Assembly: GCA_947632605.1 (NCBI GenBank) | Contig: CANRPX010000007.1 | Coordinates: 4,882-68,881, forward strand | Direction: 5' to 3' | Length of the DNA stretch: 64,000 nucleotides | From: an uncultured Clostridia bacterium | Lineage (GTDB): Bacteria; Bacillota; Clostridia; TANB77; CAG-508 | Shown: positions 1-64,000 of the stretch, one piece after another | Numbering within the stretch: position 1 is the stretch's first letter | Layout: every line of letters starts with the position of its first letter | Notes under the pieces: model-generated | The model's input: only the letters and a program-made list of their open reading frames with translations | The model's database searches: none | Told to the model about the DNA's origin: nothing | Position numbers and translations under genes: made by a program

Positions 1-633
1 TCAAGAATGTACTTATTAACTAATATTACCCAAAAAGTTTTTTCTACTACATATAAAGTCTCAATTGGTGGACATGGGAATAGCTATTTAGAAGAGAATT
101 TTCAGTCTACTGAAGAAGTAAATACAGCGATTAATGATGTTCAAAATATAAAAAATGAAATAATAAATAAAGTAAGAAACTTAGATGAAGTTAAGCAAAT
201 CGAATTTGTACATGATTATTTAATAGATAATACAGAATATGACTTAAATGCAGGAGCAACTATATATAATGCTTATGGTTCTTTAATAGATAAAAGAGCT
301 GTTTGTGAAGGATATGCAAAAGCATTTAAATATATTTTAGATGATCTTGAAATACCTTGTATAATAGTTTGTGGAACTGGTACAAATAGTGCAAATCTTA
401 CAGAAAGTCATGCATGGAATTATGTTTTTGTAAAAGGAAAATGGTATGCTGTAGATGTAACATGGGATGATCCAATAATAAGTGGATTTTTACCAGGAGG
501 ATTACCAGATAATGTTAGATATGCTAACTTTTTGAAAGGTTCTAATGAATTTTTTGGTAATCATGTTGAAGATGAATTTTTATTAGGAAATGTAAGATTA
601 TTATATCCGGAAATAAGTGTAGAAGATTATTAA
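1..633 (+). CDS. Transglutaminase-like (Cys-His-Asp) domain protein, 5' partial. The frame is open to the window edge.
   Basis: A Cys-His-Asp triad is visible in CEGYAKAF, SHAWNYV and DVTWDD, as expected for the transglutaminase-like cysteine protease fold. The ORF runs off the left edge. Confidence 0.55.
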   Translation, partial: SRMYLLTNITQKVFSTTYKVSIGGHGNSYLEENFQSTEEVNTAINDVQNIKNEIINKVRNLDEVKQIEFVHDYLIDNTEYDLNAGATIYNAYGSLIDKRAVCEGYAKAFKYILDDLEIPCIIVCGTGTNSANLTESHAWNYVFVKGKWYAVDVTWDDPIISGFLPGGLPDNVRYANFLKGSNEFFGNHVEDEFLLGNVRLLYPEISVEDY

Positions 634-654
634 ACTTGGAGGAATATTTTATAG

Positions 655-3600
655 ATGAAATTAAACTTAATACTTGGAAGAAGTGGAACAGGTAAAAGTG
701 AATATATTTATAATAATATAAAAAACAAAATGGGAACAAGAAGAATTTTTCTTATTGTTCCCGAACAATGCAATCTTTCTGCCGAAAAAAAGCTTTTTGA
801 CATTTTAAAAGTAAATAGTTTAATAGACATAGAAGTACTAACACTTAGTAGAATGGCATATCGTGTTTCTAATGAGATTGGTGATAATAAAAAACATCTT
901 TCAAAAGTTGGAAAAGATATGCTTATTTTTGATTTATTATCAAAAGAAAAAGAAAATTTAAAGTTTTTAGGAAAATCAGAAAAAAATATTGATACTGTAA
1001 ATAGACTATTTACTGAATTTAAAAAACATCAAATAACAGTTAATAACTTAAAAAGCTTAAAAATAGAAAATGAATATATAAATTTAAAATTACAAGATAT
1101 AGTTAGTTTGTATGAAAAATATGAAGAGAAATTAATAAATAAATTTATAGATGAAAATGATGTTTTGAGCATGCTTGCAGAAAATTTAGATAAAGTTGAT
1201 ATATTTAAAAATACTGATATTTATATAGATGAGTTTTTAGGATTTACACCTCAAGAGTATAAAGTATTCGAAAAACTTTTATTACAATCAAATGAAATAA
1301 CAGTAGCAACAACGACAGATAACTTAAAGAATAATTTACCAAAAGAAAGAGATATTTTTTATTTTAATAAAAAGTATGCTAATAAATTAATAGAAATTGC
1401 AGAAAAAAATAATGTTAAAGTAGATAAGATTTATTTAGAAAATACAATAAAGTTTAAAAATGAAGAACTAAAATTTTTAGAAAAAAGTTTTGGAACTTAT
1501 TTTAAAAAATATGATAAAGAAAATAAAAATATAAAATTATTTTTAGCAAATAATCCATATACAGAAATAGAATATGTAGCACAAAATATCCACAATTTGG
1601 TAAAAAAATGTGGATATAGATATAATGAAATTGGAATTATAACAGAAGAAATTGATAAATATTCAGAAGATGCAAAAGCAATATTTGGAAAGTATGAAAT
1701 TCCTTTATTTATTGATGATAAAAAAGAACTAAATCAAAATATTTTAATAAAATTTCTTATGGCTATGTTAGATATATTTGTTAATAATTGGTCATTTGAT
1801 TCAGTATTTAATTATTTAAAAATTGGTTTATTAGATATAGAAAAAGAAGATATTTATTTATTTGAAAATTATTGTAGAAAATGGGGAATAAAAAGAAATA
1901 AATTTTATGATAGAGAATTTACGTATGAGCCTGTAAATGATGTTCAAGAAAGATTAGAAAATTTACGAAAAAAGATAATAGAACCATTAATAGAATTTAA
2001 AGAAAAAGTATCTCTAGAAAAAAATGTAAATCAAATAACAAAACAAATATATAACTTTTTAATTGATAATAAAATTAATGAAAATTTAGATAAAAAAATA
2101 AAAGATTATAATAACATAGAAATATCTGATGAATATAATACAAGTTATAAAATTTTGATAGATATTTTAGATGAAATATGTTTAGTTTTCGAAGGCGAAA
2201 AAATGACTTTCGAAAAGTATAAAGATTTATTAGAAATAGGATTAAAATCATCTGAAATTGGAAAGATTCCTGCAACACAAGATCAAGTTATTTTAGGCGA
2301 CACAGAAAGAACTAGAAGCAATAATTTAAAAATTGCATTTATAATAGGAATAAATGATGGATTTTTCCCAAAGACTAATAGAGTAGAAGGATATTTTAAT
2401 GATGAAGATAGAGCAGTTTTAAAAGATGCTGGAATAGAGCTTGCAAAAACTTCTATTGATGATTTATATGAAGAACAATTTAATATTTATAGAACTTTAT
2501 TGGCTCCAGAAGAGATGTTATATTTATCATATTCATCTTCAGATAAAGATGGTTCTTCTATTAGACCTTCAACTTTAATAAAGAAAGTAAAAAGAATATT
2601 TCCAAATTTAGTAGAAGAAAGCGATGTAACTTCTAAAAAGTTAGTTAAAACAAATAGAAAAGCAACTTTTGAAGAGGCACTATTTGCATATAAAGAGTAT
2701 TTAGAAGGAAAAGAATTATCTAATGAATGGAAAGATATTTTAAGATATTTCTTTTCTAAAGATAGTGACAGATTTAAAAGAGCTGTTTCAGGAATTTATT
2801 ATACAAATAAACCAGAAGAGATTTCAAAAGAAAATATAGAAAAATTGTATGGTACTTCTTTAAAAACCAGTGTATCAAAATTAGAATCTTATAGAAGATG
2901 TCCGTTTTCTTTTCATTTAACTTATGGATTAAACTTAAAAGAAAAACAAGAATTAAAGTTAGAAGCAATAGATACTGGTTCATTTATGCATGAGGTAATA
3001 GATATATTTTTTAAAGAACTTGATGAAAAAAGTATAAATATTAAAGAGATAGAAGAAGATGAGATTTTAAAAATTGTAAATAAAATTGTACAAGAATTAT
3101 TAGAAATGAGTAAATATTATACTTTTTCTAGTTCAGCAAAATTTAGATTACTAACAAGAAGACTTAAAAAAGTTGTTTATCAATCTATATGCTATATTGT
3201 ATATTCATTAAAATATAGTGATTTTAATGTTTTAGGGCATGAATTAGAATTTAAAGATAATGGCGATTTTAAACCAATTAAATTGGAAATAGATGGTAAA
3301 AATATTGAAATTACTGGAAAAATTGATAGAGTAGATGTTGCAAAATTTTCAGATAAGCAATATGTTAGAATAATAGATTATAAATCATCAATGAGAGATT
3401 TAGATCTATCACAAGTACTATCAGGACTTCAAATTCAATTAATTACTTATTTAGATGCAATTTGTGAACAAGAAGATTTAGTCTCAAGTGGAGTTTTATA
3501 TATGGGACTTATAGATAATGTGGTTAAAAATGCTAAAAATTTATCTGAAGAAGAAATTGCAACTAAAATTAGAAATAACTTTAAAATGAAAGGATTAATT

Positions 3601-3933
3601 TTAGCAGATATTTCAGTTATAAAGTTAATGGATAATAAATTAGAAACTGGAAGTTCAGATATAATTCCTGTATATATTGGAAAAGATGGAACTTTAAGTG
3701 AGAAAAAATCTAGCACAATTAGTAAAGAAAATTTTGAAAAATTAAAACTTCAAGTTAAAGAAATAATAAAAGAAATTGCAAAAGAAATATTGAAAGGAAA
3801 AATTGATATAAAACCTTATAATTATAATAAAAAAACAGGATGTGACTTTTGCAAATTCAAAACAATTTGTATGTTTAATACTAACATAAAAGGAAATGAA
3901 TATAATTATATTACTAAAAAAGAATTAAACTAA
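655..3933 (+). CDS. addB: ATP-dependent helicase/nuclease subunit B (AddB/RexB)
   Basis: The N-terminus has a Walker A motif (LGRSGTGKSEY). The length (1092 aa) and a C-terminal Cys cluster (CPFSF ... GCDFCKFKTIC, the Fe-S/nuclease region) fit AddB. An RBS GGAGG lies upstream. Confidence 0.85.
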   Translation: MKLNLILGRSGTGKSEYIYNNIKNKMGTRRIFLIVPEQCNLSAEKKLFDILKVNSLIDIEVLTLSRMAYRVSNEIGDNKKHLSKVGKDMLIFDLLSKEKENLKFLGKSEKNIDTVNRLFTEFKKHQITVNNLKSLKIENEYINLKLQDIVSLYEKYEEKLINKFIDENDVLSMLAENLDKVDIFKNTDIYIDEFLGFTPQEYKVFEKLLLQSNEITVATTTDNLKNNLPKERDIFYFNKKYANKLIEIAEKNNVKVDKIYLENTIKFKNEELKFLEKSFGTYFKKYDKENKNIKLFLANNPYTEIEYVAQNIHNLVKKCGYRYNEIGIITEEIDKYSEDAKAIFGKYEIPLFIDDKKELNQNILIKFLMAMLDIFVNNWSFDSVFNYLKIGLLDIEKEDIYLFENYCRKWGIKRNKFYDREFTYEPVNDVQERLENLRKKIIEPLIEFKEKVSLEKNVNQITKQIYNFLIDNKINENLDKKIKDYNNIEISDEYNTSYKILIDILDEICLVFEGEKMTFEKYKDLLEIGLKSSEIGKIPATQDQVILGDTERTRSNNLKIAFIIGINDGFFPKTNRVEGYFNDEDRAVLKDAGIELAKTSIDDLYEEQFNIYRTLLAPEEMLYLSYSSSDKDGSSIRPSTLIKKVKRIFPNLVEESDVTSKKLVKTNRKATFEEALFAYKEYLEGKELSNEWKDILRYFFSKDSDRFKRAVSGIYYTNKPEEISKENIEKLYGTSLKTSVSKLESYRRCPFSFHLTYGLNLKEKQELKLEAIDTGSFMHEVIDIFFKELDEKSINIKEIEEDEILKIVNKIVQELLEMSKYYTFSSSAKFRLLTRRLKKVVYQSICYIVYSLKYSDFNVLGHELEFKDNGDFKPIKLEIDGKNIEITGKIDRVDVAKFSDKQYVRIIDYKSSMRDLDLSQVLSGLQIQLITYLDAICEQEDLVSSGVLYMGLIDNVVKNAKNLSEEEIATKIRNNFKMKGLILADISVIKLMDNKLETGSSDIIPVYIGKDGTLSEKKSSTISKENFEKLKLQVKEIIKEIAKEILKGKIDIKPYNYNKKTGCDFCKFKTICMFNTNIKGNEYNYITKKELN

Positions 3934-3984
3934 TATGAATTATTAAATACATATTTGTTTAGAGTAAATTAAAAGGAGAATAAA

Positions 3985-5082
3985 ATGGAAACAACAAGAC
4001 CTACTATTATGGAAGTCGATTTAGATGCATTTGAATATAATGTTCAAAAAATAAAAGAATTTGTAGGAAAAGAAATAGATTTGATGCCTGTTATAAAAGC
4101 AAATGGGTATGGAACATATATAAACAAAGTAAAAAATATAATTAATAAATTTAATATTGTGGCAGTAGCAATAATAGATGAAGCAGTAGATTTAAGAAAT
4201 TCTGGATATGAAAATGAAATTCTAATATTAAATCAACCAGCAAAACAAGAAATAGAAAAAATAATAAAATATAATATTACAGTTGGTGTTTGTGAAAAAG
4301 ATTTTTTAGATGAACTTTCAAAAGTTTCACAAAATGTAAAAATTCATATTGAAGTAGATACTGGAATGGGAAGGACAGGAATACTTCCAAATGATGTAGA
4401 AAGTTTTATAAAAAAAGCAAAATCACATTCTAACATAGAAATAGAAGGAATTTATACACATTTATCTTCTCCAGATACTGATTTTGAATATACAAAAAAA
4501 CAATTAGATTTATTTGATGATGCTGTAAAAGTTGCTAAAAGAGAATTAGAAAATATAAAATATATTCATTCACTTGCATCAAATGGAATTTTGAATTTTA
4601 AAAATAGTAATTATAACTTAATAAGACCAGGACTAATATTATATGGATATAAATCAGAACAAGATACTTATAAAAAAATAGATTTAAAACCTGTATGTAC
4701 ATTGAAATCTAAAATTACATTTTTAAAAGATGTAGAAGAAGGAACATCAATTGGATATTCAAGAACATTTATATCTGATAAAAAAATGAAGATTGCAACT
4801 ATTCCAATTGGATATGCAGATGGATTAAATAGATCTCTTTCAAATAAAGGATATGTAGTTATAAAATCACAAAAAGCTCCAATTGTTGGAAGTGTTTGTA
4901 TGGATAGCATAATGGTAGATGTTTCAAAAATAGAAGATGTGGAAATTGGAACAGATGTATATATTTGGGATAATAAAATAATAACTTTAGAAGAGATAGC
5001 TGATTTAGCTAAAACTATAAATTATGAAATATTAAGTACAATTTCAAGTAGAGTACCAAGAATTTATAAACAAAAAATATAA
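3985..5082 (+). CDS. alr: Alanine racemase
   Basis: The PLP-lysine motif VIKANGYG is present, with overall alr architecture at 365 aa and an RBS AAGGAG. Confidence 0.9.
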   Translation: METTRPTIMEVDLDAFEYNVQKIKEFVGKEIDLMPVIKANGYGTYINKVKNIINKFNIVAVAIIDEAVDLRNSGYENEILILNQPAKQEIEKIIKYNITVGVCEKDFLDELSKVSQNVKIHIEVDTGMGRTGILPNDVESFIKKAKSHSNIEIEGIYTHLSSPDTDFEYTKKQLDLFDDAVKVAKRELENIKYIHSLASNGILNFKNSNYNLIRPGLILYGYKSEQDTYKKIDLKPVCTLKSKITFLKDVEEGTSIGYSRTFISDKKMKIATIPIGYADGLNRSLSNKGYVVIKSQKAPIVGSVCMDSIMVDVSKIEDVEIGTDVYIWDNKIITLEEIADLAKTINYEILSTISSRVPRIYKQKI

Positions 5083-5127
5083 ATTAATGATATTGAAAAA
5101 TATTTTAAAAGGAGAAAATAAAGATTT

Positions 5128-5919
5128 ATGTTTAATGTGCAAAGTGATGAAATAATTTGTAATAGCAAAAATGGAATAGAATATTTACAATTTAAAAAAC
5201 TATTAGATTTTGGAATTAAACATGCATATACATTAAAAGGAGAAAACATTAATTTTAGAAGTGGTTCTAAAGAAGAAAAAGATTCTTATTCAAAAATTTA
5301 TGATGCTATTGGTCTAGATGTAACAACTTTAGTTAAACCATTACAGAATCATACAAGTATAGTAAGATGTATTGATAAAGTAATTAAAAAAGAAGAATTA
5401 AAAAATACAGATGGATTAATAACAGATAAAAGAAATATTGCTTTAACAAGTACAAATGCAGATTGCATATTATTTTTATTTTATGATCCAGTAAAAAAAG
5501 TTATAGCAAATATTCATTCTGGTTGGAAAGGAACATTTCAAAAAATTGCAGAAAAAGCAGTTGTGAAAATGATTAATTATTATAATTGTAAACCAGAAGA
5601 TATTAATTGTTTTATTTGTCCAAGTATAAGAAAATGTCATTTTGAAGTGGATGAAGATGTAAAAGATTTATGTGAAGATATTTTTCTATTTACTAATAAA
5701 ACAAATGAGTTTATAGAAAAAGGAAAAGTAATTGATGGAAAACAAAAGTATATGATAGATACAGTAATGATAAATAAAATATTACTTAAAGAATTAGGAC
5801 TAGTAGATAGTAATATTATAGATAGCAATATTTGTAGTGTATGTAACTCAAATAAAATTAATTCTTATAGAGTAGAAGGAAAAGATTTTAAACTTGCAAC
5901 AGCAATAATTAGTTTATAG
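5128..5919 (+). CDS. pgeF: YfiH/PgeF family purine-nucleoside phosphorylase / peptidoglycan editing factor (DUF152 laccase-like)
   Basis: The family-typical HSGWKG motif and a Cys/His metal-ligand pattern are present, at 263 aa. Confidence 0.7.
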   Translation: MFNVQSDEIICNSKNGIEYLQFKKLLDFGIKHAYTLKGENINFRSGSKEEKDSYSKIYDAIGLDVTTLVKPLQNHTSIVRCIDKVIKKEELKNTDGLITDKRNIALTSTNADCILFLFYDPVKKVIANIHSGWKGTFQKIAEKAVVKMINYYNCKPEDINCFICPSIRKCHFEVDEDVKDLCEDIFLFTNKTNEFIEKGKVIDGKQKYMIDTVMINKILLKELGLVDSNIIDSNICSVCNSNKINSYRVEGKDFKLATAIISL

Positions 5920-5922
5920 GAT

Positions 5923-6486
5923 GTGATATTAATGTATGAAAAATTAGAAGAAATTAATGAAGTAGTAAAAAAATGTACTAAATGTGATTTATGTAAGAAT
6001 AGAACAAATACAGTTTTTGGTGTTGGAAATGAAAATGCAAAAGTTATGTTTATAGGAGAAGGTCCTGGAGGAGATGAAGATAGAATTGGCGAGCCTTTTG
6101 TTGGAAAAGCAGGAAAACTTATGAACCAAGCATTTTTAGGAATTGGAATTTCTAGAGAAGAAGTATATATTGCAAACATTGTAAAGTGTAGGCCACCAAA
6201 TAACAGAACTCCATTAAAAGAAGAAGCAACTGCATGTTTAGATTACTTAAGAAATCAAGTAATGATAATAAAGCCTAAAATAATTGTTTTATTAGGAAAT
6301 ACAGCATTAAAAAATATTTTAGGGGAAGAATATGGAATAACAGCTTCTAGAGGAAAATGGATAGAAAAGAAAGGTATAAAGTATTTCCCAACATTTCATC
6401 CAGCAGCACTATTAAGAGACGAAAGTAAAAAAATTGATTTTTGGAATGATTTGAAATTAATAAAAAAAGAAATGGAAAAGTATTAA
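5923..6486 (+). CDS. Uracil-DNA glycosylase, family 4 (phage SPO1 DNA-polymerase-related type)
   Basis: Motifs GEGPGGDEDRIGEPFVGKAG and NIVKCRPPNNR are present, plus a CxxC cluster near the N-terminus (4Fe-4S UDG). Confidence 0.8.
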   Translation: MILMYEKLEEINEVVKKCTKCDLCKNRTNTVFGVGNENAKVMFIGEGPGGDEDRIGEPFVGKAGKLMNQAFLGIGISREEVYIANIVKCRPPNNRTPLKEEATACLDYLRNQVMIIKPKIIVLLGNTALKNILGEEYGITASRGKWIEKKGIKYFPTFHPAALLRDESKKIDFWNDLKLIKKEMEKY

Positions 6487-6488
6487 AA

Positions 6489-6520
6489 AAGACTACAATA
6501 TAAATTGTAGTCTTTTTTTT
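6489..6520. terminator. Bidirectional intrinsic terminator between convergent genes
   Basis: Perfect inverted repeat AAGACTACAAT-ATAA-ATTGTAGTCTT, flanked by A-run and T-run. Confidence 0.6.
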
Positions 6521-6525
6521 ATATA

Positions 6526-7659
6526 TTAATAATCTTTTTGTCTTACAACTTCTTCAGCTAATAATTTTAATTTATCAAATAATTTCTTAAAAAATTGATA
6601 TCCGTAGGTATGTTTTTCAACATTTGCTAGTTCAGTAGATACAGAGTTGAGTGATAAAATATTTCCATATTTTAATATAAATTCTTTTTTCTCTTCTAAT
6701 AAACTTGAAATATGAGCAGAAAAATCATTAAAGAAATTATAGTTTTGTGTATCAATCAATATATGTCTAAAATTATATAATTTTTTTCTTAAATCTTTAA
6801 TATCTTCTAAAGAACGAACATTGTCTAATTCATTATTAAAACAATTAACAATTATAATATTTTGTGTTTCTAAAGTTTTTTCAAGAATAATACTTTTTAT
6901 TTTATCTATTCTGTCATTTATATTTCTAATTTTATTTATATTATTATAATTTGATGATGATACAGATAAATTATATGTTTCATCTGATAGCATAGCCTCA
7001 TATTGGCAAATCAAATCAAAATTATTTTCAATTTGTTCATATACTTTTCTACTAGTTTTTGCTATAAAAGTATTTTTAAAAATATCATCACTATAAAGAG
7101 TGCTGTGATATAAAGCATAAGTACCAGTAAAATATATCATTTCATTAAGTAAAGCAGTTTGTATAGGATAAAAGTTTGGACTTTCAGTAGATAATTCCAT
7201 GTTATAATATTTTACATTATCTTTAGGTGCATTTGTTGCAACAGAAGCCATGTGTTGAACAGCAGCTTCATTTAATGCCATACCATTATTTTTTAATCCT
7301 TGCATATCATAAAGACCTAAACGTAGTAATCTACCACGTTTATTTTTGATTTCTTGAATGAAATGTAGACATTCATGTAGAGCTAATGTATTTAAATCAT
7401 CTAAATCCATATTTTTGCTAAAATAAATTGAATTATTTTTTGAAAAGTATTTTGCCATAGCCATATCATTAGGCATATCAGCAACGTACATGTCTAGTCT
7501 AGAAATGGCAATAAATAAATCCTTTTTATCAATATTGTGTTCAGGAAAAGCAGCTGTTATCTTTTCAGAAATATTAGCAGCTATTTTATTTATTTCCATA
7601 GTATTCAATTTACCTAAAATAGATATTCCCTCATTTTTTAGAGTAGATTCTATGTTCAT
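6526..7659 (-). CDS. Hypothetical protein with an HExxH motif (possible metallopeptidase-like)
   Basis: A 377-aa ORF with an RBS GGAG before the ATG (plus strand 7670 region). An HECLH motif is present, otherwise no recognisable family. Confidence 0.45.
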   Translation of the reverse strand: MNIESTLKNEGISILGKLNTMEINKIAANISEKITAAFPEHNIDKKDLFIAISRLDMYVADMPNDMAMAKYFSKNNSIYFSKNMDLDDLNTLALHECLHFIQEIKNKRGRLLRLGLYDMQGLKNNGMALNEAAVQHMASVATNAPKDNVKYYNMELSTESPNFYPIQTALLNEMIYFTGTYALYHSTLYSDDIFKNTFIAKTSRKVYEQIENNFDLICQYEAMLSDETYNLSVSSSNYNNINKIRNINDRIDKIKSIILEKTLETQNIIIVNCFNNELDNVRSLEDIKDLRKKLYNFRHILIDTQNYNFFNDFSAHISSLLEEKKEFILKYGNILSLNSVSTELANVEKHTYGYQFFKKLFDKLKLLAEEVVRQKDY

Positions 7660-7955
7660 ATTAGCTCCTTTTAGCTATTGAAATCTTTAGTATCACAAAT
7701 ATATTATACATCAAAAAAAACAAATATAAATATCAACTTTGTTAAGAAACAGTTACATTTGTGTAACAATAAAAAATTTAAAATGTTATTAAAATTTAAT
7801 ATATTTTTAGTAAATTCATAAGAAGTATCGGAAGTAATATTTTTAAGGAATGAAAATCTCTCAAAGCCTTAATATTAAAGGAAATCTAGTTGATTTTATT
7901 ATAATTAATAGTATAATTTAATTAATATGTATTTTATTGAAAGAGAGAGAAAATA

Positions 7956-10013
7956 ATGAAAATCAAAAATTGTAAGAAAAAATTTGTTGGTGCAAGTGTT
8001 TTTCTTTTAGGTTTAATTTTAAGTGGTAATGTATTTGCTACTGACTTAAAATTAGAAACTACTGAAGAATATGAAGCTTGGAAGAATCTTTCACCAGAAG
8101 AGAAGGAAACTTCAATAATGCCACAAACTTTTTCAATTGAAATTCCAAAAGAGATTTTAGAAAAATATGAAACATCAAATGTGCCTGGTTTAATAGGTTC
8201 TTTATTTAGAAGTAGAGAATTTGATTTGAGAACAGTTTCTGCAAGTAGTTATGATTCAAAATTTAACTTAGCAGATAAATTGAATTTAAGAGTGGAAAAT
8301 CAGGGGATTACAAATGAATGTTGGGCATTTTCTACAATTAAATCTATGGAAACAAATATAGCATTAAAAACAGGAGAAAGAAATTTGAAAAACTTTTCTG
8401 AAAGACACATGGATTATTCATCTGTAAGTGATTTTATAGATGGAACAAATTCAAATGGATTGAACAGAAAAGCAGGTGATGGTGGACTTCCAATTATGGG
8501 GTTAGCATATTTAACAAATGGACAAGGTGCTGTATTAGAAGAAGATATGCCTTTTGAGGATAATAAAAATGAAATTTATTTAAAAGATTTGAAAAAAGAT
8601 GTAGATACAGTAGTTACAGATTACAAAACACTTCCAGTTTTAAAGAAAAGCTATACAAAAGATAGATATGGTAATACAACTTCTGTTACTTATTCAGATG
8701 GAAATGGAAAAATTTATACAGATAGTGAAGTAGATGCAATTAGAAAAATTATAAAAGATCATTTAATAAATGAAGGTGCAATAGCTACATTTAATGCTGG
8801 ATCAAAATTAGAATACTATAATGGAGAATCTATATTTTCATCAAATGCATACTATTGTAATGATGTAGCAACAATTAGAGATCATGCAGTTACAATTGTT
8901 GGATGGGATGATAATTATAAAAAAGAGAATTTTAAAGAAGGTAGAAGACCTTCAAAAGATGGGGCATATATAGTATTAAATTCTTATGGAGATGGAGTAT
9001 TTGAAAATGGATATATGTATGTTTCTTATGAAGATTTCTTTATTGAAAGTGAACTATACGGAATATCTAAAACATCTTCAGTAGATTATGATAATATATA
9101 TCAATATGATAATTTTGGTGGAGTATTACAATTAACTTCTTCAGATACAAATACTGGATATATTGGAACAGTATTTAGTAGAGAAAACGTAAAAAATGAA
9201 ATTATAAATCATGTTGGTATAACATTAGGAGATTATGTTGATGTAGAAATTTATTTAAATCCAAGAAATACAAGTATGAGAAAAGAAGATTTAATTTTAG
9301 TTAGTAAATCAAATTCTACTTTAGAACCAGGATATCATAGAATAGATATAACACCAACAAGATTAGAAGGAAGCGATTTTGCAATAGTAGTAAAACAAAC
9401 AGCAAAGTCTGGTAATGGTTTTTCTTTCCAAGTAGAAGCTAATGTTTCAGGAACACCATATAGCACAGTAAGATCTAATAATAAGAGTTATTTTTCTATT
9501 AATGGAGAAGAATGGGCTAATTTATCTAATATACAAGTACAAGGTGTTGATATGTCAAACACTGATGTTTGTATAAAAGGTTTCACAATTATTGAAGATA
9601 ATAGTAGTAAAGACAGCATTAAATCACTTGTATATAAAATTGATAATAAATATATAATGAATGTTTCACATGATACAACAAAATCTGAATTTTTGAAAAA
9701 TATAACAACAGATTTAGGAAAAAGTCTATATGATGAAAATAATAAAGAAATAATTAATGATTCTGATATAATCAAAACAGGTATGAAATTAAGATTATCT
9801 AATAATGAAGAATATACATTAATTGTAAAAGGTGATAGTAATTCAGATGGTCAAATTACAATACTAGATGTATCAAGACTTTCAGGATATTATGTAGGAA
9901 TTGAAAATAATTATTTAAATGAAAATGAGAAAAAAGCATTAGACCTTGATTTAGATGGAAAAGTCTCAATATTGGATTTATCACTATTAGCAGAAATATA
10001 TAATTCAATTTAG
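7956..10013 (+). CDS. Secreted papain-family (C1A) cysteine protease with a C-terminal type-I dockerin module
   Basis: It has a signal peptide. The catalytic Cys is in NQGITNECWAFS, His in DHAVTIVGWDD and Asn in LNSYGDGVFENGYMYV. The C-terminus carries two dockerin calcium-binding segments (DSNSDGQITILDVSRLSGYY and LDLDGKVSILDLSLLAEIY). Confidence 0.75.
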   Translation: MKIKNCKKKFVGASVFLLGLILSGNVFATDLKLETTEEYEAWKNLSPEEKETSIMPQTFSIEIPKEILEKYETSNVPGLIGSLFRSREFDLRTVSASSYDSKFNLADKLNLRVENQGITNECWAFSTIKSMETNIALKTGERNLKNFSERHMDYSSVSDFIDGTNSNGLNRKAGDGGLPIMGLAYLTNGQGAVLEEDMPFEDNKNEIYLKDLKKDVDTVVTDYKTLPVLKKSYTKDRYGNTTSVTYSDGNGKIYTDSEVDAIRKIIKDHLINEGAIATFNAGSKLEYYNGESIFSSNAYYCNDVATIRDHAVTIVGWDDNYKKENFKEGRRPSKDGAYIVLNSYGDGVFENGYMYVSYEDFFIESELYGISKTSSVDYDNIYQYDNFGGVLQLTSSDTNTGYIGTVFSRENVKNEIINHVGITLGDYVDVEIYLNPRNTSMRKEDLILVSKSNSTLEPGYHRIDITPTRLEGSDFAIVVKQTAKSGNGFSFQVEANVSGTPYSTVRSNNKSYFSINGEEWANLSNIQVQGVDMSNTDVCIKGFTIIEDNSSKDSIKSLVYKIDNKYIMNVSHDTTKSEFLKNITTDLGKSLYDENNKEIINDSDIIKTGMKLRLSNNEEYTLIVKGDSNSDGQITILDVSRLSGYYVGIENNYLNENEKKALDLDLDGKVSILDLSLLAEIYNSI

Positions 10014-10128
10014 TTGTAAAAAAAATGTAATAAAAACACGTAAATGTAATAAAAAATTATGTAAAATATCTTGATTTTTGCGCTATAAACGTTTATACTT
10101 ATGTAAAGGAGTATTTTAAGGAGTATTT

Positions 10129-10878
10129 TTGTATATGAAAAAGAAATTTTTAAAAATTACAATTGTGGCTATTTTATTAGTACTTGTATATACAACAATA
10201 GTTAATGCTTTAGGATTCACAGCTACAATGACATCAAGCAGTTCAAATGTAGAACCTTCTTCTGAATTTACAGTAAAAGTTAGTGTATCTAATTTGGACG
10301 TTGGAGATAATGGAATAAACCAATTAAATGGTACATTAAGTTATGATGAAGATGTATTTGAAGAAATAAATGATAGTAGTATTGAAGGACTTGATACTTG
10401 GAGTCATTCTTATGATTCAGAAGCAAAAACTGTTAAATTAACAAAAACAACTTTTGTAAAAAAAGATGAAGAAGTTTTCCAAGTAACATTTAAAACAAAA
10501 GCAGATGTAAAATCAGGAACAGTTGGAAAAATTAATTTTACAGGAATAACAGCAAGTAATAGTGAGCAATCTATTCCAGCAACAGATGTTTCTATATCAA
10601 TTACAGTTGGTGGAGAGCCTATAAACACAGCAAATGTTAATTCAGAAAATCAAAGTCCACTTATCTTATCAGCAAATACTAATAGTAACACTAACACTAA
10701 TACTAATACTAATGTAAATAAAATACCTGTTAATTCATATATAGATCAAGAAAATAAAACTGAAGAAGAAGTTCCTTATACAGGTGTTGAAGATACATTA
10801 ATTTATTTAGTTGGTGCATTCATAATTTTAGCAATTATATTCTATATAAAATTTGAAAAAGTAAATAGCAAATTGTAA
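10129..10878 (+). CDS. Cohesin-domain cell-surface protein with a C-terminal sorting-signal-like anchor (VPYTG + TM + basic tail)
   Basis: After an N-terminal signal/TM there is a cohesin-like beta-sandwich pattern of about 140 aa (FTVKVSVSNLDVGDNGINQLNGTLSYDEDVFEEI ... VFQVTFKTKADVKSGTVGKINFTGI). A TN-repeat linker follows. The C-terminus reads VPYTG, then a hydrophobic helix, then KFEKVNSKL. Confidence 0.55.
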   Translation: MYMKKKFLKITIVAILLVLVYTTIVNALGFTATMTSSSSNVEPSSEFTVKVSVSNLDVGDNGINQLNGTLSYDEDVFEEINDSSIEGLDTWSHSYDSEAKTVKLTKTTFVKKDEEVFQVTFKTKADVKSGTVGKINFTGITASNSEQSIPATDVSISITVGGEPINTANVNSENQSPLILSANTNSNTNTNTNTNVNKIPVNSYIDQENKTEEEVPYTGVEDTLIYLVGAFIILAIIFYIKFEKVNSKL

Positions 10879-10891
10879 AATATAATAAACT

Positions 10892-10921
10892 AAGGGCAAC
10901 TTTTAAAGTTGCTCTTTTTTT
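10892..10921 (+). terminator. Intrinsic terminator after the cohesin gene
   Basis: GCAACTT / AAGTTGC stem followed by T8. Confidence 0.5.
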
Positions 10922-10984
10922 GTGTTGAAAAATAAAATATCATAATATATAATAAGAATACTAAATTTTTAAAGGATGTAATAA

Positions 10985-12892
10985 ATGAAATTATTGATAA
11001 CAGAAAAACCTTCAGTTGCAATGGATTTTGCAAAAGTACTGAAATTAAATACAACTAAAAAAAATGGTTATATAGAAGACAAAGATTGGATTATAACTTG
11101 GTGCTATGGTCATTTAGTTACAATGAGTTATCCAGAAGCTTATGATGAGAAACTTAAATTTTGGAGATTAGATACACTCCCATTTATTCCAGAAGAATGG
11201 AAATATGAAGTAATATCAGGAGGAATTCAAGCAAAACAATTTGAAATAATAAAAAATCTATTACAAAGAGAAGATGTAACTGAAATATATAATGCTGGAG
11301 ACTCTGGACGTGAAGGAGAATATATTCAAAGATTAGTTTTTATGATGGCTAATCCAAATCCAAAAGCAGAGATGAAAAGAGTTTGGATAGATTCTCAAAC
11401 AGAAGAAGAAATTCAAAGAGGAATAAGAGAAGCAAAAAATTTAAAAGAATATGATAGTCTATCAGATTCTGCATATTTAAGAGCAAAAGAAGATTATTTA
11501 ATTGGAATTAATTTTTCAAGACTTTTATCAATAATTTTTGGGAAAAGAATTGCTAAAGATATAAATGAAGAAAAAGTTTCAATTTCAGTCGGTAGAGTTA
11601 TGACATGCGTATTAGGAATGGTTGTTTCAAGAGAACGAGAAATAAGAAATTTTGTTAAAACAAAATATTATAAAGTAGTTGGAAACTTTGGTGAAACAGA
11701 AGAGAATGTATTAAAAGCAGAATGGAAAGTAAGTGAAACTTCAAAATTATATAATAGCAATTTACTATATAATGAAACTGGTTTTAAATCAGAAGAAAAT
11801 GCTAAAAAATTTATATTAAGTTTAAAAGATAAAAAAGCAGTTATAACAGAGCTAAAAAAATCTAAACAAAAAGAAAATGCTCCACTTTTATTTAATTTAG
11901 CAGAAATTCAAAATGAATGCACAAAAGTATTTAAAATAAAACCAGATGAAACATTAGAAATTGTGCAAGAATTATATGAAAAAAAATTAGTTACATATCC
12001 TAGAACTGATGCTAGAGTATTATCAACTGCTATTGCAAAAGAAATAGGAAAAAACTTAAATGGATTATATAAGAATTTTAAAGATGAAGAAATAAGTACA
12101 TATATTTCTAAAATGATTAATGAAAAATTTAGTACAAATCTTGTTAAAACCAAATATGTAAATGATAGTAAAATAACTGATCATTATGCAATTATACCAA
12201 CAGGACAGGGATTTGAAAATTATGATAAATTATCAAATTTAAAAAAAGATATTTATAAACTTATTGTAAAAAGATTTATTGCTATATTTTATCCTCCAGC
12301 AGAGTATAACAAAATAAATTTATCAATTGATGTTGAAGGAGAAACCTTTACAAGTAGTGGTAGAAGTTGTACAAAACAGGGATATTTAGAAGTATTAAAA
12401 AATAGAATAAAAGATGATGAAGAAAAAAATTTAGAATTATTTGCAAACTTGAAAAAAGGAAGCAAGATTAATGTTATAAATTATGAAACAAAAGATTCTG
12501 AAACATCTCCACCTTCAAGATATAATTCTGGTGGTATGGTTTTAGCAATGGAAAACGCTGGAAAACTAATTGAAGATGAAACTTTAAGAGAGCAAATAAA
12601 AGGAGCAGGAATAGGAACTTCTGCAACTAGAGGAGAAATAATAAAAAAATTAGAAAGAATTAACTATATTCAAATAAATTCTAAAACACAAATAATTACA
12701 CCAACTTTAAAAGGAGAAGCAGTATATGATATTGTTAATAAATCTATACCAGATATGCTTAATCCAGATTTAACTGCAAGTTGGGAAAAAGGATTAGATT
12801 TAGTAGCAAAAAAAGAAATTAAACCAGAAATTTTTATGGAAAAACTAAAAAAATATATAAATTCAAAAATAAATAAATTAGTTTTAAAATAA
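10985..12892 (+). CDS. topB: DNA topoisomerase III
   Basis: The N-terminal Toprim reads MKLLITEKPSVA. The active-site region and the 635-aa length are typical of TopB. Confidence 0.85.
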   Translation: MKLLITEKPSVAMDFAKVLKLNTTKKNGYIEDKDWIITWCYGHLVTMSYPEAYDEKLKFWRLDTLPFIPEEWKYEVISGGIQAKQFEIIKNLLQREDVTEIYNAGDSGREGEYIQRLVFMMANPNPKAEMKRVWIDSQTEEEIQRGIREAKNLKEYDSLSDSAYLRAKEDYLIGINFSRLLSIIFGKRIAKDINEEKVSISVGRVMTCVLGMVVSREREIRNFVKTKYYKVVGNFGETEENVLKAEWKVSETSKLYNSNLLYNETGFKSEENAKKFILSLKDKKAVITELKKSKQKENAPLLFNLAEIQNECTKVFKIKPDETLEIVQELYEKKLVTYPRTDARVLSTAIAKEIGKNLNGLYKNFKDEEISTYISKMINEKFSTNLVKTKYVNDSKITDHYAIIPTGQGFENYDKLSNLKKDIYKLIVKRFIAIFYPPAEYNKINLSIDVEGETFTSSGRSCTKQGYLEVLKNRIKDDEEKNLELFANLKKGSKINVINYETKDSETSPPSRYNSGGMVLAMENAGKLIEDETLREQIKGAGIGTSATRGEIIKKLERINYIQINSKTQIITPTLKGEAVYDIVNKSIPDMLNPDLTASWEKGLDLVAKKEIKPEIFMEKLKKYINSKINKLVLK

Positions 12893-12976
12893 TAAAACAA
12901 ATTATGTATAATTTAATAGAACTTTTTATGTTAAATCCTCATAATATGTAACATAAGATTATGAGGAGGAAAGCTT

Positions 12977-14233
12977 ATGTATAGCTACATAATAAAAGGT
13001 GGGAAGAAACTGCACGGAGAAACCTTTGTGTCAGGATCAAAAAATGCAAGTTTACCAATACTTGCAGCTTCTATTATAAGTGGAAAAACCACTAAATTAT
13101 ACAATGTTCCAGATATAGAAGATGTTAGAATAACATTACAGATTTTAAGAGAATTAGGTTGTAAGATAAAAAAAGAAAAAAACAAAGTTACTATCAATTC
13201 AAGATATATGACCAAAACTGTTATACCAGAAAACCTAATGAGAAAATTAAGATCATCTGTTATAATTGCAGGAGCAATTATTGCAAGATTTAAAAATGTA
13301 CAATTTTCATATCCAGGGGGATGTGATATAGGTTCTAGACCTATTAATTTACACTTAGAAAACTTTAAAAAAATCGGTATAAAAATAGATGAAAATACTA
13401 GATATATTGAGTGCAAATATGATAAAATAGAAACGAAAAATATTGTATTAGATTTTCCAAGTGTAGGAGCAACTGAAAATTTAATATTAGCTTCAATTTT
13501 AGGAAATCAAGAAATTACAATTAGTAATGCTGCAATGGAACCAGAAATAGTTGATTTAGCTTGCTTTTTGAATAGAATGGGAGCTAAAGTTTATGGTGCT
13601 GGTACAAATATAATAAAAATAAAAGGTGTAACAACATTAAAAAATGTTTCTTATAAAATTATGCCAGATAGAATAGAAGCTGGAACACTTTTAATAGCAG
13701 GTGCAATAACAGGTGGAATGATAAAAATAAATGGCGTAATACCAGAACATATAAGCCCTGTTTTAGATAAATTAGAAGAGACTGGATGTGAAATAAAGTT
13801 ATCTAAAAATGCAGTGTATTTAAGTGTTAATAAAAAATTAAAAGCAGTAAATATAAAAACAATGCCATACCCTGGATTTCCAACTGATTTACAACCATTA
13901 TTTTCTACATTACTTACTATTTGTGAAGGAACATCAATAATTAGTGAAAATATATTTGAAAATAGATTTAAATTCATACAAGAAATACAGAGAATGGGAG
14001 CAAAAGCTACAATAGAAGGAAAAACATTAATTATAAAAGGAGTAAAAAAACTTCATTCAGCAGATTTAGAGAGTACAGATTTAAGAGGTGGAGCTTCTAT
14101 GGTTTTAGCTGGGTTATGTGCAAAAGGAACAACAAAAGTAAGTAATTTAAAATATTTAATTAGAGGATATGAAAATTTAGATATAAAATTAAGAGAGCTA
14201 GGTGCAGATATTATTCGAAAAGAAGGTGAATAG
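12977..14233 (+). CDS. murA: UDP-N-acetylglucosamine 1-carboxyvinyltransferase
   Basis: The N-terminus is KGGKKLHGETFVSGSKNASLPILAASI and the active-site Cys lies in PGGCDIGSRP. An RBS GAGGAGG sits 7 nt upstream. Confidence 0.9.
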   Translation: MYSYIIKGGKKLHGETFVSGSKNASLPILAASIISGKTTKLYNVPDIEDVRITLQILRELGCKIKKEKNKVTINSRYMTKTVIPENLMRKLRSSVIIAGAIIARFKNVQFSYPGGCDIGSRPINLHLENFKKIGIKIDENTRYIECKYDKIETKNIVLDFPSVGATENLILASILGNQEITISNAAMEPEIVDLACFLNRMGAKVYGAGTNIIKIKGVTTLKNVSYKIMPDRIEAGTLLIAGAITGGMIKINGVIPEHISPVLDKLEETGCEIKLSKNAVYLSVNKKLKAVNIKTMPYPGFPTDLQPLFSTLLTICEGTSIISENIFENRFKFIQEIQRMGAKATIEGKTLIIKGVKKLHSADLESTDLRGGASMVLAGLCAKGTTKVSNLKYLIRGYENLDIKLRELGADIIRKEGE

Positions 14234-14236
14234 ATT

Positions 14237-15130
14237 TTGGATGATGAGATTGTTATAGGAATTGATGTAAAAGATAAATCTAATAACAAAAAAAATAACA
14301 AGAAAAAAAGTAATACTAAAAAAAATGAAGGAAAAAAACAAAAAAATAGTAAAAGTAGCAAAAATAACAAAAATGCTAAAAATAGTAAAAATGAGAAAAG
14401 TAATAATTTTGCACTAAAAAATAAAATATTTATTTTTATTCTTTTAATAATAGCAGTAATAATTTTACTTAGTTCAAGTCTATTTAATGTAGAAGATATT
14501 ATAATAGTTGGAAATAATAAAATTTCTAATGAAACAATAATAAGTTTATCAGGAATAGAATTACATGAAAATATGTTTAAATTTAATAAGTTATCAGTTA
14601 TTGATAAACTAAAACAAGAACCTTATATAGAAAATGTAAAAATATCAAGAAAACTTCCAAACAAGATTGAAATAACAGTTGAAGAAAGGACACCTAAATA
14701 TAGTCTTGAATATGCAGGAAGTTATGCATATATAAATAATCAAGGATATATTCTAGAAATAACAAATGAAAAATTAAATTTACCAATATTAACAGGATTT
14801 TCAACAGATTTATCTAATATAAAAGCAGGAGAGAGAATTAATGTTGAAGATTTAAAGAAAATGGATACAGTTATTAAAATATACGAAGTTGCAAACAGTA
14901 ATGGAATTGGTAATTTAATTACTAAAATAGATATTTCAAATGACAAAAATTATTCATTAATATTAGAAACAGAAGGAAAAACAGTTTATTTAGGAGATTG
15001 TTCTAATTTGAATACAAGAATTTTAACTTTAAAATCAATATTAGAAGCTTCTACTGGAAAAACTGGAGAAATATTTTTAAATGTAGACTTAAATTCTGAA
15101 AATGTATATTTTAGGCCTAGTAGTAATTAA
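14237..15130 (+). CDS. ftsQ: Cell division protein FtsQ/DivIB (TTG start)
   Basis: It sits between murA and ftsA in the dcw cluster. It has a Lys-rich cytoplasmic N-terminus, a single TM, then a POTRA-like extracellular region. Confidence 0.65.
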   Translation: MDDEIVIGIDVKDKSNNKKNNKKKSNTKKNEGKKQKNSKSSKNNKNAKNSKNEKSNNFALKNKIFIFILLIIAVIILLSSSLFNVEDIIIVGNNKISNETIISLSGIELHENMFKFNKLSVIDKLKQEPYIENVKISRKLPNKIEITVEERTPKYSLEYAGSYAYINNQGYILEITNEKLNLPILTGFSTDLSNIKAGERINVEDLKKMDTVIKIYEVANSNGIGNLITKIDISNDKNYSLILETEGKTVYLGDCSNLNTRILTLKSILEASTGKTGEIFLNVDLNSENVYFRPSSN

Positions 15131-15154
15131 TTGGAATAGAAAGGAGAACATATT

Positions 15155-15883
15155 GTGGACAAAAAAAATAAATTAAAAGTCTCATTATTATTAGGAATAA
15201 TGTGTTTATTATTGACATTAGGAATTTCAATTCAAATAAATACTGTAAATAATAGTAGCACAACAGTAGGAAGAACTTTAGCTGAAAATGAATTAAGAGA
15301 TAGTGTATTAAGATGGAAACAAAAATATGAAAATGCTTTTAAAGATTTAGAAAATAAAGAGAAAGAATTGGATGAACTAAGAGAGCAAGTAGCAAACAAA
15401 GATGAAAGTTATGGTGGATTAACAGATAAATTAAAAAACTATAATTTGATGCTTGGTAATACAGAACTTATAGGAAAAGGTGTTATAATCACATTAAAAG
15501 ATGGAGATAGTTCATTACTAAAAGGATTTGCAAATGATTATATTGTTCATAATGGTGATTTACTAGAAATAGTAAATGCATTAAAAAATGCAGATGCTGA
15601 TGCAATTTCAATAAATGATCAAAGAATTGTTGGAGGCACATCAATAAATTGTGTAGGTAATGTTATTAAAATAAATGATGAAAAAATTGCTGCACCATTT
15701 GTTATAAAGGCTATAGGAAGACCAATACAACTTTACAGTTCACTAACTATGCCAGGAGGATATTTAGAAATATTAAAAAATGCAGGTGTTCAGGTAGATA
15801 TACAAGAAATAGAAAAAGAATCAATAATTATACCAAAATATAATGGAGTTTATAAATTTGAACATGCAACAATTTATGAATAG
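15155..15883 (+). CDS. DUF881 family division-associated protein (YlxW-like), paralog 1
   Basis: N-terminal TM, a coiled coil, and the conserved block GKGVIITLKDG ... LLEIVNALKNADADAISINDQRIV. Its position upstream of sbp/ftsA matches Firmicute synteny. Confidence 0.65.
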   Translation: MDKKNKLKVSLLLGIMCLLLTLGISIQINTVNNSSTTVGRTLAENELRDSVLRWKQKYENAFKDLENKEKELDELREQVANKDESYGGLTDKLKNYNLMLGNTELIGKGVIITLKDGDSSLLKGFANDYIVHNGDLLEIVNALKNADADAISINDQRIVGGTSINCVGNVIKINDEKIAAPFVIKAIGRPIQLYSSLTMPGGYLEILKNAGVQVDIQEIEKESIIIPKYNGVYKFEHATIYE

Positions 15884-15885
15884 AG

Positions 15886-16611
15886 GTGATGAATTTGAAA
15901 GCAAAAATAACTATGACAATATCTATTGCATGTACAGCACTTATTTTAACGATGATTATGTTTACACAATTTAAAACGGTTGATGAAACAGATATAACAG
16001 CAATAGAAACAATGAGAGAAACAGAATTAAGATCAGAACTTGCAACATGGAAAACAAAATATGAAGAATTAGAATCTAAAATTGATGAAAATGAAAATAG
16101 AATAAATGAATATAAAACGGAATTAGAAAATGATGCTAATGCATCAACAATATTAGAAAACGAAGTAAAAGAAGCAGAAAGTTATTTAGGAAAAACAAAT
16201 TTACAAGGACAGGGAATAGTAGTAACTTTAAAAGATAATGATACTAGAGATATTATTCATTCTGATTTGTTAGAACTTATTAATGAACTTAATATTGCTG
16301 GAGCAGAAGCGATTTCAATTAATGATGAGAGAATTGTATCAACATCAGAAATAGTATTAGTTAATAATACAATGATTTTAGTAAATACAAAAAGAGTTGC
16401 AGGACCTTATGTTGTAAAAGCAATTGGAGATAAGCAGTATTTACAAAGTGCATTAACTATAAAAGATGGATATGTTGATTTAATAAAATCAGATGGAAAA
16501 GATATAGAATATTATGTAGATGATAATATTGTTATACCAGCTTATGATGGAGAACAAGTTTTAGAACATGCTAAAGAATATATTGAAGATGAGGAGGAAG
16601 TAAAGAAATGA
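15886..16611 (+). CDS. DUF881 family protein, paralog 2
   Basis: It shares the same conserved block (GQGIVVTLKDN ... LLELINELNIAGAEAISINDERIV) and is tandem to the previous gene. Confidence 0.65.
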   Translation: MMNLKAKITMTISIACTALILTMIMFTQFKTVDETDITAIETMRETELRSELATWKTKYEELESKIDENENRINEYKTELENDANASTILENEVKEAESYLGKTNLQGQGIVVTLKDNDTRDIIHSDLLELINELNIAGAEAISINDERIVSTSEIVLVNNTMILVNTKRVAGPYVVKAIGDKQYLQSALTIKDGYVDLIKSDGKDIEYYVDDNIVIPAYDGEQVLEHAKEYIEDEEEVKK

Positions 16612-17009
16612 TATATATTGCTGTAATTTTAGGATGTGTGATAGGAGCCATACTTGGACATTTTGCACCAGTAATACCTTATACATATTCAAGTTATTTA
16701 TCAATAGCAATAGTTGCTGCATTAGATACTGTTTTTGGAGGCATTGCTTCTGTTGTAAAAGGAAACTTTGATTTAAAAATATTTTTATCAGGATTCTTTG
16801 GAAATTCTATTTTATCAATAGCTTTAACATTTTTAGGGGAACAATTAAATGTAGATATATATTTAGCTGCGATAGTAGTATTTGTTGGAAGAATGTTTAC
16901 AAATCTAGCAATTATTAGAAGATATTATATTGATAAATGGGTTAAAATGATAGAAAAAAGAAAGAAAGTTGCAAATGAAACAGTGGAAGAAGAAGGTCAA
17001 GAAGACTAA
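16608..17009 (+). CDS. sbp: Small basic membrane protein (Sbp/DUF1290)
   Basis: 133 aa, multi-TM, and overlaps the upstream gene by 4 nt. Its position before ftsA matches B. subtilis sbp. Confidence 0.55.
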   Translation: MIYIAVILGCVIGAILGHFAPVIPYTYSSYLSIAIVAALDTVFGGIASVVKGNFDLKIFLSGFFGNSILSIALTFLGEQLNVDIYLAAIVVFVGRMFTNLAIIRRYYIDKWVKMIEKRKKVANETVEEEGQED

Positions 17010-17041
17010 TCTATAAGTTAAAAAATAAATGAAAAGAACTA

Positions 17042-17084
17042 AAAAACTTTTTGAAGTTTTTAGTTCTTTTATTTAATGGTTTAA
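17042..17084 (+). terminator. Intrinsic terminator after sbp
   Basis: AAAAGAACTAAAAAACTT / TTTTTAGTTCTTTT hairpin with a T-run. Confidence 0.6.
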
Positions 17085-17302
17085 AAAAGTTAAAAAAGTT
17101 AAATAATATATAAGAAAAATATTGAATTTATGAAAAAAATAATTTATATTATAAATTGTGTCTAATATTTTTCAAGAACATCAAAAATATTACATTTTAA
17201 TTACAAAAATATGTCATTTTCACTTGACTTTTTACTAAAAATGTAATATTCTTATCGCATAAGATTTTTTCAAAATAAAAAATAAAAAAGTAATTAATTT
17301 TA

Positions 17303-18550
17303 ATGGAGGAGTTAACTTTGGCAATAGGGGATATAATTGTTGGTATCGATATTGGCACTTCTAAAGTTAGTACTTTCGTTGGCGAAGTTAATAATTTCAA
17401 TCAAATTGAAATTATATGCAGTACAAGCAGTAAATGTTCAGCAATTCAAAAAGGAAAAATTGTTGATGAAGAAGAATTAAGTAACGCAATATCTAAAACA
17501 ATTAGTGAAGTTGAAGATATTTCAAACTTACAAATTAATTCCGCTTATACTACAATACCGGGTAAGTATATAACAATAGTTCAAAACAGTATCGTAAAAG
17601 ATGCAAAAGATAAATTAGCTGGTATATCAATAAAAGATGTTGCTTCAGCAATAATCCAAGTTAGAGATATAGAAATCCCAGAAGATAAAGTTTTAATAGA
17701 TATAGTACCAGATAAGTTTATCTTAGAAGATGGCAAAGCAGTAGATGATCCTGTTGGTAAATTTAGTAGTAATTTTACTTTAACTGCTCAAATTATATTA
17801 GCAGAAAAGGAATACATTAGACAGTTAACTTCTGTATTTAAAAAATCTGGAATAGAAATTGATGGAGTGGTTCCAATATCACTTGCAGAGAGAAATTTAG
17901 TATTAGATACAAACGAATTGTCAGACAATGTCATGATTTTAGACATTGGTGCTGGAAATACTGAAATAGGAATATTTAACGGTTCTACTTTTGTTTATAC
18001 TAATACTATTTCTTTAGGTGGTGACAATATAACTAGTGATATAGCTTATGTTTTAAACATTTCTAGAGAAGAAGCAGATAAATTAAAAAGACAATATGGT
18101 TTAGCATTAAGATCTTTTATAGATAATGATAATAACATCATACTAAATACTTGCAAAGATTTTGATTCAAAGAATATGACTATTAAAAGTTCTGATTTAA
18201 TAGAAATAATTGAAGCAAGAATAGAAGAAATATTCACACTAGTTAATAAAGATATAATTTCTCATGGAATTAAAAATAATATTAATAATGTTGTTCTAAC
18301 AGGTGAAGGAATTATTAATATTAATAAAAGTGATATGTCTGGAAAAATAATTCTTAATATACCAGTTAAGATTTCTACTGGAAGATTAATTAGTACAGTA
18401 AAATCAACATATAGAGTTAGTTATGCATTAGTTAGATATATAGCAGCAAGACCTTATGCAAAAACAGTTTCTAGCAGCATATCTGTAAAAACAGAAAGAA
18501 ATATCTTAAAAACAATTTTAGAAAAAGTAAAAGACTTTTTCTATTCATAA
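17303..18550 (+). CDS. ftsA: Cell division protein FtsA. The real start is probably the TTG at 17318, 7 nt after the RBS GGAGGA.
   Basis: The actin-like N-terminus reads IVGIDIGTSKVSTFVGEV, followed by a DIGAGNTEIGIF phosphate-2 motif. 415 aa. Confidence 0.85.
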   Translation: MEELTLAIGDIIVGIDIGTSKVSTFVGEVNNFNQIEIICSTSSKCSAIQKGKIVDEEELSNAISKTISEVEDISNLQINSAYTTIPGKYITIVQNSIVKDAKDKLAGISIKDVASAIIQVRDIEIPEDKVLIDIVPDKFILEDGKAVDDPVGKFSSNFTLTAQIILAEKEYIRQLTSVFKKSGIEIDGVVPISLAERNLVLDTNELSDNVMILDIGAGNTEIGIFNGSTFVYTNTISLGGDNITSDIAYVLNISREEADKLKRQYGLALRSFIDNDNNIILNTCKDFDSKNMTIKSSDLIEIIEARIEEIFTLVNKDIISHGIKNNINNVVLTGEGIININKSDMSGKIILNIPVKISTGRLISTVKSTYRVSYALVRYIAARPYAKTVSSSISVKTERNILKTILEKVKDFFYS

Positions 18551-18606
18551 AATAAGTTTTTAATTTTAAAAATATATATAGAGTTTAAAGAAGGAGGAAA
18601 TACCTT

Positions 18607-19743
18607 ATGATTATGGATGAGAATGACTTGAACTACATGATGGATGGAACAGCTACAATTAAAGTTATTGGTGTTGGAGGAGCAGGAAACAATGCAGTAA
18701 ACAGAATGATTGAGGCTGGAATAAAAAACGTTGAATTTATCGCAGTTAACACAGATAGACAAACATTAAATGAATCAAAAGCTTCTTCAAAAATTCAGAT
18801 TGGTGAAAAATTAACAAGAGGTTTAGGTGCTGGTGCAAATCCAGATATCGGAACTCAAGCAGCTGAAGAAAGTAGAGCAGAAATAGCAGAAGTACTTAAA
18901 GGAGCTGATATGGTTTTTGTTACAGCTGGTATGGGTGGAGGAACTGGAACAGGTGCTGCCCCAATAGTTGCAGAAACAGCTAGAGAGTTAGGAATATTAA
19001 CAATAGGTGTAGTAACAAAACCATTTACTTTTGAAGGAAAGAAAAGATTAGCACAAGCTGAGAGAGGTGTTGCAGCTTTAAAAGGAAAAGTTGATACATT
19101 AGTTGTTATTCCAAATGATAAATTATTACAAGTTATAGATAGAAAGACATCAATGGTTGAAGCTTTTAGAATGGCAGATGATGTTTTAAGACAAGGTGTT
19201 CAAGGTATATCAGATTTAATTTGTGTACCAGGTGTAATTAATCTAGACTTTGCAGATGTTAGAACAATTATGTTAAATCAAGGAATGGCTCACATGGGTA
19301 TAGGATGTGCTAGTGGAGAAAATAGAGCAGAAGATGCTGCAAAACAAGCTATTCAAAGTCCATTACTAGAAACTTCAATAGAAGGTGCAAGAGGTATTAT
19401 AATAAATATAACTGGTGGAAGTGATATGGGATTACATGAAGCAAATACTGCAGCTGAACTAGTACAAAGAAGTGCAGATCCAGAAGCTAATATCATTTTC
19501 GGTACAGTAATAGATGATTCTATGGGAGATGAAATTCAAATTACAGTTATAGCTACTGGATTTGAAAAAGAAGAAGATAGAAAAATGAATTCACAATATG
19601 AAAATATTGTTGCAGATGCTTGGAGAAAGAGAAATGCAAACAATGCAGCACAAAGCAGTAGCATAATATCTTCATCAGATTCTTCAGGAGATTTAGATAT
19701 TCCTACTTTCTTAAGAAAAAATAAAGGATTAGGAAATAAATAA
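18607..19743 (+). CDS. ftsZ: Cell division GTPase FtsZ
   Basis: The tubulin signature GGGTGTG is present with [17 protein letters not shown], and a conserved C-terminal peptide DIPTFLRK. Confidence 0.95.
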
Positions 19744-19766
19744 TATATTTTATCAAAAATACGAAG

Positions 19767-19801
19767 AAATAATCTACTTTTGTAGATTATTTCTTTTTTT
19801 C
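19767..19801 (+). terminator. Intrinsic terminator after ftsZ
   Basis: AAATAATCTAC-TTTTG-TAGATTATTT hairpin followed by T8. Confidence 0.65.
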
Positions 19802-19890
19802 TGCCCTAGAATATGACAGTATTTTTAAAACAAGAAGAGTACAATAAGTTTAAATTAATATTTAAACTATGAAAGGAAAAGAAAAACAAA

Positions 19891-20793
19891 ATGACGATAT
19901 ACTTAGATGTTGTATTTTTCGAGAACGTTATTTTAAATTTCATAATAATATTATCAACATCAATATTGAGCAAAACAGTAACTAATACAAAGAGAATTAT
20001 GATATCTAGCATAATTGGTGGCATATATGCAATTTTAAATTATATTGTTAATTTAAATTCATTTTTTAACATAGTAATTAAAATTATAATATCTTTTATT
20101 ATGATAATGATAGCATTTGGTAAGTACAGTGTAAAAAAAGTAATAAAAGAAGTAATATTTTTCTATTTAGTAACTTTTACTTTTGGAGGAATTGCTTTTA
20201 TGTTATTGTTTTTCATCAATCCAAATAATATTGTTATCGTAAAAAATCATTTTGTTGGTACTTATCCTATAAAAGTAGCTATACTATCTGGATTAGTAGG
20301 ATTTATTACAATTAGCATAGTATCAAAAATTATTAAAACTAAAATAAACAAAAAAATTACAATTTGTGAATTAGAAATATTTTATAACGGAAAAAATAAG
20401 AAAATAAAAACTATGCTAGATACAGGAAATTTACTTAAGGAACCTATTAGTAATGCAGATGTGGCAATTGTTGAAAAGGCAAGTTTAGATGACATTGTTT
20501 CAAAAAAATTGTTGCAAGATATGAAGTATATTTTGCAAGGTGAATGGATTGAAAATTCAAGTATTCATGATTATAAATTCAAACTTGTACCTTTTTCTTC
20601 ATTAGGAAATGAAAATGGATTATTAATAGCATTTAAACCAGATTATATAAAAATATATGGAGAAGAAGAACTTGTTAGAGATGATGTATTAATTGCAATA
20701 TATGATGGAAAATTATCAAGAAATAATATGTATACAAGTTTAATTGGTTTAGATATTTTAAATAATTCTAAAAGTATAAAAAATATTTCATAA
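19891..20793 (+). CDS. spoIIGA: Sporulation sigma-E processing peptidase SpoIIGA
   Basis: Polytopic membrane N-terminus. The C-terminal aspartic-protease domain has the DTG motif (MLDTGNLL). It lies immediately upstream of sigE. Confidence 0.8.
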   Translation: MTIYLDVVFFENVILNFIIILSTSILSKTVTNTKRIMISSIIGGIYAILNYIVNLNSFFNIVIKIIISFIMIMIAFGKYSVKKVIKEVIFFYLVTFTFGGIAFMLLFFINPNNIVIVKNHFVGTYPIKVAILSGLVGFITISIVSKIIKTKINKKITICELEIFYNGKNKKIKTMLDTGNLLKEPISNADVAIVEKASLDDIVSKKLLQDMKYILQGEWIENSSIHDYKFKLVPFSSLGNENGLLIAFKPDYIKIYGEEELVRDDVLIAIYDGKLSRNNMYTSLIGLDILNNSKSIKNIS

Positions 20794-20837
20794 TAAATGT
20801 AGTTTAAATATTAAAAAACTATTAAGGGGGGAACAAA

Positions 20838-21572
20838 TTGAATTTATTAAGTTTTTTTAAAAATAAAATAATAAAAATTTTTGGAAAATATTATTATAAA
20901 GATAATATATATAAATTTCCAATTTTCTATATAAAAGGTAATCAAACTTTACCACCACCATTAGATAGCATTGAAGAAGAAAAGCTTATTCAAAAATTGA
21001 TATTAAATGATAAAGATGCAAAACAAATTCTTGTTGAGAGAAACTTAAGGCTTGTAGTTTATATTGCAAAAAAATTTGAAAATACAGGAATAGATTTTGA
21101 AGATTTAATATCTATTGGTACAATAGGCCTAATGAAAGCAGTAAATACTTTTAATGTAGATAAAAATATAAAATTAGCAACTTATGCTTCTAGATGTATA
21201 GAAAATGAAATTTTAATGCAACTTAGAAGAAATACAAAAATTAAAAATGAAGTATCAATAGATGAACCATTAAATAAAGATGGAGATGGAAATGAACTTT
21301 TATTATCAGATGTTTTAGGAACAGACAATGATGTAACATCTAGAGCTATTGAAAATGAAGTTGATATGAAATTACTTAAAATTGCTATAAGTAAATTAGA
21401 TAGCAGAGAAAAATATATAATGCAACTTAGATTTGGAATTGATGGAGATGGAAAAGAAAAGACTCAAAAAGAAGTCGCAGATATGTTAGGCATTTCTCAA
21501 AGTTATATATCTAGACTTGAAAAGAAAATAATGAATAAAATGAAAAAAGAAATTATTAGTAAAACAGGATAA
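20838..21572 (+). CDS. sigE: RNA polymerase sporulation sigma factor SigE (pro-sigma-E, TTG start)
   Basis: The N-terminal pro-sequence is followed by region 2 ([11 protein letters not shown] ... [14 protein letters not shown]) and region 4 ([19 protein letters not shown]). Confidence 0.9.
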
Positions 21573-21597
21573 TTTTAGAAATAAGAAATTAGTTTTT

Positions 21598-21632
21598 GGC
21601 TAGAAACTTAAGAAAACTAGTTTCTTTTTTTG
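21598..21632 (+). terminator. Putative intrinsic terminator after sigE
   Basis: AGAAACT ... AGTTTCT hairpin including the palindrome AAACTAGTTT, then T7. Confidence 0.45.
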
Positions 21633-21720
21633 TTACAATTATATTAAAAACATTGTAATTGGAAATAATTAGATATAAAATTATTATAAAATGAGATAAT
21701 ACTATCAAATAGATATAAAA

Positions 21721-24576
21721 ATGGAGGTAGTTATTTTGGTTGGGAAAAAAGGAAAAAAAGATGAAGAACTTATCGTGGATGTTGAAGATTTTGAAAATTT
21801 TGGTAAGCTAGCAGATGATGATGAATATAAAGAAGGAGAAGTAGAAGAACCAAAAAAAATAGATAAAAAAGATTTAGAAGAAGTACCTGAAGAAGATGAT
21901 GACGAAATAATAGATGACGAAGAGGCAGATGAATATGAAGAAGTCGATGATGACGAATTTGAAGAAGTAGGCGAAGACGACGAAATAGTAGATGATGAAG
22001 AAGCAGATGAGTATGAAGAAGTAGATGACGATGAATTCGAAGAAGTAGGCGAAGATGACAAAATAGTAGATGATGAAGAAGCAGATGAGTATGAAGAAGT
22101 AGATGACGATGAATTCGAAGAAGTAGGCGAAGACGATGAGATAGTAGATGATGAAGAAGCAGAAGAATATGAAGAAGTAGATGACGATGACGAATTCGAA
22201 GAAGTAGGCGAAGACGACGAAATAGTAGATGACGAAGAAGCAGATGAGTATGAAGAAGTGGATGATGACGACGAATTCGAAGAAGTAGGCGAAGATGATG
22301 AAATAGTAGATGACAAAGAAGCAGATGAGTTTGAAGAAGTCGATGATGAAGATGAAATTGTAGATGATGAAGAACCAGAAGAATTCGAGGAAGTCGATGA
22401 TGAAGATGAAGTTGTAGATGATGAAGAACCAGAAGAATTCGAGGAAGTCGATGATGATGATGAAGTTGTAGATGATGAAGAACCAGAAGAATTCGAAGAA
22501 GTAGATGACGAGGATGAAGTAGAAGAAGACGAAGAACCAGAAGAGTTCGAAGAAGTCGATGATGAAGATGAAGTTGTAGATGATGAAGAACCAGAAGAAT
22601 TCGAAGAAGTCGATGATGAAGATGAAGTTGTAGAAGAGGAAGAACCAGAAGAATTTGAAGAAGTCGATGAAGAAGATGAAGTTGTAGATGATGAAGAACC
22701 AGAAGAGTTCGAAGAAGTCGATGATGAAGATGAAGTTGTAGATGATGAAGAACCAGAAGAATTCGAAGAAGTCGATGAAGAAGATGAAGTTATAGACGAT
22801 GAAGAACCAGAAGAGTTCGAAGAAGTCGATGAAGAAGATGAAGTTGTAGAAGACGAAAAACCAGAAGAGTCTGAAGAAGTAGATACTGAAGAATCAGAAG
22901 AAAATGAGGAAGCAGACGAAGAAGTTAAGGATGAGGATGCAGAAGAAGAAACTGATGAAGATTCTGAATTTGAAGAATCAGATGAAGAAGATAACGAAGA
23001 AGATGATGACGAAGATGATGAAGACGAAGATGAAGATGATGAGGAAAGTATTTATCCAGATGAATTAGTTGACTTAGAATTAGAATGTATATATATTGGT
23101 CTTCTATTCAATAATCCTAAAGCTATTTCTAGATTTTACTTTTTATTTGAAGATTGTAAGTTTTCTGATAGTGAGTTGTATAATTTATATAGAATAATTA
23201 TATTTAGAGATGGTGAAGCATACGCTCCAGCAAGTGCTAAGGATAAATTCCAATTACCAAGAGAAAATCCAAGAACTTATGATTTAAAATACAAAGTTAG
23301 AAAAATGGCAATTGCAAAAAATTATGACTTAGAAAAAGTTTATACAGACTTAAAAAAATTATTTATATTAAAGAAGAATTATTTAATAGCTCCTACATCA
23401 GCAATACAACAACAAATTCTTGATATACAAAATTATGATTTGTATGATAGTATGACTGTTGAAGAAGTTGAGAGTGCATTAGAGCAAATTACTGTTACAA
23501 CTGGATTGAGTAGAGCAATATTAAATGAAAATGCAACAAGTTTCTTATTAGCAGATGACAATGAATTAAGCAATGGTATATCATTACCATTCCCAACTTT
23601 AACAACCGTGTTTAAAGGTATTAGAAAAGGAGAAACAATGACTTATGCAATGCCTTCAAACTCTGGTAAAAGTAGGTTTACAATTGAACTTGCTTGCTAT
23701 ATAGCATTTATTCATAAGAAAAAAGTATTAGTTATATCAAACGAAATGTCTCAAGAGAAAATGAGATTATGTATGATAACTACAATTTTAAATAATCCAG
23801 AAATTCAAAAACTTCACAAACAAAATATTCGCAAAACAGAGGGAGAATTACTAGAATTAAAATTTAGACCAGATGAAAACAAAAAAGTAAAATGTGATGA
23901 AGAAGGATTTATCTTAAGAAAAGATGGAGAAAATATAGAAGAGTTTGTTAAAAGACTAGAAAAAAATTCTAAAGAATTTAGACAAACAATTGCAGCAACT
24001 GAATGGCTAAATACACAACTAAATAACTCAATCTACTTTATTCACATAACAGAACATTCAAATGATGATTTAAAGAAAATTATAATGAATTATTATTATA
24101 AAGAAGCAATAGAATATATTTTCTACGATACTTTAAAAGCAGATACAGAAAATATTGGTAACGGAAACGAGATTAAGAAAACTGCAACAATACTTTCAAA
24201 TTTAGCACAGAAATTTAAAATGTGGATTGGTTCATCAATGCAATTATTGGAAAGTAGTACATTACCAGTAAATTTAACTATTAATGATATGTCTGCTAGC
24301 AAAACAGTAAAAGAAGTATTAGATACTTTATGTTTAATAAAACAAATAAGTAGACAATCTTTATATAAATATGAATATGCAGATACTGATCAATTTGAAA
24401 ATTGTCATGATATTGAAGTACCAAAAGATACAGATGTTAGATTTTATGCTTGTGTTGTAGATAAGAACAGAGCTGGTGCAAAACCAACATTGTTATTTAG
24501 ATTAAACTTAGCTTATAATGAATGGGAAGAAATGGGTCATTTAAGATTAAAACAGTCTGAAATAGAAGAAGATTAG
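21721..24576 (+). CDS. Poly-acidic tandem-repeat protein fused to a divergent DnaB-family helicase domain (alternative start TTG 21736)
   Basis: Residues about 60-440 are more than 70% D/E in tandem repeats. Residues about 440-950 show a DnaB-like N-domain pattern (ELECIYIGLLFNNPKAISRFYFLFED), a Walker A (AMPSNSGKSRFTIELACYIA), the SNEMS motif, a Walker B (IFYDTL) and a C-terminal VVDKNRAGAKPTLLFRL resembling DnaB IIAKQRNGPTG. Confidence 0.55.
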   Translation: MEVVILVGKKGKKDEELIVDVEDFENFGKLADDDEYKEGEVEEPKKIDKKDLEEVPEEDDDEIIDDEEADEYEEVDDDEFEEVGEDDEIVDDEEADEYEEVDDDEFEEVGEDDKIVDDEEADEYEEVDDDEFEEVGEDDEIVDDEEAEEYEEVDDDDEFEEVGEDDEIVDDEEADEYEEVDDDDEFEEVGEDDEIVDDKEADEFEEVDDEDEIVDDEEPEEFEEVDDEDEVVDDEEPEEFEEVDDDDEVVDDEEPEEFEEVDDEDEVEEDEEPEEFEEVDDEDEVVDDEEPEEFEEVDDEDEVVEEEEPEEFEEVDEEDEVVDDEEPEEFEEVDDEDEVVDDEEPEEFEEVDEEDEVIDDEEPEEFEEVDEEDEVVEDEKPEESEEVDTEESEENEEADEEVKDEDAEEETDEDSEFEESDEEDNEEDDDEDDEDEDEDDEESIYPDELVDLELECIYIGLLFNNPKAISRFYFLFEDCKFSDSELYNLYRIIIFRDGEAYAPASAKDKFQLPRENPRTYDLKYKVRKMAIAKNYDLEKVYTDLKKLFILKKNYLIAPTSAIQQQILDIQNYDLYDSMTVEEVESALEQITVTTGLSRAILNENATSFLLADDNELSNGISLPFPTLTTVFKGIRKGETMTYAMPSNSGKSRFTIELACYIAFIHKKKVLVISNEMSQEKMRLCMITTILNNPEIQKLHKQNIRKTEGELLELKFRPDENKKVKCDEEGFILRKDGENIEEFVKRLEKNSKEFRQTIAATEWLNTQLNNSIYFIHITEHSNDDLKKIIMNYYYKEAIEYIFYDTLKADTENIGNGNEIKKTATILSNLAQKFKMWIGSSMQLLESSTLPVNLTINDMSASKTVKEVLDTLCLIKQISRQSLYKYEYADTDQFENCHDIEVPKDTDVRFYACVVDKNRAGAKPTLLFRLNLAYNEWEEMGHLRLKQSEIEED
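21895..22870 (+). repeat. In-frame coding tandem repeat array: about 5 copies of a 78-nt unit, then about 11 copies of a 54-nt unit
   Basis: Direct reading of near-identical units (gaaatagtagatgatgaagaagcagatgagtatgaagaagtagatgacgatgaattcgaagaagtaggcgaagacgac, then gaagaaccagaagaattcgaggaagtcgatgatgaagatgaagttgtagatgat). Confidence 0.9.
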
Positions 24577-24651
24577 GCTAAAAATAGTATAAAAAACCTT
24601 CTTTGTGGAAATAATGTAAATAACGTTATTTTCATAAAGGAGGTTTTTAAT

Positions 24652-25425
24652 TTGATTAATAGAGTAGAAATTGCAAATGTAAATACCTCTAAATTACAAG
24701 TTTTATCACAAGAAGAAACAAAAGAATTATTCAAAAAAATGCATGAAGGAGATAAAGATGCAAGAGAAAAATTAATAAATGGAAATTTAAGATTAGTTTT
24801 AAGTGTAATTCAGAGATTTTGTGGAAGAGGTGAAAATGCAGATGACCTTTTTCAAGTGGGATGTGTAGGATTAATAAAAGCAATAGATAATTTTGATACT
24901 AGTTTAGATATTCAACTTTCAACTTATGGTGTTCCAATGATAATTGGAGAAGTTAGAAGATATTTAAGAGATAATAATATGGTGAGAGTTAGCAGATCTG
25001 TAAGAGATTTAGCATATAAAGTATTACAAGAAAAAGAAAAACTTACTAGACAAAACGGAAAAGAACCAACTGTTGAAGAATTAGCAAAGGAATTACAAGT
25101 AGAAAAAGAAGAAATAGTTCTTAGTTTAGATGCAATACAAGATCCAGTATCATTACAAGAACCAGTTTATAATGATGGTGCAGATAATTTATCAATAATG
25201 GATCAAGTAAGTGATAAGAAAAATACAGATGAATTATGGGCTGAAAAAATAACAATGAATGAAGCATTAAAAAAATTAAATGATAAAGAAAGAATGATAA
25301 TAGATAAAAGATTTTTTATGGGAAGAACTCAAATGGAAGTAGCAGATGAAATAGGAATTTCACAAGCTCAAGTATCAAGACTAGAAAAAACAGCAATAGA
25401 TCATATAAGACGACTATATAAATAA
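24652..25425 (+). CDS. sigG: RNA polymerase sporulation sigma factor SigG (TTG start)
   Basis: Region 2.x reads LRLVLSVIQRF ... DLFQVGCVGLIKAIDNFD and region 4 reads QMEVADEIGISQAQVSRLE. RBS AAGGAGG. Its position after sigE is as expected. Confidence 0.9.
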   Translation: MINRVEIANVNTSKLQVLSQEETKELFKKMHEGDKDAREKLINGNLRLVLSVIQRFCGRGENADDLFQVGCVGLIKAIDNFDTSLDIQLSTYGVPMIIGEVRRYLRDNNMVRVSRSVRDLAYKVLQEKEKLTRQNGKEPTVEELAKELQVEKEEIVLSLDAIQDPVSLQEPVYNDGADNLSIMDQVSDKKNTDELWAEKITMNEALKKLNDKERMIIDKRFFMGRTQMEVADEIGISQAQVSRLEKTAIDHIRRLYK

Positions 25426-25427
25426 TT

Positions 25428-25664
25428 TTAAATATCAACTAAAATAATTTCATCTCCAATTACTCTAATTGAAGACCATGGAATTGTAATTTCATTTCCA
25501 GTAGAAAAAATATTGAAAAATTTATTATTTCCAGGAACTATAATATTTGTTATAGTTCCTGTTTCAAAATCAGCAGTAACATCTTGAACAAATCCAAGTT
25601 TTTTTGCATCTCTAATATTTATAACTTCTTTATGTTTAAAATCTAATCCTTTTTTATCATACAT
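25428..25664 (-). CDS. ylmC: YlmC/YmxH family sporulation protein (PRC-barrel)
   Basis: 78 aa, starting MYDKKGLDFKHKEVINIRDAKKLGFVQDV, which is the conserved YlmC/YmxH signature. It is convergent with sigG. Confidence 0.8.
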   Translation of the reverse strand: MYDKKGLDFKHKEVINIRDAKKLGFVQDVTADFETGTITNIIVPGNNKFFNIFSTGNEITIPWSSIRVIGDEIILVDI

Positions 25665-25782
25665 AAGTCTTTAATCTCCTTAAACTATATTTATGCTTAA
25701 AATTGATAAAAAATACTAAATATGATATAATTAAGAGAGGGAGTTTTTAAAACTTACCAAACAAAGAAAGAGGGTTACACAC

Positions 25783-26067
25783 ATGATCAAGCGAGCACTA
25801 GTCCGGACAGTTTCTACCATGATCGTCATCAGCATCACCGCGTTTGTGGGATACTTCGTCTGCAAGGGCATCGACATCGTTGTCTCTGCGTGTATGAAGT
25901 GGATCTCTATGGCGTGGAACGGAGTCAGAAATGACTACATGACACTCGTTATCCTCATCGCAATCCTGTTTATCGGTTCTCTGGTTTGGGAGTGCTTAAA
26001 GCCTCTGGTTCACAGAAAGATGGAAGAGCACCGCTGGAGAAAGCAAATGAAAACGGGAAAGAACTAA
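25783..26067 (+). CDS. Small two-TM membrane protein (94 aa) encoded on an island of about 50% GC. Foreign or recently acquired; function unknown.
   Basis: An RBS AGAGGG sits 8 nt before the ATG. Two hydrophobic helices are followed by a basic C-terminal tail (HRKMEEHRWRKQMKTGKN). A GC-rich hairpin follows. GC and codon usage differ sharply from the flanks. Confidence 0.5.
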   Translation: MIKRALVRTVSTMIVISITAFVGYFVCKGIDIVVSACMKWISMAWNGVRNDYMTLVILIAILFIGSLVWECLKPLVHRKMEEHRWRKQMKTGKN

Positions 26068-26078
26068 GTACCCCCGAG

Positions 26079-26107
26079 GAGCTGGCAAGCAATTGAGCCA
26101 GCTCTTT
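26079..26107 (+). terminator. GC-rich stem-loop after the island ORF (weak intrinsic terminator, short T-tract)
   Basis: GAGCTGGC-AAGCAATTGA-GCCAGCTC, a perfect 8-bp stem followed by TTT. Confidence 0.45.
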
Positions 26108-26173
26108 GGAATTTTTATGCATAATTTTTCTAAAAATGGAAAAGATATATAAAAATAATTTTTAGGAGATAAT

Positions 26174-26470
26174 ATGCAAACAAATAAAACTAATAATATT
26201 GTGTTTTTAAAAAACATTGAGTCTAATATTATTGAAGAAGCAATAGTAATTTTAAAGAAAAATATAAAATTACAAAATTTTGAAAATAAAGATATAAATA
26301 AAAATATTGATATATTAAAAGAAGCAGAATTAGTGGTAAATCAAAAAATAAGTTCTGAAAAAGAAGAATTTAGTAAATTTAGAATTAATAGATTAGAAAG
26401 AAAAATAAAAAAATTAAAAATACTTAATTTTATATTAATTTTTGGACTAATATTAGTTTTTATATTTTAA
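26174..26470 (+). CDS. Hypothetical coiled-coil protein with a C-terminal TM anchor
   Basis: 98-aa ORF preceded by an RBS AGGAG. The C-terminus ILNFILIFGLILVFIF is hydrophobic. Confidence 0.4.
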   Translation: MQTNKTNNIVFLKNIESNIIEEAIVILKKNIKLQNFENKDINKNIDILKEAELVVNQKISSEKEEFSKFRINRLERKIKKLKILNFILIFGLILVFIF

Positions 26471-26540
26471 GTTTTATAATACTTATCATAAACCTTTCTT
26501 ACATGAATATATTTTAAATATGTAAGAGAGGTGTTTTTTT

Positions 26541-27371
26541 GTGGAAAGAATTTTAAATGAAGATGAAAAAATAAAAAGGGCAGAAGAAATATATTTTAGA
26601 AGAAATAATCAAAATATTTCATTATTAAATAAAGAAAAACCAAAAAGCAAAAAAAGTGTAAAAGATAAATTTTTTTTACAATTAATAATTATGTTAGATA
26701 TAGCAATAATTGTATTTTGTATTCAAAATAAAGATTTCATTTTTAAAGAAGAATTTTTAAACACATTAAATGAATATAATGTTAATATAAGCTCTGGTAT
26801 AGTAAATTTTATCGGAACGTTAGTAAATTCAGAAGAAGATACTACTACTGTGAATGATTCTACAAATGAAGAAGTGGTGAACAACGTAGAAGAGAATATA
26901 GTACCAGAAAATCAAGAGATTACAGCTACTGATATTAGTAGTTCAATTAATGAAATGGATATTGATGTAGAAAATTTAAAAGCAGCTTATAGCTTAATTA
27001 ATCCAATAGAAGGTACAGTCACATCTGTTTTTGGTTCAAGAGAATCTGAAAACAAAAACGTAGAAGGTTATCATACAGGAATTGATATAGCAGCTGAAAG
27101 TGGAACAGATATAAAATCTTCTTTTGATGGAATAGTTACACTAGTTTCTAATGAAGGAGATTATGGAAAACATTTAAAAGTAAGATGTAATAATGTAACA
27201 ATGCTTTATGCACATTGTTCAAAAATTCTTGTAAAAGAAGGACAAATTGTTGGAAAAGGACAAATTATTGCAAAAGTTGGAAGCACAGGAAATAGCACAG
27301 GTCCACATTTGCACTTTGAAATACGAGTAGATGATAGATTTGTTGATCCTCTAAAAATTTTGAAAATATAG
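26541..27371 (+). CDS. Membrane-anchored M23 (LytM) peptidase-domain protein, SpoIVFA/SpoIIQ-like
   Basis: N-terminal cytoplasmic region, one TM, then an M23 domain with HxxxD (YHTGIDIA) and HxH (GPHLHFEI) intact. It lies directly upstream of an M50 protease gene. Confidence 0.7.
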   Translation: MERILNEDEKIKRAEEIYFRRNNQNISLLNKEKPKSKKSVKDKFFLQLIIMLDIAIIVFCIQNKDFIFKEEFLNTLNEYNVNISSGIVNFIGTLVNSEEDTTTVNDSTNEEVVNNVEENIVPENQEITATDISSSINEMDIDVENLKAAYSLINPIEGTVTSVFGSRESENKNVEGYHTGIDIAAESGTDIKSSFDGIVTLVSNEGDYGKHLKVRCNNVTMLYAHCSKILVKEGQIVGKGQIIAKVGSTGNSTGPHLHFEIRVDDRFVDPLKILKI

Positions 27372-27380
27372 GAAACTAAA

Positions 27381-28004
27381 ATGAAAATAGAAATTAATTT
27401 AAAAATTTTGTTAATGTTATTATTATTTTTTATTTTTAAAAATATAAATATGTATTGTATTTTTATTATATTTATTATTATACATGAAATAGCACATTTA
27501 ATAGTTGGATTAAAAATAGGTGGAATTCCTAAAAAAATGACATTAAATCCATTTGGAATTTCATTAGAATTTTATTCTTATGGAAAAAACAATTGTTTAA
27601 GTAAAATTATTTTTTATCTAATTGGTCCTATTGCCAATTTAATATGTGCTATTATATTTATAAATTTGAAAAATTATAGCTTTTATAGAGAAGAAATAAT
27701 ATATACTAATTTAGCAATATTTATGTTTAATTTAATACCAATATATCCATTAGATGGTGGAAAAATAATAAATGAAATTTTAAAAATATTTATTGATACA
27801 AGCAAATCAAATGAAATTATGATAATATTTAGTAAATTAGTTTTAGTTATTATTTCTTTTACTTACAGTATTTTTATAATAAAAATTAAGAATATAATGA
27901 TTTTATTTTTAATTTTATATTTATGGTATTTATTTATTATAGAAGAAAAGAAATATGAAATTTATAAAAAAACTAAAGATTCAGTAAGAAAAATAGTATC
28001 TTGA
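27381..28004 (+). CDS. M50 family site-2 protease, SpoIVFB-like (short form lacking a CBS domain)
   Basis: HEIAH lies in a TM helix and an LDGG motif (PIYPLDGGKI) is present. Polytopic, 207 aa. Confidence 0.6.
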   Translation: MKIEINLKILLMLLLFFIFKNINMYCIFIIFIIIHEIAHLIVGLKIGGIPKKMTLNPFGISLEFYSYGKNNCLSKIIFYLIGPIANLICAIIFINLKNYSFYREEIIYTNLAIFMFNLIPIYPLDGGKIINEILKIFIDTSKSNEIMIIFSKLVLVIISFTYSIFIIKIKNIMILFLILYLWYLFIIEEKKYEIYKKTKDSVRKIVS

Positions 28005-28064
28005 AATTGTTTAAAATTAATAGTAAACTATATTTGAAATAAGCAAAGAAGATAGGTAGTAGTT

Positions 28065-28496
28065 ATGTTAAAAAATAGAATGAATATAATAATATATGTA
28101 GTTATTTCTTTTATAATAATATTAACTATTATTTTTTATATGAAAAATAGTTTAGCAGTTAGTAGATTAAATAATATGTATAAAGACATTGAAACTTTAG
28201 AAGATGAAATTTCAATATATTATTTAAATAATTCAAACTTACCAGTAAAAAATGAAATAATTAATTTTGAAAATTCAATAAATCCTAATGATGATGAAAT
28301 ATTTTATGAAATAGATTTAAGCAAATTAGAAAATATAGATTTATCTTATGGAAATAAATATTATGGGCAAACAGATATATACATAATAAATCAGCAAAGT
28401 CATACAATATACTATTTAGAAGGAATTTCATATAACAATAGAAAAGTATATACAAGAGAAATTGATTATACTTATGTAGATACAGATAATTTTTAA
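28065..28496 (+). CDS. Hypothetical protein with an N-terminal TM anchor
   Basis: 143-aa ORF with an RBS AGGTAG upstream. No recognisable motifs. Confidence 0.4.
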   Translation: MLKNRMNIIIYVVISFIIILTIIFYMKNSLAVSRLNNMYKDIETLEDEISIYYLNNSNLPVKNEIINFENSINPNDDEIFYEIDLSKLENIDLSYGNKYYGQTDIYIINQQSHTIYYLEGISYNNRKVYTREIDYTYVDTDNF

Positions 28497-28528
28497 AAGT
28501 TCATCTAGAAAAAAGATTGTAAAAATAC

Positions 28529-28557
28529 TTGTAAAATAAAGAAAAATGTGTTAAAAT
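28529..28557 (+). promoter_or_regulatory. Sigma-A-type promoter candidate upstream of rpsF (TTGTAA-17-TAAAAT with TGn)
   Basis: Hexamers read directly, with 17-nt spacing. A perfect palindrome hairpin + T-run follows at about 28567-28603, before rpsF. Confidence 0.35.
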
Positions 28558-28647
28558 AGTCCAGTATAAAAAATAGATATATAAAGAATATATCTATTTT
28601 TTGTATCCTTACTCATATTAAAATATGGGTTTAATATCCAAAAGGAG

Positions 28648-28944
28648 GTGAAAATAATGAATAAATACGAAACAGTATTCATTATTAATCAAAATGTTGA
28701 AGATGCAGGAGTTAAAGAATTAATCCAAAAATTTTCAGACATTATTAATAGTGATGGAAAAGTTGAATCAGTAGAAGAATTAGGAAGAAAAAAATTAGCT
28801 TATGAAATCAAAAAAAATACAGAAGGAACTTATGTATTAATTAATTTTGAAGCTGCGCCAACTTTAATTCAAGAACTTGAAAGAGTATATAGAATTACAG
28901 ACGAAGTTATAAAATTCATCGTAGTAAGAAAAGATGAAGAATAA
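28648..28944 (+). CDS. rpsF: 30S ribosomal protein S6
   Basis: Starts MNKYETVFIINQNVEDAG. 98 aa. RBS AAAGGAGGTG. Confidence 0.9.
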   Translation: MKIMNKYETVFIINQNVEDAGVKELIQKFSDIINSDGKVESVEELGRKKLAYEIKKNTEGTYVLINFEAAPTLIQELERVYRITDEVIKFIVVRKDEE

Positions 28945-28952
28945 TAAGAAAG

Positions 28953-29384
28953 GTGGAAAACCAAATGAACAAAGTAATTTTAATGGGAAGATTAACAAGA
29001 GATCCTGAAGTAAGATATACTCAAACAAATAATACTTTAGTTGCTTCTTTTAGTTTAGCAGTAAATAGAAGATTTGTTAGACAAGGAGAAGAAAGACAAG
29101 CAGACTTTATTAACGTTGTAGCTTGGAGTAAAACAGGAGAATTTGTAAGCAAATACTTCAAAAAAGGTCAACAAGTTGGTATTGTAGGAAGAATTCAAAC
29201 TAGAAATTGGGATGATGAACAAGGACAAAAACACTATGTTACAGAAGTAGTTGCTGAAGAAGCATATTTTGCAGACAGTAAAAGAGATGGAGAAGCATCA
29301 GATTTTGGAAATACATTTGGAGAATCAGTTACACAAAGCACTGAATTCCAAGTTAATTCTTCTGATGATGATTTACCATTCTAA
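28953..29384 (+). CDS. ssb: Single-stranded DNA-binding protein
   Basis: OB fold (MNKVILMGRLTRDPEVRYT) and an acidic C-terminal tail DDDLPF. Confidence 0.9.
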   Translation: MENQMNKVILMGRLTRDPEVRYTQTNNTLVASFSLAVNRRFVRQGEERQADFINVVAWSKTGEFVSKYFKKGQQVGIVGRIQTRNWDDEQGQKHYVTEVVAEEAYFADSKRDGEASDFGNTFGESVTQSTEFQVNSSDDDLPF

Positions 29385-29424
29385 TTTAATAAATATATAA
29401 AGTTAGAAGATTGGAGGATTTGAA

Positions 29425-29706
29425 ATGGCTGATAAAAAACAAAATAAAAGAAATAATAGAAACAATCAAGATGATGATTTTAATCCAAAGTTTAGAAAAA
29501 TAAGAAAAAAAGTTTGTACTTTATGTAGTGATAAAAACTTTGTATTAGATTATAAAAATGCAGATCAATTAAGAAAATTTATCAATGAAAAAGGTAAAAT
29601 ATTACCAAGAAGAGCAACAGGTGCTTGCGCTAAACATCAAAGAGAAATTACAACAGCTGTTAAAAGAGCAAGACATATTGCTATTATACCATACGCAGAA
29701 GACTAG
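29425..29706 (+). CDS. rpsR: 30S ribosomal protein S18
   Basis: [23 protein letters not shown] and [14 protein letters not shown] are the S18 signature. Confidence 0.9.
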
Positions 29707-29711
29707 TAATT

Positions 29712-29740
29712 TAGACGTTCTTTATAGAACGTCTTTTTTA
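29712..29740 (+). terminator. Intrinsic terminator after rpsR
   Basis: AGACGTTC-TTTATA-GAACGTCT followed by T6. Confidence 0.7.
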
Positions 29741-29815
29741 TTTAATAGGAAAGTTCTATAAAAGGAAAAGAAAAAAAGGCATGACAAATAAGCCCATATA
29801 AAAATATGGTCAAAA

Positions 29816-29941
29816 TTATTCATTTAAAAAGTAATCCATGTCTAAAATATCTTCATTAGACATATTTTTTATTTCTTCAGCAGTATAGCCTTCTGGTGGA
29901 TTGCGCATATATTTTTTTCTTAATTCTTCAACATCTTCCAT
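29816..29941 (-). CDS. Small ORF (41 aa) immediately downstream of the transposase, with its own RBS
   Basis: On the minus strand it reads cattAAGGAGAGaaaatttATG, encoding MEDVEELRKKYMRNPPEGYTAEEIKNMSNEDILDMDYFLNE. Not in the ORF track (<60 aa). Confidence 0.3.
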   Translation of the reverse strand: MEDVEELRKKYMRNPPEGYTAEEIKNMSNEDILDMDYFLNE

Positions 29942-29974
29942 AAATTTTCTCTCCTTAATGAAGAGATTATATAA

Positions 29975-30592
29975 TTATGCAGAAGAATAAGCAATATCTT
30001 TCTTAAAGTATATGTTGAAGAATGACATATAATTACCACAAGAACATTTAATAGGGTCATAACCAAAAGATAATTCAATGGATTCACGCCATTTAGAAAG
30101 TTTCTTACGAATATTAATAATAGATTGTTTAACACGTTTAATAAGTTTGTCATGATGAGGGGACTTTTTAGCATAAATACCATAATAACGAATCATTTTA
30201 AATTGTTCATCAGGAATATGAATAATAAGTTTTTGAATAAATTCAAAAACAGGAATAGATTCAATAATTTTTTTATTATCTTCATGACGTTGATACCAAA
30301 AAGTAACATAAGAACCATCGTAATTAATGATACGAGATTGAGCCATAGAAGGTCTAGAAATATAGCGAATAATATAATTAACAACGTCATAAGAAGAAGA
30401 TAAATTAGGTTTAGCATAAACATAAAAACCGTTGTTTGTGAGCGGAATAAAGGAAGTTCTTAAAAGAACGAAAAGAAGACTTGCCAAGGACTTTTTCAAT
30501 ATTGTAAAGTAAGGTAGTTTGCCATTTTTTACGAAGCATAATATAAGGAAAATGATAAAAAGGACGCCAAGGGATAGAAGTACCAGAAGCAC
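29975..30592 (-). pseudogene. IS91-family transposase, C-terminal fragment (Y2 catalytic region)
   Basis: 205-aa ORF with RYYGIY (Y-x3-Y) and a conserved C-terminal CSCG. It continues the upstream fragment after a frame change. Confidence 0.6.
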
Positions 30593-31088
30593 CTTCAGAA
30601 ATAAGCATATGAATATGAGGATTCCATTTTAAATCACGACCGAAAGTATGAAGAGCACAGATGATACCAGGTTTAAAGTTTTGAGATTTATTCAAAGAGG
30701 AAAACCAGTCAAGAATAGTTTGAGCAGCAGATTTAAAAAGAAGATGAAGAAGAGAGCGATTTTTACGGAATAAGAAACGTAATTCAGCAGGAATAGTAAA
30801 AACGATATGTCTATGTTTACAATTAATTAATTTAGAAGATAGAGAAAGAGCACGAGCCTTTTGATATTTAGAGCCACAAGAGTTGCAGAAACGAGATTTA
30901 CAAGAAAAAGGAACGCACTTAAATTTTCCACAATGTTCACAAATATAAAGAGCATGACCAAGATTAGGATTTTGACAATTAATCATTTTAAGAACTTCTT
31001 TATTAACAACAGGTCTAACATTAGGGAAAGAGGTAATAAAATCAGACCAATTATCAGCCATGATTTGTTTAATAGTAAATTTAGACAT
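30411..31088 (-). pseudogene. IS91-family transposase, N-terminal fragment (Zn-finger + HUH), interrupted by a frameshift
   Basis: 225-aa ORF. It overlaps the C-terminal fragment ORF (29975-30592) in another frame, and an A6 run lies in the overlap. Confidence 0.6.
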
Positions 31089-31126
31089 ATAATCACCGAA
31101 ATAATTATAACAGAAAACAAAAGAAA

Positions 31127-31178
31127 AGGCACTAATTAAAATTAGTGCCAGCGTGAAAACGCAGTTTTCACTTTTTTA
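31127..31178. repeat. Two adjacent perfect hairpins at the 5' flank of the transposase (candidate IS end structure or bidirectional terminator)
   Basis: GGCACTAATT-AA-AATTAGTGCC is followed by GTGAAAAC-GCA-GTTTTCAC and then TTTTTT. Confidence 0.5.
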
Positions 31179-31224
31179 TATTATTTGTTTATATATATTG
31201 AAATTTTATAAATAAGAATATATA

Positions 31225-31716
31225 ATGACAAAAAAAGTTTGGAGGAAATTTATTATGAGTAGAAAAAGAGGATTTGAAGTAGCAAAAGGATTTGAAAATT
31301 CAGGAATTAATTTACCAGTTAGAAAAACAAAAAATTCTGCTGGATATGATATTGAAGCTGCAGAAGATACAATTATACCACCATTTAAATTAGGTCAAAA
31401 ACCAACATTAATTAAAACAGGTTTAAAAGCATATTGTGAACCAGATGAATTTTATATGCTTTGTAATAGAAGTTCTAATCCAGGAAAAAGAGGACTTGTA
31501 ATGGCAAATAGTGTTGGAATTATAGATAGTGATTATTATGGAAATGTTGACAATGATGGACATTTTATGTTTGCTTATTATAACTTTTTTGATCATGATG
31601 TAGAAATAAAAAAAGGTGAAGTAATTGGACAAGCAATATTTATGAAATACTTAATTACAGATGATGATAAAGCAGAAGGAGAAAGAAAGGGTGGATTTGG
31701 CTCTACAAACAAATAA
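31225..31716 (+). CDS. dut: dUTP diphosphatase (trimeric dUTPase). The start is possibly ATG 31255.
   Basis: Motifs SAGYDI, GIIDSDYYG and C-terminal RKGGFGSTN are present. Confidence 0.8.
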   Translation: MTKKVWRKFIMSRKRGFEVAKGFENSGINLPVRKTKNSAGYDIEAAEDTIIPPFKLGQKPTLIKTGLKAYCEPDEFYMLCNRSSNPGKRGLVMANSVGIIDSDYYGNVDNDGHFMFAYYNFFDHDVEIKKGEVIGQAIFMKYLITDDDKAEGERKGGFGSTNK

Positions 31717-31886
31717 AACTATATTAAACCTATAATTTATCTAAATTTCAAGTGATTTTTTAATATGTAATATAAATGAAAAAAAGTTTTTAAAAATTCG
31801 TTATAATTCTTTGACTTTTAGCTTTTTTTGTAGTATAATTGTAATGTAGTATTTTAAAAATATTACTTGGAAGGAGTGACGAATTA

Positions 31887-32468
31887 ATGTTTAAAGTAGG
31901 AGATAAGATAGTGTATCCAATGCATGGAGCCGGAGTAATTGAAAAAATTGAAGAAAGAGCAATTTTAGATGAAAAACAATCTTATTATATAATAAAAATG
32001 CCTGGCGAAGTTAAAGTTATGGTTCCTACTGCTAAAGCAGAAGAAATAGGCGTTAGAAATATAATTGATAAAGAAACAGCCGGAAAAGTAATAAATGTTT
32101 TAGAGCAAGATAGCACTGAAATGTCTATTAAGTGGAACAAAAGATACAGAGACAATGTTGAAAAAATGAAATCTGGAGACATTTTTGAAGTAGCTGATAT
32201 CGTTAGAAATTTAAGCTTTAAACAAAAAGAAAAAGGATTATCAACAACTGAAAAGAAAATGCTTTTAAATGCTAAACAAATTTTAATAAGTGAATTAGTT
32301 CTTGCAGAAAGTACTAACAAAGAAGAAATGGAAGAACTAGTTGAAAATAAAATAAATACTTCTTATGAACTACATGGACTTGGAGGAACAGAAGTATTAG
32401 AACAAGCAGCTGGAATGGAAGAAAAAACTGCTGACAATATAGTTAAAAAATTAATTTCAGCAAACTAA
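31887..32468 (+). CDS. carD: CarD/CdnL family RNA-polymerase-binding transcription factor
   Basis: The N-terminal Tudor-like domain reads FKVGDKIVYPMHGAGVIEKIEER. 193 aa. Confidence 0.75.
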   Translation: MFKVGDKIVYPMHGAGVIEKIEERAILDEKQSYYIIKMPGEVKVMVPTAKAEEIGVRNIIDKETAGKVINVLEQDSTEMSIKWNKRYRDNVEKMKSGDIFEVADIVRNLSFKQKEKGLSTTEKKMLLNAKQILISELVLAESTNKEEMEELVENKINTSYELHGLGGTEVLEQAAGMEEKTADNIVKKLISAN

Positions 32469-32651
32469 AAAAATAAGAAAGGTTATATAGAAATATATAA
32501 TCTTTTTTTATGCCATATAATTCTTTATAAAAAAAAATATTTAATATATACTTATATAATAGTAAAAAATGCAAATTGTGCAAATAGATTTACATAAAAA
32601 ATAAAGGATTTAAGGGATACGTGTCGAATATTATAAAAGAAAGGTTAAAAA

Positions 32652-34439
32652 ATGGTTCAATACACTGACGAATTAAAAGAAGAAATAAGATCAGCAAATG
32701 ATATCGTAGATGTCATATCTCAATATGTAAGCTTGAAAAGAAGTGGTAGAAATTTTTTCGGTTTATGTCCTTTTCATAAAGAAAAATCACCTTCTTTTTC
32801 TGTTTCTGCTGACAGACAATATTTTCACTGTTTTGGTTGTCATAAAGGTGGAGATGTCTTTACTTTTGTTAGTGAAATTGAAAAAGTATCTTTTAAAGAA
32901 GCATTAGAATTATTAGCTGAAAGAGCAAAAATCCAATTACCAGTATCAGAAAATCCTGAATTTAATAAAAAACAATATTTAAAAGATAGAATGTACAAAG
33001 TCAACAGTGAAGCAACAATCTTTTATCATGAAAGATTATATAAACCTTTAGCAAAAATAGCACAAGACTATGTAAAACAAAGAAAGTTAGATAATAATAC
33101 TTTAAAAGCTTTTAAAATTGGTTATTCAGGCGAATACAATGAGTTATATAAACACTTGAAATCTAAAAGTTTTAAAGATGAAGAAATATTAGCAACAGGT
33201 CTTGTAAATAAAAATGATAGAGGAGAATATATTGATCGTTTTAGAAAAAGACTTATGTTTCCAATATTAGATGTTAGTGGAAGAGTTATTGCTTTTGGTG
33301 GTAGAAAATTAGATAATAATGAAAAAACTGCTAAATATATCAATTCTAATGAAAATTTAGTATATTCTAAAAAGAAAAATTTATTTGCATTAAATTTAGC
33401 AAAACAATCTGATTCTAAAAATATTATTTTAGTCGAAGGATATATGGATGCTATTTCTTTGTATCAAAGAGGATTTAACAATGTTGTTGCTTCACTTGGA
33501 ACAGCCCTAACAGAAGAACAGGGAAGATTATTAAGAAGATATTGTGAGCAAGTAATATTGAGTTATGATTCAGATGGTGCAGGACAAGAAGCAATAATGA
33601 GAGGACTAACAATTTTAGAAGATCAAGGTTGTGATGCTAGAGTATTGCAGATGGATGGAGCAAAAGATCCAGATGAATATGTTATTAAATATGGTAGTGG
33701 AAGATTTAAAATGTTGGTTGATAATGCAATTTCGCTAGTAGAGTTCAAGATTAAAATGTTAAAAAACAAATATAATCTTGAAAATTCTAATGACAAGATA
33801 AGATTCTTGAAAGAAATTACTAAAGTTCTTTCAGATGTCGATAATAAAATAGAAAAAGAGATATACATCGACAAAATATCAAAACAATACAACATATCTA
33901 AAGAAGCAATTTATGCAGAAGTAAATAAAGCAACATATACTTCTAAAAAAGATGAAAAAGTACTTATAAAACCTAAAATAAAAAAAGAAGAAGTAGTAGA
34001 AATAAATCCTGCAATAATAAAAAGAGAAAATATGATTATTTATCTACTTATAAATTATTTTAGAGAATCTTATGAAAAAATAGTAACTAACATTTTTCTA
34101 GAAGATTTTAAATTAGAATCAAATAAATTATTGTTTGAAACAATTTTAAATTCACAAGCAGAAGAAAGCGACAAGATTTTACAGATTATTTCAAACATAG
34201 AAGATTCAGAAATACAGTCACATGTTAGTGAAATTTTAGTAACAGATTATGAGATTAATTCTGTTGATAAATGTATAGAAGATTTGGTAAATACTTATAA
34301 TAAAGAGAGATTAGCAAATAGAAAAATGGAAATTGTTCATATTTTAGATAATAAATCATCAGAATTATCAAAAGATGAAATATCTAAATTAGAACAAGAA
34401 TTAAGTGATATTATAGTTGAATTGGCTAAGAAAAAGTAG
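32652..34439 (+). CDS. dnaG: DNA primase
   Basis: The zinc ribbon reads [31 protein letters not shown]. The Toprim motif EGYMDAIS is present. It is followed by sigA as in the conserved dnaG-sigA operon. Confidence 0.9.
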
Positions 34440-34455
34440 GAGGGATTTAGAAAAG

Positions 34456-36093
34456 ATGAGAAAAAAAGAGATAATAGAAGAAGAAAAACCTACAACAAAG
34501 AAAAATATAAAAAAGTCAGTAGATAGCGATACTAAAAAAACTGCAAAATCTAAAAAAGAAGAGAAAAAAGTAGAAGAAAAAGTTAAAAAATCTACAAAAT
34601 CTAAAAAAGAAGAAGCAGTTGTAGAAAAACCAAAAAAAGTAGCAAAAGTAGAAAAAGAAGAAAAGAAAGAAGAAAATAAACCAAAAAAATCAGTAAAGGC
34701 AGAAAAAGAAGGGAAGAAAGAAGAAAGTAAATCTAAAAAAACAGTAAAAGCAGAAAAAGAAGAAAAGAAAGAAGAAAATAAATCTAAAAAAACAGCAAAG
34801 GCAGAAAAAGAAGAAAAGAAAGAAGAAAGTAAACCAAAAAAATCAGCAAAGGTAGAAGAAGAAAAGAAAGAAGAAAAAAAATCTAAAAAAGTAGCAAAAG
34901 AAGAAAAACCAGAAGAAGAAAGCAAATCTTCAAAAACTCAAAAAGCTGAAAAAGTAGAAAATAAAGAGCCTGAAGTTAAAGAAGAGAAGAATAATAAAAA
35001 ATCTGAAGATCCAGAAAAAGATAAAATTTTAAAAATTGTTAATGATGCTAAAGCAAAAGGAAATATCACTTATGGGGAATTAGCACTAGAGCTTGGTGAA
35101 GCTAATCCAGAACAAATTGATAAAGTTTTTGAAGCTTTTGAAGAAATGGGTGTTAATGTTCTAAAAGATGATGATGATTTATTAGAACCAGATCCAGAAG
35201 ATTTAGATGAAGTAGAAGATATAAAACTTGATGAATTAGATATAAATAATGCTATTGAAGGTGTTAGTGTTGATGACCCAGTAAGAATGTATTTAAGAGA
35301 AATTGGTAGAATACCATTACTTACTTTTGAAGAAGAATTAGAGCTTGCAGAACAAGTTTTAGAAGGAAATGAAGAAGCAAAACAAAAATTAGCTGAATCA
35401 AATTTAAGATTAGTTGTAAGTATAGCTAAAAAATATGTTGGAAGAGGAATGTTATTCTTAGATTTAATCCAAGAAGGAAATATGGGATTAATAAAAGCAG
35501 TAGAAAAATTCGACTATAAAAAAGGATATAAATTTAGTACTTATGCTACATGGTGGATTAGACAAGCTATTACAAGAGCAATTGCAGATCAAGCTAGAAC
35601 AATTAGAATTCCAGTTCACATGGTAGAAACAATAAATAAATTAATTCGTACTTCTAGACATTTACTTCAAATGTTAGGAAGAGAACCTTCTCCAGAAGAA
35701 ATTGCTGAAGAAATGGAAATACCAGTTGAAAAAGTAATGGAAATCCAAAAAATAGCACAAGATCCAGTTTCTTTGGAAACACCAATAGGAGAAGAAGATG
35801 ATAGTCATTTAGGAGATTTTATTCCTGATGATGAATCACCAGCACCACACGATTCAGCTGCATATACATTATTAAAAGAACAATTAGAAGAAGTTATGGC
35901 AACTTTAACACCAAGAGAAGCAAAAGTATTAAAATTGAGATTTGGACTAGAAGATGGAAAAGCTAGAACTCTAGAAGAAGTAGGAAAAGAGTTCCAAGTA
36001 ACTCGTGAAAGAATTAGACAAATTGAAGCAAAAGCATTAAGAAAATTAAGACATCCAAGTAGAAGTAAAAGATTGAAAGATTATATGACCTAA
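34456..36093 (+). CDS. sigA: Primary sigma factor RpoD/SigA with a Lys/Glu-rich repeat insertion of about 180 aa near the N-terminus
   Basis: Region 2 reads [11 protein letters not shown] ... [19 protein letters not shown] ... [17 protein letters not shown] and region 4 reads [19 protein letters not shown]. The start was chosen at the ATG 13 nt after an RBS GGAGGG (the ORF track begins at an upstream TTG inside dnaG). Confidence 0.9.
34640..34900 (+). repeat. In-frame tandem repeat of 51 nt (a 17-aa unit like [17 protein letters not shown]) in about 5 copies inside sigA
   Basis: Direct reading of the repeated units in DNA and protein. Confidence 0.8.
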
Positions 36094-36114
36094 AAATTAT
36101 GTAAATTATTTTGA

Positions 36115-36148
36115 AAAAAACCTTGATTTTTAAGGTTTTTTTTGATAT
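36115..36148 (+). terminator. Intrinsic terminator after sigA
   Basis: AAACCTT ... AAGGTTT stem followed by T8. Confidence 0.6.
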
Positions 36149-36221
36149 AATAATTATGGAATTATTATTATAAAATATAGAAAGGAAAATAGCTAACTAG
36201 TTAGCTTAGAATAAATTAATT

Positions 36222-36596
36222 ATGGGATTAGTAGATTTTTTTAAAAAACTTGGAAATGATGTAAAAAAATTCGCAACAAAATTTTTCGCTGAGGATAATT
36301 TTGTGGAATATGATAGTAGAGAAGATTTAAAAGCAGCAATAGTTACTTCTGGTATGAACAGAGAAGAAGGAAGCTTACTTGTTAGAGAACATGACCAATC
36401 TGTAACTAGAGGTAGACATTTAGATGATGTACAAGATAGAGATATAATAATTACACCAGCTGATAGAATGGATGATAGTACTGATTTAGAGCAAGATTCA
36501 ACAATAAGAAATATTCGTGTTAAAGAAACACCTATACCAGATGGAGATGCTCATCAAAGAGAACAAGGTGGAAAAAATAGAGAAAGATCTTTATAG
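36222..36596 (+). CDS. Hypothetical protein (124 aa)
   Basis: An ORF with no recognisable motif; a strong terminator follows. Confidence 0.4.
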   Translation: MGLVDFFKKLGNDVKKFATKFFAEDNFVEYDSREDLKAAIVTSGMNREEGSLLVREHDQSVTRGRHLDDVQDRDIIITPADRMDDSTDLEQDSTIRNIRVKETPIPDGDAHQREQGGKNRERSL

Positions 36597-36619
36597 AATT
36601 AATTTGAATAATTTTAGAT

Positions 36620-36665
36620 AAGCATATCTAATAACTTAAATTATTAGATATGCTTAAATTTTTTC
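36620..36665 (+). terminator. Intrinsic terminator
   Basis: Perfect 15-bp stem AAGCATATCTAATAA-CTTAAA-TTATTAGATATGCTT followed by AAATTTTTT. Confidence 0.7.
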
Positions 36666-36666
36666 C

Positions 36667-36695
36667 TTGACAAATATTGCAGATTGTGTTAAAAT
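36667..36695 (+). promoter_or_regulatory. Sigma-A promoter for rplU-rpmA (TTGACA-17-TAAAAT, TGn extended -10)
   Basis: A consensus -35 hexamer and a near-consensus -10 at 17-nt spacing, about 100 nt upstream of rplU. Confidence 0.6.
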
Positions 36696-36699
36696 TTTA

Positions 36700-36795
36700 T
36701 ACTGTAAACTGCTTAACTAAGGTAATAAAGGCTAATTTAATTTAGCTACCTAAGTTGGAAGTTAGCGAGTATACGAAAAGGGAGGTGCATTGTAA
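36700..36795 (+). promoter_or_regulatory. Possible ribosomal protein L21 leader (autoregulatory 5' UTR structure, L21_leader-like)
   Basis: A 5' UTR of about 100 nt lies between the promoter and the rplU RBS. It has paired segments (TAACTAAGGTA ... TACCTAAGTTGGAAGTTAG). Firmicutes carry a conserved L21 leader here. Confidence 0.3.
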
Positions 36796-37221
36796 ATGTA
36801 CGCAATTATTGAAGCTTGTGGAAGACAATACAAGGTACAAGAAGGAGAAACTGTATATTTTGAAAAACTAGGAGAAGAAGAAGGAAAGAAAGTTCACTTC
36901 GACAAAGTAGTTCTAGTATCAGATAATGGTAAAGTACAAGTTGGAAATCCTTATGTAAGTAATGTTAAAGTTGAAGGAAAAGTAGTTTCAAACGGTAGAG
37001 GAAAGAAAATTTTAGTTTTCAAATACAAAGCTAAAAAGAATGAAAGAAATACTAGAGGACATAGACAAGACTACACAAAAGTAGAAATTACTTCAATTAA
37101 AACTAAAGCTGAAAAAGCAGTAGCTGAAAAGGCAGAAGAAAAAGAAACAGCTAAAAAAGAAACAGCTACAAAATCAGCAGAGAAAAAAGCTGAAAAGAAA
37201 ACAGAAAAAGCAGAAAAATAA
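36796..37221 (+). CDS. rplU: 50S ribosomal protein L21 (with a Lys/Glu/Ala-rich C-terminal extension)
   Basis: Starts [18 protein letters not shown]. The C-terminus has KAEK repeats. Confidence 0.9.
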
Positions 37222-37288
37222 TTAATTATATCTTGAGAATAAAAAATGATATAAATAAAAATTATAAAGCGAAAGGAGTGAATCTTTC

Positions 37289-37543
37289 ATGGCACACAAA
37301 AAAGGTCAAGGTAGTGTTAAGAACGGAAGAGATAGTGAGTCAAAAAGACTTGGTGTTAAAAAATCTGATGGACAAATAGTTAAAGCTGGAAATATTATAG
37401 TAAGACAAAGAGGAACTAATGTACATCCAGGAACTAATGTTGGAATCGGTAGCGATGACACTTTATTTGCTTTAATAGATGGAACAGTTAAATTTGAAAG
37501 AAAAGGTAAAGATAAAAAACAAGTAAGTGTTTATCCAGCATAA
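37289..37543 (+). CDS. rpmA: 50S ribosomal protein L27 (no N-terminal propeptide)
   Basis: Starts [24 protein letters not shown]. It begins directly at the mature A-H-K-K-G motif. Confidence 0.9.
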
Positions 37544-37788
37544 TATAAATATTTTAAAGTGAATTAATATAAACCCAAAATGTTATAAACATTGAGGGTT
37601 TTTATTATGCCATAAAATATAAAAATTTTAATTTTAATTTAATTTTATAGATATAAAATTAGTACATAAAAATAAAGTAAAAAAATATTTTAAATAAAAT
37701 GAATTTTTTTTATAAAATGTTTGAAAAAAATTATAATATATGTTTTAATGATATTAGTAATATTTTGTTTTAAAAAAGGAGATAAAGT

Positions 37789-38907
37789 ATGAAAAATTGG
37801 GTTTCATATTTAATAATAATAGTATTGATTTTAGTAGTTGTAGCAATAGGTATACTAACTTATAACATTTTAAAAGCACCAACTGATACAGCTGATACAA
37901 CTAATCAAGTAGAAGAAGTTCCAAAACCAGTTATAGAATTTGATAAAGAAGTAAATGAGGGAGTTGTTACTATAAATGTAAATGCAACAATAGATGGAGA
38001 TACAGAAATTAGTAAAATTGAGCTTCCAGATAAAACTTCAGTAGTAGCAAGCAGTACAACATTTGATGTTAATAAAAATGGCGATTATGAATTTACAGCT
38101 TATGCTAAAAATGGTGAATCTACAACTGAAACAGTAACTGTTTCTGAATTAGAGGAAGTTTCTTCTAAAAACCCATATTTACCAAAAGGATTTACAGAAG
38201 TCGGAGGATATCCAGAATCTGGATATGTAATAGAAGATGAATATGGAAACCAATATGTTTGGGTGCCAGTAGATTCTGGAAAACTTACTCGTGATACTAT
38301 GCTAGATATGAGATATGAAGAAACAAATAGTGGAGCAACTGAATTAGTAAATAGTGTTGCACAAAATTATGGATTTTATATCGCAAGATTTGAAGCATCA
38401 CAATATGAAAAAGATGGAAAAATAGTTGCAGCATCAATGTCTGGAAAAACTCCTTGGATTAATATAAATTCATTAGATGCAATAAGCTATGCAGAAGCTT
38501 CAGCTCAAGACTTTGGATATGAAGATTGTCAAACAGCTTTAATTAGTAGTTTTGCTTGGGATACTGTACTTTCTTGGATTAATAATAGATATACAAATTA
38601 TTCATCTAACACAAATTACGGAAATTATTCTGGAACAGTATATCCAACAGGATATACAGAGCAAGATAATGTAAACAATATTTGTGATTTAGCAGGAAAT
38701 GTTAGAGAATGGACAACAGAAGTATATAAAGAGGATGAAACATCTAGTAAAAAAAGTAATAAAAATAGCGATTCTGAATATACTGTAAAAAGAGTAGTAA
38801 GAGGAGGAAGTGCTACTATTAATAGAACACCAGCAGCTCACATGCCATATACAGAAACTATGACAGACCCATATTGGGGATTTAGAATGGTATTATATAA
38901 AAAATAA
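37789..38907 (+). CDS. Membrane-anchored FGE-sulfatase (SUMF1/EgtB/PvdO-type) domain protein
   Basis: N-terminal TM, an Ig-like region, then FGE-fold motifs YIARFEAS, GNVREWTTE, VVRGGSA and GFRMV. Confidence 0.55.
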   Translation: MKNWVSYLIIIVLILVVVAIGILTYNILKAPTDTADTTNQVEEVPKPVIEFDKEVNEGVVTINVNATIDGDTEISKIELPDKTSVVASSTTFDVNKNGDYEFTAYAKNGESTTETVTVSELEEVSSKNPYLPKGFTEVGGYPESGYVIEDEYGNQYVWVPVDSGKLTRDTMLDMRYEETNSGATELVNSVAQNYGFYIARFEASQYEKDGKIVAASMSGKTPWININSLDAISYAEASAQDFGYEDCQTALISSFAWDTVLSWINNRYTNYSSNTNYGNYSGTVYPTGYTEQDNVNNICDLAGNVREWTTEVYKEDETSSKKSNKNSDSEYTVKRVVRGGSATINRTPAAHMPYTETMTDPYWGFRMVLYKK

Positions 38908-38921
38908 AATAAAATTTAGAA

Positions 38922-38968
38922 AACCCTTTCTATGTTATCTAAAATTAATATAGAAAGGGCTATTTTTA
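38922..38968 (+). terminator. Intrinsic terminator
   Basis: CCCTTTCTAT ... ATAGAAAGGG, a 10-bp stem followed by a T-run. Confidence 0.6.
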
Positions 38969-39041
38969 TACTTTAATAGTATTGAAAAAAACACATAAAT
39001 AGTATATAATAGCACATATCTTATAAAGAGGAGAGGCAATA

Positions 39042-40805
39042 ATGGTAAACGAATATAAAACTAATAATTGTGGGGAACTTAGAATATCAGATGTAGGTAA
39101 AGAAGTTAGATTAGCAGGATTTGTGCAAACAATAAGAAATCTTGGAAAGATGATGTTTATAGATTTAAGAGATCAAAATGGTATTACTCAAATAGTAATA
39201 TCAGAAGATGCTAATTTAGATAATATAAAAGATGTAACTAAAGAATGCACAATTTCAGTTACAGGCGAAGTTGTAGAAAGAACTAGTAAAAATGATAAAA
39301 TTCCAACAGGAGATATTGAAGTTATTGCAAAAAAATTAACAGTTCTTGGAAAATGTAGAAATTCATTACCTTTTGAAATAAATGTAGAAGGACAAAATGT
39401 TAGAGAAGATTTAAGATTAGAATATAGATTTTTAGATTTAAGAAATGAAAAAATACATAAAAATATATTATTGCGTTCAAAAATTTTGAAAGATTTTAGA
39501 ACTGCTATGGATGAATTAGGATTTACAGAAATCCAAACACCAATTTTAGCAAATTCTTCTCCAGAAGGAGCTAGAGATTTTTTAGTACCAAGCAGATTAC
39601 ATCCAGGAGAATTTTATGCTCTTCCACAGGCACCACAACAATTTAAACAATTATTGATGGTATCAGGATTTGAAAAATATTATCAAATAGCACCATGTTT
39701 TAGAGATGAAGATCCAAGAGCAGATAGATCTCCAGGAGAATTCTATCAATTAGATTTTGAAATGAGTTTTGCGACTCAAGAAGATGTTTTTAATGTGTTA
39801 GAAACAGTTCTTCCAAAAGTATTTAAACAAAATACAGATTGGAAAGTAGATGAAGGACCTTTTTTAAGAATTCCTTATAAAGAAGCTATGGAAAAATATG
39901 GTACAGATAAACCAGATTTAAGAAATCCACTTGTAATTTGTGATTTAACAGAAGAATTTAAAGGCACAGAATTTAATGCATTTAAAGATAAAACAATTAA
40001 AGCAATAGTTACAGAAAATATGTCTGAAAAGCCTAGAAAATTCTTTGATTCTATGTCTGAATATGCTGTAAACGAACTTGAAGCAAAAGGACTAGCTTGG
40101 GTAAAAGTAGATAATGATGGAAATCTAAATGGCGGAATTAGCAAATTCATAGATGATGAAAGAAAAGAAAAAATATTTAAGAAAATGAATGTAAAACCAA
40201 ATTCAGCAATATTCTTTATAGCTGATGAATATAATAAAGCAGTAAAAATTGCTGGAGATGTTAGAATTAAATTAGGATTAGAATTAGACTTATTAGAAAA
40301 AAATTCATACAGATTTTGCTTCATTGTTGATTTTCCAATGTATGAATTATCAGATGAAGGAACAATAGATTTTAATCATAATCCATTTTCTATGCCACAA
40401 GGTGGCCTAGAAGCATTAGAAAATAAAGACCCATTAGATGTTTATGCATATCAATATGATACTGTATGTAATGGTTATGAAATTTCTTCTGGTGCTGTTA
40501 GAAATCATGATCAAGATATAATGATTAAAGCTTTTGAAATAGCAGGATATACAGTAGAAGATGTAAAAGGAAGATTTGGAGCATTATTTAATGCATTTAG
40601 TTATGGAACACCACCACATGCTGGTGCTGCTCCAGGAATAGATAGAATAATAATGCTTTTAGCAAAAGAAGATAACATAAGAGAAGTAATAGCTTTTCCA
40701 AAGAATAAAAAAGCTAGAGATTTACTTATGAATGCGCCTTCTAAGGTATTTGATAAACAATTAGAAGAAGTACATATAAAATTAGATTTAGAGCAAAATA
40801 AATAA
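39042..40805 (+). CDS. aspS: Aspartate--tRNA ligase
   Basis: The N-terminal OB domain reads GKEVRLAGFVQTIRNLGKMMFIDLRDQNG. Class II motifs FRDED and GGISKFID/GAAPGIDR are present. 587 aa (bacterial type). Confidence 0.9.
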   Translation: MVNEYKTNNCGELRISDVGKEVRLAGFVQTIRNLGKMMFIDLRDQNGITQIVISEDANLDNIKDVTKECTISVTGEVVERTSKNDKIPTGDIEVIAKKLTVLGKCRNSLPFEINVEGQNVREDLRLEYRFLDLRNEKIHKNILLRSKILKDFRTAMDELGFTEIQTPILANSSPEGARDFLVPSRLHPGEFYALPQAPQQFKQLLMVSGFEKYYQIAPCFRDEDPRADRSPGEFYQLDFEMSFATQEDVFNVLETVLPKVFKQNTDWKVDEGPFLRIPYKEAMEKYGTDKPDLRNPLVICDLTEEFKGTEFNAFKDKTIKAIVTENMSEKPRKFFDSMSEYAVNELEAKGLAWVKVDNDGNLNGGISKFIDDERKEKIFKKMNVKPNSAIFFIADEYNKAVKIAGDVRIKLGLELDLLEKNSYRFCFIVDFPMYELSDEGTIDFNHNPFSMPQGGLEALENKDPLDVYAYQYDTVCNGYEISSGAVRNHDQDIMIKAFEIAGYTVEDVKGRFGALFNAFSYGTPPHAGAAPGIDRIIMLLAKEDNIREVIAFPKNKKARDLLMNAPSKVFDKQLEEVHIKLDLEQNK

Positions 40806-40837
40806 TACTAATGTAAAAAATAAAGGAATTTTATAAT

Positions 40838-42211
40838 ATGAAAATTGTAAAAAAAGTATTTATATTTATTTTAATAATGTTTGTCTTTTCAATAAATAAA
40901 GCATTTGCATCTACTGGAATAGTAAATACAGATGCAGTTAGACTTAGAGAAAAGCCATCTACTGATTCTAATATTATTACTAATATTTATCAAAATGAAG
41001 AAATTGAAATATTAGAAACAGAAAATGATTGGTTAAAAGTTAAATATGGTGAAAATACAGGATATGTAAAAAAAGAATATATTAAAGAAAAACAAGTTTC
41101 ACAAAATAATAATACTAATACTAATGTACAAAATACTCAAACAAATAATTCAACATCTACTAATACTAGCAATACAGTAGAAAATGTATCTACCAATACA
41201 ACAAATACAACTAATACTACTAGTAATACAAACACAACAAGTAATAACACTCAAAATCAAGAAAGTCTTGTTTATGTTATAACATCAGAAACTTATGCTA
41301 GATTTATTCCTAATATGGCATCATATAAGATTTTAAAACTTGAAAAAGATACAGAAATAACAAAAATTGTAGAGATTAATAATTGGGTTAAAATAAATTT
41401 AGAAAATAATACAGAAGCTTGGGTACCATCAGCTAAAATAACTACAAAAAATAAAGAAGAGAGCAAACCAGTAGAACAACCAAAAGAAGAGCCAAAAAAA
41501 GAAAATGAGACATCTAGCAAGGAATCTGATGTTGGAAAAACTGGAAAAATAAATGTTGAAACAGCAATAGTAAGAGAACGTGCAGATAAATCTTCTGAAG
41601 AAATAAATACATTAGATTATGATGATGTAGTTAATATTGTAGGAGAAGAAGGAGATTGGTATTTAGTAACAAGTGGAGATATTAAAGGATATGTTAATAA
41701 AAGATTAATTACAATAAATGTTTCTTCTAGAAGTTTATCAGAAGAAAGAACTAATGTAGATGAAACAGTAATATCTACTGAACAAAACAATAATTTAACA
41801 CAAACATTATCTACTACTACGAGTAATGCAAATAAAGGAATAGAAATTGCTGATTTTGCAAAGAAATATTTAGGATTGCCTTATGTTTCAGGTGGAAAAA
41901 ATCCATCAAGTGGTTTTGATTGTTCAGGATTTACACAATATGTTTATGGAAATTTTGGATATTCTTTAGGAAATACTGCTGCAGATCAAAATTCATTGGG
42001 TTCAGATGTATCAATAGATAATTTAAATCCAGGAGATTTAATACTTTTTTATGATGAAGGAAAAACAAAAATAGGTCATACAGGAATTTATGTTGGTGAT
42101 GGCAATTTTGTTCATGCAGCAAATGCAAATAGAGGTGTTGTTATAGATAATTTAACAACAAGTACATATTATAATACAAGATTTGTTAATGCAAAAAGAT
42201 TGAGCGAATAA
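40838..42211 (+). CDS. NlpC/P60 family cell-wall hydrolase with N-terminal SH3b domains
   Basis: Signal peptide. SH3-like blocks (GIVNTDAVRLREKPSTDS, GKINVETAIVRERADKSS). The C-terminus has the catalytic Cys (GFDCSGFTQYVY) and His (GHTGIYVG). Confidence 0.8.
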   Translation: MKIVKKVFIFILIMFVFSINKAFASTGIVNTDAVRLREKPSTDSNIITNIYQNEEIEILETENDWLKVKYGENTGYVKKEYIKEKQVSQNNNTNTNVQNTQTNNSTSTNTSNTVENVSTNTTNTTNTTSNTNTTSNNTQNQESLVYVITSETYARFIPNMASYKILKLEKDTEITKIVEINNWVKINLENNTEAWVPSAKITTKNKEESKPVEQPKEEPKKENETSSKESDVGKTGKINVETAIVRERADKSSEEINTLDYDDVVNIVGEEGDWYLVTSGDIKGYVNKRLITINVSSRSLSEERTNVDETVISTEQNNNLTQTLSTTTSNANKGIEIADFAKKYLGLPYVSGGKNPSSGFDCSGFTQYVYGNFGYSLGNTAADQNSLGSDVSIDNLNPGDLILFYDEGKTKIGHTGIYVGDGNFVHAANANRGVVIDNLTTSTYYNTRFVNAKRLSE

Positions 42212-42270
42212 TGGGCATTTTTTGAAAGGAGCTTATTATAAAAAGTAAAATTTTAATAATTATTTGTATA

Positions 42271-44511
42271 TTGGGGCTATGTTATAACATAGCCTTTATT
42301 TTTTTATATGAAAGAATTTATTTAGAAGAGACAAAAATAAATGGAACTTTTGAAATTATAGATGTTAATTATAAAGATAAGTCTTTTAAATATGTTATGA
42401 AAACAATTGAAAATAAAGAAATAAAACATTCAAAAAATACAAAATTAATCACATATACTAATACAAAATTAAATATTGGCGATATAGTTAGAATATCAGG
42501 AAATTTTAAGAAAGCAGATGTTTCAAGAAATTATAAAGGATTTAATTATAGAAATTATTTAAAGAGTAAAAAAATTTATGGAATTGTAGATTTAGAAAAA
42601 GTAGAAATAATTGATAAAAAGATAGATTTTGATGCTGTTTTAGGAAATATTAGTAATCATTTAAATTTAAAAATAAAATCTTTATATGGTGATAATGAAT
42701 ATAGTAATTTTTTAAATAGTATTTTGCTAGGAAAAACAGATGATTTAGATGAAAATATAATAGAAAATTTTAGAGATGTAAATATTTCACATATTCTAGC
42801 AATATCAGGATTGCATATTTCTTATATTGTTATTGGACTAAAATTTGTTTTAAATAAAATAATAAAAAATGTAAAAATGCAAAATATTTTATTAGTATTA
42901 ATGTTATTTTTCTTTTGTGCTTTAACAGGATTTTCTGTTTCTTGTATGAGAGCTAGTATAATGAATAGCTTGATTTTAATTAGTTTTAACTTAAATAAAA
43001 AGAATAATTTTTATAAAAGTTTTTTTATTTCATTTATAATTTTAATTCTTTTAAATCCATTCAATATTTATAATGTAGGAATGTGGCTTTCTTTTTTATC
43101 AACATTAAGTATAGTTTTATTTTATAAATTACTTTATAGAATCTTTGAAAAATATTTAAAGAAAGTAAAACACAGAGATATGTATTTAAAGATTTTAAAA
43201 GTCGTTTTAATCTCAGTATCTGCACAAATTCTAATATTTCCAATTAGTATATATGAGTTTAATCTTATTAGTTTAAGTTTTATTATTTCAAATTTTTTAG
43301 TTTCATTCATAATAGGTCCAATTTTAATTTTAGGATATATCACTCTTTTTTTATCTTATATAAAAAATCCTTTTAATAAATTTCTTATTTATATAGAAAA
43401 AATATTAATTGATATAATTTTGAAAATATCTGAAGTTTTAAGTAAAATTCCTTTTTCAAAATTTTATGTTAAAACCCCATATTTTATTAGTATTGTAGGA
43501 TTTTATATATTTGTATTTGTTATTATTCTCTTATTTAAAAAAAGAAAATATAGTATTTTAAAAATGATTTTATCTATAAAATATTTTAAAAAAGTAGTAA
43601 GAAAATATTATCAAAGATATATAAAAATAATCATTATCATAATAATAATTTTAATAATGATTTTTAAAATCAATATTATAAAAATTAATGATTTAGAATT
43701 ACATTTTATAGATGTTGGACAGGGAGATTCTACACTTATAATTACTCCTGGAAAGAAAAATATACTTATAGATGGTGGAGAAGGAAATTCAGATAAATAT
43801 GATTATGGAAAAAATGTTCTTTTGCCATATTTATTAGATAGAAGAATAACCAAAATTGATTATTTAATAATATCTCATGCAGATAGTGATCATATAGGTG
43901 GAACTTTTGCAATTTTAGAAAATTTAAAAGTAGAAAATATTTTATTGGGAATCCAATCAGAAAGCTCAAAACAATTAGAAGATTTATTAAATATTGCTCA
44001 AAATAAAAAAATAAAAATCAATGTTTTAAATGCAGGAGATAAACTAAAAATAGAAAAAGATATTTTTATAGATGTTTTATGGCCATCAAAAAATAAAATT
44101 ATATCAGAAAATTCATTGAATAATAATTCTTTAGTATTTAAATTTAATTTTAAAAGTGTTTCTGCTTTGTTTACAGGAGATATAGAAGAAACAGCTGAAA
44201 ATGAAATTTTAAAATATTATGCTAATAATTTAAATTGTTTAGAAGCAGATATTTTAAAAGTAGCACATCATGGGTCTAAGACATCTTCAACAGAAGAATT
44301 CTTAAAAGCAACGAATTCTCAAATAGCATTAATTGGCGTTGGAAAAAATAATAATTTTGGTCATCCAAATGATGAAGTACTTGAAAGATTAGAAAACTTT
44401 AAAATTAAAATTTTTAGAACAGATGAGATGGGAGAAATAATTATTAAAATAAATTATAAAGAAAAAATGAATATAATTTTGCCTTTTTTACATAATAGAA
44501 ATAGGTGGTAA
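42271..44511 (+). CDS. comEC: DNA internalisation competence protein ComEC/Rec2 (start uncertain)
   Basis: Polytopic competence domain plus a C-terminal metallo-beta-lactamase domain (HFIDVGQGDSTLI, SHADSDHIGG, KVAHHGS). Confidence 0.8.
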   Translation: MGLCYNIAFIFLYERIYLEETKINGTFEIIDVNYKDKSFKYVMKTIENKEIKHSKNTKLITYTNTKLNIGDIVRISGNFKKADVSRNYKGFNYRNYLKSKKIYGIVDLEKVEIIDKKIDFDAVLGNISNHLNLKIKSLYGDNEYSNFLNSILLGKTDDLDENIIENFRDVNISHILAISGLHISYIVIGLKFVLNKIIKNVKMQNILLVLMLFFFCALTGFSVSCMRASIMNSLILISFNLNKKNNFYKSFFISFIILILLNPFNIYNVGMWLSFLSTLSIVLFYKLLYRIFEKYLKKVKHRDMYLKILKVVLISVSAQILIFPISIYEFNLISLSFIISNFLVSFIIGPILILGYITLFLSYIKNPFNKFLIYIEKILIDIILKISEVLSKIPFSKFYVKTPYFISIVGFYIFVFVIILLFKKRKYSILKMILSIKYFKKVVRKYYQRYIKIIIIIIIILIMIFKINIIKINDLELHFIDVGQGDSTLIITPGKKNILIDGGEGNSDKYDYGKNVLLPYLLDRRITKIDYLIISHADSDHIGGTFAILENLKVENILLGIQSESSKQLEDLLNIAQNKKIKINVLNAGDKLKIEKDIFIDVLWPSKNKIISENSLNNNSLVFKFNFKSVSALFTGDIEETAENEILKYYANNLNCLEADILKVAHHGSKTSSTEEFLKATNSQIALIGVGKNNNFGHPNDEVLERLENFKIKIFRTDEMGEIIIKINYKEKMNIILPFLHNRNRW

Positions 44512-45071
44512 AAATGAAAAAAATTTTCCTTTATAGTATATTAATTTTTATTTTTTCAATTGGAACAGGGTATTTTTATGGTAGTTTATGGAAAAAAGAA
44601 AATGTAAGTGATGTAAGTGTTAATGAGGCTAATTCATTAAATATTGTTAAAGAGACAGCAGGAGTAACTGAAGAGAAAGTTGCTTATAATGCAAGTTTTG
44701 CATTGAAAAAATATTATGATAAATGTGGTCATTTTAAATTTAATTATTCAGAATTACCAATAGAAATAGTAAACTTAAGTAAATCAGAATTACAGAATAT
44801 GTATCCAGATTGGAAAATAGAAGAGTTTACTAGTAACAATATTGTTCTCTCAAAGAAAATAAAAGATTATTGTGAAGATCACTATGTATTAAAATTAGAT
44901 AATGAAAATGTAGATGTGTTTCATATTGCAAATAATGAAGAATTAGAATTTTTTAAAAGTACAGATATAAGTACAGAGTATTTAACAAGTGATGATATAA
45001 ATAATTTGCAAAAAGGAATATATGTTTATGGAATTTCAAATTTAAATTCAGCAATAGAAGATTTTGAATAA
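44505..45071 (+). CDS. Hypothetical membrane-anchored protein (188 aa)
   Basis: An ORF overlapping the comEC stop. N-terminal TM. No recognisable family. Confidence 0.35.
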   Translation: MVKMKKIFLYSILIFIFSIGTGYFYGSLWKKENVSDVSVNEANSLNIVKETAGVTEEKVAYNASFALKKYYDKCGHFKFNYSELPIEIVNLSKSELQNMYPDWKIEEFTSNNIVLSKKIKDYCEDHYVLKLDNENVDVFHIANNEELEFFKSTDISTEYLTSDDINNLQKGIYVYGISNLNSAIEDFE

Positions 45072-45074
45072 AAA

Positions 45075-45122
45075 AACTAACAACTTAAAAAGTTAAAACA
45101 TTTTTAAGTTGCTAGTTTTTTA
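45075..45122. terminator. Bidirectional intrinsic terminator between convergent genes
   Basis: CTAACAACTTAAAAA-GTTAAAACA-TTTTTAAGTTGCTAG with T-runs on both sides. Confidence 0.6.
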
Positions 45123-45128
45123 TTTTTA

Positions 45129-47462
45129 TTATACTTTGAATTTTAAGTTTTCGCCATCCATATATCCATAAACGGTTTGACCAGATATTACTTCTTCTCT
45201 TAATATCATTTCAGCGATTTCATCTTCAACAAGCTTTTGAATTGATCTTCTAAGTGGCCTTGCACCATATTTTAAATCAGTTCCTTTTTTAGCTATAAAT
45301 GCTTTAGCATCTTGACTTAATTCTAATTTTATTTCTTTGCTATTTAAAGCTTCTTGAGTTTTTTCAAGTAATAAATCTACAATTTGTAATAACTCATTTT
45401 CTGTTAAAGAATTAAATACTATTATTTCATCAACTCTATTTAAAAATTCTGGTCTGAATACATCTTTTAAGGCACCTAAAATTTTATCTTTGTTCATTAT
45501 TGCTTGATTTCCAAAACCTATAGAATTATTATTTAAGTTTGAACCTGCATTAGATGTCATAATAATTATTGTGTTTTCAAAACTAACAGTATTTCCTTGA
45601 GCATCTGTAAGTTTTCCATCATCTAAAACTTGAAGTAATATGTTAAATACATCACTATGTGCTTTTTCAATTTCATCAAAAAGAATAATTGAATATGGTC
45701 TTCTTTTAACTTTTTCTGTTAATTGTCCTGCATCATCATATCCAACATAACCTGGAGGAGATCCAATTAATTTAGATGTTGAATGACTTTCCATATATTC
45801 AGACATATCAATTCTTATAATGCTATCTTCACTACCAAACATTTCATAAGCTAAAGCCTTAGCAAGTTCTGTTTTACCAACTCCAGTAGGCCCAACAAAT
45901 ATAAATGATGGTGGACGTTTTGTGCTTTGAAGACCAGCACGATTTCTTCTAATTGCTTTTGCAACAGCACTTACAGCTTCATCTTGTGAAATAACATGTT
46001 TATGAAGATTTTTTTCAAGATTTAATAATTTTTCTGTTTCAGCTTCTGTAATTTTTGTAACTGGAATTTTTGTCCAACGTTCAATTACATCTGCGATATC
46101 TTGAACAGTAAGTACAGCTGGTTTTAATTCTTTTTCTATTTTCTGCATACGTTCTGTAAGATTACATTCTTTTGTTTTTAAATCTGCAGCTTTTTGATAT
46201 TCCTCAATAGAATCTGAAGAAACAGCTTCTTCTTTTTCTTCAGCAACTTTTTTAAGCTCATTTTTTATTAATTCAAGTTCAAATAAAGCTTTATTTTTTA
46301 AGTTTATTTTTGAACAAGCTTCATCTATTAAATCTATTGCTTTATCTGGTAAAAATCTGTCATGAATGTATTTTTCAGACATTTTAACAGTTTTTTCAAT
46401 TATATCTGGTGTAATTACTACTTTGTGATAATCTTCATAATATTTTTTTATACCATTTATAATTTCAATAGTATCATCAATAGAAGGCTCTTCAACAATA
46501 ATAGGTTGAAATCTTCTTTCTAATGCAGAATCTTTTTCAATATATTTTCTGTATTCTTTTAAAGTAGTAGTACCAATTAATTGAATTTCACCATTAGATA
46601 ATGAAGGTTTTAAAATATTAGCAGCATTCATAGAATGTTCTGCATCTCCAGCACCAATTATGTTATGAATTTCATCTATAACTAAAATAATATTTCCATA
46701 AGTTTTACATTCATCAACAAGAGATTTCATTCTAGCTTCAAATTGACCTCTAAATTGAGTTCCTGCGATTACTGCTGTCATATCTATTAAATAAACTTCT
46801 TTGTTTAATAATTTTGCTGGAACTTCTTGACGAGCAATTTTAATTGCTAATCCTTGAGCAATGGCTGTTTTACCAACACCTGGTTCTCCTATTAAGCAAG
46901 GATTATTTTTAGAACGTCTATTTAATATTTGAGTCATTCTTTCAATTTCATGTTCTCTACCAATTACTTCATCTAATTCGCCATTTTTAGCTTTTTCTGT
47001 AAGATTTGTTCCAAAAGTATCTAAAAATTTCTTTTTATTATTTTTTGGTTTCTTTTGAACTTTTACAGTTTTAGAATTATTTGAATGACTTGATTCAGAC
47101 TTATTTTGAGCATCATCATCTTCATTATTATTTACTGCTTTAAAAATTCCAAATATATTTTTAATTGGATTTGCATTTCCATCATCTTCCATATTTTCTA
47201 TATCTTCAGAATTTATCCCTAAAGCTTCTAAATTCATGTTTTCTGAAAAGTCTTTTAATATATTTTCAAACTGATTTGACATGTCTTCGATTTCTTCATT
47301 TGATATATTAGCATTTTTTGCTAATACTTCAAGTGGGTTAATTCCTTTTTCTTTAGCACAATTATAACAAAGACCTTCAACAGTTTTTTTACCATTTTCA
47401 ATTTTATTTAAAAATACAACTGCTGTATTTTTATTACATACTGAACATATCATTAAACTCAT
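45129..47462 (-). CDS. clpE: Clp/Hsp100 ATPase, ClpE-like (N-terminal zinc ribbon + two AAA+ domains)
   Basis: The N-terminus reads CSVCNKNTAV ... CYNCAKE. Walker A motifs GEPGVGKTAIAQGLA and GPTGVGKTELAKALA are present. There are a coiled-coil middle domain and a ClpP-docking-like loop. 777 aa. Confidence 0.75.
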   Translation of the reverse strand: MSLMICSVCNKNTAVVFLNKIENGKKTVEGLCYNCAKEKGINPLEVLAKNANISNEEIEDMSNQFENILKDFSENMNLEALGINSEDIENMEDDGNANPIKNIFGIFKAVNNNEDDDAQNKSESSHSNNSKTVKVQKKPKNNKKKFLDTFGTNLTEKAKNGELDEVIGREHEIERMTQILNRRSKNNPCLIGEPGVGKTAIAQGLAIKIARQEVPAKLLNKEVYLIDMTAVIAGTQFRGQFEARMKSLVDECKTYGNIILVIDEIHNIIGAGDAEHSMNAANILKPSLSNGEIQLIGTTTLKEYRKYIEKDSALERRFQPIIVEEPSIDDTIEIINGIKKYYEDYHKVVITPDIIEKTVKMSEKYIHDRFLPDKAIDLIDEACSKINLKNKALFELELIKNELKKVAEEKEEAVSSDSIEEYQKAADLKTKECNLTERMQKIEKELKPAVLTVQDIADVIERWTKIPVTKITEAETEKLLNLEKNLHKHVISQDEAVSAVAKAIRRNRAGLQSTKRPPSFIFVGPTGVGKTELAKALAYEMFGSEDSIIRIDMSEYMESHSTSKLIGSPPGYVGYDDAGQLTEKVKRRPYSIILFDEIEKAHSDVFNILLQVLDDGKLTDAQGNTVSFENTIIIMTSNAGSNLNNNSIGFGNQAIMNKDKILGALKDVFRPEFLNRVDEIIVFNSLTENELLQIVDLLLEKTQEALNSKEIKLELSQDAKAFIAKKGTDLKYGARPLRRSIQKLVEDEIAEMILREEVISGQTVYGYMDGENLKFKV

Positions 47463-47685
47463 TCTCCTTGGTTAAAAAATGTTAACTTTTATATCTAAAA
47501 TTAGATATTCTATAAAGATAATAATACAATATTTTTAATTTATAGTCAATGGATTTTTATTGAAAAATCCAAATAAAAAAGAAAAAAATAGCAAACAATA
47601 TGTGTGAGTGCTATTTTAAAAAACGCATTGATATTTTAAAATATAAATGTTATAATAAATTCAGATTTTTATAAAGGAGATTCAA

Positions 47686-48558
47686 ATGAAGAGAGCCGTA
47701 AGAGTATTTTTTGATTCGTTACATGGTGCAAAAAAATATTTGTTTTTTATTGGAATAATATTAATTTGTATAGTTGCATTATGTTTGGGCATATATGCAC
47801 AATTTTTTTATAAATATTCTGATACAGATGCATTAATGATTGGAATTAATATTGGAAGTCAAAAAAATGCTGAAGAAATAGATGCATTAAAATCTAATTT
47901 TAATAGTTTATTTACTAATTCTATTGTTGGAGAAAACGTAAATGATGGAATTGAAAGATTAAGACCAGAAAATGATGATTTAGTTTTTACAACTTATGAT
48001 TTAGTTAATGAAGATGAAAACTATTTTAGTGTAAATGCACAAATTCCATTATTAAATGTTAATACAAAAAAAGCAAAAGAAATTAATGCAGATATAAAAA
48101 GTGAATTTTATGACACAGCAAATAGCATAATGAGAAGAACTGAAGGTACAACAGTTTATACCGTTTCTTATGCTGCTTTCGTAAATAAGGATGTAATATC
48201 AATAGCAATAAAATCTTCTTTAAAAGAAGAAGGAAAATCTGAAAAACTTATTGTAAGAACATATAATTATTGTATTTCTGAAGAAAGATTATTATCATTA
48301 ACAGATTTAATAAACTTAAAAGAAACAACAGTAGATAAAGTACAAAATACAATAAATGATGATATAAAGAAGGCATATAATAATGCAAGAATTATAGCAG
48401 AAGAGTTTGGAAATCTTTATGAAAGAGATTTATCTAGTGAAATGTATAAAGTAGAAAGTACAACAACATTCTTTTTAACAGATGAGGGATATGTATATGT
48501 TGTATATGCTTATGGAAATAATGATTATACAAATGAAATGGATGTTGTAATTTTCTAA
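47686..48558 (+). CDS. Hypothetical membrane-anchored protein (290 aa)
   Basis: RBS AAGGAGA, N-terminal TM. No motif recognised. Confidence 0.4.
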   Translation: MKRAVRVFFDSLHGAKKYLFFIGIILICIVALCLGIYAQFFYKYSDTDALMIGINIGSQKNAEEIDALKSNFNSLFTNSIVGENVNDGIERLRPENDDLVFTTYDLVNEDENYFSVNAQIPLLNVNTKKAKEINADIKSEFYDTANSIMRRTEGTTVYTVSYAAFVNKDVISIAIKSSLKEEGKSEKLIVRTYNYCISEERLLSLTDLINLKETTVDKVQNTINDDIKKAYNNARIIAEEFGNLYERDLSSEMYKVESTTTFFLTDEGYVYVVYAYGNNDYTNEMDVVIF

Positions 48559-48572
48559 TAGGGGGAATAAAA

Positions 48573-49832
48573 TTGAAAAAAACAAAAGTATTATTAGTTA
48601 TATTTTTATTAATAATAAGCTGTTTTTCTACATTAGTATTTGCAACAGAAAATGCAGGGGTGCCTACTGAAAGTCAAGCAGCAACAGAAGCAGCACTTGA
48701 TGCAGCTGAAGCAGAAAATACAGCAGATTCTGAATTAAAAGAAAAATCACAAAATCAAGTTTATACTTATGGTAGAATAATAGAAACAGGAGAAGTAAAA
48801 GATGTTACAACTGGAACTGTTAAAGATAGAGTTCAATCAGTTGTAGTAGAAATCACAGAAGGAGATTATATTGGAGAAGAATTTTCTACTGATTATGTCT
48901 TAACTTATGATATAGAAGGAAAAATACTAGCTTATGAATTAGATGTAGGAGATAAAGTTTCAGTACAAATAACCGAAGATGATGAAGGAAAAGCGACAGC
49001 AACTGTTTTAGATGTTGTTAGAGCACCATACTTATTTGGATTATTTGGTTTGTTTTTACTAAGTATTTTGTTAGTAGGTGGCAAAAAAGGAATTAAAGCT
49101 ATATTAGGCTTATTACTTACAATATTTTTAATTTATTTTATTATGATAAGAGGTATTTTTAATGGTGCAGAAGCAATTAGAACTGCAATTATAACAGCAG
49201 CATTAATAATAGTTGGAACATTTATTATAATAGGAAATGGAATTAATAAAAAAATATTAACAGCAGCTTTAGGAACATTAGGTGGAGTTTTATCTGCTGG
49301 AGTTATATCTTTAATATTTAATAACATGGCTAAAATGACAGGTGCTTGTGAAGATGCAATTCAATTAAGTATTAATATGACAACAATGAATTTTAACTTT
49401 AGAGATTTATTATTTGCAGGTATTATAGTATCAGCATTAGGTGCATGTATGGATGTTGGTATGTCAATAGCTTCTAGCTTAGATGAAATCAAAAAGAAAA
49501 ATCCAGAAATAACATGGAAAGAACTATTTAAAAGTGGAATGAATATAGGTAGAGATGTTATTGGAACTATGACAAATACTTTAATTTTAGCTTATGTAGG
49601 TGGATCATTAACATTAATTCTATTATTTATGGCATGTGAAATGGATATATATGAAATATTTAATAAAGAAACAATAGCAGAACAAATAATTCCTGCTATT
49701 GCTGGAAGTATAGGAGTAGTATTTACTGTTCCAATTACTTCATTAATATATTCAGTTTTAAATAAAGATAAAGTTGTATATGAAAAAACTGCTAAAAATA
49801 AAATAGATGGAAAAAGAAGTTTAAAAATTTAA
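48573..49832 (+). CDS. Polytopic membrane protein, YibE/F-like (putative)
   Basis: Signal peptide, an extracellular domain of about 130 aa, then about 8 TM helices. Confidence 0.4.
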   Translation: MKKTKVLLVIFLLIISCFSTLVFATENAGVPTESQAATEAALDAAEAENTADSELKEKSQNQVYTYGRIIETGEVKDVTTGTVKDRVQSVVVEITEGDYIGEEFSTDYVLTYDIEGKILAYELDVGDKVSVQITEDDEGKATATVLDVVRAPYLFGLFGLFLLSILLVGGKKGIKAILGLLLTIFLIYFIMIRGIFNGAEAIRTAIITAALIIVGTFIIIGNGINKKILTAALGTLGGVLSAGVISLIFNNMAKMTGACEDAIQLSINMTTMNFNFRDLLFAGIIVSALGACMDVGMSIASSLDEIKKKNPEITWKELFKSGMNIGRDVIGTMTNTLILAYVGGSLTLILLFMACEMDIYEIFNKETIAEQIIPAIAGSIGVVFTVPITSLIYSVLNKDKVVYEKTAKNKIDGKRSLKI

Positions 49833-50044
49833 GAAATCTTAAGTATAAATAGATATAAAAAGAATACAAATTAATGTATTCTTTTTTTTTTCATTATGAT
49901 AACAAAAGGTAAAAAACACTTAGGGAAATAATAAAAAAATATTGATAATAAAATTTAACTTTGATATAATGAGAGCGAAAAATATGTAGGTTATACAAAT
50001 AAAAATTTTACCAATTTATTAAATTATTAGGGGAGGAAAATGCT

Positions 50045-51319
50045 ATGTTTTGTAGTGAATGTGGAGCAAAAAATCCAGATGGAGCATCTTTTTGCGATCA
50101 ATGTGGAGCTAAATTAGAAGCAACACAAACAGTAAAAAATGAACCAAAAAAAGAAGAAAAAGCTGAACCAAGAAAACAAATAACAATAACTAAAAAACAA
50201 AAAGCTTTAATAGTATTAGCTGTAGTAGTTGTAGTTGCATTATTTGTTGTATACCAATTTATATCATCACAAACTAGTCCTGCAAAGCTTGTAAGTAAGT
50301 ATATGGATGCTGTTCAAAGCAAAGATTACCATACTTTATATGAGCTAGCTGAATTTTCTGGTGATAATGTTTTTATTACAGAAGATGCTTTTTCTAAAGT
50401 ATTAGAAGAAAACTTAAAAAATCTTTCAATTCAAAATTACACAGTAGGAAAAAATATCAAATATGAGAATGCTGGATTGAAAGTAACAGTACCAGTTAAT
50501 ATTACTGCTACTGATACAACTACTTCTAGTACAAAAGAATTTACAATTGAATTATCAAAATTACCAAATAAAAAATTTGTATTTTTTGATAATTGGAAAT
50601 TAGAAAATATGTCTACTCTTTTAGGATATGATATCGTAACAGATTACAAAATAATTGTACCAAAAAGCACAAAAGTAACTTTTGCAGGAATAACTCTTGA
50701 CGATACATATTTAGATAAAGAAGAAAGTGACAAAAGTAAAGCAACCAATACATATAAAATACCACAAATGTTTAATACAGAAAAAGTTGATGGAGAATTT
50801 GAGGTTTTCGGAAATGTAAAAATAAAAAGAGAAATACCAATATCAACTTATAATAATACATATAGATTAACTATTTCTGAAGAAGATATAAACCTTGAAG
50901 AAGAAGAAAAAATGAAATCTGCTATTAAAGAAAATCTTAATACAGTTATGAATGCATTAATAGCAAAAAAATCTTTTGATGAAGTTCAAGGCAATTTTGC
51001 AGAAGGAGATGTAGATTATTCTTCTAGCACTAGAAAAGTATATGAAAATCAAATTAAATATATGGAAAGATTAAGTTATACAGTAAGTGATTTCAATATT
51101 AAAGATGTTGCAATCTCAAGAGTTAGTGTAGATTCATCAAATTTCAATATATCTGTAAGAATAGAAGTTAGCTATACATGGAAAGCTACTTCAACACAAA
51201 ATGGAACAACTAAAGATGCAGACGATACATCTTATGTAACTTATGATCTAGTTTATAAAGACGGAGCATATAAACCTACTCATTTATCAGAATTTCCATC
51301 TTTATATGTATGGATGTAA
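50045..51319 (+). CDS. N-terminal zinc-ribbon membrane protein, type A (single TM + extracytoplasmic domain), paralog 1
   Basis: Starts MFCSECGAKNPDGASFCDQCGAKL (CxxC ... CxxC). A TM follows at about aa 55-75. Confidence 0.6.
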   Translation: MFCSECGAKNPDGASFCDQCGAKLEATQTVKNEPKKEEKAEPRKQITITKKQKALIVLAVVVVVALFVVYQFISSQTSPAKLVSKYMDAVQSKDYHTLYELAEFSGDNVFITEDAFSKVLEENLKNLSIQNYTVGKNIKYENAGLKVTVPVNITATDTTTSSTKEFTIELSKLPNKKFVFFDNWKLENMSTLLGYDIVTDYKIIVPKSTKVTFAGITLDDTYLDKEESDKSKATNTYKIPQMFNTEKVDGEFEVFGNVKIKREIPISTYNNTYRLTISEEDINLEEEEKMKSAIKENLNTVMNALIAKKSFDEVQGNFAEGDVDYSSSTRKVYENQIKYMERLSYTVSDFNIKDVAISRVSVDSSNFNISVRIEVSYTWKATSTQNGTTKDADDTSYVTYDLVYKDGAYKPTHLSEFPSLYVWM

Positions 51320-51349
51320 CATATATTAAAATATGAAAGGAGTAAAAAA

Positions 51350-52201
51350 ATGGCAAAGTTTTGTTCAAAATGTGGAAGACCATTAGTAGAAGGTGTTCCA
51401 TGTGAATGCGAAAAACAACAACAAGAAGAAGTTGTACAGAATGTACAAGTAGAAAATGAACCAAAAGTAGAAGCAACTCAAGTTAAAACAGAAGTAAATA
51501 ATGAGCAGAAAGTAGAAAAAGAAGAACCATCTGTAGTAGGAATTTTATTTAGTCAATATGTAGATAGTATAAAAGGAATGTTCAAAAGACCAGTTGAAAC
51601 AATAAGAAAACAATCTAAAAATTTTTATTTAGGAATAATTGGAGTAGTTATAACAGCTGTACTATTTGGAATTTTGATGAATGGATATATTAGCAATATT
51701 TTATCAGAGTTTGGTATATCTTTAGCTGTGGTTAATACAGCTGTTTCAGCATTAGCTAAATATGGAATTAATTTAAAAATAGGAAATCTAGGACTTAAAT
51801 TCGGAATAGCAATGTTTGTTGTATCTGCATTAATGGTTGGAATTGTATTTGTTATGACCAACTATGTTTATAAGAAAAAATTAGACATAAAAGATTGTGT
51901 TGCAATTATAGGAGTATGTGAGATTTTCTTAACAGTAGGAATTGTTATTGCTTTTGTTGTTTCTTATTTAAGCATATTATTATCATCTTTATTAATGCTA
52001 TTATTCACTTTAGCATTCTTTATACATATACAAGTAGCATTAACACAAGTAGCAGAATTAACAAAAACTCAAGTAATTTATACTGTTTTTGCAACTATAT
52101 TTATACCATTTATTGCAGTATTATTAATTACATGTGTACTTTCATACGCAGATATTATAATTATGATATACAAAAAAACAGTAGCAAATATTTATAGATA
52201 A
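51350..52201 (+). CDS. N-terminal zinc-ribbon membrane protein, type B (polytopic), paralog 1
   Basis: Starts MAKFCSKCGRPLVEGVPCECEKQ, followed by about 5 TM helices. Confidence 0.6.
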   Translation: MAKFCSKCGRPLVEGVPCECEKQQQEEVVQNVQVENEPKVEATQVKTEVNNEQKVEKEEPSVVGILFSQYVDSIKGMFKRPVETIRKQSKNFYLGIIGVVITAVLFGILMNGYISNILSEFGISLAVVNTAVSALAKYGINLKIGNLGLKFGIAMFVVSALMVGIVFVMTNYVYKKKLDIKDCVAIIGVCEIFLTVGIVIAFVVSYLSILLSSLLMLLFTLAFFIHIQVALTQVAELTKTQVIYTVFATIFIPFIAVLLITCVLSYADIIIMIYKKTVANIYR

Positions 52202-52217
52202 TAGGAGGGAGTAAAAA

Positions 52218-53171
52218 ATGGCAAAGTTTTGTTCAAAATGTGGAAGGCCATTAGTAGAAGGTGTTCCATGTGAATGTGAAAAGCAACAAACAGTTCAAAC
52301 ACAACCAGAAGTTAATCAAGCACAACAGGCACAACAAGCAGTAAATCAAACTGTGAATAATGTAACTCAAGTTGGAAGTAATATATTAGATCAAGTAACA
52401 AAGAATGTTAAAAAAATATTTAAAAAACCAGTAGATACTATAAGAGAAAATGTTGAAGAAAGAAATATGAAAAAACAATGGATATTTTTACTAATAAATG
52501 CTGTTGTTTTTGGTTTAGCATCTTATTTTATAGTTAATAATTTTATAAGTAGTTTTGTGAAAACTGTAAATTCGTTAATGACAACAATTGGTACAATAGC
52601 ATCAGCATTTGGAGAAAGTTTCGATTCATCTGATTTAGCACAATTAAACTTTAAAATACCTTTCTTCCAAGTTTTCATTTCTACAACAGTTGTAATGTTC
52701 TTTTCAAATTTAATTCTAATATTAATGCAAAAATTAATAGTAGGAGTTATTTTTAAAGGAAGAGGAAAAGGAAATGCAAGAAACTTTTTCTTTACAGTAC
52801 ATAGTACTGCTTCAATAATTAATACAGTTTCAATTGCAGTTGCAGCTATACTTTCTTTAATGTCAGCAAGAATTGCATTATTAGTAATATTACTAGGAAT
52901 GGTATTATATTTTGTAGTTGTAACACAAGCATATTTAGACTTAACAGAAATAAAAGAAACTAAAGCACCATTTGCAATACCTTTAGGAATGATTTTAGGA
53001 TATATACTTTCTTGTGTAGCATCAATTATTGTATTAGTTCTTGTTTCAGCTGTTAGCATCTTTCAAACAAATTATTATAATAGTACTGTTAATGATGCTA
53101 TAAATGATATGAATTCTATGAATGATTTATACAATTCAGGATCAAGTTTAACAGATATGCTTAATAAATAA
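52218..53171 (+). CDS. N-terminal zinc-ribbon membrane protein, type B (polytopic), paralog 2
   Basis: The N-terminus MAKFCSKCGRPLVEGVPCECEKQ is identical to the previous gene. Polytopic. Confidence 0.6.
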   Translation: MAKFCSKCGRPLVEGVPCECEKQQTVQTQPEVNQAQQAQQAVNQTVNNVTQVGSNILDQVTKNVKKIFKKPVDTIRENVEERNMKKQWIFLLINAVVFGLASYFIVNNFISSFVKTVNSLMTTIGTIASAFGESFDSSDLAQLNFKIPFFQVFISTTVVMFFSNLILILMQKLIVGVIFKGRGKGNARNFFFTVHSTASIINTVSIAVAAILSLMSARIALLVILLGMVLYFVVVTQAYLDLTEIKETKAPFAIPLGMILGYILSCVASIIVLVLVSAVSIFQTNYYNSTVNDAINDMNSMNDLYNSGSSLTDMLNK

Positions 53172-53203
53172 TTAAGGTATTATTAATAAGGGGTGATATA
53201 AAA

Positions 53204-54895
53204 ATGTTTTGTAGTGAATGCGGAGCAAAGAATCCTGATGATGCAGCTTTTTGTTCAGAATGTGGAAAAAAGTTAGAAAAACCACAAGAAAGTGCATCAG
53301 TTAGTGAAAATAATACAACTCAAAATGTGCAATATCAAAAAGTAGAAGAAGTGCAAAATGTTCAAAACGAGCAAAAAGTTTATACACAAAGTAATCAAAA
53401 TAAAAAAAGTCCTTTTTTAAAAGTAGTAATAGTAATTGTATTGCTAGCAATTTTAGGTGGAGCTATATACTTTGCTTATACAAAGTATTTTAAGGATGGA
53501 AACAATAGCTTTTTAAGTGGAACTACAACAAAAACAGAATGGGGAGATAAATACCTTGTATATTTAAATTCTGCAAAAGCTCAAACAGATAAAAAAGCAA
53601 GAGCGAATGAATATGGAATACCAGAAAATGCAGAAGAACTAAAAATAAAATTTGTTGAAGTTCCAGGATTAACAGATCCAATAATGGTTTTAAATTATGT
53701 TCTAGATGGAAAAGAATATGCATTGATTTATTATATAAATAAAGAAGGAAAAGTAAGTCTTGTTACTTACAATGAGGCAACAAATGTAGAATATTTATAT
53801 AATATAGAAGCAAAAACATATAGTTGGTACATTCATTCAACAAGTGCTGGAACACATAAATATACTTTATTAGAAAAAGCAATAACAGATTTATCAGTAT
53901 TAAATCAAGATACGAATACACAAAATGTAGATTCTACAAATACAACACCAACAACAACTGCAGAAGTAACAGTCGATTATGCATTTACAGAATCTGAAAT
54001 GAGTACAAAATATAATGACACATTTATAAAACCAGAAATAGAAAATTCAAAAGGTACAGACATAGATTTAGATTCTGAAGATGATTTAAAAAATACAGTA
54101 GATTCTGCAATAGATGATTATAAACCATCAGATGAATTATTAAAAGAAGAAGAGAAAAAAGAAGTAGAAGAAAAGGCTAAGGAGATAGAAGAAAAGCCTA
54201 AATATTCAAAAATAGATGAATCAAAAGATATTGTTTATACAGGTGCAACATATAATCATTATTATTTAAGTGCTGCATATCCTGTTATAAATATAAATAC
54301 AGATACTGTAAAAGCAATTAATTCTGAAATATATAAAGAGTATGGATTTCCAAACAATATTGGAAATTCCGATGATGCATATATGGATGCATACGGAGAA
54401 TATTTCTTTGAAACAGGTTTAATAGGATATAAATATTTTGTTAATGATAAAACATTATCTCTTATAGTATCAAGAAGTGGTAATGAATCTATATGGTCAG
54501 ATATTTATAATATAAATCTAAAAACAGGAGAAAAGGTCTCAAATTCTGAATTATTATCAATGAAAAATATAAATAATGATGAAATGCTTACAAAATGCAA
54601 AGAAATTGCTGTGAATGATTTTGATACGACTATAAACACAGAACCAGCTGGTTTACGTTTACAAGGATATAAAGAAAGTGAAATAGATGAATTTAGAAAT
54701 GATTTAATAAATGATCTTATGAATCAAACAAGATTATTTTTAGATGAAAATGGAAAGTTATGTCTTGTAACTGATTATCGACATGCTGGTGGTCAATCAA
54801 ATTGTATACAAACAATAATTATTCACATAGAAGAAAATTATAGATTAGAAAAATTAAATGATTCTAATATTAAAAATTATGCAGCAACAAATTAA
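53204..54895 (+). CDS. N-terminal zinc-ribbon membrane protein, type A, paralog 2
   Basis: Starts MFCSECGAKNPDDAAFCSECGKKLEKPQESASV. Single TM and a large ectodomain. Confidence 0.6.
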   Translation: MFCSECGAKNPDDAAFCSECGKKLEKPQESASVSENNTTQNVQYQKVEEVQNVQNEQKVYTQSNQNKKSPFLKVVIVIVLLAILGGAIYFAYTKYFKDGNNSFLSGTTTKTEWGDKYLVYLNSAKAQTDKKARANEYGIPENAEELKIKFVEVPGLTDPIMVLNYVLDGKEYALIYYINKEGKVSLVTYNEATNVEYLYNIEAKTYSWYIHSTSAGTHKYTLLEKAITDLSVLNQDTNTQNVDSTNTTPTTTAEVTVDYAFTESEMSTKYNDTFIKPEIENSKGTDIDLDSEDDLKNTVDSAIDDYKPSDELLKEEEKKEVEEKAKEIEEKPKYSKIDESKDIVYTGATYNHYYLSAAYPVININTDTVKAINSEIYKEYGFPNNIGNSDDAYMDAYGEYFFETGLIGYKYFVNDKTLSLIVSRSGNESIWSDIYNINLKTGEKVSNSELLSMKNINNDEMLTKCKEIAVNDFDTTINTEPAGLRLQGYKESEIDEFRNDLINDLMNQTRLFLDENGKLCLVTDYRHAGGQSNCIQTIIIHIEENYRLEKLNDSNIKNYAATN

Positions 54896-54910
54896 AAGGA
54901 GAAGTAAAAG

Positions 54911-56605
54911 ATGTTTTGTAGCGAGTGTGGAGCAAAAAATCCTGATGATGCAGCTTTTTGTTCAGAATGTGGAAAGAAGTTAGAAAAGCCACAAGAAAGT
55001 GCATCAGTTACTGAAAATAATACAACTCAAAATGTGCAATACCAAAAAGTAGAAGAGGTGCAAAATGTTAAAAATGAACAAGAAAATGTAAGTAATAATC
55101 ATAAAAAAAGTTCTCAAAAAGTTGTAAAAGTAATTGTATTATTAGTACTTTTAGGAATAATTATATATTTTGCATATTCTAAATATTTTAAAGCAGAAAA
55201 TAATGATAATAGTAGTAGTAATAATAATGCTTCATCTTCTGAAGAAGTTACTGTTAAAACAGATTGGGGAAATAGATATTTTGTTATTTTAAAAAATTCA
55301 ATAGAAAAACCTCAAGATGGTTTTGGTATTCCTTCGAATGCAAAAAATGTAAAAATGAGATTTTTAAAAATTCCAACAATAAAATATCCAATAATGATTA
55401 TAAATTATGTAGCAGATGATATAGAACATTTACAAATATCTTTTATTGATTCAAATAACGAAACAGTAAGTTCAAATTTTAAAGAAAAAAAAGTAAATGT
55501 AGAATATCTATATAATTTAGAAAAAAAGAAATATGATTGGTATATTCATTGGCAACAAGATGATGGACATATATATGGATTAGTAACTGAATATCTTCAT
55601 AATGCATTAAAAGAAGGTGAAAATACAGATTCACAAAATGTAACAAATTCAGAAGCAGCTAATAATACTGTATTTGAAACAACAAGTTATTTTATTAAAA
55701 ATGAAGAATATGCTACTAGATATAATCAATTATTTACTGGACAAGAAACAAATAGTTCAGAGGAAGTAGATATAGATGTAAATGCAACAAAAGAAGAACT
55801 TAGAGATAAAATGAATTCAGCTATTGATTTATATCAATCAGAAAATGAACCTACTGAAAGTAGTAATACAGAAGGTACTAATGATGTAATTCAAGCAGGT
55901 GACTTCACTTTGCAATGTGGAGTTTATGAATTTAAAACTAGTGCATCTGATACATCTGATTATCTACCAACTTCTTATACTATAAATAAAGATGGAACAT
56001 TTTCATATAAAAAAGAATGGAATGATATAACTGGAGCAAAATATGTAGACACAGGAAGTGGTAAATATACAATAAGTTTATCAACTTACAATAAATCGAT
56101 AGGAATAATTTCATTCGATTTTGATAAATATAACAGTACAAATAGTCAATTAAATAATTATGATTTAAATAAATATGATGGTACATATTCAGTTTCAAGT
56201 AATAATAATTTTAATAATGAACAAGAAAATGGAGAATATTATTATAAAGGACCAGCAGAAGAAGACAATACATCACAAGCTACAAGTAATAAAATTTCTT
56301 CAGATGAAGCTGTAAAGATTGTAAATGAAAAAATATTAAATAAAGGAAATAAAAATAATACATCAAGTGATACAGATTTAAATGTTGTAGCAAGTTATGG
56401 TAATAAAATCATTAAAGATGAAGAGGGAACAGAATACTATGTTATAGGACTTTATGTCCAAAATGAAGTTACTACATCTTTTGTACAAATAGATTTTATA
56501 TCAACAGATGGTACGAAGTATAAAGAAGTTTATACACCTACTAATTATACAAATAATCAAGTCGTAACTAAATTCGATAAGAGCGGAAACATAGCAGATT
56601 TATAA
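54911..56605 (+). CDS. N-terminal zinc-ribbon membrane protein, type A, paralog 3
   Basis: The first roughly 55 aa are nearly identical to the previous gene. The ectodomain shares blocks (VEYLYN..K.Y.WYIH). Confidence 0.6.
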   Translation: MFCSECGAKNPDDAAFCSECGKKLEKPQESASVTENNTTQNVQYQKVEEVQNVKNEQENVSNNHKKSSQKVVKVIVLLVLLGIIIYFAYSKYFKAENNDNSSSNNNASSSEEVTVKTDWGNRYFVILKNSIEKPQDGFGIPSNAKNVKMRFLKIPTIKYPIMIINYVADDIEHLQISFIDSNNETVSSNFKEKKVNVEYLYNLEKKKYDWYIHWQQDDGHIYGLVTEYLHNALKEGENTDSQNVTNSEAANNTVFETTSYFIKNEEYATRYNQLFTGQETNSSEEVDIDVNATKEELRDKMNSAIDLYQSENEPTESSNTEGTNDVIQAGDFTLQCGVYEFKTSASDTSDYLPTSYTINKDGTFSYKKEWNDITGAKYVDTGSGKYTISLSTYNKSIGIISFDFDKYNSTNSQLNNYDLNKYDGTYSVSSNNNFNNEQENGEYYYKGPAEEDNTSQATSNKISSDEAVKIVNEKILNKGNKNNTSSDTDLNVVASYGNKIIKDEEGTEYYVIGLYVQNEVTTSFVQIDFISTDGTKYKEVYTPTNYTNNQVVTKFDKSGNIADL

Positions 56606-56612
56606 TAAATAA

Positions 56613-56648
56613 AAAAGAAACCTAAATATTTAGGTTTCTTTTTTGTTT
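56613..56648. terminator. Bidirectional intrinsic terminator (convergent with htrA)
   Basis: Perfect palindrome AAGAAACCTAAATATTTAGGTTTCTT with flanking A-run and T-run. Confidence 0.7.
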
Positions 56649-56654
56649 TAAATT

Positions 56655-57947
56655 TTATCTAAAGAAATCAAATATTGAACCAGAATATTGTTCAGGAACA
56701 GTAGTTGTTTGATTTTCTTGATTTTTAACTTCTTCAGGTTCTTCTGCTAAAACAATTTTAACTTCAATATTTTCATTGTTTCTATATACTGATAATGTAA
56801 CAGTATCTCCAATATTATAAGTATATTTTATTTTGTTTAATTCATTAACAGATTTTACTTCTTTTCCTTCAATTTTTGTAATTATATCTGTTTTTTGTAA
56901 TCCAGCTTTTTCAGCAGGTGAATCTTTTTCTACGTTTTCTACATAAACACCTTCAGGCAAATTGTATCTTTGAGCAGTTGTGCTATCTAAAGAACTACCA
57001 GAAATACCTATATAAGGTCTTTTTACTGTTTTATTCTCTATTAATTGATTTACAACAGAAGTTGTAGAAGAAATAGGTATTGCAAATCCAATTCCTTCAA
57101 TTCCTGTACCAGCAAGCTTTAAAGTGTTAACTCCAATAACTTCTCCATTACTATTTACTAGAGCACCACCACTGTTTCCAGAATTAATTGCAGCATCTGT
57201 TTGAATTGCATAATAAACTGTTCCATCACTTTCAACTTCTCTATTAACTGCACTAACAATACCTTGAGTTACAGAATATTGCATTCCTAAAGGATTACCA
57301 ACAGCCATAACAAATTCACCAACTTTTACATTGTCTGAATTACCTAAAGTGGCAGGGGTTAAATCGCTAGCATCTATTTTTAATACAGCTAAATCTGTAT
57401 AGTCATCTGTTCCAACTATTGTTGCATCGTATGTTTTATCATTATTATAAATATTTATTTTTATTGATGATGCTTGACCAATTTCATAAAATGGTGAATT
57501 AGAACTTTCTGAAGAAACAACATGATTATTTGTTAAGATGTATCCATCTTCAGAAATAATTATTCCAGAACCAGTTGCTTCTGTTGTTGAATTTCCACCA
57601 AAAACAGAGCTTATTGGATAAGTAATTGTTATACCAACAACAGATGGTAAAACTTTTTCTGCAACAGCAATTGATGTGTTAGAAAATTCTGATAAATTAA
57701 CTACATTTGTTTCACCATTTGAAGAACTAGCAGAAGTTATAATATCTTTTGAAAAACCTCCATTCATAAGTTTAGATTTAATTGTTGGCACTCCAAAACA
57801 AGTACCAATTACTAAAGTAGCGCCTAATATTCCTGAAACAAATGGAAGAAAAACTGATTTTCCGAAATTGTTTGAGGAATAACTTTTTATTGAACTTTTT
57901 CTAAAAGTGTTGTCGTTACTATAATCAAAATCATTTTCATTATTCAT
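56655..57947 (-). CDS. htrA: HtrA/DegP family serine protease (trypsin-like + PDZ)
   Basis: N-terminal TM. Catalytic His (TNNHVV), Asp, and Ser (GNSGGALVN). C-terminal PDZ. Confidence 0.85.
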   Translation of the reverse strand: MNNENDFDYSNDNTFRKSSIKSYSSNNFGKSVFLPFVSGILGATLVIGTCFGVPTIKSKLMNGGFSKDIITSASSSNGETNVVNLSEFSNTSIAVAEKVLPSVVGITITYPISSVFGGNSTTEATGSGIIISEDGYILTNNHVVSSESSNSPFYEIGQASSIKINIYNNDKTYDATIVGTDDYTDLAVLKIDASDLTPATLGNSDNVKVGEFVMAVGNPLGMQYSVTQGIVSAVNREVESDGTVYYAIQTDAAINSGNSGGALVNSNGEVIGVNTLKLAGTGIEGIGFAIPISSTTSVVNQLIENKTVKRPYIGISGSSLDSTTAQRYNLPEGVYVENVEKDSPAEKAGLQKTDIITKIEGKEVKSVNELNKIKYTYNIGDTVTLSVYRNNENIEVKIVLAEEPEEVKNQENQTTTVPEQYSGSIFDFFR

Positions 57948-58168
57948 TTTTTTACCTCCGTTTTAACTATAAATAACTAAATATATAATAACTCAAAAAA
58001 TATTCAGTTACAATAGAAATATATGAGAAAAAATTCAATTTTTTTATTGAAATATTTTCTTTATATAGATATAATACCAATATAACATTAAAATAAAATT
58101 AAAATTATAAAAATATTACAATTTATTTTAAAATGATTAATTTACTTAGGGAATAATAAAAATAAGCT

Positions 58169-58801
58169 ATGAAAGAAAAAGAAATAGAAAGATTAAACTT
58201 ATTAAAAGAAGAAGAAAATAAATTATATAAAAAAAATATAAAATTAATTTGTGGAATAGATGAAGCAGGAAGAGGACCTCTTGCAGGACCAGTTGTTGTT
58301 GCAGCTGTTATATTACCAGAAAATTCTTTTATAGAAGGAGTAAATGATTCAAAAAAAGTTTCTGAGAAAAAAAGAGAAGAACTTTATGAAGAAATTACAA
58401 ATGAAGCAATAGCATATAGTGTAGGAATAGTTGATCAGAAAAAAATAGATGAAATAAATATATTAAATGCAACTAAACTTGGATTAAAAATAGCTCTTGA
58501 AGGTTTAAAAGAAAGACCAGAAATTATATTAGTAGATGCTTTAACTAATATAGATACACTCGAAATTCCTTATGTTTCTATAATAAAAGGAGATGCTAAG
58601 AATTATTGCATATCAGCAGCTTCAATAATTGCTAAAGTTACAAGGGACAGAATAATGCGTGAATGGGATGAAGTGTATCCAGTATATGGATTTGCAAAAC
58701 ATAAAGGCTATGGAACAGCAGATCATATAAAAGCTATAAAAGAAAATGGACCATGCATATTACATAGGAGAACATTTATAAAAAATTTTTTAAATAAATA
58801 A
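58169..58801 (+). CDS. rnhB: Ribonuclease HII
   Basis: The active-site motif reads LICGIDEAGRGPLAGPVV. Confidence 0.9.
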   Translation: MKEKEIERLNLLKEEENKLYKKNIKLICGIDEAGRGPLAGPVVVAAVILPENSFIEGVNDSKKVSEKKREELYEEITNEAIAYSVGIVDQKKIDEINILNATKLGLKIALEGLKERPEIILVDALTNIDTLEIPYVSIIKGDAKNYCISAASIIAKVTRDRIMREWDEVYPVYGFAKHKGYGTADHIKAIKENGPCILHRRTFIKNFLNK

Positions 58802-58826
58802 AAATACGAAAGAAAGGAAGAGAAAA

Positions 58827-60131
58827 ATGGATATACAATCTATTATTCGTAGAAAAAGAAACAAACAGGAGCTAACAGATGATGAAATAAAACATTTTGT
58901 TAGCAAATTTACGAGAGGAGAAATTACAGAAGGACAAGCAGCAGCATTGATGAGTTATATCTATACTAATGGGCTTACAGCAGATGAGATTTTATCTTTA
59001 AGTAAAGCAATGGCAGAATCTGGTGATATGATTGACTTATCAGATATAGCAGATAATGTTGTTGATAAGTATTCAACAGGAGGTGTAGGAGATAAAGTAA
59101 CATTACTATTAATGCCAATACTTGCTTCATTAGATATTCCTGTTGCAACAATAGCTAGTAGAGGATATGGAATAACAAGTGCTGTTATTGATAGGTTAGA
59201 TTCTATTCCAGATTTTAAAACAGACTTAACAATAGAAGAATTTAAACATAATTTAAAAACAATTTCTGTTGCTGTTATGGATCAAGGACTAAATTTTGCT
59301 CCAGCTGAAAGAAAAATGTATAAGTTAAGAAATGAAATTGCTTGTGAAAATAGTTTACCAATTATTGCAGCAAGTTTAATGAGTTTAAAATTAGCTACTG
59401 GAAGTAATAAAATAGTTTTTGACATTGCTTGTGGAAGAGGAACATATATTTCTAATAATGAAGAGGCAAAAAGACTTGCAAAATTATTAGTAAAATTAGG
59501 AAAATCTTTAAATAAAGAAGTAGCTTGTATAGTTACAGATATGAATCAACCTTTAGGATATGAAATTGGTCATAACTTAGAAATGAAAGAAGTTATAATG
59601 GCCTTAAGAGGAAATATTTCAGAAGATTTAGGAAATGTTCTTGAAGCTGTTGGAAGTACAATGATTGCTTTAGCAACTGAACATAAAGATTTAGCAGAAA
59701 ATTCTAAAATGATAAAAGAATCAATACAAAGTGGTAAAGCATTTGAGAAATTTAAAGAAATGGTTGCAACTCAAAAAGGAAACACAGAATATATTGATGA
59801 TCCAGAACTACTTAATAAATCTAAATTTATTATGCCAGTTTTAGCTACTGAATCTGGAACTGTTGAATCAATAGATGCAGATATGGTAGGAAGTATTGCA
59901 ACATACTTAGGTGCTGGAAGAATGAAAGAAGAAGATAAAATAAATAGAACAGCTGGAATAACTTTAAAGAAAAAAATTGGTGATACAGTTATGGTTGGTG
60001 AAACTTTAGCTTATATTCACACAGATGATGAGAAAAAAGTAAATAGTACAACTCAAAATTTAAAAGATGCATTCAAAATTACTAATAAAAAAATAAACTT
60101 TAAGTCTAAAATTTTAGAAATAATAAACTAA
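58827..60131 (+). CDS. pdp: Pyrimidine-nucleoside (thymidine) phosphorylase, copy 1
   Basis: Motifs DKYSTGGVGDKVTL and the overall length (434 aa). Confidence 0.85.
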   Translation: MDIQSIIRRKRNKQELTDDEIKHFVSKFTRGEITEGQAAALMSYIYTNGLTADEILSLSKAMAESGDMIDLSDIADNVVDKYSTGGVGDKVTLLLMPILASLDIPVATIASRGYGITSAVIDRLDSIPDFKTDLTIEEFKHNLKTISVAVMDQGLNFAPAERKMYKLRNEIACENSLPIIAASLMSLKLATGSNKIVFDIACGRGTYISNNEEAKRLAKLLVKLGKSLNKEVACIVTDMNQPLGYEIGHNLEMKEVIMALRGNISEDLGNVLEAVGSTMIALATEHKDLAENSKMIKESIQSGKAFEKFKEMVATQKGNTEYIDDPELLNKSKFIMPVLATESGTVESIDADMVGSIATYLGAGRMKEEDKINRTAGITLKKKIGDTVMVGETLAYIHTDDEKKVNSTTQNLKDAFKITNKKINFKSKILEIIN

Positions 60132-60180
60132 AAGTTTATAGGTAAAACTTTAAAACCTAAATAATTTTAGTAGGTAAAGT

Positions 60181-61479
60181 ATGAATATTTTAGATATTAT
60201 TGAAAATAAAAAAAATAAAAAAGAATTATCTAAAGAAGAAATTGAGTATTTTGTTAAAAAATATACTGAAGGAGAAATAACAGATTACCAAGCTGCTGCT
60301 CTAATAATGGCAATTTGTATAAATGGAATGACACAAGATGAAATATTAACTTTGACTGTTGCTATGGCAAATTCTGGTGATGTGTTAGATTTAAGTGATA
60401 TTTCAAAAAATATTGTAGATAAACACTCAACAGGAGGAATTGGAGATAAGATAACATTAATAGTAACTCCAATAGTTGCTACACTTGGAGTTCCAGTAGC
60501 GAAAATGAGTGGTAGAGGATTAGGCATAACAGGAGGAACAGTAGATAAATTAGAATCTATACCAGGGTATAATACAAATTTATCAATTGAAGAGTTTAAG
60601 AAAAATATAAAAGATATTGGAATTAGTTTGATAGGCCAAACAGTTAATTTAGCACCAGCTGATAAAAAGATATATGCTTTAAGAGACTCAATTAGTTGTA
60701 CAAAAAGTATACCACTTATTGCTTCAAGTATAATGAGTAAAAAAATAGCTGCTGGAGCAAATTCAATTGTTTTAGATGTAACTTGTGGCAGTGGTGCTTT
60801 TATGAAAAATAAAGAAGAAGCTACAAGATTGGCTAAAATGATGGTTTTAATTGGAAAATGGGCAAAAAGAAAAACTGTATGTGTATTAACAAATATGGAT
60901 GAACCATTAGGATATGCAGTAGGAAACTCATTAGAAATAGTAGAAGCAGTAAAAGCTCTAAAAGGAGATATGGCAAAAGATGTAAAATCTGTTGTTGTAA
61001 AATTAGCAACTGAAATGCTTAATTTAGCTCATAAAAAATCAAAACCTGCTGATAATAGAAAAAAGGTTTTAAAAGTAATAGAGAGTGGAAAAGCTTATGA
61101 AAAATTTAAAGAACTTGTAGAAAAACAAGGTGGTGACGTAAGCTATATAGAAGATACAGAAAAATTTGAAAAAGCTCCAATAATTGCACCAGTATTATGT
61201 GAGAAAAATGGTTATGTTAAAAGTTTAGATGCAGAAAAAGTAGGAAAAGCTGGATTAGAACTTGGAATTGGAAGAATGAAAAAAGAAGATTCAATTGACC
61301 ATAGAGTTGGTATTGTATTTGAAAAGAAAATTGGAGATAAAGTAAAAAAAGGAGATATTTTAGCTTATGTTCATGCTAACTCTCCTGAAAAAGCAAATGA
61401 GTGTGTAAATAGTATATTATCTTCATATAAAATTGGTTCTAAAAAAGTGACTAAGAAAAATATACTTGAAGTAATTTAA
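60181..61479 (+). CDS. Pyrimidine-nucleoside phosphorylase, copy 2 (tandem paralog)
   Basis: Motif DKHSTGGIGDKITL. It is co-linear with copy 1 at roughly 45-50% identity. Confidence 0.85.
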   Translation: MNILDIIENKKNKKELSKEEIEYFVKKYTEGEITDYQAAALIMAICINGMTQDEILTLTVAMANSGDVLDLSDISKNIVDKHSTGGIGDKITLIVTPIVATLGVPVAKMSGRGLGITGGTVDKLESIPGYNTNLSIEEFKKNIKDIGISLIGQTVNLAPADKKIYALRDSISCTKSIPLIASSIMSKKIAAGANSIVLDVTCGSGAFMKNKEEATRLAKMMVLIGKWAKRKTVCVLTNMDEPLGYAVGNSLEIVEAVKALKGDMAKDVKSVVVKLATEMLNLAHKKSKPADNRKKVLKVIESGKAYEKFKELVEKQGGDVSYIEDTEKFEKAPIIAPVLCEKNGYVKSLDAEKVGKAGLELGIGRMKKEDSIDHRVGIVFEKKIGDKVKKGDILAYVHANSPEKANECVNSILSSYKIGSKKVTKKNILEVI

Positions 61480-61489
61480 AATATAAATT

Positions 61490-61522
61490 TAAAAATATTC
61501 AAATTTTATTTGAATATTTTTA
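61490..61522 (+). terminator. Intrinsic terminator
   Basis: AAAAATATTCAAAT-TTTA-TTTGAATATTTTT. Confidence 0.6.
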
Positions 61523-61611
61523 AGTTAAACAATTTGATTAAATTAATAAAATATGTCAAAGTAGAAATAATATATAAAAATACTTAAGAAAAGAAAGGAT
61601 GATTTAAGAAA

Positions 61612-63021
61612 ATGTCAAAAACAGATGGAAAAGAATTAAAAGAGAAATTATTTGATTCTAGAAAAAATGGATGGGAACATTTAAGTGATGAAGAACTTAA
61701 AAATATTTTTCAATATTCTGATGAATATATGTATTATTTAAATAACTCTAAGACAGAAAAAGAAATAGTACAAAATTCTAAAGAAATATTATTAAAAAAT
61801 GGATTTTGTGATATTTCAGAAAAAGAAAATTTAGTACCAGGAGATAAAGTTTTCTATGTAAATAGAGGAAGATGTATTTATATTGCAGTTATAGGAGAAG
61901 ATGAAATAGAAAAAGGATTAAAAGTAGTTGCTGCACATTGTGATTCTCCTAGAATAGATTTAAAACAAAATCCACTATATGAAGATAATGAACTTGGAAT
62001 GCTTAAAACACATTATTATGGTGGAATAAAGAAATATCAATGGACAAATATTCCACTTAGTATGCATGGATTTGTTGTTAAACCAGATGGAGAAAAAATT
62101 AATATTTGTATTGGAGAAAAAGAAGAAGATCCAATATTTACAATATCTGATTTATTACCACATCTTGCAAATGAACAAATGGAAAGAAAATTAAAAGATG
62201 GTGTACAAGGTGAAGAATTAAATATTTTAGCAGGAAGTATACCTTATGATTCAGAAGAAGTTTCTGAAAGAGTTAAATTAAATATATTAAAAATGTTAAA
62301 TGATACTTATGGTATAAAAGAAGTTGATTTCATAAGTTCAGAAATAGAATTTGTTCCAGCATTTAAAGCAAAAAGTTTAGGATTTGATTATAGTATGATT
62401 GCAGGATACGGACAAGATGATAAAGTTTGTTGTTATGCAGGATTAAGAGCTATATTAAATGTTGAAAGACCAAAGAAAACAGCTGTATGTGTAATTACAG
62501 ATAAAGAAGAAGTTGGATTTAATGGTGTTACAGGAATGTATACAAGAATTTTTGATAGCTTTGTTACAGAGCTATTAGAAAAAACTGGAAATACAAAAGC
62601 AAGTAGCTTAGATAAAACATTTTCGAATACAAAAGCACTTTCAGCAGATGTTGATGCTGCATATAATCCAAATTTTGCATTTGCTTTTGAGAAGAATAAT
62701 ACAGCATATCTTGGAAAAGGCATGTCTTTAGTAAAATATACTGGAGCAAGAGGAAAATCAGGAGCTTCTGAAGCACCAGCTGAATTTGTAGCAGAAGTTA
62801 GAAAAACTTTTGAATCAGCAGGTGCAAGATATCAATCTTGCGAACTTGGAAAAGTTGATAAAGGTGGAGGAGGAACAATTGCTCTTACTCTTGCTAATAG
62901 AGGAATGGAAGTAGTTGATGTAGGTGTTCCAGTTATGGGAATGCATTCACCTTATGAAATAACAAGCAAATTTGATGTATATCAAGCATATAAGGGATAT
63001 AAAGCATTTTTAAATTCATAG
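61612..63021 (+). CDS. M18 family aminopeptidase (aminopeptidase-1-like)
   Basis: 469 aa. The N-terminal region is typical of Clostridial M18 aminopeptidase 1. Metal ligands are in the HCDSP and DKEEVG contexts. Confidence 0.7.
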   Translation: MSKTDGKELKEKLFDSRKNGWEHLSDEELKNIFQYSDEYMYYLNNSKTEKEIVQNSKEILLKNGFCDISEKENLVPGDKVFYVNRGRCIYIAVIGEDEIEKGLKVVAAHCDSPRIDLKQNPLYEDNELGMLKTHYYGGIKKYQWTNIPLSMHGFVVKPDGEKINICIGEKEEDPIFTISDLLPHLANEQMERKLKDGVQGEELNILAGSIPYDSEEVSERVKLNILKMLNDTYGIKEVDFISSEIEFVPAFKAKSLGFDYSMIAGYGQDDKVCCYAGLRAILNVERPKKTAVCVITDKEEVGFNGVTGMYTRIFDSFVTELLEKTGNTKASSLDKTFSNTKALSADVDAAYNPNFAFAFEKNNTAYLGKGMSLVKYTGARGKSGASEAPAEFVAEVRKTFESAGARYQSCELGKVDKGGGGTIALTLANRGMEVVDVGVPVMGMHSPYEITSKFDVYQAYKGYKAFLNS

Positions 63022-63031
63022 TATATAAAAA

Positions 63032-63068
63032 AATTACCCATTATGTTTATAGTGGGTAAAATTTTTTA
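63032..63068 (+). terminator. Intrinsic terminator
   Basis: TTACCCA ... TGGGTAA stem followed by AATTTTTT. Confidence 0.55.
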
Positions 63069-63123
63069 TAAAATATTATAGTTCTATGTTTAAAATAGAA
63101 AAAAATTAATAGGTGTTATAAAA

Positions 63124-64000
63124 ATGGAAGAAGAAATAGCAAATAATGTAAAAAATGAAAATAATAATAAATTTAAATTAGTGATAAATTTTTTTCAAAA
63201 GTTTTTCTTAAAAATTATAAGTATAGTAGTAGGAATTATAGGTGTATTATCAATATTTATAACAGCATATTTTAATTCTACTTATTTCGATAAATATGAA
63301 AAAACTTTTTTTAGGTATGATGTAAGTTTTTTATTAATAGCTATTACAATAATAACTATTTTTCTTATAATTTTATTAAGTAAAAAAGTGTTAAAAAAAG
63401 TTTCATCAAAAATTTTAGTAGTACTATTATTAATATTAGATATTTTTGTATTTTTCTTTTGGGTTAAAACTTTAAAATTAGAACCTGATGTTGACCAAAA
63501 TATGATTAATAAAATGGCAATTGCTTTTTTAGATGGGAAAATAGATGGATATTTAAAAACTGGCGGATACTTATTTATATATCCATTTCAATTTGGATTT
63601 ACATTTTTTGTATCTATCATATATAAAATATTTGGTGAAGATTTTATATACATTGAATATGTTAATGTAATATTTTCATTACTAAATGTATTTTTAATTT
63701 ATTACATATCAAAATTATTATTTAAAAATGAGAATATACAAAGAATTTTAACTTTTTTATTAGGTGGATTTTCATTATATTTAATGTTCTTTAATACATT
63801 TTTTTATGGAAATATATTAGGATTAACATTAGCACTTGTATCAGTTTTATTTACAATACGTTATTTAAATAGTAATAAAAAAATAAATTTATTTTTTTCA
63901 GGAATTTTTATAGCATTATCAATAATTATAAAATCAAATTATAATATATTCTTGTGTGGTATTGCACTCGTATTAGTATTAGATATAATAAAAAAATGGA
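63124..64000 (+). CDS. Polytopic membrane protein, GT-C-type glycosyltransferase-like (ArnT/PMT_2-like), 3' partial
   Basis: The ATG has an upstream A-rich RBS. The frame is open to the window end. There are multiple TM helices, in a composition and pattern reminiscent of PMT_2/ArnT N-terminal regions. Confidence 0.4.
   Translation, partial: MEEEIANNVKNENNNKFKLVINFFQKFFLKIISIVVGIIGVLSIFITAYFNSTYFDKYEKTFFRYDVSFLLIAITIITIFLIILLSKKVLKKVSSKILVVLLLILDIFVFFFWVKTLKLEPDVDQNMINKMAIAFLDGKIDGYLKTGGYLFIYPFQFGFTFFVSIIYKIFGEDFIYIEYVNVIFSLLNVFLIYYISKLLFKNENIQRILTFLLGGFSLYLMFFNTFFYGNILGLTLALVSVLFTIRYLNSNKKINLFFSGIFIALSIIIKSNYNIFLCGIALVLVLDIIKKW

Follow-up and report, generated by a model that had tools for sequence, protein, structure and literature searches.

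A DnaB-family helicase of probable phage ancestry with a long polyacidic tail, encoded between sigE and sigG in uncultured gut Clostridia

What is a 951-residue protein doing between the sporulation sigma factor genes sigE and sigG of an uncultured Clostridia bacterium? A sequence-only reading of this DNA had noticed that the two genes are separated by a third, here termed gene X, and had offered three identities for it: a sporulation-timed helicase or loader, a domesticated mobile-element replication protein, or the organism's only, unusually divergent, DnaB. We examined the window, i.e. the whole stretch of 64,000 nucleotides that was analysed, and the relatives of X in other genomes. The open reading frame was found as described and both of its neighbours were confirmed by family profiles:

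19891-20793: spoIIGA (TIGR02854, 3.6e-59)
20838-21572, plus strand: sigE, the upstream neighbour of X (NF006158, 364 bits against a cutoff of 339)
21721-24576, plus strand: gene X, a 951-aa open reading frame when read from ATG 21721; translation more probably begins at TTG 21736, which gives 946 aa
24652-25425, plus strand: sigG, the downstream neighbour of X (NF006071, 418 bits against a cutoff of 372)
29975-31088, minus strand: IS91-type transposase remnant after rpsR

An open reading frame of this length cannot be a product of chance in a 25% GC genome with many stop-like triplets. Translation likely begins at TTG 21736; a GGAGG (21723-21727) lies 8 nt upstream of this codon, and gene callers put the starts of orthologs at the equivalent Leu codon. 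The gene is named differently by different pipelines, as a "hypothetical protein" by NCBI and as a "replicative DNA helicase" by JGI.

The C-terminal half of X had been read as a DnaB-type N-domain followed by a RecA-like domain, and profiles, an AF2 model and Foldseek agree on this assignment. The features of the core are as follows:

23056-23502, plus strand: DnaB N-terminal-domain-like helical region, aa 446-594 (profile, AF2, Foldseek)
23563-24573, plus strand: RecA-like ATPase/helicase domain, aa 615-951 (Pfam DnaB_C, PHROG 19, AF2, Foldseek)
23647-23673, plus strand: Walker A AMPSNSGKS, aa 643-651 (G649 and K650 invariant)
23737-23751, plus strand: motif H1a SNEMS, aa 673-677 (E675 invariant, aligned to the H1a Glu of E. 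coli DnaB)
23752-24117, plus strand: H1a-Walker B segment, 128 aa, with an insertion of ~45 aa (model secondary structure at about core residues 283-309)
24118-24135, plus strand: Walker B IFYDTL, aa 800-805 (D803 invariant)
24460-24477, plus strand: DKNRAG, aa 914-919, the arginine-finger region (K915 and R917 invariant)

The Pfam model DnaB_C (PF03796), which had been expected here, matched at 8e-7 over profile positions 1-93 only; its 29.1-31.6 bits exceed the gathering score of 27. PHROG 19 covers the whole RecA-like domain. The TIGR00665 alignment joins aa 452-714 to model positions 6-271, while the Pfam DnaB N model (PF00772) gave no match on X and weak matches, below the gathering score, on the relatives P0135 and P0155. 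The AF2 model of the C-terminal 510 residues has a pLDDT of 89.4 (~90 in the RecA-like domain) and is helical over core residues 23-181, which comprise the N-terminal domain (23-164) and linker. When this core was compared with the PDB by Foldseek, the top matches were all DnaB-family proteins; the best was G. stearothermophilus DnaB (E=2.5e-18), and E. coli DnaB, T4 gp41 and SPP1 G40P were also matched over ~500 columns. A profile of the X family found only replicative DnaBs in the PDB (E=4e-10 to 8e-6), and its alignments to the Aquifex, Geobacillus and E. coli proteins take in their N-terminal domains. All four motifs quoted earlier from the translation are present. Across a family alignment of 40 sequences the key residues of these motifs do not vary and, together with the equally invariant H3 glutamine Q841, align with E. 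coli DnaB (G649/K650, E675, D803, Q841, K915/R917). By domains and motifs, X is a DnaB-family helicase of superfamily 4, and the model shows in its C-terminal 510 residues the complete DnaB architecture of N-terminal helical domain, linker and RecA-like domain. From homology we infer that X forms a hexamer, has ATPase activity and moves with 5'-3' polarity.

X shares its fold and domain architecture with the cellular DnaBs (E. coli; G. stearothermophilus; B. subtilis DnaC), and its Walker A, H1a Glu, Walker B, Gln and Arg finger stand at aligned positions, but it differs in having the extra insertion in the RecA domain and an N-terminal tail of roughly 440 residues. That it is far more divergent than a housekeeping DnaB, as first proposed, is borne out by the TIGR00665 equivalog, which scores 29.2-31.2 bits (1e-7) and misses its cutoff of 385.25, and by the PRK DnaB models, none of which exceeds 24 bits where their cutoffs are 525-898. 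Identity of the core is 15% to E. coli DnaB over a trimmed alignment and 12-15% to solved cellular DnaBs, including that of Geobacillus, in Foldseek alignments; phmmer against the PDB matched nothing, cellular DnaB included. Firmicute dnaB usually lies downstream of rplI, an arrangement that is typical and not strictly defining. Adjacency to rplI was seen neither in the window nor among the 33 X loci, and 444 kb of clade DNA held no second DnaB-like gene. The earlier suggestion that an IS occupies the rplI-dnaB site after rpsR stands as to the IS91-type remnant, but a former dnaB at that place is unsupported. On these comparisons X is no ordinary cellular DnaB.

Its affinities point to phages. 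PHROG 19 matches X at 2.4e-25, against 1e-7 for TIGR00665, and E<=1e-3 was reached by only 384 of 1.84 billion representatives. On viral contigs there were 416 matches in all. The closest full-length relatives outside the X family are 21-38% identical (E 1e-75 to 1e-20), and in four out of four non-family contexts examined, on contigs of 38-195 kb, they lie in modules of YorF/YorH, helicase, DnaG-like primase, RecJ-like protein and PolIII-alpha. Geobacillus virus E3 gp100 sits in a replication module of the same kind. These SPbeta/E3-type phage helicases (SPbeta YorI by position, E3 gp100) occupy the slot between YorH and the DnaG-like primase and resemble X in domain order, invariant motifs and the PHROG 19 match. 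Unlike them, X stands alone on the chromosome, without primase, RecJ-like exonuclease or PolIII-alpha partners, and its N-terminal extension is missing from the phage proteins or is there just a ~35-aa peptide. The phage replication module is absent around X and all 33 orthologs and was seen only for the tier of 23-38% identity. The H1a-Walker B segment, at 128 residues compared to 81 in E. coli DnaB, contains an insertion of ~45 residues that is common to X and most phage relatives and absent from cellular DnaB. By sequence affinity, including this shared insertion, X is nearer the SPbeta/E3-type phage helicases than cellular DnaB.

Monophyly of the X family was recovered in 300/300 tree replicates, and the family is borne on a long separate stem. 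The root is unstable, E. coli DnaB attaching to the X-family stem in 111/300 replicates. The argument for a phage-to-host direction is for that reason drawn from the insertion pattern and from the width of the phage clade, whose members come from phages of Bacillus, Geobacillus, Lactococcus and Clostridium. The same 111 replicates would allow X to branch beside the phage clade instead of within it, as would be the case if X were the lineage's own cellular DnaB after extreme divergence and SPbeta-like phages had taken their helicase from such hosts. We regard this origin as unlikely. The X core is 12-15% identical to cellular DnaBs versus 21-38% to phage helicases, the phmmer search finds no cellular DnaB, and replication proteins of the window such as DnaG match their own families strongly, so there is no general acceleration. 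Moreover, the X family forms a single narrow clade in contrast to the broad one of the phages, and the Geobacillus E3 helicase, from the same module, and E. coli DnaB are both without the insertion.

Members of the X family (55-89% identity) occur in the genomes of 33 species of uncultured gut Clostridia, at one locus in each. The window's clade includes 'Candidatus Scatovivens', and one of the genomes with an ortholog, L007, is a member of genus UMGS1663 (order TANB77). TANB77, which includes UMGS1663, is an uncultured clade with reduced genomes (PMC11680825). The X core is under purifying selection (dN/dS 0.10-0.15), and orthologs lie among housekeeping genes in partial synteny (rqcH-like, X, peroxiredoxin, fba, smpB). 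PADLOC matched X to no defence system. X is a single-copy chromosomal gene, probably fixed and vertically inherited, in a lineage of low-GC gut Clostridia. Prophages were repeatedly seen to adjoin it.

Could X instead be part of a currently mobile prophage or ICE sitting between sigE and sigG? Phage-type ancestry would suit such an element, as would four IMG/VR contigs with family-level matches among the best 80 kept of 416 viral-contig matches. These matches lie at contig edges, beside integrase/lysogeny or lysis modules, and are therefore flanking host DNA. Within the window the flanks of X hold no other phage genes, integrase or repeats, the GC content of X is that of the host except in the repeat tract, and the locus is identical across the genus-level clade. 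A presently mobile element is thus highly improbable. Among the identities first offered, the domesticated mobile-element replication protein fits best, with relatives in phage modules and X itself solo, chromosomal and under purifying selection; the sporulation role did not hold up.

The case for that role was one of position, and it turns on the sequences that flank X:

21576-21632, plus strand: hairpin followed by a T-run, terminator-like, right after the sigE stop (dG -14.9 kcal/mol, z -1.95)
21633-21700, plus strand: putative X promoter region (consensus matches; conserved in L001 and L003)
24587-24651, plus strand: sigG leader with a sigma-F-like element, GTATA (24587-91)-15-GGAAATAAT (24607-15), conserved in L001-L003

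A helicase or loader dedicated to sporulation and regulated together with sigE and sigG, acting for example on the forespore or mother-cell chromosome, would be consistent with the same-strand order sigE-X-sigG, which is kept in all sampled genomes with SigG of at least 86% identity. The gene does occur at this site across the genus, but is nowhere annotated as a known sporulation protein, and the order does not extend beyond the genus-level clade of the window. Among more distant relatives, 30 species have X in a different conserved neighbourhood, far from sigE and sigG, and therefore no sporulation role is indicated. Upstream of X, a perfect inverted repeat TTACAAT-N12-ATTGTAA (21633-21658) contains in its right arm a -35-like TTGTAA, which is followed after 17 nt by TAAAAT (21676-21681); a TG-extended -10-like TGAGATAAT lies at 21692-21700. 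These elements are sigma-A-like, in very AT-rich DNA where a promoter scan gave about as many matches in shuffled sequence (40.3) as in the real one (46), and near-consensus sigma-A promoters are also predicted upstream of many X orthologs. No sigma-E/F/G/K-like motif was seen upstream of X. The terminator-like hairpin between sigE and X is barely better than shuffles (z -1.95). On the other side, sigG has its own sigma-F-like promoter and a 26-bp hairpin (24592-24648, dG -31.4, z -8.3) that would block read-through from X; its 5' arm embeds the sigma-F-like element and its 3' arm holds the sigG RBS, followed by a T-run.

X appears from these elements to be its own transcription unit. It would be transcribed alone from a sigma-A-type promoter, insulated upstream by the hairpin after sigE, while the downstream hairpin may terminate or translationally mask read-through into sigG and the sigma-F-type sigG promoter would fire from within it. 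With such a unit, bounded by hairpins on both sides, the position in the sporulation cluster would be a clade-specific rearrangement without functional meaning. Neither linkage nor promoter places X in the sporulation regulon, and we consider a sporulation-specific helicase very unlikely.

We therefore favour, as the probable overall explanation, that X is an active hexamer-type DnaB-family 5'-3' helicase of phage ancestry, a captured phage helicase that became a fixed chromosomal gene in uncultured gut Clostridia. What it does there is more evenly poised. A canonical DnaG is encoded 8 kb downstream, and the chances are about even that X is the chromosomal replicative helicase of these reduced genomes, working with that DnaG. 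Phage-type helicases normally coexist with a host DnaB, and B. subtilis 168 has both dnaC and SPbeta yorI. X might by analogy be an accessory second DnaB-like helicase beside a canonical rplI-linked dnaB, serving in restart, recombination or the control or exclusion of SPbeta-like phages; that it comes without the primase, exonuclease and polymerase that accompany the phage-module helicases and that prophages repeatedly lie next to it would agree with such a role. Set against this are its single-copy presence in at least 33 species of a reduced-genome clade (PMC11680825), the purifying selection on a protein with all catalytic residues intact, the predicted strong sigma-A-type promoters often found at X orthologs, and the lack of a defence-system signature or conserved functional partner near X. 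We hold the accessory role to be a real possibility, though not the one we would choose.

The N-terminal extension sets X apart from phage and cellular helicases alike:

21721-21840, plus strand: Lys-rich N-terminal segment MEVVILVGKKGKKDEEL... before the acidic tract
21841-23049, plus strand: polyacidic tail, presumed to be disordered, aa 41-443 (Asp/Glu make up ~70%; Phe/Tyr/Val/Pro are scattered among them)
21901-22349, plus strand: tandem repeat array 1, 78 bp (26 aa) x5.7, 88% matches
22273-22892, plus strand: tandem repeat array 2, 54 bp (18 aa, EFEEVDDEDEVVDDEEPE) x11.5, 89% matches

An Asp/Glu content above 70% had been noted for this region, and we find 70.7% over aa 50-435; the tract is, at ~400 residues, somewhat longer than the 380 first given. 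The net charge of aa 1-435 is -276, and the tract is the sole one of its kind in the window. A K-rich, KKRKK-like start recurs in most full-length close-clade relatives, and distant orthologs carry as N-terminal extension a ~50-aa helical module and a charged linker. The tail is hypervariable in length, with 46-392 residues among the listed homologs and a range to >500 in the X family (one cluster member has 1075 residues in all). In a same-species allele the tail differs by 26 residues and the core is identical at 510/511 positions. Repeat units differ between lineages, and the acidic tail arose more than once, independently, in separate lineages. Short-read assemblies break inside gene X at the repeats. 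The sigma-A encoded in the window also bears a charged repeat extension, which suggests a genome-wide propensity for such extensions, and the tail may be no more than a by-product of slippage in the repeats that the cell tolerates.

Two kinds of known acidic proteins bear on the function of the tail. With DNA mimics of the Ocr/ArdA type it shares a high negative charge only, being low-complexity and repetitive, and mimicry of DNA is a hypothesis for X. The acidic tails of T7 gp4 (C-terminal), T7 gp2.5 and bacterial SSB (tips) bind basic patches on partners or compete with ssDNA. Like that of X, they are Asp/Glu-rich with interspersed aromatics and belong to DNA-replication proteins; unlike it, they are C-terminal, 10-30 residues long and end in a conserved aromatic residue, whereas the tail of X is N-terminal, repetitive and length-polymorphic from 46 to >500 residues, and we take the analogy as a lead. 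The tail would be a disordered polyanion, six per ring, that grows and shrinks via slippage or unequal recombination of the 54- and 78-bp repeats, with selection acting on its composition and not on its sequence or length. Most likely it would work electrostatically at the N-terminal collar, either in ssDNA-like auto-inhibition or by tethering basic partners in the replisome. A bolder proposal, which we advance tentatively as somewhat short of an even chance, is that an entire order-level clade (TANB77 and relatives) discarded DnaB and runs its forks with a captured SPbeta-type helicase, the clade-specific extension, whether helical module or polyanionic tail, being the adaptation by which X is coupled to host initiation or loading. 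The extension might inhibit the helicase and release it at oriC, or recruit DnaA, DnaG or SSB, and possibly make a dedicated loader unnecessary.

DnaB is generally taken to be the replicative helicase of all bacteria. Phage replication genes have been fixed as host loaders, as in the loader replacement of Vibrionaceae (PMC11087808) and the domestication of lambda genes (PMC5509034). Such DnaC/DnaI domestication is a precedent in that phage replication genes became host replication components; it concerns loaders, whereas replacement of the helicase by X is a proposal, and we found no report in the literature of a phage gene replacing the helicase itself. If X is the sole helicase of this type in these genomes, it would represent the xenologous displacement of a core replisome enzyme, and one would have to ask how a foreign ring comes to be loaded at oriC and to work with host DnaG and polymerase. 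On the practical side, the repeats break assemblies inside X and pipelines disagree on its name. TANB77 currently draws clinical attention as a marker of the response to immunotherapy (PMC11680825), and X has an ortholog in a TANB77 genome; an essential enzyme peculiar to the clade would for this reason make a useful marker or target. Finally, the six polyanionic tails of the predicted ring, each with a net charge near -276 and a length that varies within a species, would offer a natural experiment on disordered acidic regulators of DNA enzymes.

The DnaB-type gene under study (X) is present in the window as an open reading frame of 951 aa on the forward strand and, since the window averages ~25% GC, a 2.9-kb open frame would not be expected by chance.

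Genes around X and tandem arrays within it
19891-20793, spoIIGA, flanking X on the upstream side
20838-21572, sigE (NF006158, 364 bits against a cutoff of 339)
21721-24576, forward strand, X
21901-22349, tandem array 1 of X, 5.7 copies of a 78-bp unit
22273-22892, tandem array 2 of X, 11.5 copies of a 54-bp unit
24652-25425, sigG (NF006071, 418 bits against a cutoff of 372)

A PRC-barrel gene follows sigG on the opposite strand. The sequence and the flank models confirm what the sequence-only reading had described, an ORF with a helicase half and an acidic tract between sigE and sigG. The ATG at 21721 overlaps a GGAGG (21723-21727), and 8 nt on lies an in-frame TTG (21736); in the orthologs of X, gene callers begin at the equivalent Leu codon. 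The GGAGG spacing and these ortholog starts indicate that the true protein probably has 946 aa and begins at TTG 21736. A 203-aa Ser-rich ORF on the opposite strand (21705-22316) is not a gene and mirrors the GAA/GAT repeats of X.

The window otherwise carries addB, alr, topB, murA, ftsAZ, sporulation genes, rpsF-ssb-rpsR, an IS91-type transposase remnant, dut, carD, dnaG, sigA, aspS, comEC, clpB and htrA. The IS91/Y2-type transposase (29975-31088, reverse strand) is frameshifted into two overlapping ORFs directly after rpsF-ssb-rpsR, and a contig of the same species (L124) has the same element at this site. Three paralogs with an N-terminal zinc-ribbon (50045-51319, 53204-54895 and 54911-56605) lie in a cluster that also encodes YibE/F-like and Yip1-like membrane proteins; none gave an NCBIfam match at E<=1e-10, and the idea that the ORFs at 47.7-56.6 kb form a pilus cluster of the TANB77 type was checked and found unsupported. 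The gene at 7956-10013 combines a papain-family cysteine protease, a lectin-like domain and a type I dockerin in one fusion protein.

The DnaB signal that sequence models detect in X is weak but consistent. DnaB_C, which the sequence-only reading expected in the C-terminal half, matched with 29-32 bits (gathering score 27) over profile positions 1-93 only, and the DnaB equivalog model TIGR00665 of NCBIfam scored 29-31 bits against a cutoff of 385. PHROG 19, "DnaB-like replicative helicase", covered the whole ATPase domain (2.4e-25). A phmmer search of the PDB with the C-terminal ~510 aa (the core) returned nothing at E<=0.01; DnaB structures were reached only with a 35-sequence family profile, which matched replicative DnaBs exclusively (Aquifex 4nmn, 3.8e-10; E. 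coli 6bbm; G. stearothermophilus 2r6a) in an alignment running from the N-terminal domain to motif H1a. An AlphaFold2 model of the core (pLDDT 89.4, pTM 0.73, 40-sequence alignment) was aligned by Foldseek over ~500 columns to full-length G. stearothermophilus DnaB (2.5e-18), with further matches to Aquifex and E. coli DnaB, T4 gp41 and SPP1 G40P, at identities of 12-15% to these DnaB-family structures. Against viral models, Foldseek did not tell phage and cellular DnaB apart (E ~1e-18 either way). The catalytic motifs are conserved as follows.

Invariant motif residues of the core
G649/K650, Walker A
E675, motif H1a
D803, Walker B
Q841, motif H3
K915/R917, Arg-finger region

These residues are invariant across the family down to 20% identity and occupy the same alignment columns as their E. 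coli DnaB counterparts. DnaB_C, PHROG 19, Foldseek and the invariant motifs together bear out the earlier assignment to the DnaB family. Judged from sequence and model, the C-terminal 510 aa of X are a complete, intact DnaB-type helicase that is not an ordinary cellular DnaB, and we conclude that X is a DnaB-family helicase predicted to be catalytically competent; hexamer formation and polarity would follow from family membership.

An exhaustive search of 1.84 billion protein representatives (E<=1e-3) returned only 384 matches to X, which fall into two tiers. Tier 1, the X family proper, is 55-89% identical to the core, and tier 2 is made up of ~510-600-aa full-length proteins that are 21-38% identical to X. 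Every tier-2 gene context examined is a phage replication module with the order YorF-like, AAA_24, YorH-like, helicase, DnaG-like primase, DHH/RecJ-like exonuclease and PolIII-alpha, which we take to be the yorF...yorI-yorJ-yorK-yorL arrangement of SPbeta; the Pfam families YorF and Phage_SPbeta_YorH are present in the gene tables. Inteins are frequent in the modules, the contigs involved measure 38-195 kb, and one of the proteins is labelled Caudoviricetes. The top match of X to a named phage is gp100 of Geobacillus virus E3 (1e-24, 95% coverage), encoded in the same helicase-primase-exonuclease-PolIII-alpha module, and one tier-2 protein (P0349) leads further, to phages whose hosts include Bacillus subtilis, Lactococcus and Clostridium botulinum. 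The family profile had 416 matches among IMG/VR viral contigs, of which the best 80 were kept, and a plasmid collection gave weak matches only (20-24% identity across most of X). The segment between H1a and Walker B is enlarged in X (128 aa) and in most tier-2 phage proteins (119-137 aa across the tier), in contrast to 81 aa in E. coli DnaB; in E3 it comprises 89 aa.

Four large gut phage contigs (L034, L036, L039 and L041), up to ~190 kb, carry SPbeta-like replication modules in which PolIII-alpha and UvrD-like genes are split by inteins or LAGLIDADG endonucleases. These contigs also encode a phage sigma factor, and some share a sample series (BRZ_) with X-carrying MAGs.

In a neighbor-joining tree (Poisson distances, 300 bootstrap replicates) the X family is monophyletic in 300/300 replicates and sits on a long stem. 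E. coli DnaB joins that stem in 111/300 replicates, so that a family nested within the phage clade and one sister to it both fit. Because the phage clade is broad and the X family narrow, and in view of how the insertion is distributed, we favor a scenario in which an ancestor of the X-bearing bacterial lineage captured a phage helicase. The reverse direction, in which a host helicase was passed to phages, could be accommodated by a sister placement; given the same distribution we consider it quite improbable.

On the bacterial side, a scan of one genome per species recovered 33 X loci, one in each genome, all from uncultured gut Clostridia MAGs of human, rabbit, mouse and other hosts. One of these genomes, isolate UMGS1663, belongs to a genus in the GTDB order TANB77, an uncultured clade with reduced genomes (PMC11680825). 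The window's clade has the conserved order ftsA-ftsZ-spoIIGA-sigE-X-sigG-ylmC...M23-M50...rpsF-ssb-rpsR, seen in the three close-clade loci (L001-L003) and in every sampled genome with a SigG at least 86% identical, among them 'Candidatus Scatovivens faecipullorum' (GCA_018715625.1), where X also lies between sigE and sigG. All relatives returned by the SigG search were at least 86% identical and had X in place. Synteny of sigE-X-sigG thus holds throughout this sampled clade but fails in the 30 distant species (X core 55-61% identical), in which X is nowhere near sigE or sigG and has instead a partly conserved neighborhood, addA ... rqcH-like (reverse) - X - peroxiredoxin - fba - smpB (reverse). 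The sporulation-cluster position looks like a clade-specific rearrangement, not a functional link.

The distant-species loci have no accompanying phage replication genes. On four IMG/VR contigs with family-level matches (among the best 80 of 416), X is at the contig edge and adjoins an integrase/ImmA/XRE module or a lysis module; phage carriage of X was rejected for these matches, which are prophage predictions overshooting into host DNA. Prophage/ICE modules with integrase, ImmA/XRE, a replisome-organizer-like protein, a DnaB-N-like gene and lysis genes are integrated directly beside X orthologs in L004-L006 (8000-13500) and on two further contigs, L044 (1990-9650) and L046 (770-6160), and it is for this reason that IMG/VR lists host X genes as viral. 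The core shows a dN/dS of 0.10-0.15 at a dS of 0.8-1.0 against three congeners, and X matched none of the PADLOC defence-system models. X is a fixed chromosomal gene, and with its phage-module relatives this agrees with the earlier suggestion of a domesticated mobile-element protein.

The intergenic regions on either side of X contain the following elements.

Candidate regulatory elements flanking X
21576-21632, hairpin and T-run after the sigE stop codon (dG -14.9, z -1.95)
21633-21658, perfect inverted repeat TTACAAT-N12-ATTGTAA upstream of X
24587-24651, sigG leader with a sigma-F-like GTATA-15-GGAAATAAT, conserved in L001-L003
24592-24648, 26-bp hairpin before sigG (dG -31.4 kcal/mol, z -8.3)

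The inverted repeat is unique in the window (0.03 expected) and kept across the genus. Its right arm supplies a -35-like TTGTAA, followed after 17 nt by TAAAAT and further downstream by a TG-extended -10-like TGAGATAAT, and the repeat may serve as an operator that overlaps this -35 element; we recognised no match to a known regulator motif. Among 28 distant orthologs the repeat occurs only in L019, with N8 spacing, and a family-wide X operator was rejected on this count (1/28). Many distant orthologs are preceded by near-consensus sigma-A promoters (e.g. TTGACA-17-TATAAT in L004 and L006), and no sigma-E/F/G/K-like motif was found in the X upstream region. Promoter assignments for X are leads only, because a generic promoter scan of this AT-rich DNA did not rise above background (46 sites versus 40.3 in shuffles). 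With sigma-A-like upstream elements and a sigE/sigG linkage confined to the window's clade, the proposal of a sporulation-timed helicase is not upheld.

The 75-nt spacer between X and sigG is highly conserved (86% column identity). Its GTATA-15-GGAAATAAT matches the consensus for sigma-F promoters of B. subtilis and lies inside the hairpin's 5' arm; the sigG RBS falls within the 3' arm, with a T-run after it. Read-through from X would be terminated at the hairpin or would have the sigG RBS masked, and RNA from the internal sigma-F-like promoter would lack the 5' arm and leave sigG translatable. Expression of sigG would in this way be blocked from upstream and allowed from within, and a vegetatively expressed X could stand directly upstream of sigG. 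Read-through from spoIIG into sigG behaves similarly in B. subtilis, and the arrangement here may be analogous.

A feature that sets X apart from its phage relatives is the N-terminal tail. Residues 41-443 are ~70% Asp/Glu and residues 1-435 have a net charge of -276, a tract without a counterpart in the other window ORFs. In every full-length member of the close clade (core identity of 72% or more), a short Lys-rich stretch opens the protein and an acidic tract of 46-392 aa with 43-74% D/E follows, whose length differs even between proteins with near-identical cores; one cluster member reaches 1075 aa. In L123, from the same species (98-99% DNA identity), the core is identical at 510/511 residues and the tail is longer by 26 aa, or one 78-bp unit. 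Three other same-species assemblies (among L123-L126) break within the repeats, which indicates that short-read MAGs systematically truncate X. The repeat units differ between lineages.

Tail repeat units
Window, EFEEVDDEDEVVDDEEPE
P0121 (X homolog), DFELPMDEMDDLEDLEE
L003 (close-clade locus), DEDDEEYEEV
P0111 (X homolog), EYLEYDENMEYDE

These differences indicate that the acidic tail has been built repeatedly and independently. In place of the acidic tract, the first ~60 codons of the distant orthologs (L004-L033) encode a helical module of ~50 aa (KLYELLxxIPVTxxNxxxIxEIKxxLxxGxYxxALxKLxxL), which has no Pfam match and is joined by a 20-220 aa charged linker. Members of the window's clade lack this module and instead carry the Lys-rich segment and the acidic repeats. 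In the nearest phage proteins the N-terminus bears no more than an acidic peptide of ~35 aa, and by this comparison the N-terminal extension is a hallmark of the chromosomal X family, in which charge, rather than sequence or length, seems to be maintained. The sigA gene (34417-36093) also has a Lys/Glu-rich N-terminal extension, of ~190 aa, encoded by 51/102/153-bp tandem repeats (34534-34961); because the TTG annotated as its start lies within the end of dnaG, where sigA really begins is uncertain. The 64 kb contain no strong tandem arrays besides those of the sigA extension and the X tail, so charged repeat extensions may simply be something that this genome produces or tolerates.

The N-terminal collar of DnaB is the face bound by primase, and the mechanism we judge most likely is that six disordered polyanions would act electrostatically at this collar. 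They may serve as an ssDNA-like auto-inhibitor or an entropic shield, or may alternatively tether basic partners. The acidic tails of T7 gp4, T7 gp2.5 and SSB are short and act electrostatically in such ways, and the X tail may be likened to them; our literature search found no report of polyacidic extensions on DnaB-type proteins.

Within the window X is the sole DnaB-type gene, with no canonical dnaB, and rplI and dnaI are absent. A tblastn search with E. coli DnaB of 444 kb of clade DNA including the window, less than 1% of each genome and too little to bear on a second dnaB, found nothing besides X. The reduced genomes, single-copy conservation, intact motifs, sigma-A-type promoters and long adaptive stem favor a role at the replication fork, and X may be the working fork helicase, a reading we hold tentatively. 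Its main rival, an accessory second helicase acting beside another, is only somewhat less likely. Phage-derived replacement is documented for helicase loaders (PMC11087808, PMC5509034), and we found no literature report of the helicase itself being replaced in this way. Collectively, the comparisons indicate that X is a phage-type DnaB-family helicase that has become fixed in a bacterial clade, and that what is new in it is a hypervariable, polyanionic N-terminal tail.

Follow-up and report, generated by a model that had tools for sequence, protein, structure and literature searches.

The window analysed here is a stretch of 64,000 nt from an uncultured Clostridia bacterium, with a GC content of 25.8% overall. 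Between ylmC and orf98 lies a segment of ~49% GC (25770 to 26109; not assigned to a strand, limits drawn from 30-nt running GC and a 100-nt profile), confirming the GC-rich patch in AT-rich surroundings described in the original prediction. The 300-nt bin at 25801 to 26100 is the top bin of the entire window at 49.3% GC, the island stands 4.1 sd above the mean of 150-nt windows (.258, sd.057), and the adjoining 100-nt windows have a GC of only.19 and.18. To the left is the divergent gene ylmC/ymxH (25428 to 25664, minus strand), which encodes a PRC-barrel sporulation protein (TIGR02888, PF05239) scoring 83.5 bits against a TIGR02888 cut-off of 44.2. This match and that of SigG to NF006071 (418 bits, cut-off 372) establish the sigG-ylmC sporulation neighbourhood that had been proposed, of which sigE is also a part. 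To the right, orf98 (26174 to 26470, plus strand) encodes a conserved protein of 98 aa whose TM segment is C-terminal, and it is the first gene of an M23/M50 operon. The promoter of this orf98-M23-M50 operon reads as GCATA-N14-GGAAAAGATA at 26119 to 26147 (plus strand) and is sigma-F-like. Relatives have kept it whether or not they carry the island, and it sits downstream of the island gene and belongs to the operon, not to that gene. Given this conserved promoter, a candidate right boundary of the island at TTTGGAA (26105) was dropped. The neighbours sigG, ylmC, orf98, M23, M50 and rpsF-ssb-rpsR are found in every species.

The island is real and resident; it did not arise by misassembly, nor was it inserted recently from a foreign source. 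Five independent public assemblies (ENA, Logan), which represent two strain haplotypes, two pipelines and different samples, agree at every position of a 541-nt stretch that includes the island and its two junctions. These identical junctions rule out the assembly chimera or contaminant that had been raised as one reading of the locus; the sharp compositional break is all that speaks for such an artefact, homologous islands with the same flanks occur in related species, and its probability is negligible. A selective sweep was also considered from the absence of SNPs in the island (0 SNPs in 905 nt versus ~0.4% in the flanks) and was rejected, as p was only ~.02 and other SNP-free stretches weakened the reading further.

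Signals and coding content of the island gene

The GC-rich segment corresponds to the transcribed body of a gene, beginning at its Shine-Dalgarno sequence and ending with the stem of its terminator. Upstream of it, a sigma-A-type promoter at 25703 to 25731 (plus strand) has 11 of 12 consensus matches plus a TG motif, with the −35 element TTGATA at 25703 to 25708, a 17-nt spacer and the extended −10 element TGATATAAT at 25723 to 25731. The arrangement TTGAnn-17-TGnTATAAT is found at equal upstream distance in all ten alleles of the gene, nine of which come from the relatives described below. Counted from the inferred transcription start, the predicted 5′ UTR (25738 to 25782, plus strand) is ~45 nt long with 36% GC; the small stem-loop within it is weak (−4 kcal/mol) and no better than those of shuffled sequences. 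A Shine-Dalgarno sequence, GAAAGAGGG, is located at 25766 to 25774, 8 nt ahead of the ATG. At the other end, an intrinsic terminator (26074 to 26118, plus strand) consists of a 13-bp stem (arms 26074 to 26086 and 26097 to 26109), a 10-nt loop and then AATTTTTAT. The GC-rich hairpin of the original prediction is therefore present, but with a stem of 13 bp, not 8 bp. It is homologous to the terminator of one related allele, L100 (GGCTGGCAAGACATTGCCAGCC followed by a T-run), and in 10/10 alleles the 3′ segment is GC-rich and closes with a T-run, with hairpins confirmed in those that were folded. Because the promoter is of the sigma-A type, it suggests that the island gene is made in vegetative cells; the forespore-timed expression previously proposed is not supported, the extended −10 promoter of every one of the ten alleles being a near-consensus sigma-A promoter. 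A scan of the ten alleles with the sigma-70 consensus, which weak promoters could escape, found no minus-strand promoter recurring inside or just 3′ of the ORF. A weak minus-strand site lies within the orf98 coding sequence in some alleles.

The ORF at 25783 to 26067 (plus strand, stop included) encodes a 94-aa membrane protein, as judged from codon periodicity, homology and hydropathy, and it supports the earlier description of a protein-coding mini-gene with its own RBS and terminator and a two-TM product with a basic tail. Of 300 dinucleotide-shuffled versions of the region, only 5 contained an ORF this long, and across the alleles the respective ORF length was attained by 0 to 10 of 300 shuffles each. 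GC at the three codon positions is.41/.36/.66, the excess of GC3 over GC2 being large in island ORFs generally, whereas GC3 is.06 to.20 in the host, with a pooled value of.10 for the 48 window ORFs of at least 150 aa. All 11 Ile codons of the window ORF are ATC and 7 of its 8 Lys codons are AAG. In the family as a whole, CGG makes up 25% of Arg codons and CTG plus CTC 39% of Leu codons, both at 0.00 in host genes, and CTG, CTC, CGG, CCC, GCC and GCG, which the host almost never uses, are all common.

Hydrophobic segments span approximately residues 9 to 30 and 50 to 75 of the product, the N-terminus is basic, and the C-terminal tail carries a net charge of +5. An AlphaFold2 model from the single sequence has two long helices, residues 3 to 47 and 51 to 91 (pLDDT 74.5). 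The gene is thus predicted to encode a small integral membrane protein that most likely forms a helical hairpin, with both ends predicted to be cytoplasmic because of the basic N-terminus and the polybasic C-terminal tail (hydropathy and positive-inside rule). The protein had no homologue among 5.8 billion clustered proteins in a word-indexed search, and an exhaustive phmmer search of 1.84 billion cluster representatives returned two spurious matches only, both to 1,500-aa Ig-repeat proteins. Nothing above noise was found for it in Pfam, PHROGs or NCBIfam, and neither the PDB, searched by profile, nor BFVD, searched by fold, contained a match. Some of its relatives match the phrog_944 'membrane protein' profile weakly (L094, 3.6e-5; L092, 4.2e-4; L089,.023), and there was one match to Pfam EI24 (CysZ-like) at 5e-4. 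These matches are partial, to profiles of at least 235 residues, and the window allele and five others gave none; TM composition is the likely cause of the matches.

A family at the same slot in relatives

Nine further alleles in at least eight related lineages (L089/L094, L092, L099, L100, L103, L104, L008 and L009) are positional homologues, each with an ORF between ylmC and the orf98-M23-M50 operon. Their hosts are uncultured gut Clostridia with genomes of 23 to 26% GC. The family ORFs encode 83 to 109 aa and have.34 to.51 GC and.35 to.70 GC3, and in 10/10 alleles the protein has a basic N-terminus, followed by two hydrophobic helices and then by a polybasic tail. The window allele shares the slot, promoter, ORF design, terminator and above-host GC of the family. 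Its protein is similar to those of L100 (E 8e-9), L103 (2e-7) and L104 (9e-5), and other pairs are linked by E values of 2e-6 (L103-L008) and 2e-14 (L089-L092); L009 was joined only by position, architecture and a profile built partly from L009 itself. The family alignment contained no conserved stretch long enough for alignment-based locus scans. The family is single-copy, occupies one chromosomal slot only and is virtually missing from a collection of ~15 billion proteins, and it is defined here, from sequence, as a new family of putative small membrane proteins adjacent to ylmC.

The gene is absent from at least five related lineages. In one of these, L086, promoter-proximal DNA is kept and there is an exact gap from the promoter spacer to the terminator T-run, and because precisely this stretch is missing, the island-free locus is a deletion derivative. 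The recent horizontal acquisition put forward in the original prediction is not supported, since at least eight other lineages have a positional homologue sharing the promoter, architecture and terminator, and the island-free L086 locus represents a loss and not a pre-insertion site. A same-slot gene in relatives at ordinary host composition had been named as evidence against such an acquisition; the same-slot gene was found, but the orthologues are GC-enriched and do not have host composition. We think it probable, as one part of the best explanation offered here, that the island gene represents at this locus a family that is unannotated, restricted to the lineage, old in the clade and repeatedly lost.

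Rapid turnover and the origin of the high GC content

Evolutionary rates were compared between L089 and L094. Over island codons 1 to 75, dS is.35 and dN.27, and in the flanking genes dS is.04 to.09 (.20 for orf143) and dN at most.012. The changes at codon positions 1/2/3 number 26/11/18, second positions changing least, and the sole indel is 3 nt long. There are 26 differences per 100 nt over codons 1 to 75 and an abrupt fall to background after that, and this break looks like a recombination mosaic and not like uniform turnover. Moreover, the window allele resembles L100, L103 and L104 from distant hosts, and not L089 and L092 from its closest relatives. Allele exchange within the clade or an old polymorphism may account for this pattern of similarity. 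The protein evolves very fast, and in the best explanation it would do so almost at the speed of an unconstrained sequence, with its architecture alone being kept.

Silent divergence in the flanking genes is.24 to.26 between L089 and L092 and.38 to.44 between the window and L089. A two-state decay model with these pairs required an ancestral GC3 of 1.2 (L089/L092) and 1.8 (window/L089), both impossible, although the simple vertical model may fail for the window/L089 pair if alleles were exchanged or are old polymorphisms. Impossible ancestral values indicate that the GC content is not the neutral relic of one old transfer. Moreover, the untranslated 3′ spacers have GC contents of.41 to.59, so the effect is not confined to codons. 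On balance, we favor a resident monocistronic gene of a GC-rich family whose GC content is upheld by a fixation bias, with selection at the mRNA level as the preferred source of that bias. The island would then be the transcribed body itself, comprising a sigma-A promoter, a short 5′ UTR, a strong Shine-Dalgarno sequence, a 94-codon ORF and a terminator, and a fixation bias toward G/C over the whole transcribed segment, 3′ spacer included, would oppose the AT mutation pressure of the host. As its cause we favor selection acting on the mRNA in bulk, through thermodynamic stability or resistance to AU-directed decay, and such selection could add to the high turnover at silent and replacement sites alike. 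The GC-rich window ORF folds to −78 kcal/mol, and equally long host segments to −36 to −64. Relative to its own shuffles the ORF has no extra structure (z +0.6 to +1.1), and the full transcript of the window allele has a z value of −1.45 when folded as the plus strand and +0.05 as the minus strand. The ORF-only z for the family averages −2.2 versus −1.1 for host-gene controls, a marginal difference driven by L100, L008 and L009. With the folding excess marginal or absent, selection on bulk GC stays a hypothesis, and GC-biased gene conversion at a recombination-prone locus or selection for rare codons would look much alike. A broader claim, that the locus is a long-lived local reversal of mutation bias, in which mRNA selection or a strong G/C fixation bias keeps a transcription unit at 40 to 50% GC (GC3 up to.70) amid a GC3 of.10 while the protein drifts under architecture-only constraint, is one that we put forward tentatively and hold to be less than probable.

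Processes other than mRNA-level selection could raise GC at this site. If the locus were a recombination hot spot, at which alleles under diversifying or balancing selection were often swapped among the strains and species of the clade, GC-biased gene conversion, through biased heteroduplex repair, would enrich GC as a by-product, and this would fit the mosaic of L089 and L094 with its divergence falling after codon 75, the discordance of allele similarity with host relatedness and the raised GC of the untranslated 3′ spacers. We consider it unlikely, because the reported effects of gene conversion on GC3 in bacteria amount to a few percent, which counts against a shift from.10 to.66; in addition, the GC-rich block is bounded by the transcription start and terminator in every allele, as would not be expected of a recombination tract, and the flanks of the locus contain no recombination machinery or repeats. 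Also quite unlikely is repeated or recent import into the same slot from an unsampled pool of ~45 to 55% GC (bacterium, phage or plasmid), in which the alleles of.34 to.41 GC would be older and decaying. The decay model excludes a single old import and not several recent ones, and both the abundance of codons that the host almost never uses and the range of GC3 across lineages (.35 to.70) agree with an import. Yet no homologue was found outside the clade in the 5.8 billion clustered proteins, the 1.84 billion representatives or the viral, phage, plasmid and JGI metagenome collections: blastn and tblastn searches of phages and plasmids gave only an AT-rich promoter-like match in Lactococcus plasmids, and scans of IMG/VR and JGI metagenomes with the window protein gave no matches. 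Import is further opposed by UTRs and terminators that are homologous between alleles of unequal GC (window/L100 and L089/L092), by a promoter that is conserved and host-like, and by the single copy in one slot with no mobility genes or target duplications; in a search for a mobile-element signature, only a chance-level AT-rich direct repeat (20/26) was found to flank the island.

Two further alternatives place the function of the high GC content in translation or in the RNA itself. G/C-ending codons, if rare and slowly decoded in this host, might be selected because they keep the yield of a potentially toxic, holin- or toxin-like membrane protein low or slow its elongation. Such throttling would account for GC3 being the most deviant codon position and for the enrichment of CGG and CTG/CTC over their absence from host genes, and it would suit a gene with a strong conserved promoter and RBS, but it does not explain why the untranslated 3′ spacers are GC-rich as well. 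Many of the enriched codons (ATC, TTC, GAC, TAC and AAC) are decoded by the G34 tRNAs that also serve the corresponding T-ending codons, so that slow reading is not expected of them, which also counts against throttling; the organism's tRNA set lies outside the window. We judge this explanation distinctly unlikely. GC-rich islands in AT-rich genomes are usually RNA genes, so a structured or dual-function RNA as the functional product, with the ORF secondary or incidental, had to be weighed. The whole transcripts of L100, L008, L104 and L009 have z values of −4.5 to −6.7 against shuffles, and three alleles have ORF-only values of −3.5 to −5. The whole-transcript signal is probably largely that of the terminator hairpins, however, besides which the ORFs contain no Watson-Crick inverted repeats, and the window allele and L103 are unremarkable in folding. 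RNAalifold on L089, L094 and L092 gives a positive (unfavourable) covariation term, and the stem-loops at the 5′ ends of the transcripts are weak. Rfam yielded nothing at gathering score in the 64 kb and only noise (E 3 to 6) in 25600 to 26250 with E up to 10, so that the reclassification as an RNA gene envisaged earlier is unsupported, and ARAGORN predicted no tRNA or tmRNA. Translation is favoured by codon periodicity, ORF length and the protein architecture shared by ten alleles, and an RNA product is in our estimation very unlikely. Whether selection on the mRNA or another fixation bias is responsible, a locus 40 to 60 GC3 points above its genome in several species offers a test case for the old question of whether selection or biased gene conversion shapes bacterial GC content in the face of a universal AT mutation bias. 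If such a local reversal of mutation bias were indeed at work, the family would be a natural bacterial example, open to experiment, of GC content itself being selected or favoured by biased conversion.

Resemblance to known systems

By shape only, the nearest counterparts of the predicted protein are class II holins, along with other small proteins that perturb or regulate membranes. With class II holins of the S21 pinholin type the family shares its size of 83 to 109 aa, two TM helices, an inferred N-in/C-in topology, a basic charged C-terminal tail and fast sequence evolution with a kept architecture. It differs in having its own sigma-A promoter and terminator at a fixed chromosomal slot, with no endolysin partner, phage genes or lysis cassette. 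Holin profiles in Pfam and PHROGs, searched with all ten members, gave only Phage_holin_3_6 for one member (E.065). The holin- or toxin-like character originally suggested is therefore borne out in shape, but not by a holin profile match or a lysis cassette. BofA, the inhibitor of SpoIVFB, likewise has two TM segments and ~90 aa, and the M23 and M50 genes adjoining the island form a SpoIVFA/SpoIVFB-like pair. No member matched the BofA Pfam family at E up to 1, and BofA is not known to have a polybasic tail, which the island protein has. Unlike BofA, the island gene is a separate transcription unit with a vegetative-type promoter, and several relatives do without it while retaining the M23/M50 operon. 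The island also has the sharp compositional break and host-foreign codon usage of horizontally acquired islets; it differs from them in lying at the same site across species with turned-over silent sites, in its host-like promoter and non-relic composition, and in the lack of mobility genes and of a donor.

Type I toxins of Firmicutes (TxpA, BsrG, Fst and the C. difficile CD-type) are similarly encoded by small, unannotated genes for hydrophobic membrane peptides, with a strong promoter, an mRNA fold of high absolute stability, patchy presence, frequent loss and a tendency to be omitted by gene callers. They encode proteins of less than ~60 aa with one TM segment, whereas the island protein is two to three times longer and has two, and the island gene has no conserved antisense promoter or RNA, is single-copy at one conserved locus and has a Shine-Dalgarno sequence that is not obviously sequestered. 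The family thus adds a fast-evolving, probably vegetative small membrane protein to the sporulation genes of a poorly known clade of gut Clostridia. Composition-trained gene callers can hide real genes in extreme-AT genomes, and if GC in this family is under selection, it would define a gene class systematically missed by such finders. Gene callers missed the gene in most public assemblies, leaving out the window ORF and the majority of its relatives, and one family ORF was called only through TGA readthrough under the wrong genetic code.

A resident gene in the ylmC-orf98 slot

The GC-rich island at 25770-26109 is a resident, previously unannotated gene for a small membrane protein. It is not an assembly chimera, nor did it arrive recently as a cassette, and we are highly confident that it is a real gene belonging to a clade-wide family. 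The bin at 25801-26100 reaches 49.3% GC in a window of 25.8%, the top value among all 300-nt bins and 4.1 sd over the mean of 150-nt windows, with GC rising from.19 to ~.50 inside 60 nt and then dropping equally sharply to.18. The island ORF (25783-26067, + strand; product MIKRALVRTVSTMIVISITAFVGYFVCKGIDIVVSACMKWISMAWNGVRNDYMTLVILIAILFIGSLVWECLKPLVHRKMEEHRWRKQMKTGKN) has a GC of.41/.36/.66 by codon position, uses ATC for 11 of 11 Ile and AAG for 7 of 8 Lys, and adjoins genes with a GC3 of.04-.12; the 48 window ORFs of at least 150 aa pool to a host GC3 of.10 (maximum.20). In its product, two hydrophobic stretches lie between a basic N-terminus and a tail carrying a net charge of +5, and AlphaFold2, run on the sequence by itself, models two long helices (pLDDT 74.5). 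The original prediction's description of the island and its two-helix, basic-tailed product therefore stands, as does its placement in a sigG and ylmC neighborhood, SigG and YlmC/YmxH both being confirmed. The gene also has its own ribosome-binding site as claimed, a Shine-Dalgarno site (GAAAGAGGG, + strand) read 8 nt before the ATG. A GC-rich hairpin does follow the ORF, but inverted-repeat and fold analysis gives it a 13-bp stem (26074-26109, +), not the 8 bp first described, followed by a T-run.

Looking up the exact YlmC protein brought up five contigs, drawn from separate ENA and Logan samples, and a stretch of 541 nt that takes in the island with its two junctions is the same in every one of them, which rules against the assembly chimera or contaminant considered at the outset. 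In the flanks, three of the five depart from the window at ~0.4% of sites, so the island is present in two strains or more. None of the five assemblies has a gene call in the island gap, and no database record of the 94-aa protein was found. A word-indexed search of 5.8 billion clusters gave no match for the protein, nor did IMG/VR and JGI metagenome scans or a comparison of the island with phage and plasmid sequences at the DNA and protein levels; matches in Pfam, PHROGs and NCBIfam did not rise above noise. Exhaustive phmmer over 1.84 billion representatives yielded two matches, both spurious 1,500-aa repeat proteins. Checks for a known structured RNA gave no Rfam family at gathering score in the whole 64 kb, only noise over 25600-26250, and no tRNA or tmRNA by ARAGORN. 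This lack of tRNA, tmRNA and Rfam families across 64 kb comes despite a nearby rpsF-ssb-rpsR cluster and dnaB-like gene.

Relatives were found by position. Among 80 genome loci collected via SigG, the interval from ylmC to the next gene is just 133-170 nt in the three nearest species (L006-L008, SigG identity 91-93%), and none of them has a 50% GC island. Further loci came from ENA and Logan contigs that encode M23-protein homologues and from a metagenome scan with an orf98 alignment, and nine more alleles emerged, all in the same ylmC-orf98 slot: L089 (102 aa, ORF GC.51, GC3.65), L094 (101 aa,.51,.70), L092 (102 aa,.47,.50), L104 (96 aa,.48,.60), L103 (94 aa,.41,.47), L099 (97 aa,.41,.37), L009 (89 aa,.40,.40), L100 (109 aa,.37,.35) and L008 (83 aa,.34,.35). 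Their hosts are all 23-26% GC, with a neighboring-gene GC3 of.06-.18. Every product has a basic N-terminus and hydrophobic stretches at about residues 5-35 and 47-80, and the tails are basic (+5 to +11, but +1 in L009); each ORF length was equalled in just 0-10 of 300 dinucleotide shuffles. BLASTP connects the window allele to L100 (8e-9), L103 (2e-7) and L104 (9e-5), and other alleles to one another (L104-L103, 7e-7; L103-L008, 2e-6; L008-L094, 1e-3; L089-L092, 2e-14). Judged by these pairwise links the alleles are one family, to which L009 is assigned by position, architecture and family profile only.

The gene is missing in five lineages (L006, L007/L101, L086, L096 and L098). In L086 the promoter-proximal DNA is still there and precisely the segment from promoter spacer through terminator T-run is gone, indicating deletion. 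On a rough host tree from YlmC and M23, carriers of the gene are dispersed from the outgroup inward, and thus the gene appears, from its distribution, ancestral to the clade and repeatedly lost. Recent acquisition of a mini-cassette, as first proposed, is contradicted by the nine same-slot alleles and the L086 deletion. In the more distant Clostridia (L010-L085) ylmC is co-oriented with sigG; the clade carrying the island family is the one with an inverted ylmC, transcribed divergently from the island. Not every member of the clade links sigG to ylmC, as L098 has a Glucos_trans_II family protein (143-1726) upstream of ylmC in place of sigG. The sigG calls of L096 (968-1742) and L099 (602-1376) each consist of two overlapping ORFs, of 101-107 aa and 162 aa; the split reflects either a frameshift or a sequencing error in a sporulation sigma factor that is otherwise conserved.

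The transcription unit and its product

A sigma-A-type promoter, TTGATA-17-TGATATAAT, lies at 25703-25731 (+) and matches 11 of 12 consensus positions plus a TG motif. All ten alleles share a promoter of the form TTGAnn-17-TGnTATAAT and a Shine-Dalgarno site, and on the 3' side each has a GC-rich segment that ends with a T-run; every allele transcript that was folded formed a terminator hairpin. Forespore-timed expression, suggested originally from the neighborhood, is not supported for the island gene: the conserved element GCATA-N14-GGAAAAGATA at 26119-26147 (+), which we take to be sigma-F-like, sits past the island terminator and serves orf98. The motif GCATA-N14/15-GGAAAAnATA stands upstream of orf98-M23-M50 here and in L086, L089, L092, L096 and L098. 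If the element is a forespore promoter of this type, the M23 protein would be SpoIIQ-like, not SpoIVFA-like; its NCBIfam matches are sub-threshold M23 models only, SpoIIQ (E 1e-13) among them. The stop-to-terminator spacer reads as C/A-rich and G-poor (e.g., ACAGAACTCAACTGCAGACAAGCACTACCGACC; L089 2482-2520, L092 2515-2552, L100 1947-1975), which is unusual for these genomes.

The resemblance to holins or toxins is one of shape only. Two transmembrane helices, a polybasic tail and an inferred N-in/C-in topology recall class II holins, but the gene has no endolysin or phage context, and no family member significantly matches a holin family in Pfam or PHROGs. Unlike type I toxins, the protein is too long and has two transmembrane segments, and no conserved antisense promoter was found at the island alleles. 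The gene adjoins an M23/M50 pair recalling SpoIVFA/SpoIVFB and thereby evoking BofA, yet it has no BofA match, forms a separate sigma-A transcription unit, and is dispensed with in relatives that retain M23/M50. Three alleles match phrog_944 ("membrane protein") and one matches EI24, all weakly and probably through composition, and PDB and BFVD searches gave no match.

Rapid evolution and persistent GC

The family evolves very fast and retains its anomalous GC across species. Between the close relatives L089 and L094, flanking genes have a dS of.04-.09 (.20 for the flanking gene orf143) and a dN of at most.012, versus a dS of.35 and dN of.27 in island codons 1-75; codons 76-102 (dS.07, dN.015) and the 3' UTR return to low or background divergence. 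Island changes fall 26/11/18 on codon positions 1/2/3, fewest at the second, and the sole indel is 3 nt, a pattern as would be expected of a translated, hydrophobicity-constrained frame. Among the window, L089 and L092, promoter and post-terminator DNA align well and the transcribed body is practically unalignable. The window allele resembles those of L100, L103 and L104, from more distant hosts (YlmC identity 76-82%), and is unlike those of L089 and L092 although their hosts are nearest (92-94%), which fits within-clade allele exchange, old polymorphism or acceleration in one lineage.

The pooled host GC3 implies a roughly nine-fold G/C-to-A/T bias. At silent sites, sigG and ylmC diverge by.24-.26 between L089 and L092 and by.38-.44 between the window and L089, figures that fall short of the true values given this composition. 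A two-state neutral decay model that assumes vertical descent lets only 50% and 33% of a GC3 excess survive these respective splits, requiring impossible ancestral GC3 values of 1.2 and 1.8; hence either G/C is favored at fixation here, or GC-rich alleles have been imported recently and repeatedly. Against import, no donor was found in any collection searched, UTRs and terminators are homologous among alleles differing in GC, and the promoter is conserved and host-like. We consider active maintenance of the GC likelier than fresh import, with fairly good confidence.

As to the maintaining force, we lean, tentatively and with less than even confidence, toward selection on the mRNA. The GC-rich block is the transcript body in every allele, and untranslated 3' spacers have a GC of.41-.59 versus.18-.19 for adjoining intergenic DNA, so that the excess reaches beyond codons. 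Selection would act on a bulk property of the mRNA, predicting high GC in coding and non-coding parts, edges that fall sharply at the terminator and the transcription start, base pairs that are not conserved, and quick turnover at silent and replacement sites, because an AT-biased mutation would be offset by changes elsewhere in the same transcript. The absolute folding energy of the window ORF is -78 kcal/mol versus -36 to -64 for equal-length host segments; relative to shuffles, the window transcript folds no better (z -1.45 on the plus strand, +0.05 on the minus). ORF-only z-scores across alleles run from +1.1 to -5.0 (mean -2.2) against a mean of -1.1 (sd.85) for host-gene controls, and the strong whole-transcript values (-3 to -6.7) probably owe much to terminators. 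The mRNA-selection step is only a proposal, since structure beyond that due to composition is heterogeneous, RNAalifold on L089/L094/L092 finds no covariation, and the 5' stem-loops of the alleles are weak. GC-biased gene conversion at a recombination-prone locus is a live alternative, the abrupt mosaic boundary in L089/L094 favoring some recombination, and codon throttling is still in contention as the force that keeps GC high.

Gene calling and other features of the window

Only two alleles are publicly called as genes, the protein P0126 and the L100 gene. A third is in the database as a 136-aa artefact, P0125 (L094 512-922, L095 558-968), in which TGA is read through as Trp under genetic code 4; code 11 gives 101 aa. 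Evidently, some low-GC Clostridia assemblies have been gene-called with the wrong genetic code.

Between a sigE-like gene and sigG, a 951-aa protein (21721-24576, +) combines an N-terminal acidic D/E repeat region of ~420 residues with a C-terminal part weakly matching DnaB-type helicases (TIGR00665, E 4e-7, far under cut-off). Its repeat number varies by strain (972 aa in L001), and the repeats hold most of the regional strain SNPs. ORFs at 29975-30592 (-) and 30411-31088 (-) have a slightly raised GC3 of.20; the former, recognized by eye only, is presumably an IS91/Y2-type transposase fragment, which hints at the remains of a mobile element immediately downstream of rpsF-ssb-rpsR.

Follow-up and report, generated by a model that had tools for sequence, protein, structure and literature searches.

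N-terminal zinc ribbons are common on the membrane proteins of Gram-positive bacteria and, to our knowledge, almost nothing is known of their function. A 64-kb stretch of DNA from an uncultured Clostridia bacterium (GCA_947632605.1, CANRPX010000007.1:4882-68881; hereafter the window, meaning the whole stretch analysed) raises the question in concentrated form: what unites five consecutive genes that each encode a membrane protein beginning with a four-cysteine head, and what might such heads be for? Only one other open reading frame (ORF) of the window, encoding a ClpE-like ATPase, has an N-terminal four-cysteine motif, and at that frequency the run of five is not a matter of chance. A preliminary description had taken the five proteins for paralogues in two architectures, with variable ectodomains on constant anchors that suggested a diversifying family.

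Gene layout and protein families of the array

The five ORFs are co-directional and lie, as first described, at 50045-51319 (A1), 51350-52201 (B1), 52218-53171 (B2), 53204-54895 (A2) and 54911-56605 (A3) on the + strand, separated by gaps of 30, 16, 32 and 15 nt, every one of which contains a ribosome-binding site. A terminator scan detected no + strand terminator-like site within the array, whose bracketing by terminators was likewise borne out. Upstream, an AT-rich intrinsic terminator (49857-49893, + strand, inverted repeat I3), in which a 12-bp stem leads into a U run, is predicted to end the preceding up290-yibE/F unit; in RNA folding its hairpin has a dG of -11.6 kcal/mol (z -3.85), a stability equalled by none of 200 shuffles. 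That unit comprises up290 (47686-48558, + strand), which encodes a TM-anchored protein without a zinc ribbon and lies outside the coordinates of the five-gene array, and yibE/F (48573-49832, + strand), which starts 14 nt after it (YibE_F Pfam E-value 1.5e-76). Downstream, a palindromic stem of 19 pairs with T runs on both strands (56607-56648, inverted repeat I1) forms a predicted bidirectional intrinsic terminator common to the array and the convergent htrA gene. Ahead of A1 lies a promoter-like site for the five-gene unit (49942-49970, + strand; TTGATA, 17 nt and TATAAT, with a TG extension) that matches the consensus at 11 of 12 positions, in an AT-rich region where such sites are no commoner than in shuffled sequences. 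The array is best explained as a single operon with a conserved pair of genes at its core.

A1, A2 and A3 have one hydrophobic segment each and B1 and B2 about five, in agreement with the initial division into single-pass (type A) and polytopic (type B) proteins. The heads are of two kinds: 1) those of A1, A2 and A3 display the motif CxxC-x10-CxxC at residues 3-20 and match the Pfam Zn_Ribbon_1 profile (PF13240; gathering cut-off 25 bits) over residues 2-24 with 36.4, 35.2 and 35.4 bits respectively; all 42 A1-family members compared with this profile match it too. 2) B1 and B2 display CxxC-x9-CxC at residues 5-20 (CxxC-x8-CxxC in some relatives) and match half of the profile only, with 14.9 and 14.7 bits, below the cut-off; the four cysteines are kept in 93 of 93 B-family proteins. 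The B head is a four-cysteine head related to, yet distinct from, Zn_Ribbon_1, and the CxxC...CxxC ribbon originally assigned to all five proteins holds for the three A proteins, B1 and B2 having their four cysteines in another spacing. A1 is 75% identical to A2/A3 over 28 head residues, a similarity that survives proper alignment, and profile-profile comparison of A1 with A2/A3 gave no alignment past the TM helix. B1 and B2 align with each other (BLASTP 27% identity, E-value 4e-32; bodies 24-27% identical) and are unrelated to the A proteins. As A1 resembles A2/A3 in the head only and B is unrelated to either, these comparisons indicate that the array comprises three unrelated families (A1; B1/B2; A2/A3) with the head alone in common, rather than five paralogues in two architectures.

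The conserved A1-B pair

A1 (424 aa, + strand) consists of a zinc ribbon (aa 1-25, 50045-50119), a disordered linker, a TM segment (aa 50-76, 50192-50272) and three ectodomain lobes, namely a first NTF2-like domain (aa 79-186, 50279-50602), a beta-sandwich (aa 197-274, 50633-50866) and a second NTF2-like domain (aa 284-414, 50894-51286). Foldseek searches with its AlphaFold2 model (pLDDT 87, pTM 0.73) recovered ARC6/PARC6 IMS, TcpC, the PBP2a N-terminal domain, the RsgI9 NTF2 domain and OrfG, with probabilities of 0.96-1.0 for ARC6/PARC6 IMS, TcpC and most PBP2a chains and of 0.75-0.82 for RsgI9 and OrfG. Both NTF2-like lobes share the fold of PBP2a/PBP5 MecA_N, ARC6/PARC6 IMS, TcpC, OrfG (VirB8-like) and RsgI9, the likeness (E-values 3e-5 to 1e-3, 7-14% identity) being at the level of the fold only. 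Further, the A1-family profile retrieved PDB 3k7c, a 'putative NTF2-like transpeptidase' (E-value 1.3e-5), and gave weak matches to the MecA_N and TcaA_2nd profiles. On this model the A1 ectodomain is assigned to the NTF2-like fold superfamily, the only such assignment among the array proteins. Extracytoplasmic NTF2-like domains mostly serve the machines of division, conjugation and wall synthesis as scaffolds close to the membrane or as modules that bind other proteins. No catalytic or transporter domain is joined to A1. The fold is generic and of little guide to the ligand.

B1 (283 aa, + strand) has its CxxC-x9-CxC head at aa 1-22 (51350-51415), followed by a Q/E-rich linker and a polytopic Yip1-type domain (aa 76-259, 51575-52126); B2 (317 aa, + strand) is an old paralogue of B1, with the same head (52218-52283) and a polytopic body. 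B1 matches Yip1 (PF04893) with 23.2 bits (cut-off 28.6 bits; E-value 7e-5) over profile positions 2-171 of 173, and B2 gave no match. Yip1 is matched at E<=0.01 by 29 of 32 B-family members (best E-value 1.2e-12), and the B orthologues at loci L006 and L008 are Yip1 matches. Judged by these profiles the B family is a member of Yip1, the window's own B1 and B2 lying individually under threshold.

We recovered 58 full-length homologues of A1. In 81 of 82 loci, which represent species of uncultured gut Bacilli, the A1 homologue is directly followed by a B gene on the same strand at a median gap of 16 nt, and at the sole exception the contig ends there. At least 80 species have the pair, in every case homologous over the full length, and each representative genome yielded one locus, without expansion. 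A1 and B are a conserved, housekeeping-like gene pair, and for them the notion of a diversifying family found no support. Comparison of the genomic context revealed no third gene conserved with the pair, the maximum being 11 of 82 loci. Gene linkage alone is no proof of a complex.

A duplication of B in a subclade gave rise to B1 and B2. In any one genome their bodies share 18-29% identity and, across 12 genomes, the bodies cluster by paralogue type in 24 of 24 cases. For the 22-aa heads, identity is 93% inside a genome versus 74% between genomes, a result reached by none of 20000 permutations; in the window the first 77 nt of B1 and B2 are 96% identical in DNA (repeat D4; 51345-51421 and 52213-52289). 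The heads have been homogenised and have lost all paralogue-specific signal, whereas the bodies retain theirs. Their identity could, however, reflect gene conversion without functional meaning. An N-terminal four-cysteine motif is also present in 7 of the 47 ORFs that continue the A1-B operon, as against 8 of 687 other ORFs at the same loci (Fisher p 1.2e-5), the seven genes representing three or four independent lineages only. One of these, at locus L040, encodes a protein with a double ribbon, a TM segment and PASTA repeats (PASTA E-value 1.1e-27).

A2 and A3 and their variability

A2 (563 aa, + strand) combines a zinc ribbon (aa 1-25, 53204-53278), a Q/N/E-rich linker, a TM segment (aa 70-96, 53411-53491), a membrane-proximal domain with a charged helical linker (aa 108-330, 53525-54193) and a C-terminal module X (aa 335-563, 54206-54892). 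A3 (564 aa, + strand) is a tandem copy of A2 up to and including the proximal domain, with its head at 54911-54985, TM segment at aa 66-94 (55106-55192), proximal domain at aa 111-313 (55241-55849) and an unrelated C-terminal region at aa 320-564 (55868-56602). The two are 47% identical over aa 1-311 only, their C-terminal ~250 residues being unrelated, and their first 178 nt, encoding head and linker, are 92% identical in DNA (repeat D2). The proximal domain is without a Pfam family, and searches with the AlphaFold2 model of A2 (pLDDT 74 overall, roughly 80-95 over most folded domains) gave no fold match among PDB or viral structures at E<=1e-3. Module X has homologues in P0004, P0015 and the ectodomain of up290 (BLASTP with A2 aa 326-563: 26% identity over 205 aa, E-value 1e-4; 29%, E-value 4e-9, for the up290 orthologue at locus L004), and the A3 C-terminal module aligns with a ribbon-less, TM-anchored family of 555 aa (P0005-P0013). 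An RsiV/PdaC-type assignment (DUF4163/DUF3298) for module X and up290 was rejected: PdaC reached an E-value of 0.54 for up290 and gave no match for A2, and module X found no RsiV-like fold among PDB structures at E<=1e-3. Likewise, no ectodomain matched a characterised enzyme among those compared, the A3 C-terminal region having been compared by Pfam only.

In a sister species the N-terminal 310 residues of A2 are 94% identical and the C-terminal module has been replaced by an unrelated one; A3 is 40% identical between the two species as against 86-95% for the flanking genes. Within the species A2 and A3 carry more non-synonymous differences than the other genes, with dN/dS calculated from very few substitutions. 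For this family, with its closely similar heads and linkers, the description as variable ectodomains on constant anchors was apt; it does not extend to A1 and B. In this poorly known gut lineage A2 and A3 are a place where surface variation is concentrated. Their attachment to the A1-B pair is confined to the window's species and two relatives, and family members elsewhere are stand-alone genes, which implies that they may be only loosely coupled to A1-B in function. In the wider family sharing the proximal domain, 16 of 147 representatives have a zinc ribbon and most are without one, lengths range from 130 to 813 aa and the C-termini are highly variable.

A putative envelope complex and competing readings

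We propose, with a probability of about one half, that the array specifies a cell-envelope membrane complex assembled through its cytoplasmic heads on an A1-B core, to which A2 and A3 have been added. A1 and B would form the complex in the membrane, with the Yip1 subunits as the in-membrane platform, the small heads holding the subunits together or docking them on a common cytoplasmic partner, and the ectodomains working outside the cell on the envelope. In this lineage B has been duplicated with the heads kept identical, and A2 and A3 are zinc-ribbon-anchored ectoproteins appended from a separate, larger family; their fast evolution and exchange of C-terminal modules suggest that they form the variable, outward-facing part of the set. 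Zinc binding by the heads is likely given the motif and the Lactococcus lactis proteins with identical spacing (PMC4628341). The cytoplasmic location of the N-terminus, the physical association of the subunits and the role at the envelope are, like zinc binding, predicted by analogy with TcaA, Llmg_0524/0526, YknW and the PBP2a N-terminal domain.

TcaA of Staphylococcus aureus has an intracellular four-cysteine zinc finger, one TM segment and an extracellular bulk, affects wall teichoic acid retention (PMC10328498) and, going by the title of a reference cited in that paper, is encoded in a three-cistron tcaR-tcaA-tcaB operon. Its layout is like that of A1, and the first A1 ectodomain shows weak sequence similarity over the whole TcaA_2nd profile (PF22813). 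A1 as a member of the TcaA family was nevertheless rejected: its score of 14.9-15.4 bits compares with a cut-off of 26 bits, and among 42 A1-family members 7 match at E<=0.01 (best E-value 2.9e-4), all 42 stay below the gathering threshold and none has another TcaA domain at E<=0.01. Further, A1 invariably has a Yip1 gene as its partner, whereas we know of none at the tca operon. In L. lactis, membrane proteins with the motif CX2CX10CX2C were found by experiment to bind zinc and are co-transcribed as an operon, and deletion of the motif led to a growth defect and a changed lysozyme response; the llmg_0524-0525-0526 operon is bracketed by hairpins and Llmg_0526 resembles TcaA (PMC4628341). By description this operon is like the array in encoding more than one membrane protein with the N-terminal motif, in the spacing of A1, A2 and A3. 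It differs in having no Yip1-type partner, in the two TM helices of Llmg_0524 and in Llmg_0525, a hydrophobic peptide of 64 aa, and module swapping is not reported for it. YknW, a polytopic Yip1-family protein of the Bacillus YknWXYZ transporter, is an accessory subunit that modulates assembly of a membrane complex including the single-pass anchored YknX (PMC4887032), which is the role proposed here for B1 and B2 toward A1. YknW is a transporter subunit, whereas the 82 A1-B loci show no linked ABC transporter or membrane-fusion protein. We also know of no four-cysteine head on YknW.

An unlikely alternative holds that the heads are topology or stability devices, a fast-folding ribbon retaining the N-terminus in the cytoplasm in membrane proteins that have no signal sequence, and that, A1-B apart, the five genes are neighbours by duplication and drift without a common function. 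The presence of the same ribbon on many unrelated ectodomains, as in the proximal-domain family and the YARHG proteins, would fit this, as would the stand-alone A2/A3-type genes and a role in protein stability suggested for the L. lactis proteins (PMC4628341). However, the invariant columns of the A1 family lie almost all in the head (M1, C3, C6, G7, K9, C17, C20, G21), which is the best-conserved part of the family, non-cysteine residues F2, E5, G7, K9 and N10 included, and such conservation exceeds the needs of a folding plug. The enrichment of headed genes directly downstream of A1-B and the loss of paralogue signal from the B1/B2 heads but not from the bodies also speak against it.

Less probable still is that the headed proteins are membrane-tethered regulators, in which the ectodomain senses a ligand and the ribbon is set free or moved, for instance through cleavage by a site-2 protease or by HtrA from the adjoining gene, to bind nucleic acid or a transcription factor. 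Coggill and Bateman proposed such a function for proteins of Gram-positive bacteria that combine zinc ribbon, TM segment and extracellular domain (PMC3355149). Their YARHG-type proteins share the plan of the array proteins, with ribbons of the families PF13240, PF12773 and PF13248 that are an optional N-terminal add-on, as in the proximal-domain proteins, and differ in their ectodomains. The 25-60 disordered residues between ribbon and membrane, the NTF2 domain of the anti-sigma sensor RsgI9 among the A1 fold matches and the convergent htrA adjoining the array in the window and three relatives would be in keeping with signalling. Against this, the htrA neighbourhood is missing at distant loci, no conserved sigma factor, regulator or site-2 protease lies beside the pair in the 82 loci, the head amounts to one ribbon (about 23 residues) with no DNA-binding or anti-sigma domain besides, a sensing ectodomain is absent from the polytopic Yip1 partner and the identical B1/B2 heads are left unexplained. 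The idea of a membrane-tethered transcription factor, itself a proposal (PMC3355149), suits the array poorly. Quite improbable, too, is a reading of all five proteins as surface molecules under diversification (adhesins, receptors, or phage or immune decoys) displayed on constant anchors, as the variability of A2/A3 and their wider family might suggest. Against it stand the conservation of single-locus A1-B, the lack of adhesin, S-layer, phage or defence domains in Pfam, PADLOC and PHROG searches of the array (PADLOC gave two weak matches only, in low-complexity linkers, and PHROG matches confined to head and linker), of viral protein folds in structure searches, of A1 relatives on viral contigs in IMG/VR and of an inverton or diversity-generating repeat in a repeat search of the locus, and the unchanged array composition in the one full-length same-species locus retrieved, three further contigs of this kind having been collapsed as similar.

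In the few ribbon cases studied, TcaA and Llmg_0524/0526, the indications are of a part in cell-wall integrity and antibiotic susceptibility. The present locus adds three handles: 1) a two-gene module almost never split in a large clade of uncultured gut Bacilli; 2) paralogue heads kept identical while the remaining protein diverges; and 3) other headed proteins, one with PASTA repeats, recruited independently into the operon. From a vague domain annotation they lead to a testable hypothesis, that of head-mediated assembly on a Yip1 platform. A bolder and doubtful extension is that the heads constitute a modular docking code, by which a matching head would recruit any membrane protein onto the Yip1 platform at its cytoplasmic face; exchangeable ectodomains (NTF2 scaffolds, PASTA repeats, A2/A3 modules) would plug into one envelope machine, and identity of the heads among co-resident paralogues, maintained by gene conversion, would ensure their compatibility. 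If true, surface or sensory complexes of cell-walled gut Bacilli would be assembled on a principle not described before, and the common N-terminal zinc ribbons of Gram-positive membrane proteins would gain a first function.

Composition of the array and its surroundings

All-against-all BLAST and profile-profile comparison of the five array proteins yielded three families rather than the five paralogues assumed in the preliminary description. A2 and A3 are 47% identical across residues 1-311 and show no relation beyond; B1 and B2 share 27% identity and are related to neither of the A types; and the similarity of A1 to A2/A3 is restricted to the head, the small four-cysteine N-terminus (75% over 28 residues). 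The possibility that A1 is a distant paralogue of A2/A3 was dropped because the profile-profile alignment is limited to the TM helix. The array is clearly a composite. Its heads are of two kinds: 1) the N-termini of A1, A2 and A3 read MFCSECGAKNPD..FC..CG, i.e. CxxC-x10-CxxC, and match the Pfam Zn_Ribbon_1 model at 35-36 bits, above the cut-off of 25; 2) those of B1 and B2 read MAKFCSKCGRPLVEGVPCECEK, i.e. CxxC-x9-CxC, and give a sub-threshold, half-ribbon match, with the four cysteines kept in 93/93 relatives. The proposal of zinc-ribbon-like heads on all five proteins thus stands at the level of four-cysteine motifs, the Pfam threshold being passed by A1, A2 and A3. Hydropathy likewise bears out the division into single-TM and polytopic types, with 1 segment per A protein and ~5 per B protein. 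Between the head and the first TM helix lie 25-60 residues, disordered in the AlphaFold2 models of A1 and A2, the two proteins modelled.

The genes for A1 (50045-51319, 424 aa), B1 (51350-52201, 283 aa), B2 (52218-53171, 317 aa), A2 (53204-54895, 563 aa) and A3 (54911-56605, 564 aa) are all on the + strand, exactly where the preliminary description had placed them, with gaps of 30, 16, 32 and 15 nt that each contain a Shine-Dalgarno-like sequence. A scan for terminators found zero +-strand terminator-like sites within the array. The two bracketing terminators described earlier are present: 3' of yibE/F, an AT-rich stem-loop followed by a U run (49857-49893, + strand; dG -11.6 kcal/mol, z -3.85), and a 19-bp palindromic one acting on both strands (56607-56648), which is common to the array and the convergent htrA. 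A promoter-like consensus match, TTGATA-17-TATAAT with a TG extension, lies 5' of A1 (49942-49970, + strand). By these sequence signals (small gaps, Shine-Dalgarno-like sites, an interior free of +-strand terminator-like sites, a promoter-like match and flanking terminators) the five genes look like a single transcription unit.

The surrounding genes are an ordinary chromosomal set, encoding AspRS, an NlpC/P60-SH3 hydrolase, ComEC, a Clp ATPase, HtrA, RNase HII, nucleoside phosphorylases and an M18 peptidase, in a window with a G+C content of ~25% in which searches for regulatory RNAs and tRNAs gave no hits. Identical or near-identical proteins are found in rabbit-gut ("Lapin") metagenome-assembled genomes labeled uncultured Clostridia or Bacilli. 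Outside the array, the Clp ATPase is the one ORF of the 64-kb window with an N-terminal four-cysteine motif. This protein (45129-47462, - strand) combines an N-terminal CxxC-x22-CxxC with two AAA domains (AAA, AAA_lid_9, AAA_2, ClpB_D2-small) and has no Clp_N domain by Pfam at E<=1e-5, a layout that we take to be of the ClpE type. Upstream of the array, up290, a TM-anchored 290-aa protein devoid of Pfam domains (47686-48558), is followed after 14 nt by the YibE/F gene (48573-49832); this unit comes with a promoter-like site (47628-47656) and a terminator of its own, and is kept in the three relatives examined. Elsewhere, tandem paralogues of pyrimidine-nucleoside phosphorylase (58827-60131 and 60181-61479; Glycos_trans_3N, Glycos_transf_3, PYNP_C) are kept as a pair in every relative examined. 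A 951-aa ORF (21721-24576), overlapped by a 203-aa ORF on the opposite strand, lies in the G+C-richest part of the window (0.33 vs ~0.25), where GC skew also peaks (0.43).

Two further readings were rejected. Phase variation or diversity-generating elements found no support, since no inverted repeats other than the two terminators were convincing and the direct repeats of the array are confined to the 5' heads; a defence system or phage origin was rejected after defence-, phage- and viral-fold searches and a viral-contig search for A1 relatives.

The A1-B gene pair

The AlphaFold2 model of A1, built from an alignment of 42 sequences (pLDDT 87, pTM 0.73), comprises the ribbon (residues 1-25), a disordered linker, a TM helix (50-76), a first α+β domain (79-186), a β-sandwich (197-274) and a second α+β domain (284-414). 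Foldseek searches of the PDB with this model recovered NTF2-like domains only (E 3e-5 to about 1e-3), namely those of the ARC6/PARC6 intermembrane-space domain, TcpC, the VirB8-like OrfG, the PBP2a/PBP5 N-terminal domain and the RsgI9 NTF2 domain, and the family profile matches a "putative NTF2-like transpeptidase" (PDB: 3k7c, E 1.3e-5). The Pfam TcaA_2nd profile is covered in full, albeit below threshold, by the first ectodomain of A1, and is matched at E<=0.01 by 7 of the 42 family members (best E 2.9e-4). A1 therefore has the layout of TcaA, but its sequence similarity to that family remains sub-threshold.

The protein collection contains 58 full-length A1 homologues of ~400-440 aa each, and nearly all invariant columns of their alignment fall within the head. 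A species survey with one genome each gave 174 A1 relatives; the best 80 loci, which were retained, are without exception from uncultured gut Bacilli-type genomes (labeled Bacilli, Tenericutes, Mollicutes, Erysipelotrichaceae, Candidatus Onthousia, Scybalousia, Ventrenecus, Fimihabitans or Clostridium sp. CAG:417). Muribaculaceae, the label on a few records, is probably a mis-assignment. When every ORF in 82 loci was searched with the family HMMs, a B-type gene was found directly 3' of the A1 homologue and on the same strand in 81 (median gap 16 nt); in the sole exception the contig stops there. One B copy is present in 69 loci and two in 12. Even in distant genomes the partner carries the same head, MAKFC.KCG...C.C. 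Pfam Yip1 is matched by 29 of 32 members of the B family (best E 1.2e-12), B1 and B2 individually being below its cut-off, and a sequence search with B gave no match among solved structures. Clustering of the flanking ORFs revealed no third conserved neighbor, the largest cluster (11/82 loci) being a housekeeping RelA/SpoT-domain protein by Pfam; neither the up290-yibE/F unit nor htrA is a conserved partner among the 82 loci. The core of the array is thus a two-gene module, A1 plus B, whose members are almost never apart.

Other headed genes tend to join this module. Four-cysteine N-termini occur in 7 of 47 ORFs directly continuing the A1-B unit, compared with 8 of the 687 remaining ORFs of these loci (odds ratio 15, p 1.2e-5). 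The seven genes represent only three or four independent lineages and include those for small two-TM ribbon proteins (L037, L040) and a polytopic protein (L027). In the Bacilli locus L040 two headed genes lie 3' of the A1-B pair. The first (9263-9823) encodes a two-TM ribbon protein of 186 aa, a homologue of which is also found 3' of the pair in L037; the second (9845-11596) encodes a protein of 583 aa that combines a double zinc ribbon, a TM segment and PASTA repeats (PASTA E 1.1e-27).

Homogenised heads and the A2/A3 family

At the DNA level, B1 and B2 are 96% identical over their first 77 nt, A2 and A3 92% identical over their first 178 nt, and A1, A2 and A3 70-74% identical over their first ~106 nt, including the ribosome-binding region; in all three comparisons the identity drops sharply past the shared 5' stretch. 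We compared paralogue heads in 12 genomes with two B genes. The bodies of B1 and B2 cluster by paralogue type in 24/24 cases and are just 18-29% identical inside one genome, so the duplication is old. Their 22-aa heads are 93% identical within genomes vs 74% between genomes, the latter value being equal for same and different paralogue types, and in 0 of 20000 permutations of the B1-B2 pairing was the observed within-genome identity reached. The head cysteine spacing (C.C vs CP.C) also changes jointly in both paralogues. Thus, a B duplication took place in a subclade, and concerted evolution has kept the heads of the two copies alike, be it by 5'-end gene conversion, by selection for a shared partner or by the two together. 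Three independent short-read contigs of the same species (Logan assemblies L094-L096) stop ~55 nt past the A1 stop codon, inside the 77-nt B1/B2 stretch, consistent with assembly breakage at the repeated head. With the heads evolving in this manner, we consider it doubtful that they are mere plugs for topology or stability.

Word-indexed searches recovered few relatives of A2/A3. HMMER with a clean alignment gave 1741 cluster representatives at E<=1e-3, 104 of them at E<=1e-30, spanning 130 to 813 aa. In most of the top 147 representatives the TM helix is at the very start, and only 16 have an N-terminal four-cysteine motif; besides ribbons, 66 family members contained no Pfam domains, bar PASTA repeats in one. 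In the common part, a membrane-proximal domain of two helices and seven strands leads into a charged helical linker. The A2 model (pLDDT 74 overall, roughly 80-95 across most folded domains) had no significant match among PDB and viral folds, and sequence searches of solved structures with the A2 family were equally without a match.

Beyond the proximal domain the modules are exchanged. At its C-terminus A2 has a module with homology to the ectodomain of up290, which is encoded two genes 5' of the array, and to the related proteins P0004 and P0015; the sequence pattern of the A2 module and up290 had suggested an RsiV/PdaC-like domain, which was rejected on Pfam E-values >=0.54 and no PDB fold match. 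In the sister species GCA_947601495, the A2 orthologue keeps 94% identity to A2 over residues 4-313 and then continues into an unrelated module, also present in the more distant GCA_947632185, with a faint NTF2-like signal far below Pfam cut-offs (Lumazine_bd_2 E 0.03, Imm-NTF2 E 0.13). The A3 C-terminus is a third module type, shared with a ribbon-less, TM-anchored 555-aa family from Clostridia-labeled genomes (P0005-P0013; e.g. L089 7001-8677). These proteins combine the A2/A3 proximal domain, a coiled linker, the A3-type module, a serine-rich spacer and an extra C-terminal module that recurs in P0004, implying that A2/A3-type modules recombine widely. Elsewhere, proximal-domain genes stand alone in unrelated contexts.

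Amino-acid identity to GCA_947601495 is 86-95% for flanking genes, 88% for A1, 84% for B1, 72% for B2 and 40% for A3. Within the species, non-synonymous differences are highest in A2 (7) and A3 (11) vs 0-4 elsewhere, counts too few for a firm dN/dS. Variation in array size, which the preliminary description had suggested checking, is seen between species, since GCA_947632185 has a single A2-type gene (A-B-B-A); within the species the count rests on one full-length locus, which is again A-B-B-A-A, and in three more contigs the neighboring genes are mostly alike. A2/A3 are a recent, fast-evolving, module-swapping addition from a separate family. That the array as a whole is a purely diversifying surface set is quite improbable, for all the divergence of A2/A3, given a core pair that is almost never apart.

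A possible role at the cell envelope

The kinds of components seen here, zinc ribbon, Yip1 domain and NTF2-like domains, are already known, and ribbon-headed membrane proteins have precedents in TcaA and the Llmg operon. In a full-text literature search, the strict pairing of A1 with Yip1 proteins (no zinc-ribbon/Yip1 pairing was found), the four-cysteine Yip1 fusion, the homogenisation of heads and the cassette-like A2/A3 family, for which Pfam holds no model, all appear to be undescribed.

Membrane-tethered signalling has been proposed for similar architectures (PMC3355149); as an account of these proteins we hold it to be improbable. The explanation we favor, at roughly even odds and by analogy, is a membrane complex centered on A1 and B that acts on the envelope. 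Zinc-binding membrane proteins of L. lactis with a CX2CX10CX2C motif are encoded in a co-transcribed operon and influence lysozyme and peroxide resistance (PMC4628341); TcaA, whose layout is the same as that of A1, influences wall teichoic acid and glycopeptide sensitivity (PMC10328498); and YknW, a Yip1 protein, has a modulating role in the assembly of YknXYZ (PMC4887032). The MecA_N-type NTF2 domain, the L040 operon mate with its PASTA repeats and a wall hydrolase encoded in the window are a circumstantial fit to such a role. In an A1-B-centered complex, the Yip1 subunits would form a membrane platform, the cytoplasmic heads would mediate association or bind a common cytoplasmic contact, and the ectodomains would work on the cell envelope.
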